In this document: positions 1-64,000 of the stretch, piece after piece
Numbering within the stretch: the stretch's first letter is position 1
Layout of the letters: every line of letters begins with the position of its first letter
NCBI GenBank assembly: GCA_964607165.1
Contig: CAZSIT010000006.1
Location: 11,870 to 75,869, forward strand
Direction: 5' to 3'
DNA length: 64,000 nt
From: an uncultured Ignavibacteria bacterium
GTDB taxonomy: Bacteria > Zixibacteria > MSB-5A5 > DSPP01
Notes under the pieces: model-generated
Databases searched by the model: none
The model's input: only the letters and a program-made list of their open reading frames with translations
What the model was told of the DNA's origin: nothing
Translations under genes and position numbers: made by a program

Positions 1-2540
1 AGCTGGACTATTAGTGGTGGCGGCGGCACCATAATAGGCTCCTCGACCGGCCAATGTGTTACCGTTCAAGCAAGCGGAACCTGCGGAACTTCTTATACCT
101 TAAATTTAACGGTCACCGGCGCCTGCGCCAGCAGCTGCAGCAAAACGGTTCTGGTTAAAGACAACATTAAGCCGACTATTGTCTGTCCGGCCGATATCGT
201 CGCCAGCAACGGCAACTGTTGCGCTAACGTCAGCTTTGCTCCCACCGTTAACGATAATTGCTCGGCAACCTTTGTCTGCACGCCTCCCTCCGGCTTCTGC
301 TTCCCGGTGGGAATGACCACCGTCAAGTGCGTGGCAACGGATGTTTGCGGCAACAAAGATAGCTGCACCTTCAAGATTACGGTCACCGATACGACCAAAC
401 CGACTATCGTCTGTCCGGCTAATATTGTTAAGAACACCGATCCGGGTCTGTGCTGTGCGGCGGCGACTTTTGCGCCCACCACCGGCGACAACTGCCCGGG
501 ACAAACCTTTACTTGTACTCCCCCTTCGGGCACCTGCTTCCCGGTCGGCGTGAATCCGGTAAAGTGTGTGGTGACCGATGCGGCGGGTAACAAGGATAGC
601 TGCAGCTTTACGGTTACGGTTACCGACAATTCCAAACCGACCATTGTCTGCCCGTCCAACATCAGCAAGAGTAACGATCCCGGTCAGTGCTGCGCGGCGG
701 CGACCTTTGCGCCCACCACCGGTGACAACTGCCCCGGAGAGACCTTTAGTTGCACGCCCCCTTCCGGCACCTGCTTCGGCATTGGGACGACTCCGGTCAA
801 GTGCGTGGTGACTGATGCGGCGGGTAACAAGGACAGCTGCACTTTCACGGTGACGGTCAGCGACACCGAGCCGCCTTCCATAGTTTGTCCGGCCGACATC
901 GTGGCCAGCAACGGCGGTTGCTGTGACGTCGTCAACTTTGCACCCACCGTTTCCGACAACTGCCCGGGAGAGACCTTTGCCTGTGTTCCGCCCTCCGGCT
1001 TCTGCTTCCCGGTCGGGATGACCACGGTAACCTGTACGGCCACCGATGCCGCAGGCAATCAAACTCCCTGCAACTTCAAGATTACGGTCACCGATACGTC
1101 CAAACCGACTATCGTCTGCCCGGCTAATATTGTTAAGAACACCGATCCGGGCCTCTGCTGTGCGGTGGCGACCTTTGCACCTACCACCGGCGACAACTGC
1201 CCGGGAGAGACCTTTGTCTGCACGCCTCCTTCCGGCTTCTGCTTCCCAGTCGGCGTGAATCCGGTCAAGTGCGTGGTGACCGATGCGGCGGGTAACAAGG
1301 ACAGCTGCACCTTCACAGTGACGGTCAGCGACAATTCCAAACCGACCATTGTTTGCCCGGCCAACATAACCAAAGGCACCGACCCCGGTCTGTGCTGTGC
1401 CGTGGCGACTTTTGCGCCTACCACCGGCGACAATTGCCCGGGAGAGATTTTTACCTGCACCCCGCCTTCCGGCACCTGCTTCGGCATTGGGACGACTCCG
1501 GTCAAATGCGTGGTGACTGATGCTTCCGGCAACAAGGACAGCTGCACTTTCACGGTGACGGTCAGCGACAACTCCAAACCGACCATTGTTTGCCCGGCCA
1601 ACATTACCAAAGGTACCGACCCCGGTCTCTGCTGCGCGGTGGCGACCTTTGCGCCAACGGTTGGTGATAATTGCCCCAATCCAACCTTCGTTTGCACGCC
1701 GCCTTCCGGCACCTGCTTCAACAAGGGAACGAATACTGTTAAATGTGTGGTGACCGATGCTTCCGGCAACAAAGACAGCTGCACGTTTACGGTAACGGTC
1801 AATGACAATACCAAGCCGACCATCACCTGCCCGGCCAATATCACCAAGGGCACCGACCCCGGTTTGTGCTGTGCGGTGGCGACCTTTGTACCTACGGTTG
1901 GTGACAATTGTCCCGGCCAGACTTTCACCTGCACGCCACCTTCCGGCACCTGCTTTAACGTCGGAACAAACACCGTTAAGTGCGTGGTGACCGACGCCGC
2001 CGGCAACAAGGACAGCTGCACCTTTACCGTAACGGTTACTGACAATACCAAGCCGAACATCGCCTGCCCGGCTAACATCACCAAGGGCACCGACCCCGGT
2101 CTCTGCTGCGCGGTGGCGACCTTTGCGCCAACGGTTGGTGACAATTGTCCCGGCCAGACTTTCACCTGCACGCCGCCTTCGGGAACTTGCTTTGCGATCG
2201 GGACAACCACGGTTAAGTGTGTGGTAACCGACGCCGCAGGCAACAAGGACAGCTGCACCTTCACGGTGACGGTCAATGACAATACCAAGCCAAGCATAGT
2301 TTGCCCGGCCAACATCACCAAAGGCAACGACCCCGGCCAGTGCTGTGCGGTGGCGACCTTTGCGCCGACGGTTGGCGACAACTGCCCTGGCCAGACTTTC
2401 AGCTGTACGCCACCTTCCGGTACCTGCTATCCGCTCGGCGTGAATACGGTCAAGTGCGTGGCAACCGACGCCGCCGGCAATAAAGACAGCTGCACCTTTA
2501 CGGTCACCGTCAACGATACGACCAAGCCCTCCATCGCCTG
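1..2540. repeat. Tandem coding repeat array, period 237 nt (79 aa), at least 11 units, several nearly identical at nucleotide level
   Basis: Recurring nt blocks ...aaaccgaccattgtttgcccggccaacat(c/a)accaaaggcaccgaccccggtctgtgctg... at about 237-nt spacing. The antisense long ORFs (106..2841 and others) are by-products of the repeats. Confidence 0.85.
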
Positions 2541-4563
2541 CCCGCCTGATAAAATAACGCCTCCAAGACAACCCGGAGTCTGTCCGGGCCCGGTGGTGAC
2601 CTATGAAGTACCGGCCACAGACAATTGCCCCGGTCCAATTACTGTAAATTGTATACCTCCATCGGGTTCGGCTTTCCCAGTTGGCATGACTACAGTTAAC
2701 TGCACCGCTACCGATGCCGCTGGCAATCAGAGCTCTTGCAGCTTCAAAGTAACCGTGCCGGCAACAGACCCGACATTCTTTGAATGTAAGGATACCGCCA
2801 GCAGCGCGAGTGTAAACGCCGTGGTGCAGATTCCGATACAAATTACTAATCCAAACCCGGCCTTTATTCTAAGCATCTGCGGCGCCACCCGGAATGGGTC
2901 GCCGGCCGTTCCCACCAATCCGCCGGCCATTCAGAACAACAATACTTTGGTTTGGGCGGTAAATGGGGACACCGGTTTCTGGTGCTTCTGCTTGAAACTT
3001 TCCGACGGATGCGATTCCGGCTTCTGCCAGGCATGCATCCAAGTCAACCCGCAGCAGTGTTTCCGGCTCTGCATTGAGACGGTTCATCCGCGGGTTCTGG
3101 GCGGAGATGTGAATGTATATATCAACAACTTGGTTGAAGCTTTCGACCCGGATGTTTTGCCTTACGGCGGGACCGTGGGCGGCTTTTCCTTCCTGCTCTC
3201 CTACGACTGTTCCTGCCTGCAGTTCATCAGCGCGGCAAAGGGAAGTCTGTTGGTTGAGCAGAGATGGGAGTTCTTCACCTACCGCTTTGGCGCATTGGGC
3301 AATGGCAACTGCGGTTCCGGCTGTCCAACCTGTCTGATTCGGATTGTGGCGATTGCGGACATCAACAACTCCAATATTCATCCGCCGCCTCCGCCGCGCA
3401 AGAACAAGGGACAGTGGGTTTGCTTGAAGTTCCGCACCTCCTCTGACCTGCGCTTGGCCGGGCTCTGCTGCCCGATTAACTGGTGGTGGTTCGATTGCTC
3501 CGACAACACCATCTCCGACTGGAGCGGCAACACGCTCTGGATAGTGGACTCTTTGTATACGCCGGAGGGCAATCCGATTGACTTGGCGACCACCTTCCCG
3601 ACGGTCAATGTAGAGGCCTGCAGCACCCTCACCGGAGGACCGGGAAAGCCGACTCCGAAACCGTGCATCATCTTCTGCAACGGCAAGATTTGCCTGCCGC
3701 CGATAGAGTCTTTGGACGACCGGGGTGATATCAACCTGAACGGGCTTTCCAACGAGATTGCCGATGCGGTCTTGTTTGAAACCTACTTCATCTTTGGAAC
3801 CAGCGTGTTCACCATCAGCGTGCCAGGCCAGACCGCCGCTACCGACATCAACGGCGACGGCCGCCCCTTGACGATAGCCGACCTGGTGGCTTTAACCCGC
3901 ATCATCACCGGTGACGCCAACCCGCTGCCCAAGGCCAATGCCGGCTTGGCTTCGGTTGACTTGAACTGGAGCTCGGACGGCAAGGAGTTGAAGTTTACCA
4001 CTTCCAGCACTTCCGAGATAGGCGGCCTCTTCGTACGCTTTAAATACAGCGGCGACGCCTCCGAACAAAACCTGTCGGCTCTGGCAAACTCTATGAACCT
4101 TAAAGCCAACGTGGCTGAAGGCGAATTAAGAGTATTGATTAACTCCGACATCAAGGGAGCGATGATTCCGGCCGGCAAGGCGACCTTTACGGTGCCGATA
4201 GATGGAGAAGTTGAGTTCGTAGAAGCTCAAGCTTCCAACTATTTTGGCCAGAGCCTGCCGGTGGTGAACAAGGCGACGCCGATACCGACCGCTTTTGGAT
4301 TGAGCCAGAACTATCCCAATCCGTTCAATCCAAAAACCAACTTTGTGCTCGCCTTGCCGGTGGCCAGCCACTACAATGTGACCATCTACAACCTGCTGGG
4401 CGAAGCGGTGCGCACCTTTGAGGGTGATGCTGCAGCCGGCAACAAGGTCATTACCTGGGATGCCACCGACCGCAACGGCAACGCGGTTTCTTCGGGACTT
4501 TACTTCTACAAAGCGGTCGCCGGACAGTTTGTGGCCAAAAAGAAAATGATTTTGATGAGGTAA
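1..4563 (+). CDS. 5'-truncated giant secreted surface protein: at least 12 tandem HYR (hyalin-repeat) domains, Ig-like region, cohesin-like module, dockerin-like Ca-binding module, second beta-sandwich, T9SS C-terminal sorting domain
   Basis: Frame 1 is open from nt 1, with no stop before the listed 307 start. Repeating 79-aa unit CPANI..DPGxCCAxATFAPTxGDNCPGxTFxCTPPSGxCF..VKCVVTDAAGNKDSCTFTVTV matches the HYR consensus. FSFLLSYDCSCLQFISAAKG...CLIRIVAIADINN resembles the cohesin strand 4-5 motif. DINLNGLSNEIADAVLFETYF...DINGDGRPLTIADLVALTRIITG matches dockerin repeats. The C-terminus NYPNPFNPKTNF...YFYKAVAGQFV...KKMILMR is a T9SS CTD. Confidence 0.8.
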   Translation, partial: SWTISGGGGTIIGSSTGQCVTVQASGTCGTSYTLNLTVTGACASSCSKTVLVKDNIKPTIVCPADIVASNGNCCANVSFAPTVNDNCSATFVCTPPSGFCFPVGMTTVKCVATDVCGNKDSCTFKITVTDTTKPTIVCPANIVKNTDPGLCCAAATFAPTTGDNCPGQTFTCTPPSGTCFPVGVNPVKCVVTDAAGNKDSCSFTVTVTDNSKPTIVCPSNISKSNDPGQCCAAATFAPTTGDNCPGETFSCTPPSGTCFGIGTTPVKCVVTDAAGNKDSCTFTVTVSDTEPPSIVCPADIVASNGGCCDVVNFAPTVSDNCPGETFACVPPSGFCFPVGMTTVTCTATDAAGNQTPCNFKITVTDTSKPTIVCPANIVKNTDPGLCCAVATFAPTTGDNCPGETFVCTPPSGFCFPVGVNPVKCVVTDAAGNKDSCTFTVTVSDNSKPTIVCPANITKGTDPGLCCAVATFAPTTGDNCPGEIFTCTPPSGTCFGIGTTPVKCVVTDASGNKDSCTFTVTVSDNSKPTIVCPANITKGTDPGLCCAVATFAPTVGDNCPNPTFVCTPPSGTCFNKGTNTVKCVVTDASGNKDSCTFTVTVNDNTKPTITCPANITKGTDPGLCCAVATFVPTVGDNCPGQTFTCTPPSGTCFNVGTNTVKCVVTDAAGNKDSCTFTVTVTDNTKPNIACPANITKGTDPGLCCAVATFAPTVGDNCPGQTFTCTPPSGTCFAIGTTTVKCVVTDAAGNKDSCTFTVTVNDNTKPSIVCPANITKGNDPGQCCAVATFAPTVGDNCPGQTFSCTPPSGTCYPLGVNTVKCVATDAAGNKDSCTFTVTVNDTTKPSIACPPDKITPPRQPGVCPGPVVTYEVPATDNCPGPITVNCIPPSGSAFPVGMTTVNCTATDAAGNQSSCSFKVTVPATDPTFFECKDTASSASVNAVVQIPIQITNPNPAFILSICGATRNGSPAVPTNPPAIQNNNTLVWAVNGDTGFWCFCLKLSDGCDSGFCQACIQVNPQQCFRLCIETVHPRVLGGDVNVYINNLVEAFDPDVLPYGGTVGGFSFLLSYDCSCLQFISAAKGSLLVEQRWEFFTYRFGALGNGNCGSGCPTCLIRIVAIADINNSNIHPPPPPRKNKGQWVCLKFRTSSDLRLAGLCCPINWWWFDCSDNTISDWSGNTLWIVDSLYTPEGNPIDLATTFPTVNVEACSTLTGGPGKPTPKPCIIFCNGKICLPPIESLDDRGDINLNGLSNEIADAVLFETYFIFGTSVFTISVPGQTAATDINGDGRPLTIADLVALTRIITGDANPLPKANAGLASVDLNWSSDGKELKFTTSSTSEIGGLFVRFKYSGDASEQNLSALANSMNLKANVAEGELRVLINSDIKGAMIPAGKATFTVPIDGEVEFVEAQASNYFGQSLPVVNKATPIPTAFGLSQNYPNPFNPKTNFVLALPVASHYNVTIYNLLGEAVRTFEGDAAAGNKVITWDATDRNGNAVSSGLYFYKAVAGQFVAKKKMILMR

Positions 4564-4704
4564 CTCGATGCGGCATCCGGCCGCTTCTAACAACAACTCC
4601 CGACGAAACTTGTTCCAAAGGGTGGTTTGGGAGGCTCAGGATATAACAGCCCGCCGCAAGGTGGGCTGTTATATTTTTGGAGGTTTTTGCAGAAGAACAA
4701 AAAA

Positions 4705-7683
4705 ATGACATCGAAAGCGTCTTTAATTCTCTTTTCTGCTCTGGTTTGGGTAATTCCTGCCTTCACCCAAGCCGCCATTCCCGACCCAAGAGATTCGGTT
4801 ATCGTCGAGCAGAAAGTCGTGGCTCCGGTTTTTGGCGCTTGCGCTTCTGCGCCGATAAAGGTGCGCGTTTGGGTCACGAACAAAGACAGCCTGGCTAATG
4901 TTACTTTTCCTTTAGAGGAAAAAAGCATTTCCGGCGGTGCTTACGCTATCATATCCCGTCCAGCTAATTGCTCGTCTGCTCGAACCAGTTCGACGGTGTT
5001 TGACTTTCTTTACCCGCCTGGACCCGGGACTGCACGCTTTCCTACCCGGGTCCCCAGTTTCAGTGGTTACCACAGCAACTCGCCAGATACATTTATGTTC
5101 ACAGGCACTTGCGACCCTACAGATGACGATACCAAATTGCCACCTAACTTAACCCGCGCAGCACTGTTGGATATCAAATTTGATAGTGTTACCGGTTTAG
5201 GCCAATTCCAAATCGACTCAACCAAGGTCCTGGGGAACACCTTACAGTTCGTAAGCACGTCGGGGAACGCAATTTTTGTCAACTTCGTCACAGGGATTAT
5301 CGCCAGCTGTGTTCCACATCAGCCCTTTAATAATTGTCAAGGTGCTAGTTCCAGTGTGTTATATGGACGGCCCTTCAATTACGTTTTCGCTTTGGGGGAT
5401 GTGCCAGGGACATATTCAGTAGTCTCCGGCCCAGGAACGATTGATGTCACCGGCTACTATACTTTTGCCGGTCAGTGCCCCCTGGATTTGGGCGGCATTC
5501 CGGTAACGGTTCGGTTTACCAGTAATACCCCACCCGGAGAGTGTGGTAGCGGGTCCGGCGATTGTCAATTCACAATCAAAGTGGTCGACAACCCGCCAGT
5601 CTGTTCACCCAACCAACCAAATATCACCGTTCCTCACGGTACTTTGGCCCAAAACATCATTACCGCTACAGACCCAGACTCGGGAGATGGGACAATAATC
5701 TCTCAATCAAGTGGCCCGGGGGCGGTCGTGGATAATGTGAATGGAACCGCTGACTGGAACTATCAGACTTCCTGCGAGGACGTGGGGCGCTCTCCACAAG
5801 AAGTGAATTTTTTGGTCAGGGATAAATTTGGCTCCTGCAATCCCGGCCCTTCTACCGCCGCCTGTCTTTTCTTTTTGGTTGTTACTAACGCTTCGCCGAG
5901 TATAACCAACTGCCCTTCAGAAACGATTTCTTTGCGGGGCGGTGAGCCGTTTAGTTTGGATTTGAACGCAACCGACACCGACCCGGGTGACAGCGATATA
6001 GATAATCATTTCTTTTTGAAAAGCGGCCCGGCCGGGTTAACCGTTTCACCATCCGGCGTAGTAAATTGGACACCAGATCTCACTCAAACCGATACCTGCG
6101 CGGTCATTGGCGTAAGCGATGCCTGTGGAGCCGCCGACAGCTGTGTAGTCTGCTTCGACGTCGTTTCCGGCCAGAAATTCCGTCTGTGCATTGACGTGGT
6201 TCATCCGCGTTTCCAGGGTGGTGATGTTAACGTTTACATCAACAACCTGGTGGAAGCCTTCGACCCGGACTGCGACACCGCCCACGGCGGCAGCGGCTGT
6301 GTGGGCGGCTTCTCCTTCCTGCTTACCTACGACTGTTCCTGCCTGCAGTTTATCAGCGCGTCCAAGGGACAGTTGTTGATCGACCAGCGCTGGGAGTTCT
6401 TCACCTACCGCTTCGGCGCTTTGGGCAACGGCAACTGCGGTTCCGGCTGTCCAACCTGTCTGATTCGGATTGTGGCGATTGCCGATATCAACAACAGCAA
6501 TATTCATCCGGTACCTTGCCCGCGCCCGAACCAGGGTCAGTGGGTGTGCTTGAAGTTCCGCACCTCCTCTGATTTGCGGTTGGCCGGGCTCTGCTGCCCG
6601 ATTAACTGGTACTGGCTGGATTGCACGGACAACACTGTTTCGGATGCCACCGGCAATTGCCTCTGGATTGCCTGCGCGATTTTGAACACGGACGGGGATA
6701 CCTTACCCCTGCCGACCGAACCGGTCAACGTGTACAACTGCAGATTCAATTCGGGTGGCGAAAACAAGCCGACTCCGAAGCCGTTCATCATCTTCTGCAA
6801 CGGCCAGATTTGTCTGCCGCCTTTGGAGTCCTTGGACGACCGCGGAGACATCAACCTGAACGGTTTGGCCAACGAGATTGCCGACGCGGTCTTGTTTGAA
6901 AGCTACTTCACCTATGGTACCAGCGTGTTTGTAATCAACGTGGCCGGCCAGACCGCCGCTACCGACATCAACAGCGACGGCCGTCCTTTGACGATAGCCG
7001 ACCTGGTGGCTCTGACTCGCATCATCACCGGCGACGCCAACCCGCTGCCCAAAGCCAACGCCGGTGCTGCTTCTGTTGACCTAAACTGGAGTTCAGACGG
7101 CAAGGAGTTGAAGTTTACCACTTCCAGCACTTCCGAGATAGGCGGCCTCTTCGTACGCTTTAAATACAGCGGCGACGCCTCCGAACAAAACCAATCGGCT
7201 TTGGACAATTCTATGAAGCTTAAGGCCGGCGTGGCGGAAGGCGAATTAAGAGTATTGATTAACTCCGATGTCAGGGGAGGTATGATTCCGGCCGGAAAAG
7301 CCACCTTTACTGTGGCGATAGAAGGAGAAGTGGAGTTTGTAGAAGCTCAAGCTTCCAACTATCAAGGCCAGAGCCTGCCGGTGGTAAACAAAAAGGCGGC
7401 TTTGCCCACTTCATTCGCTTTAAGCCAGAACTATCCTAATCCGTTCAATCCGAAGACCAACTTTGTGCTCTCCTTGCCGGTGGCCAGCCGTTACAAGGTA
7501 ACCATTTACAACCTGCTGGGCGAAGCGGTGCGCACCTTCGAAGGTGATGCTGCGGCCGGCAACAAGGTCATTACCTGGGATGCCACCGACCGCAACGGAA
7601 ACACGGTTTCTTCGGGAATTTACTTCTACAAGGCGGTAGCCGGACAGTTTGTCGACAAGAAGAAAATGATTTTGATGAGGTAA
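4705..7683 (+). CDS. Secreted T9SS cargo protein, paralog of the upstream gene: signal peptide, Ig-like/cadherin-like N-terminal domains, then the same cohesin-like, dockerin-like, beta-sandwich and T9SS CTD cassette
   Basis: ATG at 4705 gives MTSKASLILFSALVWVIPAFTQA, a signal peptide. The ORF-track start at 4627 is probably upstream of the true start. The C-terminal 500 aa are nearly identical to the C-terminus of the first protein. The T9SS CTD NYPNPFNPKTNFVLSLP...KKMILMR is present. Confidence 0.8.
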   Translation: MTSKASLILFSALVWVIPAFTQAAIPDPRDSVIVEQKVVAPVFGACASAPIKVRVWVTNKDSLANVTFPLEEKSISGGAYAIISRPANCSSARTSSTVFDFLYPPGPGTARFPTRVPSFSGYHSNSPDTFMFTGTCDPTDDDTKLPPNLTRAALLDIKFDSVTGLGQFQIDSTKVLGNTLQFVSTSGNAIFVNFVTGIIASCVPHQPFNNCQGASSSVLYGRPFNYVFALGDVPGTYSVVSGPGTIDVTGYYTFAGQCPLDLGGIPVTVRFTSNTPPGECGSGSGDCQFTIKVVDNPPVCSPNQPNITVPHGTLAQNIITATDPDSGDGTIISQSSGPGAVVDNVNGTADWNYQTSCEDVGRSPQEVNFLVRDKFGSCNPGPSTAACLFFLVVTNASPSITNCPSETISLRGGEPFSLDLNATDTDPGDSDIDNHFFLKSGPAGLTVSPSGVVNWTPDLTQTDTCAVIGVSDACGAADSCVVCFDVVSGQKFRLCIDVVHPRFQGGDVNVYINNLVEAFDPDCDTAHGGSGCVGGFSFLLTYDCSCLQFISASKGQLLIDQRWEFFTYRFGALGNGNCGSGCPTCLIRIVAIADINNSNIHPVPCPRPNQGQWVCLKFRTSSDLRLAGLCCPINWYWLDCTDNTVSDATGNCLWIACAILNTDGDTLPLPTEPVNVYNCRFNSGGENKPTPKPFIIFCNGQICLPPLESLDDRGDINLNGLANEIADAVLFESYFTYGTSVFVINVAGQTAATDINSDGRPLTIADLVALTRIITGDANPLPKANAGAASVDLNWSSDGKELKFTTSSTSEIGGLFVRFKYSGDASEQNQSALDNSMKLKAGVAEGELRVLINSDVRGGMIPAGKATFTVAIEGEVEFVEAQASNYQGQSLPVVNKKAALPTSFALSQNYPNPFNPKTNFVLSLPVASRYKVTIYNLLGEAVRTFEGDAAAGNKVITWDATDRNGNTVSSGIYFYKAVAGQFVDKKKMILMR
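6178..7683. repeat. About 1.5-kb duplicated 3' gene cassette (partner copy 3061..4563), about 85-90% nt identity with embedded 50-115 nt stretches of 100% identity
   Basis: Identical runs such as aactgcggttccggctgtccaacctgtctgattcggattgtggcgattgc and ggcaaggagttgaagtttaccacttccagcacttccgagataggcggcctcttcgtacgctttaaatacagcggcgacgcctccgaacaaaacc occur in both copies. Confidence 0.9.
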
Positions 7684-7814
7684 CATTAGGAATAGTATGA
7701 GGTTAGAAAATATTCTGTTTAAAGCCGCTTTTTTATTGACATTTAATTGGGCAGGCAGTATACTTAGGGTGGCATCCAGAGGGTGGGAGGCCGGTAAGGA
7801 AGTTGGAGGTTGAT

Positions 7815-9212
7815 ATGAAATTGTCTTATCTTCGCCAAACCGCCCTAAAAATCGCCAAAAAAATCTCATTCTTAATTTTTGCTATCCTTTTGCCTGCTTT
7901 GGCTTCCGCCCAGCCACCCCCATCGCTGACCGATTCGCTGATTCTCGACTGGTGGATATTCGTTCCTGCCGGTCAAACGACCGTCTCGGTCCAAATTTCT
8001 TTGACCAATTCCGTGCCGATTTCCGGCATAACCGGACGAATGGTTTTTGACAACGGTATTTTATCCCCGATAATCGATTCCATTTCCGGCTTTGTTTCGG
8101 CAGAACGGGTTGGGCGAGGGATGGCACTCTCAAATTTCGCTGCCAGGTCACCCCAGCCGGGTGTAATTACTTTCCTTATGCTCACCAATTTTTTCCCAAT
8201 AGAGAAAATCGAGCCGGGCAGTGGCCCCGTCTGCCGGATTAATTTCAACGTCCTCACCGCCAGCGATACCACTACCTGCGTGTATTTTGAAAATGATCCC
8301 GATCCGATTGGCATCAGAAACCAGCTTTCTGACGCCAACGGCTATATCGTTATCCCCTCCCTCCAACCGGGAAGTTTGGTAATCGGGATAGGTAGTCCGA
8401 CCGGCAGTTGCTTTCCAGTCGAACCAATTGACAACACCGGCGATTTGAACTTGAATGGATTGCCATACGAAATCGGCGATTTTGTAACGTTTGAAAATTA
8501 CTTTATATATGGGGATGCAGTTTTTAACATAAACCCAACCGAGCAAGCTCTTGCTTCCGACGTTAACCGGGACGGCCTACTGCTGCGCGTTGCCGACCTG
8601 GTCTTTTTGGAACGAGTCATTCTCGGCGAGATTAATCCCCTCCCGGCACAAACTATTGCATCGGTTTCGGACACGGCTCAATTCGAAATAGTCCAAACCT
8701 CCGACCAATTGGTTCTTTCCTACGCCTCCCCAATCGATTTGAGCGGCTTTTTCCTGCGCCTGACGTTCCTTGGCACGGCTGGAGACCCAATCCGCCTGGA
8801 CTCGTCTCCCAATATGGATTTTGGCAGCCAAATATATCCCGGCGAACTGCGCTTCCTTTTGGTTTCTTCCCTTCAAACCCCTTTGGGGAAAATTCCCGCG
8901 GGCAGCGGGCCTTTGCTTTCCATCCCGTTTAACGGCAATTTAAGAGGCGTTGAAATACAAGCTTCGACCACGGAAGGGGAGGAAGTGGCAACCACCGGCT
9001 CCTATCCCATCGACAGCCGCGGGGACCTGAATGCCGACGGGCTTCTTACCCCCTCCGACGTCGTATCGGAGCTTAATTGTGCACTTGTATCCGCTTTGAA
9101 TTGTCCTCTTTCCCTGACGGATTTGACCTGTGATGGAATGCTCACCACCTCTGATGTAGTCCTTATCTTGAACGCGACATTCTTAGGAGAAACTCTACCT
9201 CAATGTCCTTGA
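7815..9212 (+). CDS. Secreted adaptor-like protein: signal peptide, cohesin-like module, internal dockerin-like module, second beta-sandwich, C-terminal double dockerin repeat (no T9SS CTD)
   Basis: GGAGG lies upstream of the ATG at 7815. MKLSYLRQTALKIAKKISFLIFAILLPALASA is a signal peptide. TTVSVQISLTNSVPISGITGRMVFDNGILSPI...GPVCRINFNVL is cohesin-like. DLNLNGLPYEIGDFVTFENYF...DVNRDGLLLRVADLVFLERVILG is homologous to the dockerin module of the two upstream genes. The C-terminus is DLNADGLLTPSDVVSELNCALVS...LTCDGMLTTSDVVLILNATFLGETLPQCP. Confidence 0.7.
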   Translation: MKLSYLRQTALKIAKKISFLIFAILLPALASAQPPPSLTDSLILDWWIFVPAGQTTVSVQISLTNSVPISGITGRMVFDNGILSPIIDSISGFVSAERVGRGMALSNFAARSPQPGVITFLMLTNFFPIEKIEPGSGPVCRINFNVLTASDTTTCVYFENDPDPIGIRNQLSDANGYIVIPSLQPGSLVIGIGSPTGSCFPVEPIDNTGDLNLNGLPYEIGDFVTFENYFIYGDAVFNINPTEQALASDVNRDGLLLRVADLVFLERVILGEINPLPAQTIASVSDTAQFEIVQTSDQLVLSYASPIDLSGFFLRLTFLGTAGDPIRLDSSPNMDFGSQIYPGELRFLLVSSLQTPLGKIPAGSGPLLSIPFNGNLRGVEIQASTTEGEEVATTGSYPIDSRGDLNADGLLTPSDVVSELNCALVSALNCPLSLTDLTCDGMLTTSDVVLILNATFLGETLPQCP

Positions 9213-9513
9213 TTTCGGTTTAGAGAAAAACCAGCAAAAGCGGAAAACGCAATCTCTGCGAGCCGCTCTTCGTTGTTGGCCAAACAGTTAACCCTTTTTC
9301 GACTTTGACTAAAATAATCCTTCGCAATTGTTGCGAAAATTCTTAACGATTAACAAAATCCGCCTTTGGAGAACCTATTGTAATTCAATAGGTTAAATTA
9401 AATTTGTTCAGGCGGTAAAATCGGCACACTTCTTGATGTTTTATTCAGTTGGCCAACCAGCTTCCTTCACCAAGGTTTTGGTTTGCGCTAGTAAAAGGGG
9501 TTTTTGTAATAAA

Positions 9514-9540
9514 AGTCCCGCCAAAAAGCGGGACTTTTTT
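9514..9540 (+). terminator. Rho-independent terminator hairpin
   Basis: agtcccgcc-aaaaa-gcgggact followed by tttttt. Confidence 0.6.
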
Positions 9541-9541
9541 A

Positions 9542-9570
9542 TTGACAAAAAACTTAAAATCGAATAGATT
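9542..9570 (+). promoter_or_regulatory. Sigma70-like promoter: TTGACA, 17-nt spacer, TAGATT
   Basis: TTGACA at 9542-9547 and TAGATT at 9565-9570, immediately upstream of the riboswitch. Confidence 0.5.
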
Positions 9571-9582
9571 GACGGTTGCAAA

Positions 9583-9745
9583 AGTTTCGGCGCTCGTCGA
9601 GCTTAATAGGGAAGGCGGTTAAAATCCGCCGCAGCCCCGCTACTGTAAGCAGCCGAGCCCGCCGCAAAAAGCCACTGTCCGCCGGAGGCGGATGGGAAGG
9701 CGCGGCGGGTTGCTGTAAGCCAGGAGACCTGCCGGAACAAGAACC
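9583..9745 (+). promoter_or_regulatory. Cobalamin (B12) riboswitch
   Basis: Conserved blocks AATAGGGAAGGCGGTTAAAATCCGCCGCAGCCCCGCTACTGTAAGC and the B12 box GCCAGGAGACCTGCC sit in the 5' leader of a TonB-dependent receptor gene. Confidence 0.85.
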
Positions 9746-9767
9746 ATAAACCTTCGCGGGAAGGAGA

Positions 9768-11963
9768 ATGGAAAGTCTATTCTCGCCCAAGGCGGGAATT
9801 TTTTTTCGCCTTCGGGAAACAGTCAAACTCCTCGTCGCCCTATTGGTGGGGACATCTGTTCCTTTATGGGCGGAATCTAACCTTAAAATCTCCGGTCAAA
9901 TTTTTGATCGTAACACTGGGCAGCCCTTAGGCAGTGTTACCGTCAGAATCATTGAAAGCGGAAATCAAACAAGCACCGATATGCAAGGGAGGTTTACCTT
10001 TTACGATTTGCCAGAAGGAAAGTATCGCCTTGTTTCTAATCCTCCCTCCTATCGTGCTGAAACACTCACTGTAAAAGTTTCCACCGCCGGAACAGCTGAA
10101 ATAGCGTTTTGGCTCGAACCGGAGCCAATAACCGGCCCACCCACAATAGTGACGGCTGACATTACAACCGAGGCAGCTTTGGAACCGAGCTTAGTTTTCA
10201 CGCGCTCGGATATGGAGAAATCGAAAAATCTTTCGATTGCACAATTTCTTTCACATCAGCCCGGGTTGGACATAAAAACGGGCGGAGTTTACGGCTCGAC
10301 GGAAGAGGTGACCATTCGAGGCGGCGCCGCCAATCAGACGCTGGTGCTTTTCGATGGCCGGCCTTTAAACTCCAATCTGGGCGGAACGGCCGATTTAAGC
10401 TTCGTCAGACTGGCTAATCTCGAAAGAATCGAGGTGTACAAAGGAAGCCAAACGGCGCGTTTTGGGCCGGATGCAGTCGCCGGTGTTGTTATTTTAACTT
10501 CCAGAAAGCCGAATCCCCAAGAGCATTTGACTCCACAAATTTCCTATGAAAAAGGAAGTTTTGGATACCAATCAACAAACTTTGAATCGAATCTTGCTTT
10601 CGTACCAAACGCATCCGCCAACATCTTTTATCAAAATCTTTCTAACCGAGGCGATTTTACTTATGCAGATAAAAACGGTGATTATGAGAGGGTGAACAGC
10701 TACGTTTGGACCAACCGGGCAAATGGAAAATTAAGCTATGGAAATTTTGAAACCGCTTTTTTCTGGGCTAAAGCCCGGCGCGGGCTTCCGGGAGCGCTGC
10801 TCCAGCTTACGCCAAACGCCCAAGAAAAAGATGAACGATTTGGAATAACCTTAAACCGGAAGCTGTATTCAAACAGGGGGTGGTTTTTTGAGCCTTCAGC
10901 GAGCTGGGATAAACTTACCCAAAGCTTCAAATTACCTGATGGATTTGTAAAAACTGACACTCGTTATAAAACTGAAAAAAGAAAGCTGGAGACGGGTGCG
11001 GGAAAACGTTTGACAAACCAAAAGTATCAAATCAGTTTTGATTTTCTCGAAAGCTCTTTAAAAGGAGAGGATTTTATCCGACCCAGTCAAAGCCTGGGAA
11101 AGACCATTCGTCGTTCGGGTGGCCTTTCCGCGGCCTTCGACCGGCAAGTGCCGTTCAAAGGCCATTTGTCGGCCAGCGCCTCGGGCGCGTCGAGAATGGA
11201 TTGGACCGACTTCACAAAGCCGGCTTACTCTCCCCTTCTTTCGGCCGCTTTGAATTATGACAAGAAAATCAAAACGAGAGTTTTTGGCTCCTGGGGTAAA
11301 AGCTTCCGGCTGCCGACTTTAGACGCGCTATTCTGGAAAGAGGATGTTTTTGCCGCCGGCAACCCGGCCCTTCTTCCCGAGCGCGCAGAAAGCCGGGAAA
11401 CGGGTTATCGAATTACTTTCCCAATCCTTGGAAAATTGAACTGGGAACAAAATTTCTTTCATAACGACCTGAAGAATCTAATTATCTGGCAAAGACGGTT
11501 TGACGGGAAGTTCATCCCTCAAAACATTTCCAAGGCCAAAATTTTTGGCCGGGAGGAAAAGGCGCTCTGGCAGCTCTCCAAAATTCTTGAACTGGAATTC
11601 AACCATACCCAAACCGAGCCAATAAACGAGGAGGATTTTGTTCTGCATCAAGGAAAACAATTGGTGTTTCGACCGCGACATATTTACAATGCGCGTATTG
11701 CCGCCAGCTACAAAATTGCCACTTTAAATCTAACTGGCCGTTGGGTAAGCAAGCGATTCACCCGGGCTGAAAACACAAAATATTTGCCACCTTATGAAAC
11801 CTACGACGCCTTCTTTGCATTAGCTCCAAAACTCCGGAAATTCAACTGGAACTTTTCTTTAGCCATCGAAAACTTTACAGGCAGACAGTATGAAATTTTA
11901 GAACGTTACCCGGTGCCGTGGCGCAGTTTCAAATTTTCGCTGGAAATCAAATGGAGGGATTAA
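9768..11963 (+). CDS. btuB: TonB-dependent outer-membrane receptor (BtuB-like cobalamin receptor) with N-terminal carboxypeptidase-regulatory-like domain
   Basis: AAGGAG RBS. Signal peptide, CarbopepD_reg-like N-terminus (ISGQIFDRNTGQPLGSVTVRI...GKYRL), plug/TonB-box region (TIVTADI...), 731 aa, C-terminal aromatic residue. A cobalamin riboswitch lies directly upstream. Confidence 0.75.
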   Translation: MESLFSPKAGIFFRLRETVKLLVALLVGTSVPLWAESNLKISGQIFDRNTGQPLGSVTVRIIESGNQTSTDMQGRFTFYDLPEGKYRLVSNPPSYRAETLTVKVSTAGTAEIAFWLEPEPITGPPTIVTADITTEAALEPSLVFTRSDMEKSKNLSIAQFLSHQPGLDIKTGGVYGSTEEVTIRGGAANQTLVLFDGRPLNSNLGGTADLSFVRLANLERIEVYKGSQTARFGPDAVAGVVILTSRKPNPQEHLTPQISYEKGSFGYQSTNFESNLAFVPNASANIFYQNLSNRGDFTYADKNGDYERVNSYVWTNRANGKLSYGNFETAFFWAKARRGLPGALLQLTPNAQEKDERFGITLNRKLYSNRGWFFEPSASWDKLTQSFKLPDGFVKTDTRYKTEKRKLETGAGKRLTNQKYQISFDFLESSLKGEDFIRPSQSLGKTIRRSGGLSAAFDRQVPFKGHLSASASGASRMDWTDFTKPAYSPLLSAALNYDKKIKTRVFGSWGKSFRLPTLDALFWKEDVFAAGNPALLPERAESRETGYRITFPILGKLNWEQNFFHNDLKNLIIWQRRFDGKFIPQNISKAKIFGREEKALWQLSKILELEFNHTQTEPINEEDFVLHQGKQLVFRPRHIYNARIAASYKIATLNLTGRWVSKRFTRAENTKYLPPYETYDAFFALAPKLRKFNWNFSLAIENFTGRQYEILERYPVPWRSFKFSLEIKWRD

Positions 11964-11967
11964 AACC

Positions 11968-13167
11968 GTGAGAAGATTTTTATCATTGTTTCTATTTATC
12001 TTCGTGTTCTTCTGCTATCACCTAATCTCTGCTCAAAGCGCTCGATTGTGGGTGGTGAATGGTTTGGCAGAAACCGCCAGCCGCGTCATTTTAGATAGCG
12101 GAAATGTATCTAACCATATAATTACGCTCGGTTTGATACCCAACCAAATAGTTTCGGAAGGCAATTTTCTCTTGGCCGTAAACTCCGGCTCCAATAATAT
12201 TCAGATTTTCAACCGCCACACGCTGGCCGAAATCGGAACCGTCGAGCTTGGGGCTAACCGAAATCCCTGGAATTTGGTTATGGCCGATTCGACAATCGGC
12301 TATGTGACTAATCTGGTAACCGGAACGGTGTCTAAGTTCAACCGGTTGAGTAGAACAGTACTGAAAGAGTTTTCGGCGGGTCAATCTCCAGAAGGTATTA
12401 CTTATGCCAAAGGGAAAATTTGGGTTTGCAATACGGCATTTAATCCCAACAATTTTTCATACGGCCAAGGCGAAATAGCGGTAATTGACCCGGTAGCCGA
12501 TTCTGTCGTGAAGAAAATAAACGTGGGAACCAATCCACAGGCCATTAAGCAGGCGCCGGATGGAAAACTCATCGCTGTCTGTACGGGAGACTTCGGTTCG
12601 GTCAGCGGTACGCTCTATGTTATTGACCCAATTACGGAAACCGTAACGGATAGCATTCTGACCGGAGGCACCCCCTCCACCGCTGCGGTCACCCACACCA
12701 ACATCGCCTATCTGCCGGCGGGCGGTTTTGTGGGCAGCGGTCTGCTGTTCAAGGTGAACCTGAATACAAAAACGGTTGAACGCGGCCCGGGAAATCCAAT
12801 TTTGGTGGGAACGGGAGCGACGGATGCCATCTACGATATTGACAGCAATTATGTTTATGTAGCCTGTTTTTCGGACGGAACGGTAAGAAAAATAAACTCC
12901 GCCGACTCGGTGGTAACCAGTTTTTTGGCAGGCGATGGCCCGGTTTCACTGGATATCGCCTATCCTTTTCCGCTGGGAGACTTGAATGGAGATGGCCTGT
13001 CAACCTCCGCCGATGCCGTGATTTTGCTCAACTGCGTCTTTTTGGGATGCGCGCCGCCCCCCCGAAATTCCCAAGCCGATGCCAACCGGGACGGCCTTTG
13101 GACCTCCGCCGACGTGGTGTGCGAACTAAATCACGTTTTTCTGGGAAGCCGATTGCCCTGCCGTTGA
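11968..13167 (+). CDS. Secreted YVTN-family 7-bladed beta-propeller protein with C-terminal double dockerin repeat; candidate BtuG-like surface B12-capture protein
   Basis: Signal peptide. Contains the IGYVTN motif and repeated 40-residue blades. C-terminus DLNGDGLSTSADAVILLNCVFLG...DANRDGLWTSADVVCELNHVFLGSRLPCR. The gene starts 5 nt after btuB, inside the riboswitch operon. Confidence 0.6.
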   Translation: MRRFLSLFLFIFVFFCYHLISAQSARLWVVNGLAETASRVILDSGNVSNHIITLGLIPNQIVSEGNFLLAVNSGSNNIQIFNRHTLAEIGTVELGANRNPWNLVMADSTIGYVTNLVTGTVSKFNRLSRTVLKEFSAGQSPEGITYAKGKIWVCNTAFNPNNFSYGQGEIAVIDPVADSVVKKINVGTNPQAIKQAPDGKLIAVCTGDFGSVSGTLYVIDPITETVTDSILTGGTPSTAAVTHTNIAYLPAGGFVGSGLLFKVNLNTKTVERGPGNPILVGTGATDAIYDIDSNYVYVACFSDGTVRKINSADSVVTSFLAGDGPVSLDIAYPFPLGDLNGDGLSTSADAVILLNCVFLGCAPPPRNSQADANRDGLWTSADVVCELNHVFLGSRLPCR

Positions 13168-13179
13168 GAAAGGAGCGAT

Positions 13180-13530
13180 ATGAAAAAACTTTTCCTTATA
13201 ATTACGATTCTGACCCTAACGATTAGCTGTGGAACAAAGGAAAAAACAGATACATCCGCGCAGCTTGACACCACCCTGACCGTGAGCTATTTTGGCGCCC
13301 AGGGTAAAACGGTGCTCAAACTTCTGGAAACTTCTCACAGAATAGAAAAGAAATCTTCCTCTATTGGAAGTTTTGTGGAATCGATAGATGGCGTGAAAAA
13401 TCGTTCCAATCGTTTTTGGCTCTACTATGTGAATGGGAAAAAACCGGATGTGGCTTCGGATCGATATACGACTCACACAAACGACACCGTTGAATGGCGT
13501 TTTGAAGCCGCGATAAAGGAGGAAAAATGA
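13180..13530 (+). CDS. DUF4430-like small lipoprotein (domain family associated with cobalamin uptake loci)
   Basis: MKKLFLIITILTLTISCG resembles a lipoprotein signal. FWLYYVNGKKPDVASDRYTTHTNDTVEWRF matches the DUF4430 W.YyVNG...Y.l.dgD.i.W.y pattern. Confidence 0.55.
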   Translation: MKKLFLIITILTLTISCGTKEKTDTSAQLDTTLTVSYFGAQGKTVLKLLETSHRIEKKSSSIGSFVESIDGVKNRSNRFWLYYVNGKKPDVASDRYTTHTNDTVEWRFEAAIKEEK

Positions 13531-14021
13531 TTTATCTATTCGCTTTGCTTGCCGTAGTCTTGAGGCTTTTGCCCCACGCCCCCAATTTTGCCCCGATGGG
13601 AGCTTTGGCGCTTTGGGCCGGAATGTCGGGCGACAAAAGAAAAGTTTGGATTCCCTTGCTGGCAGTTTTCTTCAGCGACTTATTCCTGGGTGGCTACCCC
13701 GGTTTTGTTTGGGTTTATGCCTCATATTTTTGCATATTTTTCAGCGGATATTTAACCAAGCAAACTTCCGGCTTGGCCCGATACCTCGGAGCGCCAATAG
13801 CCGGCGCCTCCATTTTTTATTTGGTTTCCAATTTTGGGGTCTGGGCCGGCGGCTCGATGTATCCGGCGACCCCGGGCGGCTTGGCCCAATGCTATGTGGC
13901 CGCCCTGCCGTTTTTTCGCAATACCCTGGCGTCGGATGCCTTGTATTTCAACGCTTTCATCCTCCTTAACAAAATCTTTGCAACGCTAAAAAATTATCAA
14001 TTGGCGTTAAGGTTTCGTTAA
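13527..14021 (+). CDS. Small polytopic membrane protein, possible ECF-type S-component / BtuM-like solo vitamin transporter
   Basis: ATGA start/stop overlap with the upstream gene. 164 aa with about 5 hydrophobic helices. LPHAPNFAPMGALALWAGM is reminiscent of S-component motifs. It is the last gene of the B12 riboswitch operon. Confidence 0.4.
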   Translation: MIYLFALLAVVLRLLPHAPNFAPMGALALWAGMSGDKRKVWIPLLAVFFSDLFLGGYPGFVWVYASYFCIFFSGYLTKQTSGLARYLGAPIAGASIFYLVSNFGVWAGGSMYPATPGGLAQCYVAALPFFRNTLASDALYFNAFILLNKIFATLKNYQLALRFR

Positions 14022-14035
14022 AAAAATAAAAAAGT

Positions 14036-14070
14036 AAAAAGCCCTTCTCTTTGGAGAGAAGGGCTTTTTT
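14036..14070. terminator. Bidirectional rho-independent terminator
   Basis: aaaaagcccttctc-tttgg-agagaagggctttttt between convergent genes. Confidence 0.7.
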
Positions 14071-14119
14071 ACTTCGAACGAAGTTTTCGAAAAATTACAG
14101 CATGCGCTAAACGAACCCG

Positions 14120-14827
14120 TCAGTTGCGAACCGAGGTTGAATCACCGGTTTTAGGTGAACCCAGAAATTTCCAATCTGCAAAAGCCGGCATCGTATCTTT
14201 GAAGTTGCTTTCCAGGAAAAACTCGGAGGAGAAAAGAACGGCGACAAACAAATGATTATTCTTTCGAAATACGGTGACAATTTCCGCCCGGAATTCCGAA
14301 CCGGTAATCGGGCCGGCTTTTTGTTCGGAGAAATACTCGGTCATATTCCGTAAAAGGGTCAGCTGCACGCCCGGCTGCCCCGCCACGCTAACCCGGCTGC
14401 GCTTAATTTCCTTGTCGCTGGGGCGCCAGTCCAAAACCTTCAAATATTCTCCTTTGCCTTTCCAGCTCGTTTCCCCAAAAAGACGGTCCAAGAATTGATC
14501 GGGGGAAAAAGAAAGCGTGTCGGCCAGAATCAAAAACCTTGGGCGGGTTCCCGCATTGGAACGTTCGTTGGAAAACCTTGGATTAATTTGAACGTCGCTT
14601 TTTTCCATTGCCACTCGAATTAAGGAAGGCTCATCTTTCACGCGTGCCTTCCATGTTTTCGGCACCGAGGTGGAATAACCAATAAGCGAGTCGCTGAAGG
14701 TATTCTTCTCCAGAACGCCGGTTTTAATCTTATCCTTTGAGAAAGTAATTGGGCTGAAAGCAAACAGGCCAAGCAGGCCCATCAAGAAAATAGACGTTGA
14801 ACGCCGCATACACTCCCCTTTGCTCAA
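14120..14827 (-). CDS. Secreted hypothetical protein (signal peptide), co-operonic with the M48 peptidase
   Basis: MRRSTSIFLMGLLGLFAFSPITFS is a signal peptide. The true start is probably 14809. I recognise no domain. Confidence 0.5.
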   Translation of the reverse strand: MSKGECMRRSTSIFLMGLLGLFAFSPITFSKDKIKTGVLEKNTFSDSLIGYSTSVPKTWKARVKDEPSLIRVAMEKSDVQINPRFSNERSNAGTRPRFLILADTLSFSPDQFLDRLFGETSWKGKGEYLKVLDWRPSDKEIKRSRVSVAGQPGVQLTLLRNMTEYFSEQKAGPITGSEFRAEIVTVFRKNNHLFVAVLFSSEFFLESNFKDTMPAFADWKFLGSPKTGDSTSVRN

Positions 14828-15636
14828 GGTAATCGCTTCTTCATTTGTGAATAGGTTTCTTTCCCGGATTTTCCACCGGCTGGCAATTTTTTGATTTCCA
14901 TTTCCAATTTAGCTATTCGCTCTTGGGTCTGCGGATGGGTGGCGGTCAGCTTTTCAAAAGTCGAACGCTCTCCTTTTTCACCGGCGCCCAGTTTGTTAAA
15001 CATCCGGAGCGTCCCTTCCGGATTATACCCGGCTCGCTGCATATAAACGAGCCCAAAACGGTCAGCCTCCAGCTCGTGGCTGCGGCTGTAACCGGTGAGA
15101 GCGATGCCTAAAACAACGTTTAGCGCCTGCTGCGCGGCCGGGCTTTTGTCGCCAAAAGCCAATGCTTCCACGGCGGAAATGCCGACCACCGGCTGCATCT
15201 GACGGACGGCATGGCGGCCATCCACATGCCCGATTTCGTGGCCCAAAACGGCCGCCAGCTCGGCTTCATCATCCATCAATTTTAAAAGGCCTGTGTATAT
15301 GAAAAGCGGCCCGCCCGGAAGCGCAAAGGCGTTGATTTCTTTTGAATCAAGAACCGTGAAACTATAGCGGACGTCTTTTCTTTCCGAGAACTGTGCCAAA
15401 GATTGGCCGATTGCGTCAACATAATTTTGCCAGGCGCTGTCGGCCAATACTTTGGACTGTGATAAGACCTGTTGTTGGGCCTGTTTGCCCATTGAGGTTT
15501 CCGTGCCGCTTCCAATAAAGACCAAACTTTTCTTGCCCCCCGGCCCGGTTGTGGCGCAAGAAAGAGAAATCAAAGCTATCGCATTGAAAAAAACGGAAAG
15601 CCGCTGGCAGCTTACGCTGGGTAAGTAAGCCTTCAT
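14824..15636 (-). CDS. M48-family Zn metallopeptidase (YcaL/BepA-like, periplasmic)
   Basis: HEIGHVDGRH HExxH motif, signal peptide, 270 aa. Confidence 0.75.
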   Translation of the reverse strand: MKAYLPSVSCQRLSVFFNAIALISLSCATTGPGGKKSLVFIGSGTETSMGKQAQQQVLSQSKVLADSAWQNYVDAIGQSLAQFSERKDVRYSFTVLDSKEINAFALPGGPLFIYTGLLKLMDDEAELAAVLGHEIGHVDGRHAVRQMQPVVGISAVEALAFGDKSPAAQQALNVVLGIALTGYSRSHELEADRFGLVYMQRAGYNPEGTLRMFNKLGAGEKGERSTFEKLTATHPQTQERIAKLEMEIKKLPAGGKSGKETYSQMKKRLP

Positions 15637-15671
15637 TCTTATTTTAAGATATAGTTTTTTATCGAGCGGTC

Positions 15672-15702
15672 AAATAAAAAAGCCCCCGCCTCGGCGGGGG
15701 CT
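15672..15702 (-). terminator. Rho-independent terminator for the GH57 operon
   Basis: On the minus strand, agcccccgcc-gagg-cgggggct followed by tttttatttg. Confidence 0.65.
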
Positions 15703-15810
15703 TGTCCTCAAAAAAGGGTCCTATTTAACTTCCTCGACAGCTTTAACGGCAATAGCCATACTGTCGCCAAAGCTATGCACGGTACCGGTAACCCTAAGTA
15801 GCTTAAAAAA

Positions 15811-16158
15811 CTACAGCTTAATCTTTTCGGCCAAATCTCCCAAAAAAGGAACTTTCCAATCACGGCCCTGGAGCACTTGCAGGACGCCGTAAAACGACGC
15901 CAGCAGAGCCAAAATCAAAACAAATGCCCAAAAATGCTGGGAGATAAAAGGCAAATAAAAAATTAAAGCCAGCATCTCCACCATAAAAAGGACCAGCCCC
16001 TGTTTGCCGTGGCGCAGGGCAAAACTATTATGCCGCATCTTTAAAAGGGGAACGAAACACATAAAAGGGATGTAGGCTAAAAGCGCCGCCGCTTTCCCCT
16101 CTTCTATTTCCTGCGCTTCGGATAAGTTCTCTTTTTTTATGAGCTCTTCAGTACCCAC
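15811..16158 (-). CDS. Small membrane protein (DUF4870-like)
   Basis: Two to three TM helices. Abuts the GH57 stop codon. Confidence 0.45.
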   Translation of the reverse strand: MGTEELIKKENLSEAQEIEEGKAAALLAYIPFMCFVPLLKMRHNSFALRHGKQGLVLFMVEMLALIFYLPFISQHFWAFVLILALLASFYGVLQVLQGRDWKVPFLGDLAEKIKL

Positions 16159-18267
16159 TTAAACCTGCCAGTTGCTTTTTTCAATCAGATCGTCCAGCGT
16201 CATCTGGAGTATCGAAAGCATTCGATAAATATACTCAGGTTCTTTGCTCCGGTATGTAAAATTAAAATACAGCACCCGGTCTTTCAAGTATTTCTCCATC
16301 CATTTTCTTTCCAGGGAAAATTCCAGAGCTTTTGCAAAATAAAATTGTACGGGCACCTTCTCATCCAAAGGTTGAATCACGGTACCATCCAGACGAATAA
16401 CCAAACTCAACAGATTTTCCTTCCCAAATAGAATTTCCAGCGAATCCTCTGTTTGAGGAACGAATCCATTCTGAAAATTTAAGCGGAAAAAAAGCTTTTC
16501 CTTATTATATCCATACCACACTTTATCCAGGGGCTGTTTTTGGAACATTGCCCCCCCGCCAGTGGAAAACGAATAACAACCCGCCTCGGACCATTCATAA
16601 AAATCGGTTTCCAGACCATCTATTACGGGATGAATATATCCGCCAGGTAATGTTCCCGAGGAACTATTTTCGGAAATGGGGAAACCGAGTTCTGTCGGCG
16701 GCGGCTCATCCAAAAGTTCATAGACATAGCGCAAATTTTCTCGAAAAAGCAGGTCGAAAACTGGCCGCTCGGCTGAAAAGTTTTCATCTCCATACCACCA
16801 GAACCAGTCGCTTCCTTCGGCAATTAAAATATGACGATAGGCCTCCTCTGACTGCTCGGGCGTCAATGACAACTTTTTCTTCTCCCACAGCTGGCGGGCA
16901 TCGCGCAAAAGAGACCACGCCCGATTGTCCTCCGGATGCCCGATCCAAATTCTGAAGTTTTTATTTATCCAGCTGCCCGGCCAAATGCCGGTTAAAACCG
17001 GCAGACTGGGGGCCGAATCGAAGTACTCCTTCAAAGTCACGGTCTCCAGGTGAGGATTGTCCGACAATTTTGAGTATAATCCTTCAAGAAAAAAATGCCC
17101 GTCTTTTGGATAAAACTCCCAGGCATTTTCGCCGTCCAGAATTATCGTAACTAAACCATTTTCCAGTTGCCCGGCAGAATCAAGCATACTGCGGATTCGA
17201 TAGAGCTCGCCCAAGAAATAGTCAACCGCTTTCTCGGCTTCCCAATTACGAAAGGTAAAACCAATCAAATCCGACAGAAAACGATTTCTAAAAACCATTC
17301 CTATTGAGCCGGAAGGGCCGGAAAAGCGATAGCCGGTGGAAAGAGCCAAAATCTTTTCCTCCGGCGAGGCCGGATTTTGCGGCAGGGAGGCAAATAGAAT
17401 CTCTTCATCGGTGGCCGTCCAGCTGAAGTTAGATGAAGCAAACAAACCCAAAGTTTCGTTAGAAACGGCTCCTTCCGCCGGCCAAACTCCGTCCGGCTTT
17501 TTGCCGAATCTCTTCCAATGTGATTCAAGCGCAAGCTTCAGTTGGGCCCTGGCGTCTTCCGCAAAGCGAAAGGGAGAAGTTGCAAAAGAAGAATTAGGGT
17601 CGGAAACCTTTGCCACCTCGCTGTCAAAAAGCAGGGGGAGAATCGGATGAAAATAAGGAGTCGTGGAAAGTTCAATTCTTCCCTCTTCAACGAGCTTTTT
17701 ATACGTCGGAATTATCTTGGAAAGATGCGCCCTTTGCCACACTGCTAAGTCTTTTTTATCCTTCTCGGAGAATCCTCCGCTTTTATTAATCAAACCAGAT
17801 ATAAGTGGATCGCTCCAAAATTCCGGGTCCACCCAGGCCAGGTTGGTCCAAACTTGTAAATCGACCCAATCGGCAGGCTCCCAGTTTTTCCAGTTCCGAC
17901 TTTGGGATTTTTGATGCAGTTCGAAAAAGCGTCGATGGGGCCGGATGGCCGTTTCCAAAGGCAAGACAAAAGCACGGTTTATCAAAAATTCCTTTTCCTG
18001 TTCGTTTAACCGGTCGGCGGGTTTTAAGGCGAGTTCGAATTCGTGGTCCGGTTCTCCCGTTTTTGAACATACCTCCAGCTGCTCTAAAAGTGAAGGAACC
18101 AGGTTAAAATTCAGGCGAAGATTCCCAAACCGCGCCGCCAAAAGCGGCATATCCAGATAATCTTTTAACCCATGCAGGCGCACCCAGGGGAGCCGGGCCG
18201 TTTTTTCCCGCGGCATAAAATACCACGGCTGGTGCATATGCCAGAGAAAGGCTACTTTTAATTTCAT
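16159..18267 (-). CDS. Glycoside hydrolase family 57 (alpha-amylase / 4-alpha-glucanotransferase / branching-enzyme type)
   Basis: N-terminus VAFLWHMHQPWYF (the GH57 HxHQP signature). 702 aa. Confidence 0.8.
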   Translation of the reverse strand: MKLKVAFLWHMHQPWYFMPREKTARLPWVRLHGLKDYLDMPLLAARFGNLRLNFNLVPSLLEQLEVCSKTGEPDHEFELALKPADRLNEQEKEFLINRAFVLPLETAIRPHRRFFELHQKSQSRNWKNWEPADWVDLQVWTNLAWVDPEFWSDPLISGLINKSGGFSEKDKKDLAVWQRAHLSKIIPTYKKLVEEGRIELSTTPYFHPILPLLFDSEVAKVSDPNSSFATSPFRFAEDARAQLKLALESHWKRFGKKPDGVWPAEGAVSNETLGLFASSNFSWTATDEEILFASLPQNPASPEEKILALSTGYRFSGPSGSIGMVFRNRFLSDLIGFTFRNWEAEKAVDYFLGELYRIRSMLDSAGQLENGLVTIILDGENAWEFYPKDGHFFLEGLYSKLSDNPHLETVTLKEYFDSAPSLPVLTGIWPGSWINKNFRIWIGHPEDNRAWSLLRDARQLWEKKKLSLTPEQSEEAYRHILIAEGSDWFWWYGDENFSAERPVFDLLFRENLRYVYELLDEPPPTELGFPISENSSSGTLPGGYIHPVIDGLETDFYEWSEAGCYSFSTGGGAMFQKQPLDKVWYGYNKEKLFFRLNFQNGFVPQTEDSLEILFGKENLLSLVIRLDGTVIQPLDEKVPVQFYFAKALEFSLERKWMEKYLKDRVLYFNFTYRSKEPEYIYRMLSILQMTLDDLIEKSNWQV

Positions 18268-18281
18268 TCGAGCGGCCGGGG

Positions 18282-18968
18282 CTACTCCCGCCGATCGAAA
18301 ATCCCCTGACGCGCCATATAGAGGAGGGCCTGGTTATGCTGCTCCCGGTAGATGGGAAAATCTTTGCGCAGTTGGGCCAAAAGCTTTCGCGCCTCTACGG
18401 AGTCTCCCAAAATGCTGTAGTTGCGGATGGCCCCGACCAAATAATCCGGGGTTTGAAAATTATTCTTGGAAGTCTTGATGGCTTTCATAAAGGCATCCGC
18501 CGCTTCTTTATTTTTGCCTTTCTTTTCGTAACAAACGCCCAAACCGGCGGATGCGGAGGATTTTGAAATTTCGTTGCCGTCCCCGCTGCTTAAAAATTTT
18601 CCGTAGTACAGCTCGGCCTGATTGTAGTCGCCGCTTTCAAAATAAGCATTGGCGAGATAATACGACCCTTTGCTGCCCGCCGACGTTCCGGCATGCTTTT
18701 CCACCAGCTGCCGAAGGTCCTGCAGGGCTAAGGGAACTTGTCCGCTTTGCAATTCCAGGTTGGCGCGGGTCAAAAGCGCCTCGGCTTTGACATCTTTTTC
18801 GCGCCGGCCGTTAATAAACCAAATGCCCGCCAGAATAATAACGGCAAGAATTCCTGCGCCCCACAAAAACCGCTCCCGGTTTTCATTTATATAGGTGCGC
18901 GCTTTAAATGCCCCGGTAACCAAGGGGTCATCTTTTAACTCGTGCTTGGTCAGTCTTTTCTCGGCCAT
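18282..18968 (-). CDS. YfgM-like TPR protein (N-terminal TM anchor plus periplasmic TPR-like domain)
   Basis: Short cytoplasmic N-terminus, TM helix WGAGILAVIILAGIWFI, then a TPR-like helical domain. Confidence 0.55.
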   Translation of the reverse strand: MAEKRLTKHELKDDPLVTGAFKARTYINENRERFLWGAGILAVIILAGIWFINGRREKDVKAEALLTRANLELQSGQVPLALQDLRQLVEKHAGTSAGSKGSYYLANAYFESGDYNQAELYYGKFLSSGDGNEISKSSASAGLGVCYEKKGKNKEAADAFMKAIKTSKNNFQTPDYLVGAIRNYSILGDSVEARKLLAQLRKDFPIYREQHNQALLYMARQGIFDRRE

Positions 18969-19020
18969 AACCTCACTTCATCCAAAATATTTACACTTTC
19001 AAATCATTCGCAAAAAAACT

Positions 19021-20562
19021 CTACAGGCGGGTAAAGTATCCCGTAAATCCGACGAAAACACGATGCTGCCGTAACCGGTGGAACAAAGTCGCGCTCGAAG
19101 CGCGGCTGGCTCGAAGATAGGTGGTATAATCGTAGGCCACGTCTAACACCACCTGATTCCAACGGACGCCCAGACCCGCGGAAGCGCCAAAACCTTTGGC
19201 AGACCGGTCCTCGTCGAAGTTATCATACACCAGTTTTACGGTCGAAATGGTGTCAATATCGTTTCCTTGGGCATCCTTTATCACCGAATCCTCATAGGTA
19301 GGAAAATAAGCAGAGGAAAACGGGAAAAGACTGGTAAGCGTTCGAATCGGGAGGTTCCTAACGCCCCCTCGTACCGCCACCTGCCCAAAACCGGGGTTAA
19401 AGTTGTACTCCCAGCCCAACCGCACCTGATGGGTGGAAGTCATACCTACCGATGCGCTGCCCAACTGAAGTGTGGCAAAATTGGAAAATGGAAACACAAA
19501 AAATCGACGAGTTTTTAATTCAGCCGCCCCCCAGTTGGTGTAGGTATAATCAAAATCGACCAAAAGCGATTTCCCGAATGTGTATGACAAACCCACCGAG
19601 GCCGAAAGAGGCAGCTTTAGATAAGAATCGGTGAAAAATAACAGGCCCGGCAGAACGGAGACGTCCGGAAGGCCGGAAACCAAGACCGTATCGTATAAGC
19701 CGATATCCATATTGGACTTTAAGGCAAAAACATTTTTACGGCCCGAACCGAAGCTGGGAACCCTGCCGGCAACACCCAGGCGGGCTTTTTTGTATTCCAC
19801 CTGGGCTCCCAAAAGCAGGCTGGAGCCGCGGTAATCAACCTTATTGGCCAAACGCTGCTTGAACACAGCCGTTTCTTCCCCATTCTCCTTGTTGACCGTA
19901 AAAGGCCCGATAAAAAGGTTGAGGGTGTCGGAAGACCCGCCCTGATAAATCTGAAAATTGGCCCCAAAAGAAAATTTCCCATATCGAGTGGCGGCGGCAA
20001 AGTTGAAAGCGCCCAATTTTCCACTCGACTGGCGGTCAAAAGCAGCGTTGGCTATACTTATAACCCCGTTAAGTTCTAATGGTATAAAGCCATCAGCTCG
20101 ATCCGCGTAGAATTGATCGGCCACGGTAGAATAAGCAAAAGCACCTACGAAAGTATGCCCGACAATCTTTCCGGTAGAAGCCACCGCTCCAAAATCAAGC
20201 CCGTCGAAGGAATCTATATTTTTCTGGTCTATGACCGGATTTTGTACCCCGGGATTAGCTTGCTGGGTACGAATGCCCGGCCGGTTGTAACGATAAACAA
20301 TCGAAGTCTGCGTGCGGTTCAAAGTGGACAAACCGGCCGGGTTGTAGCCTATTGAGGATAAATCTCCGCTAACTCCCAGATACGCTCCGCCCATTCCCCG
20401 CGCCGCCACGCCCGCCCCGGAAAAATTCAGGTCCAAGCCCGGCAATTGAAAGGGCAGAGCGGCCGGCTGCAAAAAATCCCCTGGGGTGGGAATATAATTC
20501 TGCGCCCGGGCCGGCAATGCCAACAAGATAAAAATCGATACTAATCCCAAAAATCTTCGCAT
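19021..20562 (-). CDS. Outer-membrane beta-barrel of the FadL/PorV superfamily (PorV-like T9SS shuttle candidate)
   Basis: GAGGTG RBS before the ATG at 20562. Signal peptide MRRFLGLVSIFILLALPARA. N-terminal motif GAGVAARGMGGAYLGVSGDLSSIGYNPAGLS. Pattern rich in alternating beta-strands. Confidence 0.5.
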   Translation of the reverse strand: MRRFLGLVSIFILLALPARAQNYIPTPGDFLQPAALPFQLPGLDLNFSGAGVAARGMGGAYLGVSGDLSSIGYNPAGLSTLNRTQTSIVYRYNRPGIRTQQANPGVQNPVIDQKNIDSFDGLDFGAVASTGKIVGHTFVGAFAYSTVADQFYADRADGFIPLELNGVISIANAAFDRQSSGKLGAFNFAAATRYGKFSFGANFQIYQGGSSDTLNLFIGPFTVNKENGEETAVFKQRLANKVDYRGSSLLLGAQVEYKKARLGVAGRVPSFGSGRKNVFALKSNMDIGLYDTVLVSGLPDVSVLPGLLFFTDSYLKLPLSASVGLSYTFGKSLLVDFDYTYTNWGAAELKTRRFFVFPFSNFATLQLGSASVGMTSTHQVRLGWEYNFNPGFGQVAVRGGVRNLPIRTLTSLFPFSSAYFPTYEDSVIKDAQGNDIDTISTVKLVYDNFDEDRSAKGFGASAGLGVRWNQVVLDVAYDYTTYLRASRASSATLFHRLRQHRVFVGFTGYFTRL

Positions 20563-20881
20563 ACTGCACCTCGTTTCTTTCATACAAAAACTCGAATTTA
20601 GAGCTTAATTTCCTTATGTCAAACGCTTTCTGACATATTCTAAACGAGCTTCCCCCTAAATCCTTACCTCTATCAACACCTACGCACCACTAAGTTAAAC
20701 AAGGCCGCCCCGAAGGTCAAGTGCTACGTGGCTGCAAAAGGCAACAAGGACAACCTACAAAGAAGGGCTTGGCAAGTTTTTCAAACAACTCGAAAACCAT
20801 AAATTCCCTACCTCAACAAACTTATTTTCTTTACTTTCCACAAAATGAAAATGTTTAGAAAGATAAAAAGAGAAGAAAAGT

Positions 20882-23107
20882 ATGAAGGCGTCAAAGAATA
20901 ATAGGACCCAACCGCAAATCTTCAATAAGGCAAAAGCTTGGGCGCTGGGACTTGTTTTGCTATTCAGCCTGTCCATTGCCTTGCGGCTGGCGGTCTTGGC
21001 GCAAAGCCGGGGGACGGTCGCGTTTGAAACTCCGGTTCTGGACTCACGATTTTACCTGGAGGCCGGCCAACAAATCGCCCAGGGTAGTAACCCGTCTAAC
21101 CGGCCCTATTTCATGAATCCCGGCTATATCTGGACGGTGGCTTTATTCAGCAGGATTTTTGACGACCCCAAACTTCCACTCCTTATTTTTCAGATTATAA
21201 TCGACTCTCTTACCTGTTTATTAACGGCGGTTTTAACCCGCCGGCTCTTTGGCCAATTAGCCGGGTTGGCGGCCGGAACGCTATTGGCTGCCAACGGTTA
21301 TCAGATTCTTTCCGCCACACGAATCCTGCCGGAAACCATCGCCGCTTTTTTACTGGTGGTTTTTGTCATCATACTTGTCCGAACCACAGAAAAACCGGCG
21401 GGCATGCGGCTATTTTTCTCCGGCACGCTCCTGGGGCTCTTATCGTTGCTTCGAACCAACGCCCTGCTAATTATTTTATTTGCTTTCGCTTTCTTTGCCA
21501 TTACCTGGAGAAAAGACCGGTTGGCGAAAACGGCACAAAGAATTTTGCTGTTCGCAACTGGAGTCGCAATCATTATTGCGCCGGTGACTATTAGAAACGT
21601 AACCGCAGGAAAAGACCGGGTTTTAATAGCTTCAAGCGGCGGGGTGAACTTCTATTTAGGTAACGTCACGGAAAGTGACGGGCGCTTTATATCTTTGAAT
21701 CAACTTCCCCTTGCCCCCGGCCAATTCGACGACGACCCCAGCGGCGGACGATTCGAGAGAACCATTCAGGCCTTTGCCGAAAAACAGGAAGGCCGTCCGC
21801 TGAAACCTTCGGAAGTGTCGGCTTTCTGGATGCGTAGGGGATTAAAGGAGATATTCGATCATCCAACGGACTGGATTTTTCTCCTGTTTCGAAAAACTTT
21901 TCTCTTCTTCAATTCTTTTGAAATTCCGCAGATTGACAACCTGTATTTCCTCAAACAATACGTCCCCATTCTCAAACCCTTGAGCTTCATTTCAAGGATA
22001 CTTTGGCCCTTAACGTTATTCGGTTTTCTTTTCCTGCTTAAAAAACCAAGCCATTCAAGCGCGCTTTTATTGGTGTTTATCGGTTATGCGATTTCGGTGA
22101 TTCTCTTTTTTGTTACCGCCCGCCACCGGCTTCCGGTGGTGCCGCTGGCTGCCTGTTTTGCCGGCTGGGCGATATCCTTATTTGTCGTCCAAATACGAAA
22201 GTGGGAGTCAAAGCCACTTTTCCTAAAGGGCACGGTTCTGGCTGTATGCGGCATTGTTGCCAACCTAAATCCGGCCGTTGGCCAGTGGGTGCCGCTCGAA
22301 TCGGAGGCATCTGCCCAAAGCTGGTTTAGCCCAAGCGCCGAGTATTTGGACTTTCCCAGTCAATACAACAACATGGCGGCTCTGCTTTTGGAGAAAGGGG
22401 AATTTGTTGGCGCAGAAACTGAATGCCGTCGAGGTTTAGCGTTCAAGCCTTACCACCCTACCCTGCTTTACAATTTAGGGCGGGCCTTGGTGGCCGAGCA
22501 AAAATACTCCGAGGCCGGGCAGGTATTGGAGCAAAGTCTAAATTTTCAACCCAACAACGCCGAAGTTGCAGCCCTTTTAGGAGAAACCCGCTACAAAGCC
22601 GGCGACTTAAAAGGGGCGCGCGATGCGCTGGAACGGGCGGTGAGCCTCTCACCGGCTTTGGCCGGCGCCTGGAACACACTGGGGCCAACTCGTTTCCAAT
22701 CGGGGGACACCGTGGGAGCGCTCCAAGCTCTGCAAGAAGCTGAACGCTTAGCTCCCGGATGGTACCAACCCTGCTATAACAAGGCAATACTGCTAACGCG
22801 TCTTAAACGTTATAGGGAGGCTCTTGCCGTTCTCGATTCGCTCTCCTTGCTCTATCCGGCGAACCGCGAAGTAACCCTGGCGTTGGCCAATTCTTTAGTC
22901 GGCGCCGGGCAATTCAGCCGGGCCGATAAAATTCTTAACGACCTGATTGCCAAACATCCGGATGATCTCGGCGCCCTGCTAACTTTGGCTGAACTGAACT
23001 TAAACCGGGGAGAGAAAACTCAAGCGCGAGTCTTCGTTTTGCGCGCGCTTTCGATTAATCCCCAGAGCCGGCGCGCATTGGATTTGCTAAGGGAGACGAC
23101 TAAATAA
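20882..23107 (+). CDS. Polytopic GT-C-like (ArnT/PMT-type) membrane glycosyltransferase domain fused to C-terminal TPR repeats
   Basis: About 11 TM helices in the N-terminal 450 aa. The C-terminus has multiple TPR-like repeats (AxxLxxxG/YxxA). Confidence 0.55.
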   Translation: MKASKNNRTQPQIFNKAKAWALGLVLLFSLSIALRLAVLAQSRGTVAFETPVLDSRFYLEAGQQIAQGSNPSNRPYFMNPGYIWTVALFSRIFDDPKLPLLIFQIIIDSLTCLLTAVLTRRLFGQLAGLAAGTLLAANGYQILSATRILPETIAAFLLVVFVIILVRTTEKPAGMRLFFSGTLLGLLSLLRTNALLIILFAFAFFAITWRKDRLAKTAQRILLFATGVAIIIAPVTIRNVTAGKDRVLIASSGGVNFYLGNVTESDGRFISLNQLPLAPGQFDDDPSGGRFERTIQAFAEKQEGRPLKPSEVSAFWMRRGLKEIFDHPTDWIFLLFRKTFLFFNSFEIPQIDNLYFLKQYVPILKPLSFISRILWPLTLFGFLFLLKKPSHSSALLLVFIGYAISVILFFVTARHRLPVVPLAACFAGWAISLFVVQIRKWESKPLFLKGTVLAVCGIVANLNPAVGQWVPLESEASAQSWFSPSAEYLDFPSQYNNMAALLLEKGEFVGAETECRRGLAFKPYHPTLLYNLGRALVAEQKYSEAGQVLEQSLNFQPNNAEVAALLGETRYKAGDLKGARDALERAVSLSPALAGAWNTLGPTRFQSGDTVGALQALQEAERLAPGWYQPCYNKAILLTRLKRYREALAVLDSLSLLYPANREVTLALANSLVGAGQFSRADKILNDLIAKHPDDLGALLTLAELNLNRGEKTQARVFVLRALSINPQSRRALDLLRETTK

Positions 23108-23155
23108 AATCGGGATTTCAAAACGCTATGTAGTTTTGACGTCGAAGATTTAATT

Positions 23156-25414
23156 TTATCCGCTCAAGGTTTTACTTTTTACTTCAAGCAACCACTTTTG
23201 AAATTCCGTCTCTTTCCGGATTTCATCCAGGAACGGGTTGTATTCCAAAAAGACCCATAAAATTTTGTTTTCTTTTATTCCCCTTTTTATCCATTCAAAA
23301 GCCTTAGCTTGGTCTTGCAGAAGAACGTAGGTCAAAATCAAGTTTTCTACGACATCTTCATCCAACGACATCTCTTTCAACGCTTTCTTCAACTCTGCTT
23401 TTGCCTCGGACACTTTTCCCAGCCCGGCATGGATAGCCGCCAGGCCCGAAACTCCCGCCGGATCGCCGCCGTGGACGCTAACGTACTTGTGCATACATTC
23501 CAAAGCCGCGGCGTAATTTCCTTGAAAAAAATAAATTCTGGAAAGTATGAAATTTCCAATTTCCTGATGGGCCGGTTCTTTGGATTGCAAAACGCGCTGA
23601 ATACTCGCTTCCGCCTGAAGGAAATTATTTAAGCCCAGATAGAAGCGGGCCAAAAGCCACAAGGCCAGATACAGGGTGGGGTCGTTTTCGTAGGCCAACC
23701 GATACTCTTGCTCGGCTTTCTCAAATTCTCCCAGATAGAGATAGGTTGTACCTAAATTAGCCCGAGCCACCGCCAGCGTTGTATTAAGTTGCAAGGCCCT
23801 GCGGAGATGCTCTTTCGCCTTTTTAAATTGCCAGACCTTATAGTAATACGTGCCTAACGCTTTGTGGGCTTCGGCACTATAAGGATCTTTATCCACCGCT
23901 TGCAGGGCGGCAATTTCCGCATCTTTAAGAATTTGCTTGTCGCTTTCAAAACCCCGATCAATCAATTGAATGTAGCTGTCCGCCAAACCCGCATACGCCA
24001 GCACGTAATCCGGGTCAATCGTCAGAGCCTGCCTGAAAAACTGAACGGCTCTCCATAAGTCTTCTTTGTCGTACTTATGATACAAACTTCTCCCTTTAAG
24101 GTATAATTCGTATGCCTCCAAGCTGCCCCGATACCGCTGGCCAATATCTTCTTCTTCCTTTTTGGAAACTTTTCCCTTTATCGCCCGGGCAATATCCTTG
24201 GCTAATTCTTCCTGAAGTTCAAAAACCTGCTTAAACTCACGGATGTACGTATCGCCCCACAAGTTAGCCAGCGTTTTGGGATCTACCAACTGGGCCGTAA
24301 TTCTTATGCGCTCCCCTTGCTTCCATACCGATCCCCGTAAGATATGGTCAACTTTCAATCGTTCCGCAAGAAAGGGAATATCGACTGGTTTATCTTTAAA
24401 AGGCCGAACCACATCGCGCGCTCGTACTTGAACACCCTCAATTTTGGTTAAATCGTTGATTATTTCTTCGGTAATTCCGTCCGAGAAGTATTCGGTCTCT
24501 CGGTCTTCGCTTTTATTTTCGAAAAACAGAACCGCGATAGACTTTTGGGCCGGTGGTTCCAGCTCTCTTTGTTCCGTCGTCCGCCCTTTGGTTTTATCCT
24601 TGAATCCTTTTAGTTCGGCCAATAAATCTTCGGTGTCTTTAAACCGATCCTCTTTTTTCTTTGCCAGGGCTCGGTCGACAATCTTCTGAAGCTCAACCGA
24701 AGCCTGCTGATTGTATCGACTTAGCGGAAGGGGATCGTCAAATTGAATGGCGTAATAAATGGCCGCCTTGTGTTCCCCATCAAAGGGAAGGCGGCCGGTA
24801 ATCATTTCGTACAAAACTACCCCAAAGGAGAAAATATCGGTTCTGGCGTCAATCTCCTTATCGCCACGGGCTTGCTCGGGAGAAGTATATCCCTCCGTTC
24901 CCATCGTCACACCGCTTTGGGTCAACCGGGAAGCATCCTTGAGCCGGGCCAACCCAAAATCGATTAACTTTACTTGGTCGTCCCGATAAAGCAGAATATT
25001 CTTTGGGGTGATATCGCGATGAGTCACTCCGACTCGGTGAGCGGCGTTCAATCCTTCGCAAATTTTAATCCCAATATCAACGGCCCGGCCTATTGGAACG
25101 CCTGAATGACCAATTGATTCTTTTAAAGATTTTCCGTCAATATACTGCATGGAAATGTAGTACCGGCCGTCAAATTCGCCGACGTCATAAACGGTTATAA
25201 TATTTTGATGGTCCACAGCGGCAATGGATACCGCCTCCCGTCGAAATCGGCTCTTGGCCTCTTCATCGGAACTGTATTCTGAATTTAAAACCTTGAGCGC
25301 CACTTTACGGGGCAAATTAAGGTCTTCGGCCAACCAGACCACTCCAAAGCCGCCCCGGCCCAGCTCTTTAAGTATTTTGAAATGGGAGAAGGTTTGGCCT
25401 ATCATCGGGCCCAT
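23156..25414 (-). CDS. Ser/Thr protein kinase with C-terminal TPR array
   Basis: GRGGFGVVWLA Gly-loop, AHRVGVTHRDITPKNILL catalytic loop, DFG, then TPR repeats. The probable start is MGPMIGQ (the ORF extends to 25513). Confidence 0.8.
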   Translation of the reverse strand: MGPMIGQTFSHFKILKELGRGGFGVVWLAEDLNLPRKVALKVLNSEYSSDEEAKSRFRREAVSIAAVDHQNIITVYDVGEFDGRYYISMQYIDGKSLKESIGHSGVPIGRAVDIGIKICEGLNAAHRVGVTHRDITPKNILLYRDDQVKLIDFGLARLKDASRLTQSGVTMGTEGYTSPEQARGDKEIDARTDIFSFGVVLYEMITGRLPFDGEHKAAIYYAIQFDDPLPLSRYNQQASVELQKIVDRALAKKKEDRFKDTEDLLAELKGFKDKTKGRTTEQRELEPPAQKSIAVLFFENKSEDRETEYFSDGITEEIINDLTKIEGVQVRARDVVRPFKDKPVDIPFLAERLKVDHILRGSVWKQGERIRITAQLVDPKTLANLWGDTYIREFKQVFELQEELAKDIARAIKGKVSKKEEEDIGQRYRGSLEAYELYLKGRSLYHKYDKEDLWRAVQFFRQALTIDPDYVLAYAGLADSYIQLIDRGFESDKQILKDAEIAALQAVDKDPYSAEAHKALGTYYYKVWQFKKAKEHLRRALQLNTTLAVARANLGTTYLYLGEFEKAEQEYRLAYENDPTLYLALWLLARFYLGLNNFLQAEASIQRVLQSKEPAHQEIGNFILSRIYFFQGNYAAALECMHKYVSVHGGDPAGVSGLAAIHAGLGKVSEAKAELKKALKEMSLDEDVVENLILTYVLLQDQAKAFEWIKRGIKENKILWVFLEYNPFLDEIRKETEFQKWLLEVKSKTLSG

Positions 25415-25617
25415 TATCTTGCGGGCTCTATCAAAAAAATCATCCGGCAAACTTCGACAGTTCAATAATTTTACACAAAAATGAATAATAACAAATTGGG
25501 CAATGTTAAACAACCGAATAAAGCTTAACGGTCAATCTGAAAGGGCCGCCAACCCGTCGGGAAAGCCCCAAACCAATTGGAGAAAAATGAAGAACCGGAT
25601 AAATGCGATGAAAACAA

Positions 25618-25693
25618 TAGCCCCGGCCCGATTCGAACGGGCGACCAACGGTTTAGGAAACCGCTGCTCTATCCAATCTGAGCTACGGGGCCC
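25618..25693 (-). tRNA. tRNA-Arg (anticodon CCT)
   Basis: The minus strand reads GGCCCCGTAGCTCAGATTGGATAGAGCAGCGGTTTCCTAAACCGTTGGTCGCCCGTTCGAATCGGGCCGGGGCTA. Cloverleaf with anticodon loop TTCCTAA, T-loop TTCGAAT, G1-U72 wobble, no encoded CCA. Confidence 0.85.
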
Positions 25694-25736
25694 TAAACCA
25701 AAAGTAGAAAATGGCCGCCGGAAAAACAAGCGGCGC

Positions 25737-28118
25737 TTAGATCTCCGTGCAGACAGGCCCCAAGGGGATTCCTAAAAACGCGTAGTTTAAAAGGATGATT
25801 ACGTCAGCCGAGGTTAATAGACAATCGCCGTTAAAATCTCCCTGCGCGGGGGTGAGCACCGGGGAACCGAGGAACACGGCATTCATATAAATGACCACGT
25901 CGGCAGCATTCACGTTGCCGTCGGTATTGAAATCCCCCCGGATGGGGGCGCCCGAAACGGCAAAGTCATCTATTCCCCCTTCGACATTGGAGTCTCCCTG
26001 CCGGTCGGAAACGACCGCCCGGAAACGCATATTATTGGTCACCGGCAGAAGGCCGCTAAGGGTAAACTGCTTTAAAGCCCAGGTGTTTTGGGTAAAACGA
26101 TATTTTTCCAAAGAGACCCAGGTCGAGCCGCCGTTGTTGGAAATCTCGGTTCGAATGGTGTCCTGGGTGGGATTGGCACCCCCGTTGTTGGAAAACCAGC
26201 GCCAGTAGGATAAAACCGGGTTTAGGTACCCGGAAAGGTCCATAATCGGTGAATACAAGGTCGTTTTGCCGGCATCCACATCGTGGTCTTGAAAGGCCTG
26301 GTTAGGTTTAAGCTGGCCGGTGATATAGCACATTTGCCCGGGAATGGCGCTATGGTCTGCGCCTGGCTGCGTTTGGAAATTGACGTCATTATAATCGGCA
26401 AGCGGTATAACCCGCTCCCAGATGCCGGCCGTCGCATCATCGGCTGAATCGCCTATTGTCCAGCCCTGGTCAAATTCGAGCAGGTCGTTATATCCGGGCG
26501 CAAGCTGGTAATTGCGGCTAACCACTCCGCTGGGTGGGACCGTCAAAGTTTCCGCCTTGGTCACCAATCCCCACTTGCCCGCAAAAATTGCCAAAGACAC
26601 TCCCGCCGGGACCGTGAGCGAAAAATTGCCGGAAGCATCGGTAGTATCTTCAAACAAGATGTCGTCGGCAACCCCCACCCGGACGCCGGAGGGAGAAAGA
26701 GAAGAAGCCGCCAAGCCCAAAACCGCCGCCGTTCCGGAAAAAGTGCCAGTGGGCAAAGGAGTTAAAGCAACATTTAAAGTTACGCTATCCGACAAAACGG
26801 CATTGACCACAACTGTGTCGGTTACGAAGCCGAACCGATTTACTTCTATTTGCCTTGGGCCATCCACGGTACGGATGGAGAAATGCCCGTTGGCTTCACT
26901 CAAAACCGACTTATCCACGTCGATTAAGCGGACTTGCGCGCCGGGAATCGGCATTCCGCTGCCCATTTCTGTGACCTGGCCCACAATTTTCCCGGCTTTG
27001 GCATTGTTAAAGCTAAAAACAAATAGGCCGTACTTTCTATCATAAGCAGTGATGACACCGGAATTGAAGTACGGGTAAACGTCCCAGCAACCGTCAAACC
27101 CGCCCGCGTCGAAGTCTGAAAAAGTATCATAACTCCCAACTTCGACAGGGTAGGTCGGGTCCTCAATGTCAAGAATCCTGATTCCCTCCGAATAATAAGC
27201 AAGATAGGCATAGTTACCTTTTACAAAAACATTGTGCACGGTGCGGTTGGGTGCCGCTTCGTACGAACCCACCTGGGTGATGGAGGCAGGGAAACGCACA
27301 TCCCAGACCAAGAGGTGGCCGCCGGGATTAACCTCGTCGGTTGTAAAAAGATATTTCCCGTCTTCGGTAGTCCAGGTATTGTGCGTAAACGCACCCGGAT
27401 ACAATACATCTGCGAGACGAACTGGAGCGGATTTATTGGCGATGTTTACGGCCGAAAACCCGCCGCCCAACCAGGCAACGTAGGCGGTGTCCCCTTTGAC
27501 AAAACTGTCGTGAGATTGCTTAAGCCCCCCTCCTCCAGCGGGAGGAGCCAAATGCGAAACCTGCAACGGGGCGGTTGGATTGGCCAGGCTCACAATCCAC
27601 CAATCGTCGGAGGCCCCGTTCATTCCCAAGTAGGCGTAGTCCCCGTCAATATGAACGGTATGCGCTCCGTTGGGCGCTGTGGAATTCGCCGCCAGCGAAC
27701 CGGGATATTGACCGACCGTAGAAGCGGTATATGGATTTGAAAGATTGATAATCTGCAGAGCGGCCCGCGTACTTCCTCCCCCTTGATTAACGGCATAGGC
27801 CCAGCGTTGATAGGTTCGCACCTGCTTTAAATCAGAAGCACCAGACGCTATGGAGATTGTCTTCGCCAAAACCGGAACGCTCGGGTTAGTTATGTCAACA
27901 ATGTCAAGTTGAATCCCGTTAGCCTCTGGCGCCGACGCCCGGCAGACTAAAGCAAATTCCCGGCCGATTGAATCGGTGTATCCCCAGCCTCCTCTGGTAG
28001 GGCCCGGCCTATTGGAAAGGAGAGTTATATTCTTAATCTGAGCCGACGCCGGGAAAGAAAATAGAAAAACGGAAGTCAAAACTGTAAGGCTAAAAAAAGC
28101 TCTCTTAAGGCGGTACAT
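25737..28118 (-). CDS. Secreted LVIVD-repeat beta-propeller (choice-of-anchor-B-like) protein with carboxypeptidase-regulatory-like domain and C-terminal double dockerin repeat
   Basis: GAGGAG RBS before the ATG at 28118 (MYRLKRAFFSLTVLTSVFLFSFPASA is a signal peptide). Propeller repeats. GKIVGQVTEMGSGMPIPGAQVRLID is CarbopepD_reg-like. C-terminus DFNTDGNVNAADVVIYMNAVFLG...DFNGDCLLTSADVIILLNYAFLGIPLGPVCTEI. Confidence 0.65.
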   Translation of the reverse strand: MYRLKRAFFSLTVLTSVFLFSFPASAQIKNITLLSNRPGPTRGGWGYTDSIGREFALVCRASAPEANGIQLDIVDITNPSVPVLAKTISIASGASDLKQVRTYQRWAYAVNQGGGSTRAALQIINLSNPYTASTVGQYPGSLAANSTAPNGAHTVHIDGDYAYLGMNGASDDWWIVSLANPTAPLQVSHLAPPAGGGGLKQSHDSFVKGDTAYVAWLGGGFSAVNIANKSAPVRLADVLYPGAFTHNTWTTEDGKYLFTTDEVNPGGHLLVWDVRFPASITQVGSYEAAPNRTVHNVFVKGNYAYLAYYSEGIRILDIEDPTYPVEVGSYDTFSDFDAGGFDGCWDVYPYFNSGVITAYDRKYGLFVFSFNNAKAGKIVGQVTEMGSGMPIPGAQVRLIDVDKSVLSEANGHFSIRTVDGPRQIEVNRFGFVTDTVVVNAVLSDSVTLNVALTPLPTGTFSGTAAVLGLAASSLSPSGVRVGVADDILFEDTTDASGNFSLTVPAGVSLAIFAGKWGLVTKAETLTVPPSGVVSRNYQLAPGYNDLLEFDQGWTIGDSADDATAGIWERVIPLADYNDVNFQTQPGADHSAIPGQMCYITGQLKPNQAFQDHDVDAGKTTLYSPIMDLSGYLNPVLSYWRWFSNNGGANPTQDTIRTEISNNGGSTWVSLEKYRFTQNTWALKQFTLSGLLPVTNNMRFRAVVSDRQGDSNVEGGIDDFAVSGAPIRGDFNTDGNVNAADVVIYMNAVFLGSPVLTPAQGDFNGDCLLTSADVIILLNYAFLGIPLGPVCTEI

Positions 28119-28305
28119 AAATAAGCTCCTCTTTTTAACTTCCAAACAAATCACCAACTCACCGGCAAGAACCGGCACTGCCCAACACCCTCAAAAGTAG
28201 TATAAGTCCTAAGACCTTATCTGTCAATCACTTTTTCGGGTTCAACCAGGTCTGAAAGAGGAGGAGCCCCCCCGTAAAAAAAGCTCCGAATAAGTTAGCT
28301 GGGCC

Positions 28306-30540
28306 CTAAATTTTCGGAGTTGCGCTTGAATCCAAGGCTGTAAAATTATGTTTTGAAACGGTCTTTTGAATTAAGGGAAATGTGACCATAAAAGTAGTTC
28401 CTTTCCCGACCTCGCTGGTCACCTCAATGTCCCCACTGTGAGCTTTAATTACGTTATAGCTGACGGTAAGGCCCAAACCTGGGCCGGAATACCGAGTATC
28501 TCCATAAATCCCTTTGGTGGAAAAGAAAGGGTCAAATATCCTGGGCAGGTTTTCGGGCGAAATGCCGCAGCCGGTATCCGCCACCAAAACCTGTAATCCC
28601 TTAATAGAGGGCTTGACCGTAATCGTTATGTTTCCATCTTTTTCAATAGCATGGGCGGCGTTCACCAAAAGGTTTAAAAAGACCTGCACCAGCTGATTGG
28701 GCTGGCCTATAAACGGCGGCACTTGCTCGATTTTCCATTCGAGCCGTAAGTTTTTATCTTTAATTTCCTGCGCCGCCAAGCCGGCCGCCTCCCGCAAAAC
28801 TTTTTCGATGTCTATCGGCAGCCAGCTCTCTTCTGCGCTCTTGTTGGAAAAGGTTAACAGGTTCCGAACCAATTTTCTGGCCCGCTCGGTAATCCGGACA
28901 ATTTGGTCCAAATCCTTCTCAATGTGGTCGTACTGTCCAACTTCCCGCGCCAGACTGGCGTATCCCATTATCCCGCCCAGCAAATTGTTGAATTCATGGG
29001 CAAATCCGGCCGCCAGAGTGCCGACTGAATCCATTTTTTGGCTGTACAAAAGCTGCCGTTCCAACTTTCTCTTTTCGGTGACATCTCGAAGTACCGAACG
29101 CACGAACATTCCCCCCTCGCTGGATAAAAACCGCCGCGAGTGAATCTCCACGTCCAAAACCTTACGGTTTGGGAGAACGAGCTGGATGGGGCATCCGGAC
29201 TCTTCTTCGGAATGCAAAACTTTCCGCAAATGATACTGCCAAATCTCCTGTGAATCGGAATGAACCCAATCCGCAAAAGGCCGTCCAAGCATATCGGTTT
29301 TGGAAACCTCCAAAATCCTTTCTTGCGTCCGGTTACAGACAACCACCACCCCCGAAGAATCCAGGGTCTGGTACATATCCGGCGCATTTTCATACAGGTC
29401 GGCCAATTTCGCTTCCGATTGCTGTACTTCTTCAAAAAGATGTGCATTTTCCAAAGCCGTCGAGCTCTGATAAGCAAAAGCTCGCACCAAGCTCAAAAAA
29501 TTTCCAGGGTCTTCGTGGGTGTTTTCAGCCGAAATTAAAAGCCGGCCAAAAACCTGCCCTCGGCGGGAAACCAAAGGGGCGATAAAAAAGCGGACCAGCC
29601 CCAGGTCAGTTAAACTTTCTTTCAAGGGCAGGGGCCAATTTCTCGAATGGGTTATGTTGTAATAACGGCATTCCTTCTCTTCCAACCACTCGCTTTTCAC
29701 TTGGTCGTCAACGGCCGCCAAAAGGGAGGCTAATTTTCGTGCCGGGACAAGCAAATTATTGCTCAATCCCCTTTCAAAAACAGACGGAGTCCTTTCGTAA
29801 AAAGTCAAAAGTAAAGCCCGGGAACCGCTCAAAAGCTTGCGCGCCGACTCCACAATTAAAGTCATTACCTCCTCCTGCTGGCGCGAGGAGGAGATTTCCA
29901 CCGCCAGACGATTCAAGACCGAAAGCCGCAGGTTTTGCTTCCGGCTTTTCTCAAAGAGGCGGGAATTGGTAATGGCGACTCCAAGTTGGTCGGCGATGAT
30001 TTGCAGAGTCAAAACGTCCGCCGGTGAAAAGGCGTTCAGCTCGGAGCTTTGCACATCCAGAGTTCCCAGAAGCTCTCCTTCCACTTTGACCGGCACGGTA
30101 AGTTCCGAACGCGTGTCCGACAGCTCTTCTACGTAAGAAAAAACAGGGTCTTTGGAGACGTCATTGGACAAATGCGGTTGGCCGGTCCGGGCTACCTGCC
30201 CGTTGATACCTTTCTCCAAAGACAGGCGCCGCCCAACGGTAGAGCGAACCCCTTTATAATCCCCTTTTCCTGCTCCAACTACTAACTCATCCGTCTCCTC
30301 GTCTAACAAAAATATATGCACTTGGTAGTAACCAAAATGGTCATGCAGAAGCTCCGCTACATACGGCAGCAACTCCTCCAGAGAAAGAAAGCCGGCTATC
30401 CGCGCCGCCACTTTGCTGAGAGTTTCTAACGATTTTGACCCGCCGGCTTCTCTATGCGTTTGGGAATGATCTTCCATAGATAATGGGAAATCTCTTTCTA
30501 AATTTCGAAAATCTCCTTCTAAAAAATACCTCCTGCCCAT
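28306..30540 (-). CDS. Sensor histidine kinase (GAF, GAF, PAS, HisKA, HATPase_c)
   Basis: H-box AHEFNNLLGGIMGY. N/G boxes LLVNAAHAIEKDG and DTGCGISPENLPRIFDPFF...GPGLGL. Start uncertain. Confidence 0.8.
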   Translation of the reverse strand: MGRRYFLEGDFRNLERDFPLSMEDHSQTHREAGGSKSLETLSKVAARIAGFLSLEELLPYVAELLHDHFGYYQVHIFLLDEETDELVVGAGKGDYKGVRSTVGRRLSLEKGINGQVARTGQPHLSNDVSKDPVFSYVEELSDTRSELTVPVKVEGELLGTLDVQSSELNAFSPADVLTLQIIADQLGVAITNSRLFEKSRKQNLRLSVLNRLAVEISSSRQQEEVMTLIVESARKLLSGSRALLLTFYERTPSVFERGLSNNLLVPARKLASLLAAVDDQVKSEWLEEKECRYYNITHSRNWPLPLKESLTDLGLVRFFIAPLVSRRGQVFGRLLISAENTHEDPGNFLSLVRAFAYQSSTALENAHLFEEVQQSEAKLADLYENAPDMYQTLDSSGVVVVCNRTQERILEVSKTDMLGRPFADWVHSDSQEIWQYHLRKVLHSEEESGCPIQLVLPNRKVLDVEIHSRRFLSSEGGMFVRSVLRDVTEKRKLERQLLYSQKMDSVGTLAAGFAHEFNNLLGGIMGYASLAREVGQYDHIEKDLDQIVRITERARKLVRNLLTFSNKSAEESWLPIDIEKVLREAAGLAAQEIKDKNLRLEWKIEQVPPFIGQPNQLVQVFLNLLVNAAHAIEKDGNITITVKPSIKGLQVLVADTGCGISPENLPRIFDPFFSTKGIYGDTRYSGPGLGLTVSYNVIKAHSGDIEVTSEVGKGTTFMVTFPLIQKTVSKHNFTALDSSATPKI

Positions 30541-30720
30541 AATTTGGGCAAACGCCCTTTCCCAAAGGAAAAGAGCCCGCTACAAACATATATCGGCTAA
30601 AAACGGCTAACCTGAAATTGTTCAAGCAGTTGAAACTCGATAAGGTTCTTTTCACGCCGATATACGAATTGAGGTGGAACGGCAGCACACTATTTGCTGT
30701 TAAAATTAACGGGAGGAGCA

Positions 30721-33126
30721 ATGCCGAAAGAGACTACCGAACCTAACTTTGCCATACCGCACGAGCTGCCAGTAGTGCCTTTAATATCGGCGGTAATCTT
30801 TCCGCACGGCGTCACCTCTCTTCACGTACGCCTCGAAAAAAACATTCGCCTTTTAGAGGAGAATCCCCAGGAAGACAGTCTGGTCTGCGTGGTTGCCCAG
30901 AAGGATAAAGCCGCCTCCATCGAAAAACTGGACGATTTATACCGAATCGGAGTGGCCGCCCGTATCATCCAGCGAATGAATATGCCCAATCACACCATTC
31001 AGGCCGTTTTTCACGGTCTCAACCGGGTGGAGCTGGAAAGTTTGACCAAAACCAATCCGTACTTGATGGCCCGCCTCCATCCCGTGCATTCGCGGGAGGC
31101 CCAGTCGGTTGAAACCGACTTATTGATTGCCGAGGCTTTAAGTCTTTTCGAACAACTCGTATCTCTGGATTCCCATTATTCGTCTGAATTGGTCAACGTT
31201 CTCAAATTGAATCTCTCAACCACCGGCCACTTCGCCGATTTAATGGCCGGCTATCTGCAGCTTCCTCTCCCGGAGAAGCAATCCATAATGGAAGCGTTGG
31301 ATACCAAAGAAAGGCTTCACCGCCTGTTGGAGTCGCTGAATCGCGAAGTCAACAAAAGAAAAGTGGAAACGGACGTTCAGACAAAAGTTCAAAAGGAACT
31401 GGAAAAAAACCAACGCGAATATTTTCTGCGCCAGGAACTGGCCACCATCCAAAAAGAACTGGGGGAAAACCAAACCGAAAAAAGCGAAGCCGCCCGAATG
31501 CGCCGGCTGTTAAAAAAAGCCGGCCTCCCCCGCGAAGTCAAAAAGGAAGCAAACGAAGAGTTGGCCAAACTGACTAAACTTTCAAGCGCTTCTCCCGAAT
31601 ATTATGTCGCTTACAATTATCTCGACTGGGTAATTCATCTCCCCTGGAACGACAGCGCCAATGAAAACAAGGACCTAAGCTACGCCGAGGAGGTTCTGAA
31701 TAACGACCACTACGGTTTGGCTAAAGTGAATGAGAGAATTTCGGAGTTTCTGGCCGTTCGCAGCCTGAAAAAAGATGCCTCCGGCCCCATTCTCTGCCTG
31801 GCCGGCCCGCCCGGCGTCGGAAAAACTTCTTTGGGCCGCTCGATTGCCAAAGCCACCAACCGGCCTTTCGTCCGCGTTTCGGTCGGCGGAATGAAGGACG
31901 AGGCGGAAATTAAAGGCCACCGCCGAACCTACATAGGGGCAATGCCCGGAAAAATCATCCAGGGGCTGCGCCGAGCCGGAAGCAAAAACCCGGTTTTCCT
32001 GTTGGATGAAATCGACAAACTGGGCGCCGATTATCGCGGCGACCCTTCCTCTGCCCTTATGGAAGCCTTGGACCCGGAGCAAAACCGGCAATTTCGGGAT
32101 TACTTCATTGATTTGCCCTTTGACCTTTCGCAGGTGATGTTTCTAACCACCGCCAACGTTCTGGATACCATCCCGGCGGCCCTGCGCGACCGGCTGGAAG
32201 TAATCGAACTTCCCGGATATACCAATGAAGAGAAGCTGGAAATTGCCACAGGTTACCTTCTCCCCGCGGCCCTGGAAGCAAACGGCATTTCATCCAAAAA
32301 TCTGGCTTTGCAGCCGAAGGTGCTGGAAAAACTGCTGACGGAATACACGCGCGAAGCCGGCGTCCGTCAGTTTTCCCGGCTCATCTCCTTATTGGCTCGC
32401 AAAGCGGCTACTCAAGTAGCCAAAAAAAATGCGGCCAAAATAACCGTCACTCCCGAACGCCTGGAGGAGTTGCTCGGTCCACCGCCCTTTACGCCCGAAA
32501 CCTGCTTAAAAAGGTCAGAAGTTGGAGTAGCCGCCGGTTTGGCCTGGACTCCCGCAGGCGGAGAGCTTTTGTTCATTGAGGCGGCCCGAATGAGGGGTAA
32601 AAACAAGCTGATTGTAACCGGACACTTAGGTGAAGTGATGACCGAATCGGTGCAGGCAGCCCTGTCGTTCGTCCGTTCGCATGCCGCCGAGTTGGGAATC
32701 AACTCTCCCAACTTTGATCGCTACGACCTGCACATTCACTTTCCGGAAGGAGCTATACCCAAAGACGGGCCCTCGGCCGGACTGGCCGTCGTAGTAGCGC
32801 TATCTTCCCTTTTTTCCGAGCGCCCGGTTCGTCACGATTTGGCGATGACGGGAGAAATCACCTTGAGGGGCAAAGTGCTGCCGGTGGGAGGAATTAAAGA
32901 GAAGGTCCTGGCCGCCTATAGGGCCCAAATAACCGAAGTAATACTCCCCGAGGGAAATCGTAAGAACTTACCCGATATACCCAGGGAAATCCAATCCAAG
33001 CTTACCCTTACTTTCGTTTCCGAAGCTTCCCAAGCCATCGAACGCGCCTTGATTAACATCATTCTGCCAAAAGCGGAAGATTCGGAAACCTTAAAGGCCC
33101 TGAAAAAGCCCGGCCCAAAAAACTAA
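30721..33126 (+). CDS. lon: ATP-dependent Lon protease
   Basis: GGAGG RBS. LON N-domain, Walker A GPPGVGKTS, catalytic PKDGPSAG. Confidence 0.9.
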   Translation: MPKETTEPNFAIPHELPVVPLISAVIFPHGVTSLHVRLEKNIRLLEENPQEDSLVCVVAQKDKAASIEKLDDLYRIGVAARIIQRMNMPNHTIQAVFHGLNRVELESLTKTNPYLMARLHPVHSREAQSVETDLLIAEALSLFEQLVSLDSHYSSELVNVLKLNLSTTGHFADLMAGYLQLPLPEKQSIMEALDTKERLHRLLESLNREVNKRKVETDVQTKVQKELEKNQREYFLRQELATIQKELGENQTEKSEAARMRRLLKKAGLPREVKKEANEELAKLTKLSSASPEYYVAYNYLDWVIHLPWNDSANENKDLSYAEEVLNNDHYGLAKVNERISEFLAVRSLKKDASGPILCLAGPPGVGKTSLGRSIAKATNRPFVRVSVGGMKDEAEIKGHRRTYIGAMPGKIIQGLRRAGSKNPVFLLDEIDKLGADYRGDPSSALMEALDPEQNRQFRDYFIDLPFDLSQVMFLTTANVLDTIPAALRDRLEVIELPGYTNEEKLEIATGYLLPAALEANGISSKNLALQPKVLEKLLTEYTREAGVRQFSRLISLLARKAATQVAKKNAAKITVTPERLEELLGPPPFTPETCLKRSEVGVAAGLAWTPAGGELLFIEAARMRGKNKLIVTGHLGEVMTESVQAALSFVRSHAAELGINSPNFDRYDLHIHFPEGAIPKDGPSAGLAVVVALSSLFSERPVRHDLAMTGEITLRGKVLPVGGIKEKVLAAYRAQITEVILPEGNRKNLPDIPREIQSKLTLTFVSEASQAIERALINIILPKAEDSETLKALKKPGPKN

Positions 33127-33451
33127 GCTTAATAAAATGCACAGTCTCCAGACCTAGGCAACTCTTGTTCAAACAAATGACCGGAAAGTAAAAGCCCAAA
33201 CGCATACGCCGTCAAAAACCAGCTCCCCTTCTGGCGCACTCTTCAGAGTGCGAATAGAGGTTCGCCCCGCCAAGCGGGGCGCCGGAAAAAGTTGGTTTCC
33301 TTCCCTTCTCCAAGGGAGCCACGACCACCTAAACCCCAACAAAAGAAGCGTAAACCCTCTAGCCAACGACATTGAAAATTATTAACTATATTTAGAAACA
33401 ATACACTAAGCTTCATAAAAGTTTTTTGCGTTTGGTTTTGAAGACCGGAAT

Positions 33452-33916
33452 TTACCTGAACGGCGAGGTCTTTTGAAAATCGGGTCGGCCGTTTCGCAAA
33501 AGAAAATGGCGCGTGGAATAGGGGCTTTTTGAAAGAACCACCTGCTTGGCCAAATGATTCTCCTCATTTAACACAACCGGCCCCATCAAATCCACGGCCG
33601 CATCCTGCGGGCAGCCGGAAGGAACGCTGACTAATACAAAAACCTTCAGCTTTTTTGCGTCAACAATTTTCAGTTCCCCCAGTTCCCGCGGATCGACTTC
33701 GATTCGATAATCGGCAAAGAAGTGCGCAGGATCAACCAGTGGAAAAGCAACGCTCGGATCTTCGGCCGATTGGAACCAAACAAACGGGGCGGTATGGGAT
33801 GGCTCGACCAGATAATACTCCTTTAGCCCCTCAAACCCCAGAATTCCTTTGGGGATTACGATAGTATCGTTCTTATCAACTTCCAATTTTCCAAACCGGT
33901 TGGTCACGATTTCCAT
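33452..33916 (-). CDS. fliW: Flagellar assembly factor FliW
   Basis: GILGFEGLKEYYLVEP...PFVWFQSAEDPSVAFPLVDP is the FliW family signature. Confidence 0.8.
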   Translation of the reverse strand: MEIVTNRFGKLEVDKNDTIVIPKGILGFEGLKEYYLVEPSHTAPFVWFQSAEDPSVAFPLVDPAHFFADYRIEVDPRELGELKIVDAKKLKVFVLVSVPSGCPQDAAVDLMGPVVLNEENHLAKQVVLSKSPYSTRHFLLRNGRPDFQKTSPFR

Positions 33917-34065
33917 ATTGTAGGCTCTTCCACCGGTAAGGCTATACGCTTTTTTGGTTCTTCGAAGTCATCCAATTCTTCTCCTACTCGTATTGCTAAT
34001 ATCGGCAGCTTCCGGGAATTTGGACACCGTTCTTAAGCGGCATGATTTTAGATTATAAGAAACCA

Positions 34066-34488
34066 TCATCCCCTGGCCTTTTCATTTCCGACTATACGGC
34101 CAATCGCTTCGCCCAGTTCGCGGATCTTGTAGGGCTTGGCAATAACTCCGGCAAAACCATACTTTTCAAACTCGGACATAACCGGATCATTGGAATAACC
34201 GCTCGATACCACCGCCTTTAGTTCGGGGTGGATTTCCCGAAGACGGGCAAGGGTCTCCCTGCCGCCCAATCCGCCCGGAACGGTCAAATCCAGTATCACC
34301 GCGTCGAAGGGCTGTCCGGCTTCCATAGCCTGTGAATAGAGTTCGACCGCGCGATTCCCATCTTCAGCCAGAACCACCTCGTAACCAACGTAATTCAACA
34401 TCTTGGCGCAAACGTTGCGAATGATTTCCTCGTCATCCATTACCAAAATCTTTCCCTTTTCGGTCACCACTTTATCCTCCGTCTCCAA
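34066..34488 (-). CDS. Single-domain response regulator (CheY-like receiver)
   Basis: KILVMDDEEI...VILDLTVPG...KPY are receiver-domain motifs. 140 aa. It sits between csrA and fliW. Confidence 0.8.
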   Translation of the reverse strand: METEDKVVTEKGKILVMDDEEIIRNVCAKMLNYVGYEVVLAEDGNRAVELYSQAMEAGQPFDAVILDLTVPGGLGGRETLARLREIHPELKAVVSSGYSNDPVMSEFEKYGFAGVIAKPYKIRELGEAIGRIVGNEKARG

Positions 34489-34738
34489 TCTCAGTCAACG
34501 CGGTTTTCCAAAAGGGGTCAGGCAGAAAACCGGCTACCCGGCATAATTTCCAATTGAACACAACGGTCCCGATCAGTCTTCATAATAGACAAACCCGCTG
34601 TCCGGGCCGTCGGGCAATTTTCTTGGATCGAACGGACGATCGGGGTAAGAGTTGCGATCCGAAGAATTCTTATGGTCTATATTTGAATGTTTGTTCCCAA
34701 ATTCATTTTTTTCGCTCTCGGATGTCTTCGACTTTCTG

Positions 34739-35056
34739 CTAAATATCCCCATTTTTCCTCTCCCTCGTATGGTTTTCCTTTGCTTTGCGAAAATGGATCT
34801 CGGCCGGTTTATTTTTCTTCAGCTCTCCCGTTTTCTCCAACATCGATTTTACCTCCCGCAAATCGGAATCGGAAACCTTTGCCGCTTCGCGGTTTTCGTC
34901 CTGAATTTTCAGATATACTTCCTCGCGATGCACCATCACCTCCGGCGGCGCATCCACGCCCAAGCGAACCTGGCGCCCAAAAACGCCCAGAATGGTGACT
35001 TTGATGTGCTCCCCGATGGTGATGGACTCTCCCAGCTTGCGTGTCAGAATCAGCAT
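34739..35056 (-). CDS. csrA: Carbon storage regulator CsrA (with about 35-aa C-terminal extension)
   Basis: [48 protein letters not shown] is the canonical CsrA fold sequence. Confidence 0.85.
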
Positions 35057-35508
35057 AAGCCCTCCTTGGCATTAGATTTATCGGCTGTTTATCGTCAAGC
35101 CATAAGCGCAAAACAGCGCCAAGAGCATTGGCAAGAATTCCGCCGTGCTTTAAACAAGAAAACCCGGTTTTGATAAACGGGTATTTTGATTACAAAACAG
35201 CCGACTTCACGGCCAAAGGCAAGATTAAGAGTATTAAAATCACCAGCCAAAACAAAAGTTTCTTCATCTTTTCCTTCCTAAGAAAAAAAATTCAAGTCGT
35301 TCATTCCTCCACTCATCTTTTCATAAGGCAACCCAAATGCCATATTCCAAGTCGCTTCGATTATTTCTAAATCGTTGGGCGATTTGGTCTTGACGCCAAA
35401 ACAGGGGACACGTGAAAATAAAACCCGGACAAAAAGCAACTTTTTCCAAACCACCCAGGAACATTTTTCCGTGCTTGTTGCTCTATCTATCTTAGGTATA
35501 TTTATTGT

Positions 35509-36846
35509 ATGAACGGGAGCCACTGTGTCCCAAAAACAATCTTAGGTCTTCTATTTTTGATTTCTACGGCAATTGCCCAACCGAAAGTGGAGATTAAATA
35601 TCGATTGAACGGCCCCGCCGGTTCTCACTTCGGCTGGAGCGTTTCAAAAATAGGAGACGTCGATGGCGACTACGCGCCCGATATCATAATCGGTGCGCCC
35701 CAGGCCTCTCCAAACGGTAAAACCGCCGCCGGCTCAATTTTCATCTACTCCGGCAAAACCGGGAAACTAATTTCCAGAAAGGATGGAGCCAACGCTGCCG
35801 ACCGCTTCGGACAAATCCTTTGCGGTTTTGCCGACCTGAATGGCGACCCAAAAGGAGATTTTGCCGTAGGCCTTCCGGAAGCGGATCCGGATGGAAAAAT
35901 CCAGGCCGGTTCGGTATTGGCTTTTTCCGGAACAAACGGCCGGCTGCTTTATCAAGTAAACGGGCGCGCGCCGTTTGAGCTTTTTGGCCAGACACTATGT
36001 AACGCGGGTGATGTAAACCGGGATGGCCACGAAGACTTTGCCGCCGGCGCTCCAAATGCAAGTTCGGGAGCGAATGCGGCGACCGGAGCAATACGGGTTT
36101 TTTCCGGGCAGGACGGCCGGCTTATTTTCGAAGTCCCGGGCCAACAACCCGGCGAACTATTAAGTGTTTGTGCCGCCGCCGAAGACGTGAACGGTGATGG
36201 ATTTGCCGATTTACTCATCGGCCATCCCAATGCCGATTGGAAGGGAATAAAACAAGCCGGCATCGTTCAAATCTTTTCCGGCGCGCTAAACGGCGCTAAC
36301 CGATTGCTGTTTGAATTGGGCGGCAACAAGGAAAGACAGAACTTCGGCCAATATCTCGCCGGAGCGGGCGACCTGAACGGCGATAAAAGAGCCGACTTTA
36401 TCGTCGGCGCGCCGATTGATTGCCACAATGGCGAAGCCTTCGTTTACTCTGGAGGTACCAAAAATCTTCTTTTTCATTTGTCCCATCCTCCCGGCCAATT
36501 CTGTCATTTCGGAGAGACCGTAACCGCCGCAGGAGATTTGGATGGAGACGGAATTCAAGATTTGGCGGTCGGAAGCGCTACCGACTCACCCGAGGGAAAA
36601 AGTTTGGCCGGCCATTTGAAACTCTTTTCCGGCGCCACCGGTAAAGAATTTTTTGACCTCAAAGGCACCGAACCCGAAAGCCGCCTTGGTTTTTCGGTTG
36701 CCGCTCTGGGAGACGTTGACGCTGATGGAGCCACTGAATTTGCGGTTGGCGTTCCCTATGCCACTTCGACCAAAGGGCCGCAAGGGGGGCAGGTTTTAAT
36801 TTTCACATTGCAGGCCAAAACCCGCTCAAAAACGACTGAAAAATGA
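35509..36846 (+). CDS. Secreted FG-GAP/VCBS-repeat beta-propeller protein
   Basis: Signal peptide. Repeated GDVNGDG..D.[IL]VGAP units (FG-GAP Ca-binding repeats). Confidence 0.7.
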   Translation: MNGSHCVPKTILGLLFLISTAIAQPKVEIKYRLNGPAGSHFGWSVSKIGDVDGDYAPDIIIGAPQASPNGKTAAGSIFIYSGKTGKLISRKDGANAADRFGQILCGFADLNGDPKGDFAVGLPEADPDGKIQAGSVLAFSGTNGRLLYQVNGRAPFELFGQTLCNAGDVNRDGHEDFAAGAPNASSGANAATGAIRVFSGQDGRLIFEVPGQQPGELLSVCAAAEDVNGDGFADLLIGHPNADWKGIKQAGIVQIFSGALNGANRLLFELGGNKERQNFGQYLAGAGDLNGDKRADFIVGAPIDCHNGEAFVYSGGTKNLLFHLSHPPGQFCHFGETVTAAGDLDGDGIQDLAVGSATDSPEGKSLAGHLKLFSGATGKEFFDLKGTEPESRLGFSVAALGDVDADGATEFAVGVPYATSTKGPQGGQVLIFTLQAKTRSKTTEK

Positions 36847-36929
36847 GCCGGCAAAAATTCCGCCGCCCTTGAAAAAACAAGTTTGCAAGGCCGTCTTGTT
36901 TCCAACCCGCTTCAGTATATCTTAAGCGC

Positions 36930-37856
36930 ATGTCTCCGGTCTTTGAATTGGAAAAACTTTCTTATCCTGAAATTGATGCTTTGGAACGGGACAAAACTCT
37001 CGTATTCCTACCCCTCTCTCCGCTCGAGGAGCACGGCACCCATCTGCCGGTTGGAGTGGATTTCTTTAATGCCGCTTTCTTTGCCCGCCAAGCGGCGGAA
37101 AACTTGGTCGCCGAGCGGCCCGACCTAAACGTTCTTTTGTACCCCTGCATTCCAATTGGAACCAATACCTTTCAAATGGTCGGTTCCATCTGGGTAACGG
37201 CGAAAACATTAAAGCGCTTGATTGTTGAAATTGCGAGTTCTTTGGCCAAGTTCGGTTTCCGTAAAATTGCGCTTTTCTCGGCCCACGGCGGTCCCTTGCA
37301 CCTCCTCGCTTTGGAGGAGGCTTGCTTTCACGCCCGCCGCAAGCTGCGCGCAGAAATCATCCTCCCCGGACAGGCCCCGACCATAAAATTCTTGCGCGGC
37401 CAATACACTTCCCAAGTCGAAAACGCCCTGGGCCGCAAGCTGACCGAAGAAGAAAAAAAAGCCCTGCCCCACGATTTTCACGCCGGTTGGTGGGAAACTT
37501 CGATGATGTTATTCCTCTTTCCCCAACTGGTCAAGCCGGAATACAAAAAATTAGACCCGGTTTTAGCCGGCTTGAAAGACTTGCGAACGTCAGCTATTCC
37601 AAAATTGGGAAAAGGTGAAGGGTATATGGGCTCGCCGGCTTTGGCTTCGAGAGAATTTGGCCAGGCTACCGCCGACCTTTTCTGCCGTATTGGTCATTCA
37701 ACTCTTCTAAAGTTAGCCAAAGGCGAGGACACATCGGAGGAGACCGAGACCATTTTGACCCAAATCGTTCGCTGGAAATTCTGGCTTAGCCGGGCACTGG
37801 TTCTCTCCGGTATTATCCTAATCCTCTTTCTCTTTTTCAAAGGCGTTCTGCATTGA
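36930..37856 (+). CDS. Creatininase-family amidohydrolase with C-terminal TM helix
   Basis: LVFLPLSPLEEHGTHLPVGVD is the creatininase metal-binding N-terminal motif. The C-terminus LVLSGIILILFLFF is hydrophobic. Confidence 0.6.
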   Translation: MSPVFELEKLSYPEIDALERDKTLVFLPLSPLEEHGTHLPVGVDFFNAAFFARQAAENLVAERPDLNVLLYPCIPIGTNTFQMVGSIWVTAKTLKRLIVEIASSLAKFGFRKIALFSAHGGPLHLLALEEACFHARRKLRAEIILPGQAPTIKFLRGQYTSQVENALGRKLTEEEKKALPHDFHAGWWETSMMLFLFPQLVKPEYKKLDPVLAGLKDLRTSAIPKLGKGEGYMGSPALASREFGQATADLFCRIGHSTLLKLAKGEDTSEETETILTQIVRWKFWLSRALVLSGIILILFLFFKGVLH

Positions 37857-38118
37857 GAAAACTTAGAAACTCTCCATTTGACAGAGCGGAAGAACACTCG
37901 TAACTTAAAGCTTTAATATTTTTGTTTGGTTTTAGAGATTAGCAATTCTATGCAAGCGCTTTCAATGGGATGATTCCCACACTCAAAACCGGGTGATAAC
38001 AAAAAGGCTGACAAACAGTTACTGCTCTAATTTTCTGGTAGTCTTCGGGCACAAAGGTTGCGTGGTTAAAGCACGGGAAAAGCCCCGCAAGCCTGGGGCC
38101 GAAAAAAGGAGAAAACGG

Positions 38119-40017
38119 ATGAAAAATGTTCTAAGGTTTATTCTTATTTTACATCTAATCGCCGCAACAACCGTTCTTGCCCACGATGGCAAAGACCATC
38201 CCAAACTGGTTGTTGTTGCCAACAACTTGAACTTTTGTACACACGCCATCGTAGGTGGTCAGACGCCCGCGCCGGGACCAAAGATTTTGAGGGTTCGCGG
38301 CGCCAACAACGAAGATTTGGATGAAGAAAAACCGGCGACCTTGCTCTGGAAAGCCACAGCGTCAGAAGGTTGGATAAAAATTAGCCCTGACTCCGGTTTG
38401 ACCCCTTCGGAAGCCACGGTTTGGGTTGACCCGGCGGGGTTGGAATTGGGCGAACACGATGGAGAAATTCGTTTCGATACCCCTGGACAACTAAAACCGC
38501 GTTTCGTCCAAGTAAAATTCAGGATACACGCGCCGCTGCCTGGTTTAGTTCTCGAACCGAACGAGATTCACTTTTTCGGAACCGCCTTTTCCAATCAAAT
38601 CCTAACCGACAGCGTTCGGGTAACGGCTTCCGGAAACACCGAAGTCGAATTTGAAGTTTCTAACTCCCAGCGTTGGCTTGCTGTAATTCCTAATGAAGGT
38701 GAAATTCCTGCTGTTGTTAAGCTTAAAGCCTTCGTCGATTCCCTAATTCCTGGAACATACTACGATACCGTAATCTTTCGCGCCGCCAGCGGAGAAAATG
38801 CCCAAGAACCAGATAACCACGGCTGCGGCAAAGACGATGAGCTTTCGGCCCTGCTGCCGGTCACACTTTCTATTACATCAAACGGGCCGGGAGCTTTGGA
38901 GGTTGTTCCCAGACAGCTCGGCTTTGCCGCCACCTTTGGGGGCCCGAACCCCCAGTCGCAACAGCTGTTCATTTCCGTGCGTGAATCATTGCAGGCGCCC
39001 TGGGAAGCCCATCATAACCAAAGCTGGCTTTCTTTAGACCCCGCTTCCGGCACGGCAACCGGCGATCCCTCGGAAATTACGGTGGATGTTGCGGTGGACA
39101 GCCTTCCGCCCGGCCCCTACGTCGATTCAATATTTTTCATCTCTCCAAATGCCGGCATCGACGGCGCTCTGGTAATAGTTTTCCTGCAAATATTCCCTTC
39201 TTCGGGACTATCCGACAGCGTCGCCATAGCCGATTTGACCATTCCCCTTACAAGTCCCATAACCAAATTTTCCGTTCCGATTTTCGCATCAAACACTCAA
39301 GCCGTCCGTTCTATCATCCTTCCGCTGCGTTTCGAAGACGGGCAAACGGTTTTGGACTCGGTAACCTTTTTGGGCGGGCGGGCGGAATTCGCCGATTTGA
39401 AGTTCTTTCTGCGTTTAGCCGACCCCAAAGAGTTTCTATTGCTTATCGGTTTTATCGCAACGCCGGCTCTGCCCCCCGGTTCAGGCACCATCGGCTGGCT
39501 GCACTTCACCACCACCGGATTTCCACCGCAAGGAATCGATACGTTGATTATTGACTCCACCAGCGTCTCCAATCCGATTTCATCCTCAATGGGAAATGTG
39601 ACCTTGCAGCAAAGTCTTTCGATCTCTTACATTGTCACTATCGGGGGCAATCTTTTCATTCTAAATCCGGCTTTCAAGAAGGGAACCGTAATTCTCGCCG
39701 TCCCTTCGGCGGCCGAAGACCGGGACGGCAACCGGCCCAAAAAATTCAGCCTGGCGCAAAATTATCCCAACCCGTTCAATCCGCAAACCTCGATCGCCTA
39801 CACTTTGCCCAAAGCGGCCACCGTTCGGCTTGATGTTTTTGATATCTTGGGACGAGCAGTTACGACCCTATTGGACAAGGAACAGTCCGCTGGCACCTAC
39901 AACGTTATTTGGGATGGGCGCGACCGAGAAGGCAACGTGGTTTCCACTGGAATCTATTTCTACCGGTTCAAAACCGACGAATATTCGGAAACCAAAAAAA
40001 TGCTCTTCGTGAAGTAA
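38119..40017 (+). CDS. Secreted protein of unknown function with T9SS C-terminal sorting domain
   Basis: GGAG RBS and ATG at 38119 (MKNVLRFILILHLIAATTVLA is a signal peptide). C-terminus FSLAQNYPNPFNPQTSIAYTL...GIYFYRFKTDEYSETKKMLFVK. Confidence 0.7.
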   Translation: MKNVLRFILILHLIAATTVLAHDGKDHPKLVVVANNLNFCTHAIVGGQTPAPGPKILRVRGANNEDLDEEKPATLLWKATASEGWIKISPDSGLTPSEATVWVDPAGLELGEHDGEIRFDTPGQLKPRFVQVKFRIHAPLPGLVLEPNEIHFFGTAFSNQILTDSVRVTASGNTEVEFEVSNSQRWLAVIPNEGEIPAVVKLKAFVDSLIPGTYYDTVIFRAASGENAQEPDNHGCGKDDELSALLPVTLSITSNGPGALEVVPRQLGFAATFGGPNPQSQQLFISVRESLQAPWEAHHNQSWLSLDPASGTATGDPSEITVDVAVDSLPPGPYVDSIFFISPNAGIDGALVIVFLQIFPSSGLSDSVAIADLTIPLTSPITKFSVPIFASNTQAVRSIILPLRFEDGQTVLDSVTFLGGRAEFADLKFFLRLADPKEFLLLIGFIATPALPPGSGTIGWLHFTTTGFPPQGIDTLIIDSTSVSNPISSSMGNVTLQQSLSISYIVTIGGNLFILNPAFKKGTVILAVPSAAEDRDGNRPKKFSLAQNYPNPFNPQTSIAYTLPKAATVRLDVFDILGRAVTTLLDKEQSAGTYNVIWDGRDREGNVVSTGIYFYRFKTDEYSETKKMLFVK

Positions 40018-40032
40018 TCTCGAGTAAAGGCA

Positions 40033-40079
40033 AAACCGCCTAAACCGGCTCCCCTCCGGCCGGCCTTAGGCGGTTTTTT
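40033..40079. terminator. Bidirectional rho-independent terminator
   Basis: aaaccgcctaa...ttaggcggtttttt between convergent genes. Confidence 0.7.
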
Positions 40080-40590
40080 GTTTGGAGAAAATCTGGCGGG
40101 ACAACAGCTCGCGCAGCTTTTCGTCAAAAATCCCGGCGCCGGCAGGTAAAAAGCCGTCCGGCAAATCCGACTGCAAATGCTGCATCATCTCGCGGGTCAA
40201 AAACTCAATTCCAACCAAGCATTTCCCATCCCCGCAGTTTTCCGAACGCTTCACCCGCCCCGCCACGTTTTCCAGATGACAATTTTCAAATAGGCCGATT
40301 TTCAAAAGCATATAATCGGAGGGCTCCACCCAGGTATCGGTCTCTAATAGAATCCCGCCTCCGGAGAGGTTCAAAATCTTGCCCGTCCAGGCGCCCTCCG
40401 CCGGGGCGCCCAAAGGCCGGGTCAGGGGGAGCCGAAAGGGAACAAACGTTACCGGTGAAGAAATTTCGATGCGCACGAACCGCCGCGGGTGGCGCGCGGC
40501 AGGCGCCTGCCGGCGTACTTTTGTCGGGCTTGCCATGGCCACTTTTTTTTGCGTTTTCCTATGCTCTTTCTTTTCGATAGCTTTCCGCAT
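40066..40590 (-). CDS. PilZ-domain c-di-GMP-binding protein
   Basis: RHPRRFVR (RxxxR) and ILNLSGGGILL (D/NxSxGG) motifs. Immediately downstream of fliA. Confidence 0.65.
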   Translation of the reverse strand: MRKAIEKKEHRKTQKKVAMASPTKVRRQAPAARHPRRFVRIEISSPVTFVPFRLPLTRPLGAPAEGAWTGKILNLSGGGILLETDTWVEPSDYMLLKIGLFENCHLENVAGRVKRSENCGDGKCLVGIEFLTREMMQHLQSDLPDGFLPAGAGIFDEKLRELLSRQIFSKQKTA

Positions 40591-40608
40591 TCTTCCTCCT
40601 ATTGCCGG

Positions 40609-41370
40609 CTACTCGTGGGCAAACTTATCTTCAATCATCCCGCGCAGTTTCAAAACCGACTTGGTGTGAATCTGCGAAACGCGCGATTCTGAAATTTTCA
40701 TCACTTCGCCGATTTCCTTTAGCGTCAATTCTTCGTAGTAATACAGGGCGACCACTAACTTCTCCTGCTCCGAAAGCCGGGTTATGGAATTGGTCAGAAA
40801 AGCTTTTAATTCATCCTTTTCCAAATCTCCCAGAATATTATCTTTGGTCGAGGCCCCGACCGTTTCCACCCGCGGCACCTGCCGGTTGTCCTCTTCGCGA
40901 TACACCAGCTCGTCCAAAGACAAAATCGTGGTGCCGGAAACATCGTCCAAATCCCAGAGCAGGTCTTTGACCGAAATCCTAAGCGCCTTGGCCAGTTCGG
41001 TATCATTGGGTATGCGCCCCAATTTGTTTTCTAACTTGGCGACGGTGCGCTCGATGGCCCGCGACTTGGCGCGCGTGGAACGCGGCACCCAGTCCAGGGC
41101 GCGCAGTTCGTCCAAAATGGCTCCGCGGATGCGCGGCACGGCGTAGGTCTCGAACTTTACCCCCCTTTTCGGGTCAAAATTTTTCAAAGCTTCTATTAAA
41201 CCTATCACGCCGGTAGAGACCAGATCGTCCAGTTCCACCGAACGCGGAAACCCAATCGCCATTCGCCCCGCCACGCCTTTTACCAGCGGCAGATACTGCA
41301 CCAAAAGCTCTTCCCGCGCTTTCGGGTCATTAGTCTTCCGATAACTCTGCCACGATTTTTCTACGTTCAT
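40609..41370 (-). CDS. fliA: RNA polymerase sigma factor FliA/WhiG (sigma-28) family
   Basis: Sigma-70 regions 2/3/4. YLPLVKGVAGRM...ETYAVPRIRGAILDELR. C-terminal HTH LTLKEIGEVMKISESRVSQIHTKSV. Confidence 0.7.
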   Translation of the reverse strand: MNVEKSWQSYRKTNDPKAREELLVQYLPLVKGVAGRMAIGFPRSVELDDLVSTGVIGLIEALKNFDPKRGVKFETYAVPRIRGAILDELRALDWVPRSTRAKSRAIERTVAKLENKLGRIPNDTELAKALRISVKDLLWDLDDVSGTTILSLDELVYREEDNRQVPRVETVGASTKDNILGDLEKDELKAFLTNSITRLSEQEKLVVALYYYEELTLKEIGEVMKISESRVSQIHTKSVLKLRGMIEDKFAHE

Positions 41371-41915
41371 TTCCCCTTCCTTTTGCTTTTCAAATGAACC
41401 GGACTGCTTTTCTTCCTATCGCTTCGACGAACTCGAATGCTCTTTGCCACCGTCTCGGTTGACGGAATTTGATTTGGCTGCACAATCTCACCCACCATCA
41501 CCAAAGCCGAGACCATTCCCTGCCGAGCCGCTGCGAAAAGCTCATTCGGGCAATCTTTCCAGAGAACCGCCCCTTGAACTTTGGTTACGGTCGGTTTCGG
41601 CTTTTCTTTTTTGGAGGCAACGCCGGTTTTTCTTGCCGGCGTTTTCAAGCTTTCTTTGGTAGTGGTGGGAAACTCAAACTTTTTGTAACCGCCATTGCCC
41701 GAATTGCCGGAAGGCGGAATGAAATCTTGGCGCACAAAACGGTTTTTCTTGGCATTTAGTGCGTGGCGAAGAATCTTTCTCTCCGCCTGCTCATTCTGCA
41801 CAACTCGAAAAATCCCGCTCCCACTGTCATTCTGAACGAAGTGAAGAATCTGGGCTTGGGCGGGGTCTTCTTGTTTTATCCTTAAAGAAAGCCTTCCACT
41901 TGGGGCAAAAGCCAT
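41367..41915 (-). CDS. Hypothetical protein, translationally coupled to fliA; start uncertain
   Basis: 4-nt overlap with fliA. The ORF extends to 42059, but its first 48 codons are encoded by an interspersed repeat element. An internal Met is at 41915. Confidence 0.35.
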   Translation of the reverse strand: MAFAPSGRLSLRIKQEDPAQAQILHFVQNDSGSGIFRVVQNEQAERKILRHALNAKKNRFVRQDFIPPSGNSGNGGYKKFEFPTTTKESLKTPARKTGVASKKEKPKPTVTKVQGAVLWKDCPNELFAAARQGMVSALVMVGEIVQPNQIPSTETVAKSIRVRRSDRKKSSPVHLKSKRKGK

Positions 41916-41940
41916 CTTTTCTGTCTGCTTGTGGTGAGCG

Positions 41941-42014
41941 GACTTGTCCCGACTTGTTCCGCTTGCGTTGAGCGCAGCGTGAACGAGCGCAGCCGAGGAA
42001 GCGTAGTCGAGGGA
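41941..42014. repeat. Copy of the interspersed CGAGCG...GTAGTCGAGGGA repeat family
   Basis: cttgtcccgac...cgagcgcagccgaggaagcgtagtcgaggga. Related copies at 45318-45340 (inverted), 45524-45560, 56516-56560, 57307-57378 and 58218-58241. Confidence 0.8.
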
Positions 42015-42369
42015 GTCGAACCGCCAAACTCCTATTTTGACCGGCATCTTTTCAATCACGGGGCTTAGTTAATCAAACCCCGTGCCCTTATGCCTGAATT
42101 TGGCAACTATCTAACCCTTTGATTTCTAAGGGGTTACAAACTCGACTTTAGGGTCAGCCGTGTATGTCGGAAAACTTTTCCAAAAAGGGGCGGAAAAAAG
42201 GGGCTTTTTCACAAGCAAGTATGGGAGTTACCCTATAGCAAAAAACAAGATTTTTGCATTTTGAAATCAGTTGAAAAAATGCATAAACAGAATCTTTGTT
42301 TCCCTGTTGCAAGCTAAACAAAAAATTGTGGGTTGATTTTTGAAGGTAAAAGGACGAGATTTTCTGTCG

Positions 42370-45303
42370 ATGGCTCCCAAAGAAGTTCTCGAATTAGTCG
42401 AACAATTCGAGCGGAATATTGATTCCTATCGAAACCCGGCCTACAACGAAGCCCAGGTCCGTCAGGAATTCATAAACCCGTTATTTGAAGCGCTCGGTTG
42501 GGATATGGCCAACCGGCAGGGGTATGCCGAGGCGTACAAGGAAGTCATCCACGAAGCGGCGGTAAAAGTCGGAGCGGCAACCAAAGCCCCGGATTACGCC
42601 TTCCGCATCGGCGGAACCAAAAAATTCTTTTTGGAAGCCAAAAAGCCGGGGGTGGACCTAAAGAACAATTCCGAACCGGCCTATCAGCTTCGGCGCTACG
42701 CCTGGAGTGCCAGACTGCCGCTTTCCATTCTGACCGACTTCGAGGAATTCGCCGTCTATGATTGCCGGATAAAACCCTCTCCCAAAGACAAGGCCAGTGC
42801 GGGGCGGACTCTTTACTTAACCTATCGCGAATACGAATCCCGGTGGGCGGAGATTGCCGGGATTTTTGACAAACAGTCCATCCAGCAAGGTTCTTTTGAC
42901 CGCTATGCCGAAGGGGCCAAAGGGAAGCGGGGCACTTCGCCGGTGGACGACGCTTTCCTGAAAGAGATTGAGGACTGGCGTTCCGAACTGGCCCACAACA
43001 TCGCCCGGCGCAATCCCCGGCTGAAAGTGCGCGACCTGAACTTTGCCGTTCAGCGCACCATCGACCGCATCATCTTTTTGCGGATGTGCGAAGACCGGGG
43101 CATCGAATCCTACGGCCAGTTGCAGAGTTTGTTGAATGGAGTGAATGTCTATTCCCGACTCAGGCAAATCTATGATTTGGCGGACGACAAATACAATTCC
43201 GGGCTCTTTCATTTTCAGCCTGAAAAAGACCGTGCCGAACAACCAGATGAGCTAACACCAAAACTCAAAATAGATGACAAGGTTCTGAAAGACATTATCA
43301 GCCGCCTGTATTACCCCGAAAGCCCCTACGAATTCTCGGTTTTGAGCGGCGACATTCTGGGCAACGTCTATGAACAGTTTTTGGGCAAGGTCATTCACCT
43401 CACCAAAACCCATCAAGCCCGTATTGAAGAAAAGCCGGAGGTCAAAAAGGCGGGCGGGGTTTATTATACGCCCAAATACATTGTGGATTACATCGTCAAA
43501 AACACGGTCGGCAAGTTGTGCGAGAATAAAACTCCAAAGCAGATCGAAAAACTGAAAATCTTGGACCCGGCCTGCGGCTCCGGCTCGTTTTTAATCGGCG
43601 CTTACAGCTATCTTTTGGACTATCACCGTGAATGGTATGAAAAAAAACGTGGTGGAACGACCCCCTCCGACCCTTCGGGTCTCGTCCCCCTTCGTAAGGG
43701 GGACAGAAATGAGATTTTTCAGGGTTCGGGCGGGGAGTGGTATTTGACCACGCAAAAGAAAAAGGAAATCCTTTTGAACAACATCTACGGGGTGGACATC
43801 GACAGCCAGGCGGTGGAGGTAACCAAGCTGAATCTTTTGCTTAAAGTTTTGGAAAATGAAACGAAGGATACGCTGGAAAGCCAGATGAAGCTCTGGCGGC
43901 ACCGGGCTTTGCCGGATTTGGGGAACAACATCAAATGCGGGAATTCGCTGATTGGGCCGGATTATTATCACGGGAAACAGTTGAGTTTGTTGGATGAAGA
44001 GGAACAGCTAAAGGTCAACCCTTTTGATTGGAAAGCAGAGTTTTCCGAGACCATTAAATCAGGCGGATTTGATGCGGTTATTGGGAATCCGCCGTATACA
44101 CTCATAGGATCGGACCAACCTGATCAACAAGCCTATTTGAGGGTAGGGTTTAAACTAAGTGCGTATAAGATTAACACGTACCTGCTGTTCCTAGAACGAG
44201 GTTTAAGCCTCCTTGGTAAAGATGGAGCCATTCTCGGATACATCATCCCGAAATCACTGGTGTTTAATACATACTTTGAAGGCACTAGACGGAGCTTACT
44301 TTCGGATTTTGCTATTCCGGAAATTATTGAAATCCGAGACAAGGTTTTTGAAAACGCTGAAGTGGGAGATAGTATTCTATTCTTTGCTCAGTGTCACAGG
44401 GCTCCTCAGACGAATACGTTAGTTTACTCCAAGGTTCGAAACATTTATCCAGTATTTGAATTGCTTGAGAAATACCGCTCTCCACAAAAAAAATTGCTCT
44501 CTCAGAGTCATCCTTCGTTCTTTTTCAGCAGCTTTGCGATCAATGTTCCGACGAAGGAATTAGACCAACTAGCTGATGTTTCGAATGGCCTTAATCCAGG
44601 CAACGTCCGACAAATTCTTTTCAGTAAGAGAAAAGCAAGTTCGAAACATCAACGACTTCTTCTCGGTCGGGACATACAGCATTACATCCTTCACTGGTCT
44701 GGCACTTGGGTCAATTATGATCCTGCCCTGAAGAATCGACTAAAGCTCGCTGATACGAAATCAAAGAGGGGAATGACGGCACAAAAACGTGTAGATTTTG
44801 CATTACGCGATCCTGAGATTTACGCTAAAAACAAGATAATGATAAGGAAAACTGCAGATCATATCGTTGCCTCACTCGACACGATGGGATTCTACTTCGA
44901 TTCTCTCTCCTATGGGGTACAAGTGCTTGAAAGTTGTGCCCTGTCCCCAAAATATTTGCTTGGCTTGCTCAATTCTCAGTTATTGAATTACATCCATGGC
45001 TCTTTCTCCATGAATAAGGAGAAGGTCTTTGCGAAGGTCCTGGCGGAAAATCTCAAACGGCTACCTATCCGGATCATAAACTTCTCGGATCCCACGGACA
45101 AACTCCGCCACGACCGCATGGTGCAATTTGTCGAGCAAATGCTAACGCTCCACAAGCAATTGGCGGTTGCAAAAACTCCCGATGACAAAACCCGCCTGCA
45201 GCGGCACATCGACGCCGCCGACCGGCAGATTGACCAGTTGGTGTATGAGCTGTATGGGCTGACGGAGGAGGAGATTGCGGTGGTGGAGGGGAAAGCAACC
45301 TAA
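42370..45303 (+). CDS. Type IIG restriction-modification enzyme (fused PD-ExK endonuclease, gamma-class N6-adenine methyltransferase, target-recognition domain; MmeI-like)
   Basis: The N-terminus APDYAFRIGGTKKFFLEAKKP is a PD-(D/E)xK motif. Methyltransferase motif I is LDPACGSGSFL and motif IV is IGNPPY. The roughly 350-aa C-terminal region is TRD-like. About 978 aa from the ATG at 42370. Confidence 0.75.
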   Translation: MAPKEVLELVEQFERNIDSYRNPAYNEAQVRQEFINPLFEALGWDMANRQGYAEAYKEVIHEAAVKVGAATKAPDYAFRIGGTKKFFLEAKKPGVDLKNNSEPAYQLRRYAWSARLPLSILTDFEEFAVYDCRIKPSPKDKASAGRTLYLTYREYESRWAEIAGIFDKQSIQQGSFDRYAEGAKGKRGTSPVDDAFLKEIEDWRSELAHNIARRNPRLKVRDLNFAVQRTIDRIIFLRMCEDRGIESYGQLQSLLNGVNVYSRLRQIYDLADDKYNSGLFHFQPEKDRAEQPDELTPKLKIDDKVLKDIISRLYYPESPYEFSVLSGDILGNVYEQFLGKVIHLTKTHQARIEEKPEVKKAGGVYYTPKYIVDYIVKNTVGKLCENKTPKQIEKLKILDPACGSGSFLIGAYSYLLDYHREWYEKKRGGTTPSDPSGLVPLRKGDRNEIFQGSGGEWYLTTQKKKEILLNNIYGVDIDSQAVEVTKLNLLLKVLENETKDTLESQMKLWRHRALPDLGNNIKCGNSLIGPDYYHGKQLSLLDEEEQLKVNPFDWKAEFSETIKSGGFDAVIGNPPYTLIGSDQPDQQAYLRVGFKLSAYKINTYLLFLERGLSLLGKDGAILGYIIPKSLVFNTYFEGTRRSLLSDFAIPEIIEIRDKVFENAEVGDSILFFAQCHRAPQTNTLVYSKVRNIYPVFELLEKYRSPQKKLLSQSHPSFFFSSFAINVPTKELDQLADVSNGLNPGNVRQILFSKRKASSKHQRLLLGRDIQHYILHWSGTWVNYDPALKNRLKLADTKSKRGMTAQKRVDFALRDPEIYAKNKIMIRKTADHIVASLDTMGFYFDSLSYGVQVLESCALSPKYLLGLLNSQLLNYIHGSFSMNKEKVFAKVLAENLKRLPIRIINFSDPTDKLRHDRMVQFVEQMLTLHKQLAVAKTPDDKTRLQRHIDAADRQIDQLVYELYGLTEEEIAVVEGKAT

Positions 45304-45665
45304 CCCCCTGCCCCTTCCCCTCGACTACGCTCGGGACAAGCCCGATGCGGGAAGGGGTGTCGGGCACGCGGCAGTGTGCCCCTACAAAATCACCCCCTGT
45401 ATGTCCCCCCCATACGGGTTAGATTCAACTTAAATACAGGGGGACAAAATATCCGTTTTGTTTTTTCTGCCCCCCCTCTTTGATTTCTTTGTCCCCCTTT
45501 TTTCAAGGGGGACGAGGCTCGACCTGTCCCGAGCGAAGCCGAGGAAGCGTAGTCGAGGGAAGAGCCGGAGGGGGTGGCACTTTTTTCTGCCCCCCTCCTT
45601 GATTTCTCTGTCCCCCTTTCTTCAAGGGGGACGAGGCTCAAAGAGCCGGAGGGGGTAGTTTTTTC
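45304..45665. repeat. Repeat-rich noncoding island: inverted CGAGCG-family copy, 120-nt tandem duplication (45461-45640), GTCCCCCT...AGGGGGAC hairpins
   Basis: The unit ttttttctgcccccctc(t/c)ttgatttct(t/c)tgtccccctttNttcaagggggacgaggctc is present twice. ORFs 45390..45641 and 45458..45658 are artifacts. Confidence 0.8.
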
Positions 45666-46544
45666 CTACCGCCTCTCCCCCAACTTAAAAACTTTTAGTT
45701 GAGCAGATATCGAGCCGATTAAAACCCGGCTTTTCATTAAGATGGGAACCCGCAGCCGGTCATCGGTCAGCCAGACTTTGATTTTTCCCTGATGCTCAAA
45801 AATGCCGGAGGTTTTCAAAAGCGGCTCGACTACGATGGTGCGAAAAGTGCCCGCCGGCACCGTTATCCTTTCTTTTTTAACCACCTTGACTTCGAGCGAA
45901 TATTTCTTTCCATCCGAAAAAGTCTCCATAAAAATCGATTTTCCCACTTCCAGCCGAATCGTGCGCACGTAGTAAAGAGAACTTAAAGCATCTTGCACAA
46001 AATCGGCGGCATCGAGCGTATCCTTGGGAGTATAGATTTTATGCTTGACCTGGTCAAAATCCGCCAGCTTGAACGAAAGATACCCCCCCTCGTGCACGTT
46101 TTTTTGAAAATGCCAGGGAAAAAGCCCGTTGGCGTCCAAGATGGAATAGTTGTAATCCTCCACGTAGTACAACTTGGCCAAGGCGGAATACGATTTCGCC
46201 GTTGAAACCAGCTCGTAGGATTTATGCCCCTTATAATTCACCTTGCGGCGGACTTCCAGGGTGGCCGTGCCGGCTTTGATGAAACCGTAGCCGACTTCGT
46301 ATTCCAGATATTCTCCCGGCCCGAAAGCTTCGTTGGGCAAAACCCGCAGAGGGAGAAGGTAATTGGTGTCCAACAAAATTCCGGCCGTATCCGCCGGTGG
46401 AGAGATTCGGGTGGTATCCGTCGCCGTTACTTCCGCTCCAGCCCGGAAGGTCAGTGCGGCAATTAAAAGCCCTGCCCCAACCAAATGTAGGGGCGAGGCG
46501 TGCCTCGCCCAGGGCGGGGAAACCCCGCCCCTACCAATCGTCAA
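45666..46544 (-). CDS. Secreted DUF3108-like protein
   Basis: Signal peptide LHLVGAGLLIAALTFRAGA. About 250-aa all-beta region. Non-ATG (TTG) start, so the exact start is uncertain. Confidence 0.45.
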   Translation of the reverse strand: MTIGRGGVSPPWARHASPLHLVGAGLLIAALTFRAGAEVTATDTTRISPPADTAGILLDTNYLLPLRVLPNEAFGPGEYLEYEVGYGFIKAGTATLEVRRKVNYKGHKSYELVSTAKSYSALAKLYYVEDYNYSILDANGLFPWHFQKNVHEGGYLSFKLADFDQVKHKIYTPKDTLDAADFVQDALSSLYYVRTIRLEVGKSIFMETFSDGKKYSLEVKVVKKERITVPAGTFRTIVVEPLLKTSGIFEHQGKIKVWLTDDRLRVPILMKSRVLIGSISAQLKVFKLGERR

Positions 46545-46567
46545 TCTTCAATCCTCAATCGTCAATG
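46535..46567. repeat. CAATCGTCAAT direct-repeat motif (2 copies, 17-nt spacing) next to a GGGGCGAGG...CCTCGCCC / GGGCGGGG...CCCCGCCCCTAC hairpin
   Basis: ccaatcgtcaatcttcaatcctcaatcgtcaatgg. Homologous motifs at 51039-51075 and 58455-58491. Confidence 0.8.
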
Positions 46568-46570
46568 GTT

Positions 46571-47059
46571 TCACCGCTTTCCTGCCCGTTGCAAAATTGA
46601 AGAAAAAACCCGCCGCAGCGACTCTTCGATTTCAAAAAAAGAGCGCTGATAATCGGCCGGCCCCCCGCCAATTGGATCGCGCACGGAAAAAGAGGGGTCG
46701 GTCTTCACCGGCTCCGGAAAGCTTTTCAAGAGGAAGGTTTTGTTTCCGGCCGATGAATCGTGCAATAAAATCTCTTCCCGATGTTCCGGCGTCATTGTCA
46801 AAATCAAATCCGCTTTTTCGACCAACTCATCGGTCACCGACCGAGCGCGATGGCCGGAAAGGTCAATTCCCCATTCTGTCGAAGTTTTAACCGCCAGTTC
46901 CGTGGCGGGCATCCCCTCCAAGGCCGCCGTGCCGGCGGAGTCGACGTTGATGTCTGAAATTCCTCCCTCCGCCAGCATTTTATTCAAAATACCCGCTGCC
47001 ATCGGGCTGCGGCAGGTATTTCCCGTGCAGACCAAAAGAATGCTGAAATTTTTATCCAT
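46571..47059 (-). CDS. Low-molecular-weight protein-tyrosine phosphatase
   Basis: LLVCTGNTCRSPMAAG is the CX5R P-loop. DPIGG is the catalytic Asp loop. Confidence 0.85.
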   Translation of the reverse strand: MDKNFSILLVCTGNTCRSPMAAGILNKMLAEGGISDINVDSAGTAALEGMPATELAVKTSTEWGIDLSGHRARSVTDELVEKADLILTMTPEHREEILLHDSSAGNKTFLLKSFPEPVKTDPSFSVRDPIGGGPADYQRSFFEIEESLRRVFSSILQRAGKR

Positions 47060-47705
47060 TACGAATTGGAATTCTGATTTTTTTCAAAAACGTCTCTAAT
47101 TTCTTATACCCTTCTCCCCGGCGTAAAATGACGGCTTCCGTCGCTCCGAACTCCACCACAGTCGAAACGCCCGATAAAGGTAGTAGGCCGGCGTCCAAAA
47201 TCAAGTCAACTTTAAGGGCAAATTCTCGTACGACTTTTCGACCGGAACGAAGGGGGCGTTGGCCGCTTCGATTGGCCGAAGTGGCTACCAAAGGGGAGCC
47301 GACTCTGCGCACGAGCGCAGTTAAAAGCGGAGAATCGGGCCAGCGCAACCCAACTTTACCCTTCGAAACGCAAGCCCTCGGCAACCGGCCGTGAGCCGAG
47401 AGCACGAAGGTATACGGCCCCGGCAAAATTCTTTTTAGCTTAAAAAAATATTTTGGCCTGTTTTTTGAATGCTGCAGTATCTCGCTCCAACTTGAAACAA
47501 AAATCGAAAACGGCTGGGCAATCTTCCGTCCTTTAATCTTTGCTATTCGTTTAATCGCAAGAGGAAAAGTTATCGAAGCAGCCAGTCCATACACCGTATC
47601 GCTCGGCAACACAGCCACCCCGCCGGTTTTCAAAACTCTATCAGCCTGCAATAAAACCGGAGAAGCAACTCGGTTTGATTTAATTTGGAGAACGACAGCC
47701 GGCAC
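47052..47705 (-). CDS. tsaC: L-threonylcarbamoyladenylate synthase (TsaC/YrdC family)
   Basis: LKTGGVAVLPSDTVYGLAA is the YrdC signature. 217 aa. Confidence 0.8.
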   Translation of the reverse strand: MPAVVLQIKSNRVASPVLLQADRVLKTGGVAVLPSDTVYGLAASITFPLAIKRIAKIKGRKIAQPFSIFVSSWSEILQHSKNRPKYFFKLKRILPGPYTFVLSAHGRLPRACVSKGKVGLRWPDSPLLTALVRRVGSPLVATSANRSGQRPLRSGRKVVREFALKVDLILDAGLLPLSGVSTVVEFGATEAVILRRGEGYKKLETFLKKIRIPIRNG

Positions 47706-47714
47706 AAAACCAGC

Positions 47715-48794
47715 TTAGAGGAATCTTTTTAAATTTGGGTCGGCGGCCAATTTTTCGGTGACTTCCTTCAAATCCGCCACCCGTGTTTTGTGCGCCACCA
47801 GAACTAAATCGTCCGCCTTCACCACCACCAAATCGGAAACGCCGAAGGTCACCACCAATCCTTCCCCCTCATTGACAACCGTGGTCTCGTACGAGGAAAA
47901 AAGCTTCCCCGGCCCTACACAGATGTTGTTTTGTCGGTCCGGCTTGCGAACCCGCTCCAAAGCCAAAAAACTCCCCACATCGTCCCACATAAAATTGGAT
48001 TGGATGGTTAATACGTTGGAGGCTTTCTCCAGAACCGCAAAATCAACCGAAATCGCTTCCGCTTCAGTGAAAAGTTTCAGCCGCGCTTCCCACTCGTTTG
48101 GCTTCCCAATAGATTCCGAATAAGTTTTCAAAAGCGAAAACATCGTCGATTGATGTTGCCCCAACGCCTTCAAAAAACCTTCTGCCGACCAGATAAATAT
48201 CCCCGAATTCCAAAGATGTTTTCTATCGAGATAATATTCGTGCGCCACGGTCCGGTTCGGCTTTTCCTTAAAGCGCGCCACTTTGAAAAGCTCCACGCCG
48301 TCAACGGAGGTCTCTTTCTCTCCCAGTTCAATGTAACCATAACCGGTTTCCGGCCTCGTTGGCACCACCCCAACCGTGATGAGGTAATCCCCCTGCTCGG
48401 CTGCAACCGCTGCCGCCCTTAAAGTCTGCGCCAGCCGTTCTTTCGGCTCGATGAAGTGGTCCGACGGCAAAACTACCATCATTGCCTGGGGATCTTTTTT
48501 GAGAAGATGAACAGCCGCCAGCCCAATGGCCAAACAGGTGTTTTTCCCCTCCGGCTCAAGCAAAAGATTTTTTTCCGAAAGTGCTTGAACCTTTTCCAAA
48601 ATCGGTTGCTTTAAAAGCTGACCGGCGACAATTAAGGTTTGCTCCGGCGGCAAAAATGCGGAAACCCGTTCGATGGTGTCTTCCAAAAGCGTTTTATCGG
48701 AAAGAACTTTTAAAAATTGTTTCGGACTTCCGGCGCGGGATAAAGGCCAAAAACGCTCCCCCTTCCCCCCGGCCATCACTACCGCATAGTTCAT
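47715..48794 (-). CDS. Mannose-1-phosphate guanylyltransferase (GDP-mannose pyrophosphorylase)
   Basis: MNYAVVMAGGKGERFWPLSRAGSPKQFL is the NTP-transferase N-terminus. 359 aa, no PMI domain. Confidence 0.8.
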   Translation of the reverse strand: MNYAVVMAGGKGERFWPLSRAGSPKQFLKVLSDKTLLEDTIERVSAFLPPEQTLIVAGQLLKQPILEKVQALSEKNLLLEPEGKNTCLAIGLAAVHLLKKDPQAMMVVLPSDHFIEPKERLAQTLRAAAVAAEQGDYLITVGVVPTRPETGYGYIELGEKETSVDGVELFKVARFKEKPNRTVAHEYYLDRKHLWNSGIFIWSAEGFLKALGQHQSTMFSLLKTYSESIGKPNEWEARLKLFTEAEAISVDFAVLEKASNVLTIQSNFMWDDVGSFLALERVRKPDRQNNICVGPGKLFSSYETTVVNEGEGLVVTFGVSDLVVVKADDLVLVAHKTRVADLKEVTEKLAADPNLKRFL

Positions 48795-48806
48795 TCGGAG
48801 GCCAAT

Positions 48807-49823
48807 CTAACCGGCGTTTTTATCGCTGTCAAGCTGGCCCGCTTCCGAGGCCGCTTTCAGTGAAAGATGCTCTTTTTTCAGATGGTACAGTCCGGCCAAA
48901 GTTATGGGGAAATACTGCAGGGCGTGGGTAACGATGGAAACCGCCAGCGCAGTTTCTTTGCTGACCTGGAAAAGCGACAGCGACAAAACGGTGAAGGCCT
49001 GAAAAGTTCCGATAAACCCCGGCGCTGCCGGCAGCATTATCCCCAGCGAAACCACCACCAGCCAGGTGAACCAGGCCAAAGGCGCCAGATGCAGACCAAA
49101 CGCCAAAAGCATAAAATAGCTGTTAAAAGCAGCAAGCGCCCAAACAAAGAGGGACAGAACGCTAAGATAGGCGACGCCCGCCGCGCTTCCCATCACCGAA
49201 AGCCCGGTAACAAACTTGCTGAAAACTTCCGCCCCTAAACCGGACATTTTCTTCGGGAAGAAGGCCAAAATCTTGGCCGCCGCTTTCTGACTTGCCGCCG
49301 GCCAGCGTTTCAAAGCCGCTAGAAAAAGCAAAAGCAAAAGGCTTATTCCCAGCGCCAAATAGCCGACGTTGTCCAACCATTCCACCTGCGCCAAAGCCGG
49401 CAGCGAAACCAAAACCCAGACTAAAAATATCAAGAGCGCAAACATATCGAAGACTCGCTCCAGGGCAATGGTCGCCATAGCCGCCGAGCGCGAAACTCCT
49501 CCTGTCGTGCCTATGGAATAAGGCCGCACAAATTCTCCCAACCGAAAGGGCAGAACGTTGTTGGCCATAAAACCGATCATTGTGGAAGCGTAAACTTTGG
49601 ACAGCGGCACCTTGCCGACCGGATCCAACATCACTTTCCAGCGCACCGCCCGCAGCCACATCCCCAGAAAAGTCAAAACCAAATTTGGGAATAAATACCA
49701 ATAATTCGCCCCCTTCATTGACAGCCAGACTTCGGCTAAATTCACCTTGCGGAAAGCCAGCCACAAAAAAAACGCCCCGATGAGAAAACCGATAAGGTAA
49801 CGTTTCTTCAGCCTCTTTTTCAC
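48807..49823 (-). CDS. Flippase-like membrane protein (lysylphosphatidylglycerol-synthase TM-region family, UPF0104)
   Basis: 8 TM helices. N-terminus LIGFLIGAFFLWLAFRKVNLAEVW is typical of this family. Confidence 0.55.
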   Translation of the reverse strand: MKKRLKKRYLIGFLIGAFFLWLAFRKVNLAEVWLSMKGANYWYLFPNLVLTFLGMWLRAVRWKVMLDPVGKVPLSKVYASTMIGFMANNVLPFRLGEFVRPYSIGTTGGVSRSAAMATIALERVFDMFALLIFLVWVLVSLPALAQVEWLDNVGYLALGISLLLLLFLAALKRWPAASQKAAAKILAFFPKKMSGLGAEVFSKFVTGLSVMGSAAGVAYLSVLSLFVWALAAFNSYFMLLAFGLHLAPLAWFTWLVVVSLGIMLPAAPGFIGTFQAFTVLSLSLFQVSKETALAVSIVTHALQYFPITLAGLYHLKKEHLSLKAASEAGQLDSDKNAG

Positions 49824-50938
49824 TTTTTCCCCGCCAGCTCTTCAATCAGCTTAATCATTTCTTCTGCCGAGCGGTCCCAGGAAAATCGTTGCGACCATTC
49901 CCAAGCCCCGACTTCCAGCTGCTGGCGTAAATTCGCATCGGACAAAACTTGCTTCAAAAGCCCCGCCAGCTGGTCAATTTCCCCATAACGATACAAAAGT
50001 CCGGATTTCCCTTGTGAAACCGAGTCTCTAAGCCCCGGAACGTCCGGGCAAATCACCGGCGTTCCACAGGCGTTCGCCTCGATATTGGTCAACCCCCACC
50101 CTTCCTTGAGCGAAGGGCAGACCACCACCCAGGCTTTCTGCAGCCAGGCCACTTTTTCATCCTTTGCAACAAAACCGGTGAAAGTTACCCGTGACTCGAT
50201 TCCCAGCTGCCGAGTAATATCCAAAAGCCGTGGCTTGTCATCCCCTTCACCGACTATTATAAGGCGCGCTTTCGGAAAATCGGCGGCAACTTGTGCAAAC
50301 GCTTTGAGCAAATGATCTACGCTTTTATATTTCTTTAGCCGTCCCAAATATACGACGAGTGGTTCTTTTTCTTTCACAACGTTAGGGGCTTTATTATAGA
50401 GTGAAAAATCCGTCCCGCAGTGCACAACTTTTATGTCATCCGGAAAAATCCCTCGCTCGATTAAATCTTTTTTTGTGCTTTCCGAAATCACACAGTACTT
50501 TTTCCCCTGATAAACCCGCCGAATCGGCTTTTCCGCCAGGTAAATGTATATCCCGACCAAAAAGTTAATTTCCTGAAATACCGCATCCGAAAAAAGATGC
50601 GGCACAATCACCAAAGTCGGCAATTTCTGAAAAAGGGGCGAATAAAATGGAATCTTGTTCACATCCTCCAGCACTACATCATAGCCGTTTTTCTTCAGTT
50701 CCTTTTTGAGCATAAAGGGAACAAACCAGTTGAAGGTAAAATCGTTTCCCTTTCTGACCATTCGGATGCCTTCTACAATCTCTTCGGAACTCCCGCCCGG
50801 AAAATTGGAAGTCAAAAGCGTGACCGAATGCCCCATTTTCACAAACCGCCGCAAATTTTCTTCCAGATGCACCTCCGCCCCTCCAGCCAAAGGATTTTTC
50901 AAATCCCGCCAGTTAATCGCCAGTATTTTCAAAGACAT
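49820..50938 (-). CDS. Glycosyltransferase family 4
   Basis: EGWGLTNIEANACGTPVICPDVPGLRDSV (E-x7-E motif). 4-nt overlap with the downstream flippase-like gene. Confidence 0.8.
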   Translation of the reverse strand: MSLKILAINWRDLKNPLAGGAEVHLEENLRRFVKMGHSVTLLTSNFPGGSSEEIVEGIRMVRKGNDFTFNWFVPFMLKKELKKNGYDVVLEDVNKIPFYSPLFQKLPTLVIVPHLFSDAVFQEINFLVGIYIYLAEKPIRRVYQGKKYCVISESTKKDLIERGIFPDDIKVVHCGTDFSLYNKAPNVVKEKEPLVVYLGRLKKYKSVDHLLKAFAQVAADFPKARLIIVGEGDDKPRLLDITRQLGIESRVTFTGFVAKDEKVAWLQKAWVVVCPSLKEGWGLTNIEANACGTPVICPDVPGLRDSVSQGKSGLLYRYGEIDQLAGLLKQVLSDANLRQQLEVGAWEWSQRFSWDRSAEEMIKLIEELAGKK

Positions 50939-51038
50939 GAGAAATTAGAAGGGGGTAACCCCGGAGCCCCCGCTCCGGGGTTTTCTGAAATAAAGCGAAG
51001 GACACCAAAAAATCGGGGCAGTGGGTTGAAGGCGACAC

Positions 51039-51075
51039 TCAATCGTCAATCTTCAATGATTCAATCGTCAATTCT
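51039..51075. repeat. CAATCGTCAAT direct-repeat motif, second copy
   Basis: ctcaatcgtcaatcttcaatgattcaatcgtcaattc, overlapping the proS stop codon. Confidence 0.8.
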
Positions 51076-52789
51076 AATCAATCCTCTCCCACAATTTTTT
51101 GAAATACTCCACCGCCTCACCAACCGGTGTGCTCGAACTTTCTTTGGTCTTGCGGACTTTGAACTCCAACTTCCCCTCCTTCAACCCCCGGTCGCCGATG
51201 ACGATTTGAATCGGAATGCCGATTAAATCGGCATCTTTGAACTTCACTCCCGCCCGGTCGTTCCGGTCGTCCAGAAGCGGCTCAATTCCGGCTGCGCTGA
51301 ATTCTTGATACAGCTTTTCCGCCACCTCCGCCTGCTTCGGGTCATCCATTTTGACCGGAATAATTTCAACCTGGAAAGGCGCCATCGTCTTCGGCCAGAT
51401 AATGCCGTCCGCATCGTGGAACTTTTCCACTGCCGCCTGTGCCGTGCGGGTAATCCCGATGCCGTAGCTGCCCATAATGAAAGGCTTCTCTTCCCCTTTT
51501 TCATCCAGAAACGTTGCTTTCAAAGAGGCCGAGTATTTGGTGCCCAGAGAAAAAGTGTTGCCCACTTCAATTCCGCGTGAAGCTGCGAGCTTCCCTTTTC
51601 CGCAAGCCGCACAGCTTTCCCCTTCAACAGCCACCTTGATGTCGGCTACCCGTGACGGTTTGAAGTCCCTCCCAGCATTTATGTTTTTGATATGGTAATC
51701 TCCTTCGTTGGCGCCGGAGACGAAGTTCGGAAGAGCGGCAACTTCGGTGTCGGCGATGATTTCCACGCCCGAAAGTCCCACCGGCCCGGCAAACCCCACC
51801 GGCGCTTTCGTAATCCGCCGAACATCCTCCGCCCCTGCCAGCTCCAGCTCATTACTGCCAACTAAATTTTTGAGCTTGACGAAACTAATTTCCCGATCGC
51901 CGCGAACCAGCGCCGCCACAAAGCCGTTATCCGTTTTGAAAATTAGTGTTTTGACGAACTTCTGCACTGGCAGCTTCAAAAAAGTGGCTACATCTTCCAC
52001 TGTCATCACGTTCGGTGTGTCCACTTTTTCAGCCGGCAGTTCCTTTTCCGTTGCCGGAGGGGTCTCATTGAAGCTGGCCCGGTCGGAATGCACGGCGTAG
52101 TCGCAGTTGGTGCAGGTGAAAATAACGCTCTCCCCTCCTTCGGTATCGACCAAAACAATAAACTCGTGCGCCGATTTGCCTCCCATCGCGCCGGTGTCGG
52201 ATTCGACTTTCACCGTCTCCAGCCCGCAGCGTTGAAAAGTGGCAAAGTAAGCATCAATCATCTTTTGATAGCTTTTCTTAAAGCTTTCCTCCGTGGCATC
52301 GAAACTGTAAGCGTCTTTCATTATAAATTCGCGCCCGCGCATTAAGCCGAAGCGGGGCCGTATTTCATCCCGAAACTTCACCTGAATCTGATACAGGTTA
52401 ATCGGCAGTTGGCGGTAGGAGCGCAACTCCCCTTTGACCAAGGAGGTGACAATTTCCTCGTGCGTCGGGCCCAAAACCAAATCTCTGCCGTGCCGGTCTT
52501 TCAGCCGTATCAGTTCCTTGCCGATCGTATTCCACCTTCCGCTCTCCTGCCAGATTTCTGCCGGGTGCAAAACCGGCATCGTAATTTCCACCGCCCCCTG
52601 CCGGTTCATCTCTTCCCGAACGATTTGGGAGATTTTCAAAAGCGTGCGTTGAAAAAGCGGCAGGTAGATGTAAACTCCGGACGAAAGCTTCCTTATCATC
52701 CCCGCCCGCAAGAGAAGCTGATGCGAAATCAGCTCCGCCTCGGTCGGCACCTCCCGCAATGTCGGTATAAAAGTCTCGCTCCAGCGCAT
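51074..52789 (-). CDS. proS: Prolyl-tRNA synthetase (bacterial type with editing domain)
   Basis: MRWSETFIPTLREVPTEAE...LLLRAGMIRK N-terminus, class II motifs, 571 aa. Confidence 0.9.
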   Translation of the reverse strand: MRWSETFIPTLREVPTEAELISHQLLLRAGMIRKLSSGVYIYLPLFQRTLLKISQIVREEMNRQGAVEITMPVLHPAEIWQESGRWNTIGKELIRLKDRHGRDLVLGPTHEEIVTSLVKGELRSYRQLPINLYQIQVKFRDEIRPRFGLMRGREFIMKDAYSFDATEESFKKSYQKMIDAYFATFQRCGLETVKVESDTGAMGGKSAHEFIVLVDTEGGESVIFTCTNCDYAVHSDRASFNETPPATEKELPAEKVDTPNVMTVEDVATFLKLPVQKFVKTLIFKTDNGFVAALVRGDREISFVKLKNLVGSNELELAGAEDVRRITKAPVGFAGPVGLSGVEIIADTEVAALPNFVSGANEGDYHIKNINAGRDFKPSRVADIKVAVEGESCAACGKGKLAASRGIEVGNTFSLGTKYSASLKATFLDEKGEEKPFIMGSYGIGITRTAQAAVEKFHDADGIIWPKTMAPFQVEIIPVKMDDPKQAEVAEKLYQEFSAAGIEPLLDDRNDRAGVKFKDADLIGIPIQIVIGDRGLKEGKLEFKVRKTKESSSTPVGEAVEYFKKLWERID

Positions 52790-52855
52790 AGATTCTTAAT
52801 TTAACATCCAAGTGAAAAGTTTCAACAATTTTATATGAGAGAGTTACCGGCCTTC

Positions 52856-55087
52856 CTAAGTCTCAAAATGTTTCCACTCCTCTTTGGCCCGTTCCAAAAT
52901 CTGCTGGCAGCGTTTTTCCCCACGCAACTTTTGAAGAAAGGGATCGTATTGGGCCAGCATGGGATAGTTGATGAGACCCAAGTTCACCGCATTTTCCAGC
53001 CACTCCAACGCCTTCTCTTTTTCGTCATTCGCGGCATAACCCGCCGCCAGATGCCACGACCACTGGCCATCGCGCTTGGCCGTGGTGCGCACCTCCTCGG
53101 TCACCTGCTCCAAAGCCAGCTGTTTTTCCCCTTTTAATCCATACAGCAACAAAAGAACTATCCGGTCGAAAAACGTGGGCGGCTCAATTCTTTGCAAAAC
53201 GTCAACGAACCGAACCGCTTCCTGGACGCGGCCGGAATAGGCTAGGGCCAAGCCAAACGCAAAGCGGTGAAGCGGGCTGGCCGGATCCGTCTGGTAGGCT
53301 TTTTCGAGCGGGGCGAAGGCCTCGTCAAAGTGACCGTCTTGAAAGTGTATCCATCCGTGCAGCAATTGGCCGACTACGTTCAGCGGGTCAATTCTCAAAA
53401 AGCGGTCGACAAAGTTTCTGGATTCTTCGATCTTGCCATAATTCGCATACGTGATGGCGAGCCAATACAGGCTTTCCGCGTCAAAGGGATCTTCGGCCAA
53501 AACCTGCTTGAGATGACGGTATCCGGACCGTTGATCCCCCCTAAAGGAGCTATCTATGACGCCGCGCAGGCGGTGGGCATGCACGGAATGGGGGTCAAGG
53601 GCCAACGCCTTCTTGGCCGACTCCTCGGCTTTGGCAATGTACTCCTCCTGCCGGTAGCCGGCGTTAACCAGTTGAAAATAGACGTACCCCTGCGAGGCGT
53701 ACAAAAGGGGGTTCTCCCCCACCTGCTCGAGCGCCCGGTTCAAAAGCTCGAGCGCCTGCTCCAGCTCCTCCTCTTTCCAACTGTGAATGGCATAGCGGGC
53801 GCGCAGGTAGCAGTCGTACGCCTGGACATTGGTGATGGGATGTTGCGCAAGCTTGGCTTTTTCTTCCGAGGTGAGCTTGAGTTTCAAGGCCTCGGCAATG
53901 GAGTGCGACACTTTTTCCTGAATTTCAAAGATGTCCTCCACCGTTCCACTGTATTTTTCCGCCCACAGGTGCGCGTCGCTGGCCGCGTCAATCAACTGCG
54001 CCGTGATGCGCAGCTGGCTGCCGGATTTTCGCACGCTCCCTTCCAATACGTAGCGCACGTTCAGCTCTTTGCCGATGGTTCTGACGGTCTTGCGGGTACC
54101 CTTAAGCGTCATGGCCGACGAACGGGAAATTACCCGCAAGGAGTGTATATTCGACAGATCGGCGATTACCTCTTCAGTCAGGCCGTCGCTGAAATATTCG
54201 TTGTCTTTATCCGGGCTGATGTTCTCAAAGGGGAGCACCACGATGGACTTCTCTCCCGGCGATGAGGGGGCCACCTCGGCAGAGACTCTAAACGCTTTCA
54301 AATCCGCCGCCAAATCGTCCGCCGACTGATACCGCATGGCGCGGTCTTTTTGCAAAGTTTTGTCAACCACTCTTTGCAGTTCCGCTGGGACATCGCTTTT
54401 GTAGCGTGCCAAAGGCTCCGGTTTTTCGAAACAAATAGAGTAGCTAATGGTGGCATTGTGCTCCCCCACAAAAGGCAATTTCCCGGTGATTAATTCATAC
54501 AGAACTATTCCTAAAGAAAACAGGTCGCTGCGTCGGTCTATTTCCTCCCCTTTTGTTTGCTCCGGAGACATGTAAGAGATGGTTCCAACAGCGGAGCCCG
54601 TTTCGGTTAGCTTGCCTGCTCCTTTCAACTTAGCCAGCCCAAAATCCATAATTTTCACGACATCATCTTTTGTTACCATTATGTTTTCCGATTTAATGTC
54701 GCGATGCACAATCCCTTTTTTATGGGCGGCGGCCAAGCCTTCGGTTATCTGAATGCCAATTTCTAAGACGCGATTTAACCTCAAATTCTCTTTGGCAAGC
54801 TCTTTCAAAGTCTTGCCTTCGACGTATTCCATCGCTATGAACGACTTGTCATCCACCTCGCCGATGTCATAAACGGTGGTTATATGTTGATGATTGATGG
54901 CCGAGGCGCCCTTGGCTTCTTGGATAAACCGGGCTTTGGCAGACGGGTCATCCAATAAATGCTCCGGTAAGAACTTGAGGGCAACGATGCGGTCTAAACG
55001 GGTATCCTGGGCTTTATAGACCACGCCCATCCCCCCTTCGCCTAATTTTTCCAAGATTTTGTAGTGAGAAACTGTTTTCCCTATCAT
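52856..55087 (-). CDS. Ser/Thr protein kinase with C-terminal TPR array (paralog of 23156..25414)
   Basis: GEGGMGVVYKA, HRDIKSENIMV, DFG, TPR repeats. Confidence 0.85.
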   Translation of the reverse strand: MIGKTVSHYKILEKLGEGGMGVVYKAQDTRLDRIVALKFLPEHLLDDPSAKARFIQEAKGASAINHQHITTVYDIGEVDDKSFIAMEYVEGKTLKELAKENLRLNRVLEIGIQITEGLAAAHKKGIVHRDIKSENIMVTKDDVVKIMDFGLAKLKGAGKLTETGSAVGTISYMSPEQTKGEEIDRRSDLFSLGIVLYELITGKLPFVGEHNATISYSICFEKPEPLARYKSDVPAELQRVVDKTLQKDRAMRYQSADDLAADLKAFRVSAEVAPSSPGEKSIVVLPFENISPDKDNEYFSDGLTEEVIADLSNIHSLRVISRSSAMTLKGTRKTVRTIGKELNVRYVLEGSVRKSGSQLRITAQLIDAASDAHLWAEKYSGTVEDIFEIQEKVSHSIAEALKLKLTSEEKAKLAQHPITNVQAYDCYLRARYAIHSWKEEELEQALELLNRALEQVGENPLLYASQGYVYFQLVNAGYRQEEYIAKAEESAKKALALDPHSVHAHRLRGVIDSSFRGDQRSGYRHLKQVLAEDPFDAESLYWLAITYANYGKIEESRNFVDRFLRIDPLNVVGQLLHGWIHFQDGHFDEAFAPLEKAYQTDPASPLHRFAFGLALAYSGRVQEAVRFVDVLQRIEPPTFFDRIVLLLLYGLKGEKQLALEQVTEEVRTTAKRDGQWSWHLAAGYAANDEKEKALEWLENAVNLGLINYPMLAQYDPFLQKLRGEKRCQQILERAKEEWKHFET

Positions 55088-55227
55088 GTCGTATGATTAT
55101 TATGCTTTCTTGTCACAGGAAAGTAAAGCCCCATTTGACCTCCCCAATCGATCACGATATTTTAGCTTGGTAGGAAAATGACATTAAACCTTTGCCGGAC
55201 ATAGTTGTCGAACAAAGTGAGAGGATT

Positions 55228-55809
55228 ATGACCGCTGGGGAAGACCGGGAACTGGTAGCCCGCTTCAAATCCGGCGACCAGAACGCCTTCAACCAGCTGG
55301 TCCGGCTCTACCAAAAGAAGGTGTATCTGGTTGCCTTCCGGATGGTCAGAGATGAAGAAGAGGCCAAAGACTTGATGCAGGAGGTGTTTGTAAAAATGTA
55401 CGGTGCGCTGAAAGATTTCCGGGGGGAAGCCAGCGTTTTCACCTGGGCCTACCGCGCCACGGTCAATTTAGCCATCAACCAGATTCGCCGCAAAAAAATC
55501 ATCTCCTGGGTGCCGCTGGTGGAAGCGGAAGAAAAACCGGCGGAGGAGAAAGAAGGTTTGAGCGAGCGCGAGACGGCGGAATTGAGAAAGGCCATAGCCG
55601 AAGCGGTAAAAAAACTCCCCCCCAAGCAACGGGCGATATTTATCTTGCGGCATTACGATGAACTGTCAAACGATGAGATTGCAAAGATTGTTGGAAAATC
55701 GGTGGGAGCGGTAAAGGCCAACTATTTTCAAGCCCTGCAGAAGATGAAAAAACATCTCGCCGGCTGGAAATCGATGGTGACTGGAAGTGTGGACTATGAA
55801 CTGCGATAG
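55228..55809 (+). CDS. ECF-family RNA polymerase sigma factor
   Basis: GAGAGGA RBS before the ATG at 55228. Sigma-70 region 2 (YLVAFRMVRDEEEAKDLMQEVFVK) and region 4 (LSNDEIAKIVGKSVGAVKANYFQAL). Confidence 0.8.
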   Translation: MTAGEDRELVARFKSGDQNAFNQLVRLYQKKVYLVAFRMVRDEEEAKDLMQEVFVKMYGALKDFRGEASVFTWAYRATVNLAINQIRRKKIISWVPLVEAEEKPAEEKEGLSERETAELRKAIAEAVKKLPPKQRAIFILRHYDELSNDEIAKIVGKSVGAVKANYFQALQKMKKHLAGWKSMVTGSVDYELR

Positions 55810-55937
55810 CACCAACCTGACCGGCGCAACTATATTAACCGGCGCAGACTTCAGTCTGCGAAAAACTTGGCGCACTCGCACTCTAAAGAGTGCGCCCGGA
55901 TTTAGTAGATGGATGCTAACAGAAAGCGCAAATTGTT

Positions 55938-56486
55938 ATGAGCTGCGATAGATTTGAAAAAGAATTGGAAAAACCGGGAAATTGGCAAACCCTCCAAGTC
56001 AATGATGTTTTCACTCGGCATCGGCAAGGGTGTCCGGTTTGCCAAAAGAAATTCGCCGAATACGCCCAGCTCTTCGAGGCGTTGAAAAGCGATGCCCCAG
56101 CGATGCCGGACGAATCTTACTGGGCCGCCTTCCCGGCTTTGGTTCGCGAAAGAATTGAAAGCCGGAAAGCTCACCACGTTTGGAAGCCCGTTCTGGCTTG
56201 GGGTTCTGGCCTGGCCGCTTTGCTCGTGATTGTTGGAGTTGTTTTCTTCCGCCCCGGACAAGAGCCGGACCTGTCCAATATGACTGCCAGCGAGGCGTTC
56301 AACTATCTAACTCCGGAAAACAACATAAACGGCACGGCAAATTTGTCTGAAAATGCGCTTACTTCTTTCTCCGCCCAGGCCGAAGAGGAACTGATTGGCA
56401 AATACGAAGTGGATGCATTAGTTTATACTTTAAGCGAAGAGGAGTTGCAAAAATTGGAAGAGAGGTTGAAAAGCTTTAAATTATGA
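55938..56486 (+). CDS. Anti-sigma factor (zinc-finger N-terminus, single TM)
   Basis: HRQGCPVCQKKF (H..C..C) and TM LAWGSGLAALLVIVGVVFF. Directly downstream of the ECF sigma gene. Confidence 0.6.
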   Translation: MSCDRFEKELEKPGNWQTLQVNDVFTRHRQGCPVCQKKFAEYAQLFEALKSDAPAMPDESYWAAFPALVRERIESRKAHHVWKPVLAWGSGLAALLVIVGVVFFRPGQEPDLSNMTASEAFNYLTPENNINGTANLSENALTSFSAQAEEELIGKYEVDALVYTLSEEELQKLEERLKSFKL

Positions 56487-56515
56487 AAATCCCTTTCGTA
56501 GCCGACACTTCTTTA

Positions 56516-56560
56516 CCCCGAGCGGCTTGTTCCGAACGAAGCCGAGGAAAGTCGAGGGGA
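56516..56560. repeat. CGAGCG-family interspersed repeat copy flanked by direct repeats tttcgtagccgRcactt
   Basis: ccccgagcggcttgttccgaacgaagccgaggaaagtcgagggga. Flanking repeats at 56497-56513 and 56595-56611. Confidence 0.7.
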
Positions 56561-56678
56561 GTGCCGGAATCCCGTTTGTCTTCCGTAGCCTTTCGTAGCC
56601 GGCACTTTAGTGCCGGAGTCGTTTCAAAAAGGCGTTGGAAACTTTTAAACTATGAACCATAAAAAACGAGGTGGGGCA

Positions 56679-57215
56679 ATGAAAAAATTGAGTATGATTT
56701 TTGGACTGGCGTTCCTTTTTCTTGTCGCCGGCGGGGCGGAAGAGAGCTTTGCCCAAAGAAAATTCGCCCAGCGCGGTATGCGCCAGCGCCCGTTTGGCAA
56801 TCCCGACCGCAAACAGCGCGCCGAGCGTTTCGATATGCTGATGAAAATGAAGCTGGTCGAAGTGCTGGATTTGTCTCCCGAACAGGGGGACAAATTTCTG
56901 CCTGCTTTCAACCAGTACCGCAGCCGCAACCAGCGTTTTTTGCGCGCCCGCGGCGAAATTATGCAAAGCCTGGCCCGCTACGTGCGCACGCAAATGGGTA
57001 ATCTGGAAACGGATGAAAATCCGGAAGAGCTAACCGAGCGCCAGTTGCAGGAACGGCTGGCCAAGCTGGCCGAAATCCGGCGCCAGCAGGAAGCCAACCG
57101 CGACGAGTTTTACAAACAGACCGGCGCTATACTTTCCATAAGACAGGCGGCCCGGCTGGTTGTCTTCGAAGAAATGTTCGCCCGTGAAATTTTGAGAAAC
57201 CTGCCTAACCCATAA
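56679..57215 (+). CDS. Periplasmic Spy/CpxP-like (LTxxQ-motif) protein
   Basis: GAGGTG RBS. Signal peptide MKKLSMIFGLAFLFLVAGGAEESFA. LSPEQGDKF and LTERQLQERL motifs. Confidence 0.6.
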   Translation: MKKLSMIFGLAFLFLVAGGAEESFAQRKFAQRGMRQRPFGNPDRKQRAERFDMLMKMKLVEVLDLSPEQGDKFLPAFNQYRSRNQRFLRARGEIMQSLARYVRTQMGNLETDENPEELTERQLQERLAKLAEIRRQQEANRDEFYKQTGAILSIRQAARLVVFEEMFAREILRNLPNP

Positions 57216-57302
57216 AAAATGGTAGCGGAAACCCTGGCCGTTGCCCGGCTTCGGGCAGGCCTTTAGGTTTCCAATACCAACAAAAAGAAGGAGGAACAAA
57301 CA

Positions 57303-58136
57303 ATGACTTGTCCCGATCTATTCCGACCTGTCCCGAGCGTAGTCGAGGGAGCGAAGCCGAGGAAGCGTAGTCGAGGGAAACGGTACCTGTTACTAACACT
57401 TGCAGTGGTTTTCATTTTGGGCTTAGCTTTAACCGCCAACGCCCAGCGCAAGAAAACAAAGCCGGAAGAGCCGAAAAAGAGAGCGGAACTGAACCTTTCT
57501 GACGAACAGAAACAAAAACTTGCCGCCATCCACCGCCAGGCCGCCAAAGAGCGCATCCGCCTGCACGCCGACCAACAAATTGCGCGGCTGGAACTCCAGG
57601 AAATGTTGCAGGCTGACCAGCCCAATCAAGCCACCCTCAACAGTAAAATTGAACAATTGGCCGAGCTAAACCGCCAAATGACCAAAAACCGGCTGGATAA
57701 TATGCTGGCTGCCCGCTCGGTTCTGACCAAAGAGCAAAGAATGACAATGCGTCAGATGATGGGTAAGCGGATGGCCAGAATGCACGGCCAAAAGAAAATG
57801 AAAATTTTCCGCTTCCACCGTGGCCCGGGTGGTCCCGGCGGCGGCCCGGGAATGATGATGTTCCAAAAGCGGGGCAAGCCGATGGGTATGGAACAGGAAG
57901 AAATGATGGAGGAAGAGGAATCGGCAGAACCGGAAGATTCCGATGAAGTTGGCACTCTGGAGGGAATTGGTTTCCCGCAGGATGAAGACTTCGCCGAACT
58001 CAATCCGATGGACTTTGGAGAACCGGACGAATTCGATCCATCAAATACACAGCCGTTCGACTGGGAAGATTTTGATGAACCCGCTCCAATGCCCGGTTTC
58101 CGCTCCTTTTCACCGGAAGACGCCGGCTGGCAATAG
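57303..58136 (+). CDS. Periplasmic Spy/CpxP-like (LTxxQ-motif) protein with unusually long signal-peptide n-region encoded by a repeat element
   Basis: Strong AAGGAGGAAC RBS. Codons 2-25 (CPDLFRPVPSVVEGAKPRKRSRGK) are read through a CGAGCG-family repeat copy (57307-57378). An h-region and AxA cleavage site follow. LSDEQKQKL and LTKEQRMTM motifs. Confidence 0.6.
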   Translation: MTCPDLFRPVPSVVEGAKPRKRSRGKRYLLLTLAVVFILGLALTANAQRKKTKPEEPKKRAELNLSDEQKQKLAAIHRQAAKERIRLHADQQIARLELQEMLQADQPNQATLNSKIEQLAELNRQMTKNRLDNMLAARSVLTKEQRMTMRQMMGKRMARMHGQKKMKIFRFHRGPGGPGGGPGMMMFQKRGKPMGMEQEEMMEEEESAEPEDSDEVGTLEGIGFPQDEDFAELNPMDFGEPDEFDPSNTQPFDWEDFDEPAPMPGFRSFSPEDAGWQ

Positions 58137-58157
58137 ATTATCATTTGTTTATTTGTA

Positions 58158-58192
58158 GGGGCGGGTTTTTTCTCAACCCGCCCTTATTTTTT
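58158..58192 (+). terminator. Rho-independent terminator
   Basis: gggcggg-ttttttctcaa-cccgccc followed by ttatttttt. Confidence 0.7.
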
Positions 58193-58454
58193 GTGAAAAC
58201 GTAGGGGCGTACCTTTACTTGTCCCGAGCGTAGTCGAGGGAGGTGCGCCTTAGGGGTGAACCTTTTAGGTTCACCCCTACTTTCCCCACAGAGGAAATGT
58301 AGGTGCACAATACTATTGTGCCTTTGTCCCTTCTCCTCGTAGGAGAGGGACCGAGGGTGAGGCCCGCAGGGGCGGGCCGGGGTGGACAAATCCCTGTTCC
58401 CTAATCTCCAATCCCTGTTTTTGTAGGGGCGAGGTCTCCTCGCCCTTCGTTTTC

Positions 58455-58491
58455 CAATCATAAATGATACAATGATTCAATCGTCAATCTC
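58455..58491. repeat. CAATCGTCAAT motif, degenerate third copy
   Basis: caatcataaatgatacaatgattcaatcgtcaatctc, preceded by the hairpin gtaggggcgaggtctcctcgccc. Confidence 0.7.
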
Positions 58492-58622
58492 TTTTTTTCC
58501 CTTGCCGAAAATTCTTTTTCAGATATACTACCGTCCTCTTTTTTAGGAGGCCTGTCCCGACACGTTTCAAATTTGTGAAGGAAACTATGCCGAGGGACAA
58601 AAACCGTTGTTAAGGAGAGTGG

Positions 58623-61391
58623 ATGGCAAAAAGAGGTAGACCGCGAAAAGTTAGTGTAGTTAACACAAAGGCATACAAAGAGATAACCAAAAAACGGCGG
58701 TCCGAAAAACCGCCGCCGAAAGATAGTAAATTCATCTACTTTTTCGGCGGCGGCAAAGCCGAAGGGAACGGACAAATGAAGGATTTACTGGGTGGCAAAG
58801 GGGCTAACTTGGCCGAAATGGTCAACCTTGGTATCCCGGTTCCGCCTGGCTTTACGATAACCACCGAAGCTTGTAACCTATTTTACAAAAACGACTTAGA
58901 TAGTCCCAAGTGGCTTAACGATGAAACCCGCCGCTATATGGGCAAAATAGAGCGGGAAATGGGAAAAAAGTTCGGTGACTCCAATGACCCGCTTTTAGTC
59001 TCGGTCCGCTCCGGCGCCAAGTTTTCAATGCCGGGAATGATGGACACCATTCTGAACCTCGGTTTAAACGACGTAACGGTTAAGGGGCTGGCCAAAAAGT
59101 CCAAAAACGAGCGCTTTGCCCAGGATTCTTACCGCCGATTCATCCAGATGTTCGCCGCCGTGGTTCTGGGCATCGAAAAATCGGAGTTCGAAGAAATCAT
59201 AACCAAGAAAAAGGAGCAGCGCCAGATTAAACAGGACTCTTCGCTCTCGGTTGATGACTTGAAAGATATAATCCAAAAATTCAAGGTCTTAATCAAAAAG
59301 AAAACCGGTGAAGATTTTCCCGCCGACCTGTATCAGCAGCTGGAAATGGCCCGAGACGCGGTTTTCAAATCCTGGAACAATCCCCGCGCCATTGAATACC
59401 GTCGGCTCTACAGCATTCCCACGAATATCGGAACCGCCGTCAACGTGCAGACAATGGTTTTTGGCAATATGGGTGAAACTTCCGCCACTGGCGTCGGCTT
59501 CACCCGCAATCCATCCACCGGCGAAGATGCCTTCTACGGCGAATATTTGATCAACGCCCAAGGGGAAGACGTGGTCGCCGGCATCCGCACCCCCTCGCCG
59601 ATTAAAGAGCTGGACAAAAAGATGCCCGCCGTGGCCAAACAGTTGAAATCGATTACGACCAAGCTGGAGCGCCACTACAAAGACCTGCAGGATTTCGAAT
59701 TCACCGTGCAGGAAGGCAAACTCTTTATGCTCCAGACCCGTGTTGGCAAACGCACCACCCAGGCCGCCGTCAAAATCGCCGTCGATATGGTCAAAGGAAA
59801 AATGCTCTCCAAAGAAGAGGCGCTTTTGCGCATCGACCCGGAAGATTTGAACCAGCTTTTGCATCCCCGCATTGACCCCGACAAGGAAATTCGTGTCATC
59901 GCCAAAGGCTTGGCCGCCTCTCCCGGGGCGGCCTCCGGCCGGGTCGTTTTCACCGCCGAAGAGGCGGTGCGTATGGCCCAAAAGGGGGAAAAAGTGTTAT
60001 TAGTCCGGCAGGAAACCAATCCGGACGACATTCACGGAATGGTGGTGGCAGAGGGAGTTTTGACGGCGCGCGGTGGAATGACCTCCCACGCCGCCGTAGT
60101 GGCGCGCGGGATGGGGAAACCCTGCGTCGCTGGCACCGAGCAGATGAAAGTGAACGAGGAAAAACGCTTCTTCTCCGTCGGCAGCATGGTCGTTCGCGGC
60201 CTGGAGCTCTTAACCATCAACGGCTCCACCGGCGAAGTGATTTTGGGAGAAGTCCCGACCGTGGAGGCCGAGCTGACCGGCGAGTTTGCCGAGTTTATGC
60301 ACTGGGCCGATAAAATTCGTCAGCTAAAGGTGCGCGCGAATGCCGACACGCCCCACGACGCCGAAGTCGCTTTTAAATTCGGAGCCGAAGGTATCGGCCT
60401 CTGCCGCACCGAACATATGTTTTTCGCTCCGGAACGCATCTCCCTCGTGCAGGAAATGATTATGGCCGCCAGCCGGGAGGAGCGCAAAAACGCCCTGGCC
60501 AAACTTCTTCCCTTTCAGAAGGCCGATTTCAAAGGAATCTTTTTAGCGATGAAAGGCAACCCGGTGACGATACGCACGCTGGACCCGCCGTTGCACGAGT
60601 TTTTGCCCAAGCGCGAAGTTTTGATGGTCGAAATTGCCGAGCTAAAAGCGAAAGCCGGCGACCCGATCAAACTCGCTGAAAAAGAACACCTTTTAAAGCG
60701 CGTCGAAGAACTGACCGAGTTTAACCCAATGCTGGGCCACCGCGGCTGCCGGCTGGGGATAACCTATCCGGAGATAACCGAGATGCAGGCCAAAGCCATT
60801 TTCGAAGCCGGCATCGAGGCGGTCAAAAATGGAGTCGAAGTCCACCCCGAAATTATGATTCCCTTGGTCGGCTTTCCCGCGGAGTTCAAACACCAAAAAG
60901 AAATTATCGACCGGGTCGCCGACGAAGTGCTCTCCAAATCAAAATCTAAATACAAGTTCAAGTATATGGTCGGCACAATGATAGAAGTCCCCCGCGCGGC
61001 GCTCTTGGCCGATAAGATTGCCGAAGATGCCGAATTCTTTTCTTTCGGCACCAACGACCTCACCCAGTTGACGCTCGGATTTTCGCGCGACGACGCCGGC
61101 AAGTTCCTAAAGGACTATCAAGAAAAGGGTATTTTGCCCAAAGACCCCTTTGTTCATCTCGAAACCGAAGGGGTCGGCGGGATGATTAAAATGGCCATCG
61201 AAAAAGGGAAGAAAACCCGCAAAGATTTGAAAGTCGGCATCTGCGGCGAGCACGGCGGCGACCCGGAATCCATCGCCTTCTGCAACGAAATTGGTTTAGA
61301 CTACGTCTCCTGCTCCCCCTATCGCGTGCCCATCGCCCGCTTGGCCGCCGCCCACGCCGTACTCGGAAAGGCAACCGTAGCTTCAAAGTAA
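58623..61391 (+). CDS. ppdK: Pyruvate, phosphate dikinase with about 35-aa basic N-terminal extension
   Basis: AAGGAG RBS. LLGGKGANLAEM ATP-grasp motif. Phospho-His region TARGGMTSHAAVVARGMGKPCV. C-terminal PEP-utilizing TIM barrel (GICGEHGGDP). The N-terminus MAKRGRPRKVSVVNTKAYKEITKKRRSEKPPPKDSK precedes the conserved FIYFFGGG. Confidence 0.9.
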   Translation: MAKRGRPRKVSVVNTKAYKEITKKRRSEKPPPKDSKFIYFFGGGKAEGNGQMKDLLGGKGANLAEMVNLGIPVPPGFTITTEACNLFYKNDLDSPKWLNDETRRYMGKIEREMGKKFGDSNDPLLVSVRSGAKFSMPGMMDTILNLGLNDVTVKGLAKKSKNERFAQDSYRRFIQMFAAVVLGIEKSEFEEIITKKKEQRQIKQDSSLSVDDLKDIIQKFKVLIKKKTGEDFPADLYQQLEMARDAVFKSWNNPRAIEYRRLYSIPTNIGTAVNVQTMVFGNMGETSATGVGFTRNPSTGEDAFYGEYLINAQGEDVVAGIRTPSPIKELDKKMPAVAKQLKSITTKLERHYKDLQDFEFTVQEGKLFMLQTRVGKRTTQAAVKIAVDMVKGKMLSKEEALLRIDPEDLNQLLHPRIDPDKEIRVIAKGLAASPGAASGRVVFTAEEAVRMAQKGEKVLLVRQETNPDDIHGMVVAEGVLTARGGMTSHAAVVARGMGKPCVAGTEQMKVNEEKRFFSVGSMVVRGLELLTINGSTGEVILGEVPTVEAELTGEFAEFMHWADKIRQLKVRANADTPHDAEVAFKFGAEGIGLCRTEHMFFAPERISLVQEMIMAASREERKNALAKLLPFQKADFKGIFLAMKGNPVTIRTLDPPLHEFLPKREVLMVEIAELKAKAGDPIKLAEKEHLLKRVEELTEFNPMLGHRGCRLGITYPEITEMQAKAIFEAGIEAVKNGVEVHPEIMIPLVGFPAEFKHQKEIIDRVADEVLSKSKSKYKFKYMVGTMIEVPRAALLADKIAEDAEFFSFGTNDLTQLTLGFSRDDAGKFLKDYQEKGILPKDPFVHLETEGVGGMIKMAIEKGKKTRKDLKVGICGEHGGDPESIAFCNEIGLDYVSCSPYRVPIARLAAAHAVLGKATVASK

Positions 61392-62258
61392 AATATTTTT
61401 AATCACTAATCCCTGATTCCTGTTTTCTTTGTCCTCCTTGGCAAGGGGGACAAAAATCGAGGTTTTTTTGCAGCGGTTTTGTCAAAAAAACAAAAAAATA
61501 CCCTATCGAGTTTTCCCTGATACAAAATCGATGGCGATTTTGTGGGGAAACTGGGAAAACCTCACCTTTTGTCCCTGGCGGTGGCACGAGGCCTCGGCTC
61601 GGGCCCTCCCTCTCCTTAAAAAGGAGAGGGAGGGCGGGTTGGAAACCCGCCCTACGTCCTTTCCTTTTTGAGTTCTGTGTGTGCGGGATTTAGGCGGTAT
61701 GGGATGGGGAGCAAGGTCTGGCCTTCTTCCCCTTGCTTGCCCATTTTTCTGGTTTGCCATTCACGCGCAGGCAAGGGGCGCGTCCGCGCTATTTTGGTAC
61801 CACACTTATCCTCTCTCTTACTTGCAGGATAAGCGGGCTTAAAGTTTCAGGGAGACATACTGCCTTTGAACCCCGGGAGGGTGAAGGATTCCGGTTTCCT
61901 TCAACTCTTTTGGGGCCAATCCGGTCCTGGCCGGGCCGGTGACCGGCCGGATAAACACACATCCCTGGCCGTGCACGAGCGCTCGGCTCGGGCAGGCCCT
62001 CTACTAATAGTCGACCACCGTTTTTTGCCTCAATTTTTGTTTAGAATTTGCATTTTGACTTACCCCCTCCGGCGCTCTGCGCCTCGTCCCCCTTGAACAA
62101 AGGGGGACAAATAAAAACAGTGATTAGAGATTAGGGATTCGTCCGCCCCACCACCGCTCCAAAATCTGTCCCCCTGTATTTAAGGGGGACTTACAGGGGG
62201 TGTTTTACTACCTTTCCTCCGAAACTTACGTATATTTAACGGATATGGGGACAGGCCA
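61392..62258. repeat. 867-nt noncoding repeat island (GTCCCCCT..AGGGGGAC hairpins, GGGCGGGTT..AACCCGCCC hairpin, two CACGAG..CTCGGCTCGGGC copies) with imperfect terminal inverted repeats
   Basis: taatcactaatccctgattcc at 61401-61421 versus cagtgattagagattagggattcg at 62118-62141. Hairpins at 61427-61452, 61607-61635, 62086-62108 and 62177-62200. Confidence 0.6.
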
Positions 62259-64000
62259 ATGAAAAAAATCGCCCTTGGAATCGCCTCCGCCTTGCTCTTT
62301 TTCGCTTTTTCCGCCTTTGCCGCCGTCATCCGCGTTCCCCAAGACCAGCAGACGATACAAATGGCAATCGATTCAGCCGCTAATGGCGACACCGTTCTTG
62401 TAGAACCCGGCACCTATGCAGAACACATTGATTTCAAGGGAAAGGGCATATTAGTCAAATCAAGAGCAGGTGCAGATAGCACAATTATAAGAAAAATTGC
62501 GGACGGCTTCTTTTTGGTTAGAATGTTGTCAGGCGAGCCAAGCTCAGCAATTCTGGATGGTTTTACGTTAATCGGATCTTCTACAGTTGCAGTGGACATG
62601 AATTCGGATGGAGTTATCAGGAATAATATCATAACGGGAAATGCAGGAGGTGGAATTGCCTGCTTGTATGGTTATCCAAAAATAGAACGTAATTTGATAG
62701 TTTCGAACGGAGGAAGTTATGGAATATACGTATATCCCTGCAACGGCGTTCCTGGAAAAGTAGAAAATAATTCAATAGCATATAATAATGGGGTTGGATT
62801 ATACATAGACGATGGCTTGTGTACTTCAACATTTCTAATCCGCAACAATATCGTTTTCTCGAATTCGAGTTATGGGATCTATGCACGCGGTGGGGTCCAC
62901 AATCTAAAATACAACTGCGTGTTCGCCAATACACCTGGAAATTATTTCGGCATACTGCCTGGATTGACTGATATAAGTGTTAACCCATTGTTTGTCGGCG
63001 GTTCTCCCTTTGATTACCATCTTCAATCCCATTCCCCCTGCATCGATGCTGGTGACCCGTCAACGCCCGTGCCGCCCAAGGGCGGAACGCGGGTGGACAT
63101 CGGTGCTTTTGAATTTGAATTGGGGCCGGCTTTTACCTTGATTTCACCGGCTAATTCGAATGTAGAAATAACTCAAACGCCAACTCTTGTATGGCATAAA
63201 TTGGCCGACTCTTTTACGACTACACAGTTTTCATACCTCGTGATTTATGACGACACCATTTCATTCACCAGTCCCGATTATTCTCCCAGTTCATTCGATA
63301 CTTCCTATCAGGTCAGCCCGCCTTTGCCTTATGGCAAAACATTTTATTGGAAGGTTCGGGCGGTCGATGATTCGGCACAGCTCGTCTATAGCAAAGATAC
63401 CCGGACTTTCAAAATCGATACCCCGCCCACAATCCCGACCGATATTTCCCCCGACAGCGGGGATGTTTTGGATTTCAACGACTATCTCATCTGGTTGGAA
63501 GGCAGCGACCCCGACCCGGGGGATAACGTCATCTATCAACTGCAAATAGATGACGACCCGGCTTTCGCCAATCCGGAAGTTGACCAAGGCGGCATAACCG
63601 GAAATAATTCAGCCGGTGAAGAAAAGCCGGCCATTCTTTCCGCTCTTAGCAACGCCATCGCCATTCAATTGAAAAATTTGACCAATCATACCAATTTGAA
63701 AGATGACTCTGCTTATTTTTGGCGGGTTCGCAGCATCGATAACCACGGCCTTGGTTCCAACTACACCGCTGGCACCCGCAGTTTCACTTTGAATTTGCAG
63801 AACACCGCTCCCAATCCGGTGCCGGGCGGTTTTTCTCCGGCAGGTAATCAAATCGTTGCCAACAATCACCCTAATATGTCGTGGTTTGCCGCCACCGACC
63901 CGGATACCGAGGACACACCGGCCACTTTGCAATACAACATCCGCCTGGACACGGACGGGGAAATTGCCAATAATTTCAGATTTCAATACACCACTTCTCC
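62259..64000 (+). CDS. 3'-truncated secreted protein: signal peptide, right-handed parallel beta-helix (PbH1) repeats, fibronectin-III-like domains (NOT in the supplied ORF track)
   Basis: I translated frame 3 by hand from the ATG at 62259 with no stop to nt 64000. MKKIALGIASALLFFAFSAFAAV is a signal peptide. Repeats NNIITGNAGGGIACLYGY, NLIVSNGGSYGIYVY, NNSIAYNNGVGLYIDD and NNIVFSNSSYGIYARG. Later FYWKVRAVDDS and YFWRVRSIDNHG (FN3-like W..R..D motifs). Confidence 0.75.
   Translation, partial: MKKIALGIASALLFFAFSAFAAVIRVPQDQQTIQMAIDSAANGDTVLVEPGTYAEHIDFKGKGILVKSRAGADSTIIRKIADGFFLVRMLSGEPSSAILDGFTLIGSSTVAVDMNSDGVIRNNIITGNAGGGIACLYGYPKIERNLIVSNGGSYGIYVYPCNGVPGKVENNSIAYNNGVGLYIDDGLCTSTFLIRNNIVFSNSSYGIYARGGVHNLKYNCVFANTPGNYFGILPGLTDISVNPLFVGGSPFDYHLQSHSPCIDAGDPSTPVPPKGGTRVDIGAFEFELGPAFTLISPANSNVEITQTPTLVWHKLADSFTTTQFSYLVIYDDTISFTSPDYSPSSFDTSYQVSPPLPYGKTFYWKVRAVDDSAQLVYSKDTRTFKIDTPPTIPTDISPDSGDVLDFNDYLIWLEGSDPDPGDNVIYQLQIDDDPAFANPEVDQGGITGNNSAGEEKPAILSALSNAIAIQLKNLTNHTNLKDDSAYFWRVRSIDNHGLGSNYTAGTRSFTLNLQNTAPNPVPGGFSPAGNQIVANNHPNMSWFAATDPDTEDTPATLQYNIRLDTDGEIANNFRFQYTTS

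What the first reader, a model, noticed from the sequence alone, without database searches (positions are those of the whole stretch)
41941..45665. Solitary type IIG restriction-modification gene bracketed by copies of an interspersed repeat: a likely inserted defence islet
The 2.9-kb RM gene is the only plus-strand gene in a minus-strand neighbourhood. It is flanked on the left by a CGAGCG...GTAGTCGAGGGA repeat (41941-42014) and on the right by an inverted copy plus a direct copy (45318-45340, 45524-45560). These sit inside a 360-nt repeat-rich island. Repeat-flanked, singly orientated defence genes suggest horizontal acquisition or repeat-mediated mobility.
Basis: partly seen in the sequence, partly recalled or inferred. 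Interest (0 to 1): 0.6.

Follow-up and report, generated by a model that had tools for sequence, protein, structure and literature searches.

The report
Accessory mosaic restriction gene among hairpin repeats
This is an intact single-protein restriction-modification gene that one Zixibacteria lineage carries at a spot where its close relatives carry other genes. The repeats around it are ordinary genome-wide hairpin repeats that also sit there in relatives without the gene, so the finding is real but fairly ordinary.

Summary
ORF 42370-45303 (+) is a type IIG restriction-modification enzyme, with a PD-ExK nuclease, an Eco57I-type N6-adenine methylase and a TaqI_C recognition domain. All three repeat copies are at the stated coordinates, where chance predicts none.

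The "inserted islet" reading is supported. A close relative (L004; flanking proteins 72-97% identical) keeps both flanks but has an amidohydrolase gene and an IS1595 element in place of the RM gene. Four other relatives show no RM gene next to DUF3108. A sister allele sits at an unrelated site in another Zixibacterium (L001).

The "repeat-bracketed, repeat-mobilised" reading is not supported. The left repeat is orthologous in relatives without the RM gene, and 328 bp of native DNA separate it from RM-specific sequence. RM-specific DNA is about 42343-45649.

- The gene is a mosaic. The recognition-domain cassette (about 44100-45150, GC3 0.46) is 94-95% identical to an allele whose backbone is only about 75% identical.
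- A copy of the hairpin repeat lies in frame inside the gene (43651-43712). It adds about 14 residues in a loop predicted to be disordered.
- The repeats nest inside each other's hairpin loops.

The gene is under strong purifying selection (omega 0.05-0.14). An independent assembly reproduces the locus at 99.9% identity. Verdict: new member of a known kind, modest interest.

The parts
41941..42014 (+). Family-A repeat cluster (...CGAGCGCAGCCGAGGAAGCGTAGTCGAGGGA). It is native to the site, not an RM boundary.
   Evidence: It lies within the block 42342-41875 that aligns to RM-less L004 13078-13544 at 83%. A similar repeat sits at L008 3790-3840.
42015..42342 (.). Conserved native non-coding region upstream of the minus-strand sigma-factor (fliA-like) operon. 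It must also supply any promoter for the RM gene.
   Evidence: 83% identical to L004, which lacks the RM gene. It is partly present in L008 at 3582-3639. No Rfam family matches at the gathering threshold.
42343..42369 (+). RM-specific 5' leader of about 27 nt. This is the left junction of the accessory segment, and no repeat is present.
   Evidence: Homology to L004 stops at 42342. Sequence read directly.
42370..45303 (+). Type IIG restriction-modification gene, 977 aa. Motifs: nuclease PD75...E89-A-K91, methylase motif I DPACGSGSF (aa 399-407), motif IV NPPY (aa 573-576), TaqI_C recognition domain (aa 763-900).
   Evidence: AF2 model with mean pLDDT 86.6. Foldseek hits to BpuSI, MmeI and DrdV. 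omega 0.05-0.14.
43651..43712 (+). In-frame copy of the family-B double-hairpin repeat inside the CDS. It encodes about aa 428-447 (GGTTPSDPSGLVPLRKGDRN), in a loop predicted to be disordered.
   Evidence: 84% complementary to 45624-45660. Scores 78.9 bits against covariance model R1, noting it is one of that model's seven seed sequences. Absent from L002 and longer in L001. 96 of 109 homologs have a 24-28 aa segment where this protein has 38 aa. pLDDT is below 50 for aa 431-443.
44100..45150 (+). Exchanged target-recognition-domain cassette. It has low GC (43.5%; GC3 0.46). The breakpoints lie just after NPPY and before the conserved C-terminal helices.
   Evidence: 94-95% nt identity to L002, versus 70-84% for the backbone. 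Unalignable to L001. dS is 0.19 here and saturated in the backbone. Composition.
45304..45365 (+). Hairpin CCCCTTCCC...GGGAAGGGG immediately after the stop codon. A 23-24 nt family-A copy (45318-45340, inverted) is nested in its loop.
   Evidence: L001 has the same hairpin with a 5-nt loop.
45383..45452 (+). Family-C hairpin repeat (CACCCCCTGTA-GTCCCCC...GGGGGAC) with extra sequence in its loop. Its CTTAAATACAGGGGGACAAAA half also lies downstream of the L001 RM gene.
   Evidence: Family-C copies also sit at L003 10826-10875, window 62160-62210 and L004 12213-12245/12974-12990.
45461..45584 (-). Family-B double-hairpin repeat carrying a nested 38-nt family-A copy (45520-45561).
   Evidence: D1, D9: spacing 119 vs 81; 67.2 bits.
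45602..45665 (-). Family-B double-hairpin repeat abutting the DUF3108 stop codon. RM-side homology to L004 resumes at 45650.
   Evidence: (86.6 bits).
45666..46544 (-). DUF3108 gene, the conserved right flank of the variable spot.
   Evidence: Pfam E=1.6e-39. Orthologs in L003-L009 are 72-93% identical.
41367..41915 (-). Unannotated gene upstream of the sigma-factor gene, the conserved left flank. The start codon is uncertain.
   Evidence: 72% aa identity to L004 13507-14049. No Pfam or NCBIfam hit.

Best explanation
The ORF encodes a functional, solitary type IIG restriction-modification enzyme in one polypeptide. The domains run N-terminal PD-ExK nuclease, helical linker, gamma-class N6-adenine methyltransferase, then a TaqI_C-type recognition domain.

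From the behaviour of the family (inferred, not shown here), it should bind a specific sequence through the recognition domain and methylate adenine there to mark the host genome. It should cut unmethylated incoming DNA at a distance.

In this Zixibacteria lineage the gene is an accessory insert of about 3.1-3.3 kb (42343 to about 45450-45649). It sits in a variable spot between the DUF3108/LMW-phosphatase/Sua5 block and the upstream region of a sigma-factor (fliA-like) operon. Relatives hold other cargo at the same spot.

The gene is a recombinant. Its backbone is typical of Zixibacteria, and its recognition-domain cassette was recently swapped in from a lower-GC allele. The conserved sequence on either side of the cassette probably served as the recombination handles (inferred).

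The surrounding repeats belong to at least three lineage-wide families of short hairpin repeats, similar to REP or MITE elements. They populate intergenic DNA, nest in one another's hairpin loops, and have entered coding sequences in frame, including this gene. They mark the spot as recombination-prone but are not the termini of an RM mobile element.
For: Identity and integrity of the gene:
- Pfam and PADLOC assignments.
- Catalytic residues D75, E89 and the P574-P575 of NPPY are invariant, and K91, N573 and Y576 nearly invariant (at least 90%), across 109 homologs.
- AF2 model with mean pLDDT 86.6, and Foldseek hits to BpuSI 3s1s (E 2e-21), MmeI 5hr4 (E 6e-18) and DrdV 7lvv (E 3e-17).
- Purifying selection, omega 0.045-0.14.
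- An independent JGI assembly (L010) is 99.9% identical over 4601 nt with no gaps.

Accessory status:
- L004 has both flanks (DUF3108 93%, sigma factor 97%, PilZ 94% aa) but carries an amidohydrolase gene and an IS1595 element instead of the RM gene.
- L008 has an RM-less junction.
- L003, L005 and L006 have no RM gene in the DNA available beyond DUF3108.
- The sister allele L001 lies between csrA-fliW and lon in another Zixibacterium.

Mosaicism.

Repeats are native and not termini.

In-CDS repeat.

Nesting of repeats.
Against: - No enzymatic, methylome or expression data exist, and the recognition sequence is unknown.
- No convincing promoter-like or terminator-like site beyond chance was found around the gene.
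- The direction of the event cannot be proven from six partial loci. It could be a gain here or losses elsewhere.
- Several relatives' contigs end within 1-2 kb of DUF3108 (L003, L005, L008).
- The 3' flank of the RM gene does share repeat modules with L001, so a role of repeats in one-sided recombination cannot be excluded.
Confidence: 0.78

Rival explanations
1. One reading: the RM gene is the cargo of a repeat-bounded mobile unit, and the family-A repeats on both sides mediate its excision, insertion or recombination.
For: 3 of 5 family-A copies and 3 of 4 family-B copies in the 64-kb window lie within 41.9-45.7 kb. The RM gene's 3' flank shares a stop-proximal hairpin, a family-A copy and a family-C half with the L001 allele at a different locus. 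In L001's 22.9 kb these repeats were found only in or next to the RM gene.
Against: The left repeat is orthologous in RM-less L004, a similar repeat sits in the same position in RM-less L008, and it is separated from RM-specific DNA by 328 bp of conserved native sequence. No repeat is present at the 5' junction in either the window or L001. No transposase or integrase lies in the islet. No target-site duplication was recognised.
Confidence: 0.12
2. The RM gene is ancestral at this junction and was deleted or replaced in the relatives, for example by the amidohydrolase and IS events.
For: The backbone has native-like GC3 (0.623 vs 0.577 +/- 0.054) and native-like codon usage (distance 0.069 vs median 0.083). 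The spot clearly undergoes rearrangements in relatives, including IS1595 and duplicated DUF3108 3' ends.
Against: None of five relatives' loci keeps any RM remnant (tblastn). The closest alleles (L001, L002) sit in unrelated contexts. L008 has a compact junction with native sequence on both sides.
Confidence: 0.1

Closest known systems
Type IIG (IIC/IIL) single-chain RM enzymes: BpuSI (PDB 3S1S, PMC3185434), MmeI (5HR4), DrdV (7LVV), Eco57I family
   Same: The domain order is the same: PD-ExK nuclease, linker, gamma-class N6-adenine methylase (NPPY), C-terminal recognition domain. The gene is solitary like MmeI. PADLOC REase_MTase_IIG matches at E=4.5e-198, with Foldseek hits to these structures.
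   Different: Sequence identity to any solved enzyme is only 12-19%. The MTase-TRD part is structurally closest to the orphan methylase CamA. The specificity and cleavage geometry are unknown. The protein carries a repeat-derived 14-aa loop.
Target-recognition-domain exchange ('domain movement') in RM genes (Furuta et al. 2011, PMC3077401; PMC3983042)
   Same: A recognition-domain cassette is replaced between alleles, with conserved flanking sequence as the likely handles. Here dS is 0.19 in the cassette versus saturated in the backbone.
   Different: It is seen here between metagenome-derived alleles in Zixibacteria and an unidentified 46%-GC organism, not within one species' population.
Rickettsia palindromic elements and other REP/MITE-like repeats inserted in frame in protein-coding genes (own knowledge: Ogata et al. 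2000 Science; reviewed in PMC10969869)
   Same: A short palindromic interspersed repeat sits in frame in a functional gene, at a surface loop, with the reading frame and selection preserved. A second case lies just after the ATG of ORF 57303.
   Different: It occurs in a different phylum with unrelated sequence. The copy number in the genome is unknown, since only 64 kb plus a few loci were seen. No mobilising transposase was identified.
REP/BIME elements as insertion targets for IS elements and other repeats (own knowledge: Tobes and Pareja 2006)
   Same: Insertions sit in hairpin loops. An IS1595 element lies in a family-C loop in L004. Family A lies in a family-B loop and in the hairpin just after the RM stop codon.
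   Different: The target preference is inferred from three or four cases only.
Defence islands / variable integration hotspots between conserved core genes
   Same: Conserved flanks hold different accessory cargo in relatives: the RM gene here, amidohydrolase +/- IS1595 in L004 and L008, and DUF5131 + TcmP in L005.
   Different: The spot holds a single defence gene, not a cluster. Some of the alternative cargo is not obviously defensive.

Membership tests
Type IIG restriction-modification enzyme | Nuclease and methyltransferase in one polypeptide | tested here: met
   HSDR_N (aa 25-133, E 6e-12), Eco57I (E 1.9e-35) and N6_Mtase (E 2.4e-20) in one 977-aa ORF. PADLOC REase_MTase_IIG at E 4.5e-198.
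Type IIG restriction-modification enzyme | Intact PD-(D/E)XK nuclease motif | tested here: met
   P74-D75...E89-A90-K91. P74, D75 and E89 are invariant and K91 at least 90% conserved across 109 homologs.
Type IIG restriction-modification enzyme | Gamma-class N6-adenine MTase motifs I and IV | tested here: met
   DPACGSG-F (aa 399-405 and F407) is invariant, with S406 at least 90% conserved. In NPPY (aa 573-576), P574 and P575 are invariant and N573 and Y576 at least 90% conserved.
Type IIG restriction-modification enzyme | C-terminal target recognition domain | tested here: met
   TaqI_C at aa 763-900, E 2.3e-17. This region is the modular, exchanged part.
Type IIG restriction-modification enzyme | Overall fold resembles solved type IIG enzymes | tested here: met
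   AF2 mean pLDDT 86.6. Foldseek hits: BpuSI 3s1s E 2.3e-21, MmeI 5hr4 E 6e-18, DrdV 7lvv E 3e-17. TM-scores are low (0.29-0.48) because of domain arrangement.
Type IIG restriction-modification enzyme | AdoMet-dependent cleavage at a fixed distance from a specific site, and methylation of that site | not testable with these tools
   This needs enzyme assays or methylome sequencing.
Repeat-bounded mobile element (MITE-pair or composite-transposon-like cargo) | Repeats sit directly at both junctions of the inserted DNA | tested here: not met
   The left junction (42342/42343) has no repeat. The left repeat lies 328 bp outside it, within native DNA.
Repeat-bounded mobile element (MITE-pair or composite-transposon-like cargo) | Repeats are absent from empty sites in relatives | tested here: not met
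   The family-A cluster is present in RM-less L004 (13400-13480) and L008 (3790-3840). Family C is present in L004.
Repeat-bounded mobile element (MITE-pair or composite-transposon-like cargo) | A transposase or integrase in or beside the unit, or target-site duplication | tested here: not met
   No such gene lies between 40066 and 48794. No duplication was recognised at the junctions.
Variable accessory/defence hotspot between conserved genes | Same flanks, different cargo in related genomes | tested here: met
   The window has the RM gene. L004 has amidohydrolase + IS1595. L008 has amidohydrolase. L005 has DUF5131 + TcmP. L006 shows a synteny break.
In-frame palindromic repeat insertion (RPE-like) | An extra segment relative to homologs that matches an interspersed genomic repeat, with the ORF kept | tested here: met
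   The window has about 39 nt extra relative to L002. The segment is 84% complementary to 45624-45660. It scores 78.9 bits against model R1, of which it is a seed sequence. The segment is 38 aa versus 24-28 aa in 96 of 109 homologs. omega is 0.05 in the flanking sequence.
In-frame palindromic repeat insertion (RPE-like) | Located in a tolerant surface loop | tested here: met
   pLDDT is below 50 with no secondary structure for aa 431-443, between helix 406-428 and strand 449-451. This is a prediction only.
BREX PglX methyltransferase | Reaches the family cut-off and has BREX partner genes nearby | tested here: not met
   NCBIfam BREX_1_MTaseX scores 102 bits against a cut-off of 500. The neighbours are not BREX genes. 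PglX lacks the N-terminal nuclease (own knowledge).

The most novel reading that the evidence does not exclude
The A, B and C repeats of these Zixibacteria may be an undescribed family of structure-targeting miniature elements. On this reading they insert preferentially into the loops of existing hairpins: the hairpin after the RM stop codon, each other, and the spot where an IS1595 element also landed. They also enter coding sequences in frame. Their portable homology may help shuffle accessory genes such as this RM cassette between chromosomal sites. Compensatory changes in hairpin 2 (GACCC/GGGTC, GGCGC/GCGCC, GGCTC/GAGCC, GGCC/GGCC) would then reflect recognition of structure by a mobilising enzyme acting in trans.
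Probability: 0.25. Interest if true: 0.5.

Novelty: new member of a known kind. Interest (0 to 1): 0.3.

Why it matters
The locus is a clean natural example, in the little-studied candidate phylum Zixibacteria, of three known ways in which defence genes diversify:
- presence/absence at a variable spot;
- recent exchange of the DNA-recognition cassette inside a single-chain RM enzyme;
- tolerance of selfish hairpin repeats inside a functional gene.

It also corrects an appealing but wrong inference, that flanking repeats imply the ends of a mobile element. The repeat families may merit a genome-wide census. The RM gene itself is ordinary.

Tried and rejected
- An exact look-up of the window's own protein (P0001) on public contigs found nothing on record. 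The 99.9%-identical P0121 contig (L010) was used instead.
- The genome-contig scan with DUF3108 gave only one relative, whose contig ends 1 kb past the gene. The metagenome scan supplied the informative loci.
- Rfam at the gathering threshold found no family in or near the locus, only a cobalamin riboswitch and a tRNA elsewhere.
- The promoter and terminator consensus scan gave nothing above shuffled expectation.
- The first AF2 run with 14 sequences was too poor to use (pLDDT 55). It was repeated with 109 sequences.
- A sequence search of the PDB found only methylase-domain hits, CamA and BseCI.
- tblastn against phages found no match. Plasmids gave only 38%-identical N-terminal matches.
- An assembly artefact or chimera was considered and rejected because of L010.
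- BREX PglX was considered and rejected because the score is below the cut-off and there are no partner genes.
- An integron-cassette reading of the single-gene cargoes was considered. It was dropped because no integrase is present and the orientations are mixed.
Full report
**Observation.** The region holds a 977-aa ORF on the + strand (42370-45303).
- 41984-42014 and 45530-45560 are 31-nt direct copies, 97% identical.
- 45318-45331 is a perfect inverted 14-mer of both. It extends to 21-23 nt at 100% identity against further copies at 57329-57349 and 58218-58240.
- The 20-mer core occurs three times in the window against zero expected in shuffles.
- The 360 nt between the stop codon and the next gene is densely repetitive and folds far better than shuffled controls (z = -8.8).
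- The gene is the only + strand gene between 40066 and 55087, although the genes at 35509-40017 are also +.

**What the gene is.** Pfam finds an HSDR_N nuclease domain (aa 25-133), Eco57I/N6_Mtase methylase (aa 327-660) and a TaqI_C specificity domain (aa 763-900).
- The best PADLOC model is REase_MTase_IIG (E 4.5e-198, aa 4-693).
- BREX PglX models score far below their cut-offs (102 vs 500 bits), and the neighbours are not BREX genes.
- Of the nuclease motif P74-D75...E89-A-K91, P74, D75 and E89 are invariant and K91 is at least 90% conserved in 109 homologs. The same holds for methylase motif I (DPACGSG-F invariant, S406 at least 90%) and for NPPY at aa 573-576 (P574 and P575 invariant, N573 and Y576 at least 90%).
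- An AlphaFold model built on that alignment is confident (mean pLDDT 86.6, pTM 0.75).
- By Foldseek the model hits the type IIG/IIL enzymes BpuSI, MmeI and DrdV, and its methylase-recognition half hits CamA, M.BseCI and M.TaqI.
- Codon-level comparison shows strong purifying selection: omega 0.045-0.06 for the backbone against L001, and 0.14 for the recognition domain against L002.
- An independent JGI metagenome contig (L010) reproduces window 41765-46365 with 4 mismatches and no gaps. The arrangement is therefore not an assembly artefact.

**Whose genome, and is the gene an insert?** The right-hand neighbours run DUF3108, LMW phosphatase, Sua5, nucleotidyl transferase and onward. They are collinear with a "Candidatus Zixiibacteriota" MAG (L003) and with five metagenome contigs.
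- **L004 is the decisive locus.** Its DUF3108 (93% aa), the unnamed left-flank gene (72%), the sigma factor (97%), PilZ (94%) and the BACON/T9SS protein (88%) are all present in the same order, but there is no RM homolog. Between the flanks L004 carries four things: an amidohydrolase gene, a 45-nt duplicate of the DUF3108 3' end, a hairpin repeat split by an IS1595-family element, and a stretch homologous to window 42342-41875.
- **L008** shows an even more compact RM-less junction.
- **L005** has a DUF5131/TcmP pair. **L006** has unrelated genes. **L003** has repeats and a small ORF.
- RM-specific DNA in the window is therefore about 42343-45649.
- The closest other alleles sit in unrelated contexts. 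L001 lies between csrA-fliW and lon in another Zixibacterium, whose EF-G best named hits are Zixibacteria at 80-82%. L002 lies beside a short-chain dehydrogenase.
- This supports the "accessory, inserted" part of the interpretation. Loss in relatives is not formally excluded.

**The repeats are not the ends of a mobile unit.**
- The left repeat (41941-42014) lies inside the block that aligns continuously with RM-less L004 at 83% identity. L004 (13400-13480) and L008 (3790-3840) have the same kind of repeat at the same place.
- 328 bp of conserved native non-coding DNA (42015-42342) separate the left repeat from the first RM-specific base. Only about 27 nt precede the ATG.
- Neither the window nor L001 has a repeat at the 5' junction.
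- No transposase or integrase lies in the islet.
- On the 3' side there is partial support for a repeat connection. The window and L001 share the stop-proximal hairpin CCCCTTCCC...GGGAAGGGG, a family-A copy and the CTTAAATACAGGGGGACAAAA half of a family-C repeat. In L001's 22.9 kb these repeats were found only in or beside the RM gene.
- One-sided recombination at such repeats is therefore possible but unproven.

A sliding comparison gives three zones.

| Window region | vs L001 | vs L002 |
|---|---|---|
| 42370 to about 44090 | 80-88% identical | 70-84% identical |
| about 44100-45150 | unalignable | 94-95% identical |
| last 150 nt | about 83% | about 83% |

- Synonymous divergence from L002 is 0.19 in the cassette and saturated in the backbone.
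- The cassette is compositionally foreign: GC 43.5%, GC3 0.46 against 0.577 +/- 0.054 for window genes, and codon-usage distance 0.110. The backbone looks native, with GC3 0.623 and distance 0.069 against a median of 0.083.
- L002's context is 46.5% GC.
- The breakpoints fall right after NPPY and before the conserved C-terminal helices. This is recognition-domain exchange as described for RM genes (PMC3077401).

- Window 43651-43712 is an inverted copy of the double-hairpin family-B repeat found twice just downstream and once at 62053-62116. It is 84% complementary. It scores 78.9 bits against covariance model R1, though it was one of the seven sequences used to build that model.
- Relative to L002 it is an in-frame insertion of about 39 nt. 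L001 has a longer insertion at the same codon that shares the 3' 30 nt.
- Among 109 homologs the segment is 24-28 aa in 96, 38 aa in the window protein and 56 aa in the L001 allele.
- In the AF2 model the insertion is one of only two segments with pLDDT below 50. It is a loop between helix 406-428 and strand 449-451.
- This resembles the in-frame palindromic elements of Rickettsia (own knowledge; reviewed in PMC10969869).
- A second in-frame case lies at 57310-57379, just after the ATG of a secreted protein.

**Anatomy of the repeats.**
- Family B is ACCCCCTCCG, a variable 4-7 bp hairpin, TC, then an invariant GTCCCCC...GGGGGAC hairpin.
- Across seven copies the first hairpin shows compensatory changes. 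Four of its five pairs have double changes, and 0 of 500 shuffles reach the observed covariation score. The sample is small.
- Repeats nest in hairpin loops in four cases. A 38-nt family-A copy sits in the loop of one family-B copy (spacing 119 vs 81 nt). A family-A copy of about 24 nt sits in the loop of the hairpin after the RM stop codon, compared with L001. Extra sequence sits in the family-C loop at 45405-45428. In L004 an IS1595 element lies in a family-C loop.

**Verdict.** The gene is a new member of a well-known kind. Its mosaic recognition domain and in-frame repeat are instructive but have precedent.

Noticed in passing
window 57303-57380: A family-A repeat sits in frame directly after the ATG of ORF 57303-58136, which has a strong AAGGAGG ribosome-binding site upstream. 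It precedes a typical signal peptide (KRYLLLTLAVVFILGLALTANAQ), giving a 25-aa repeat-encoded N-terminal extension.
   Followed up: partly
window 41750-41874: The 5' part of the unnamed gene upstream of the sigma-factor gene is not alignable to L004. It holds another short repeat (41825-41851, TGTCATTCTGAACGAAGTGAAGAATCT), which also occurs at L003 5328-5354, with a degenerate copy at 41750-41776. The true start codon of this gene is uncertain.
   Followed up: partly
window 42015-42342: About 330 nt of conserved non-coding DNA lies upstream of the sigma-factor operon. It is 83% identical to L004 and partly present in L008. It contains a CACGGGG...CCCCGTG hairpin (42058-42086) and a TTTTGCATTTTGAAAT...TTGAAAAAATGCA palindrome. 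No Rfam family matches. It could be a regulatory leader or a small RNA.
   Followed up: no
L004 10750-12212; L008 1991-3390: An amidohydrolase gene starts at the DUF3108 stop codon and is followed by a duplicate of the last 45 nt or so of DUF3108. In L004 the second copy resembles the L003/L008 version more than L004's own first copy, which suggests import by recombination.
   Followed up: partly
L004 12246-12973: An IS1595-family element (225-aa DDE transposase; inverted ends GGACTGGCACAGAATT) is inserted in the loop of a GTCCCCCTTA...TAAGGGGGAC hairpin repeat.
   Followed up: partly
L005 2947-4187: Downstream of DUF3108 this relative carries a DUF5131 (phage Gp37/Gp68-like) gene and a three-Cys-motif partner protein TcmP. 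This is another accessory module at the same spot.
   Followed up: no
window 184-2551: Long internally repetitive DNA: many overlapping self-matches at 72-84% identity with offsets that are multiples of about 237 nt. It is probably a repeat-domain protein gene.
   Followed up: no
window 3061-4564 and 6178-7684: Two dispersed segments of about 1.4 kb are 83-88% identical, indicating duplicated genes.
   Followed up: no
window 9571-9750; 25618-25692: A cobalamin riboswitch (115 bits) and a tRNA gene were found by Rfam.
   Followed up: no
L003 11100-11430 (-): A small basic Cys-containing ORF is embedded between family-B repeats downstream of DUF3108 in the Zixibacteria MAG PMV_8.32. It has no Pfam hit and no counterpart in the window.
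   Followed up: no
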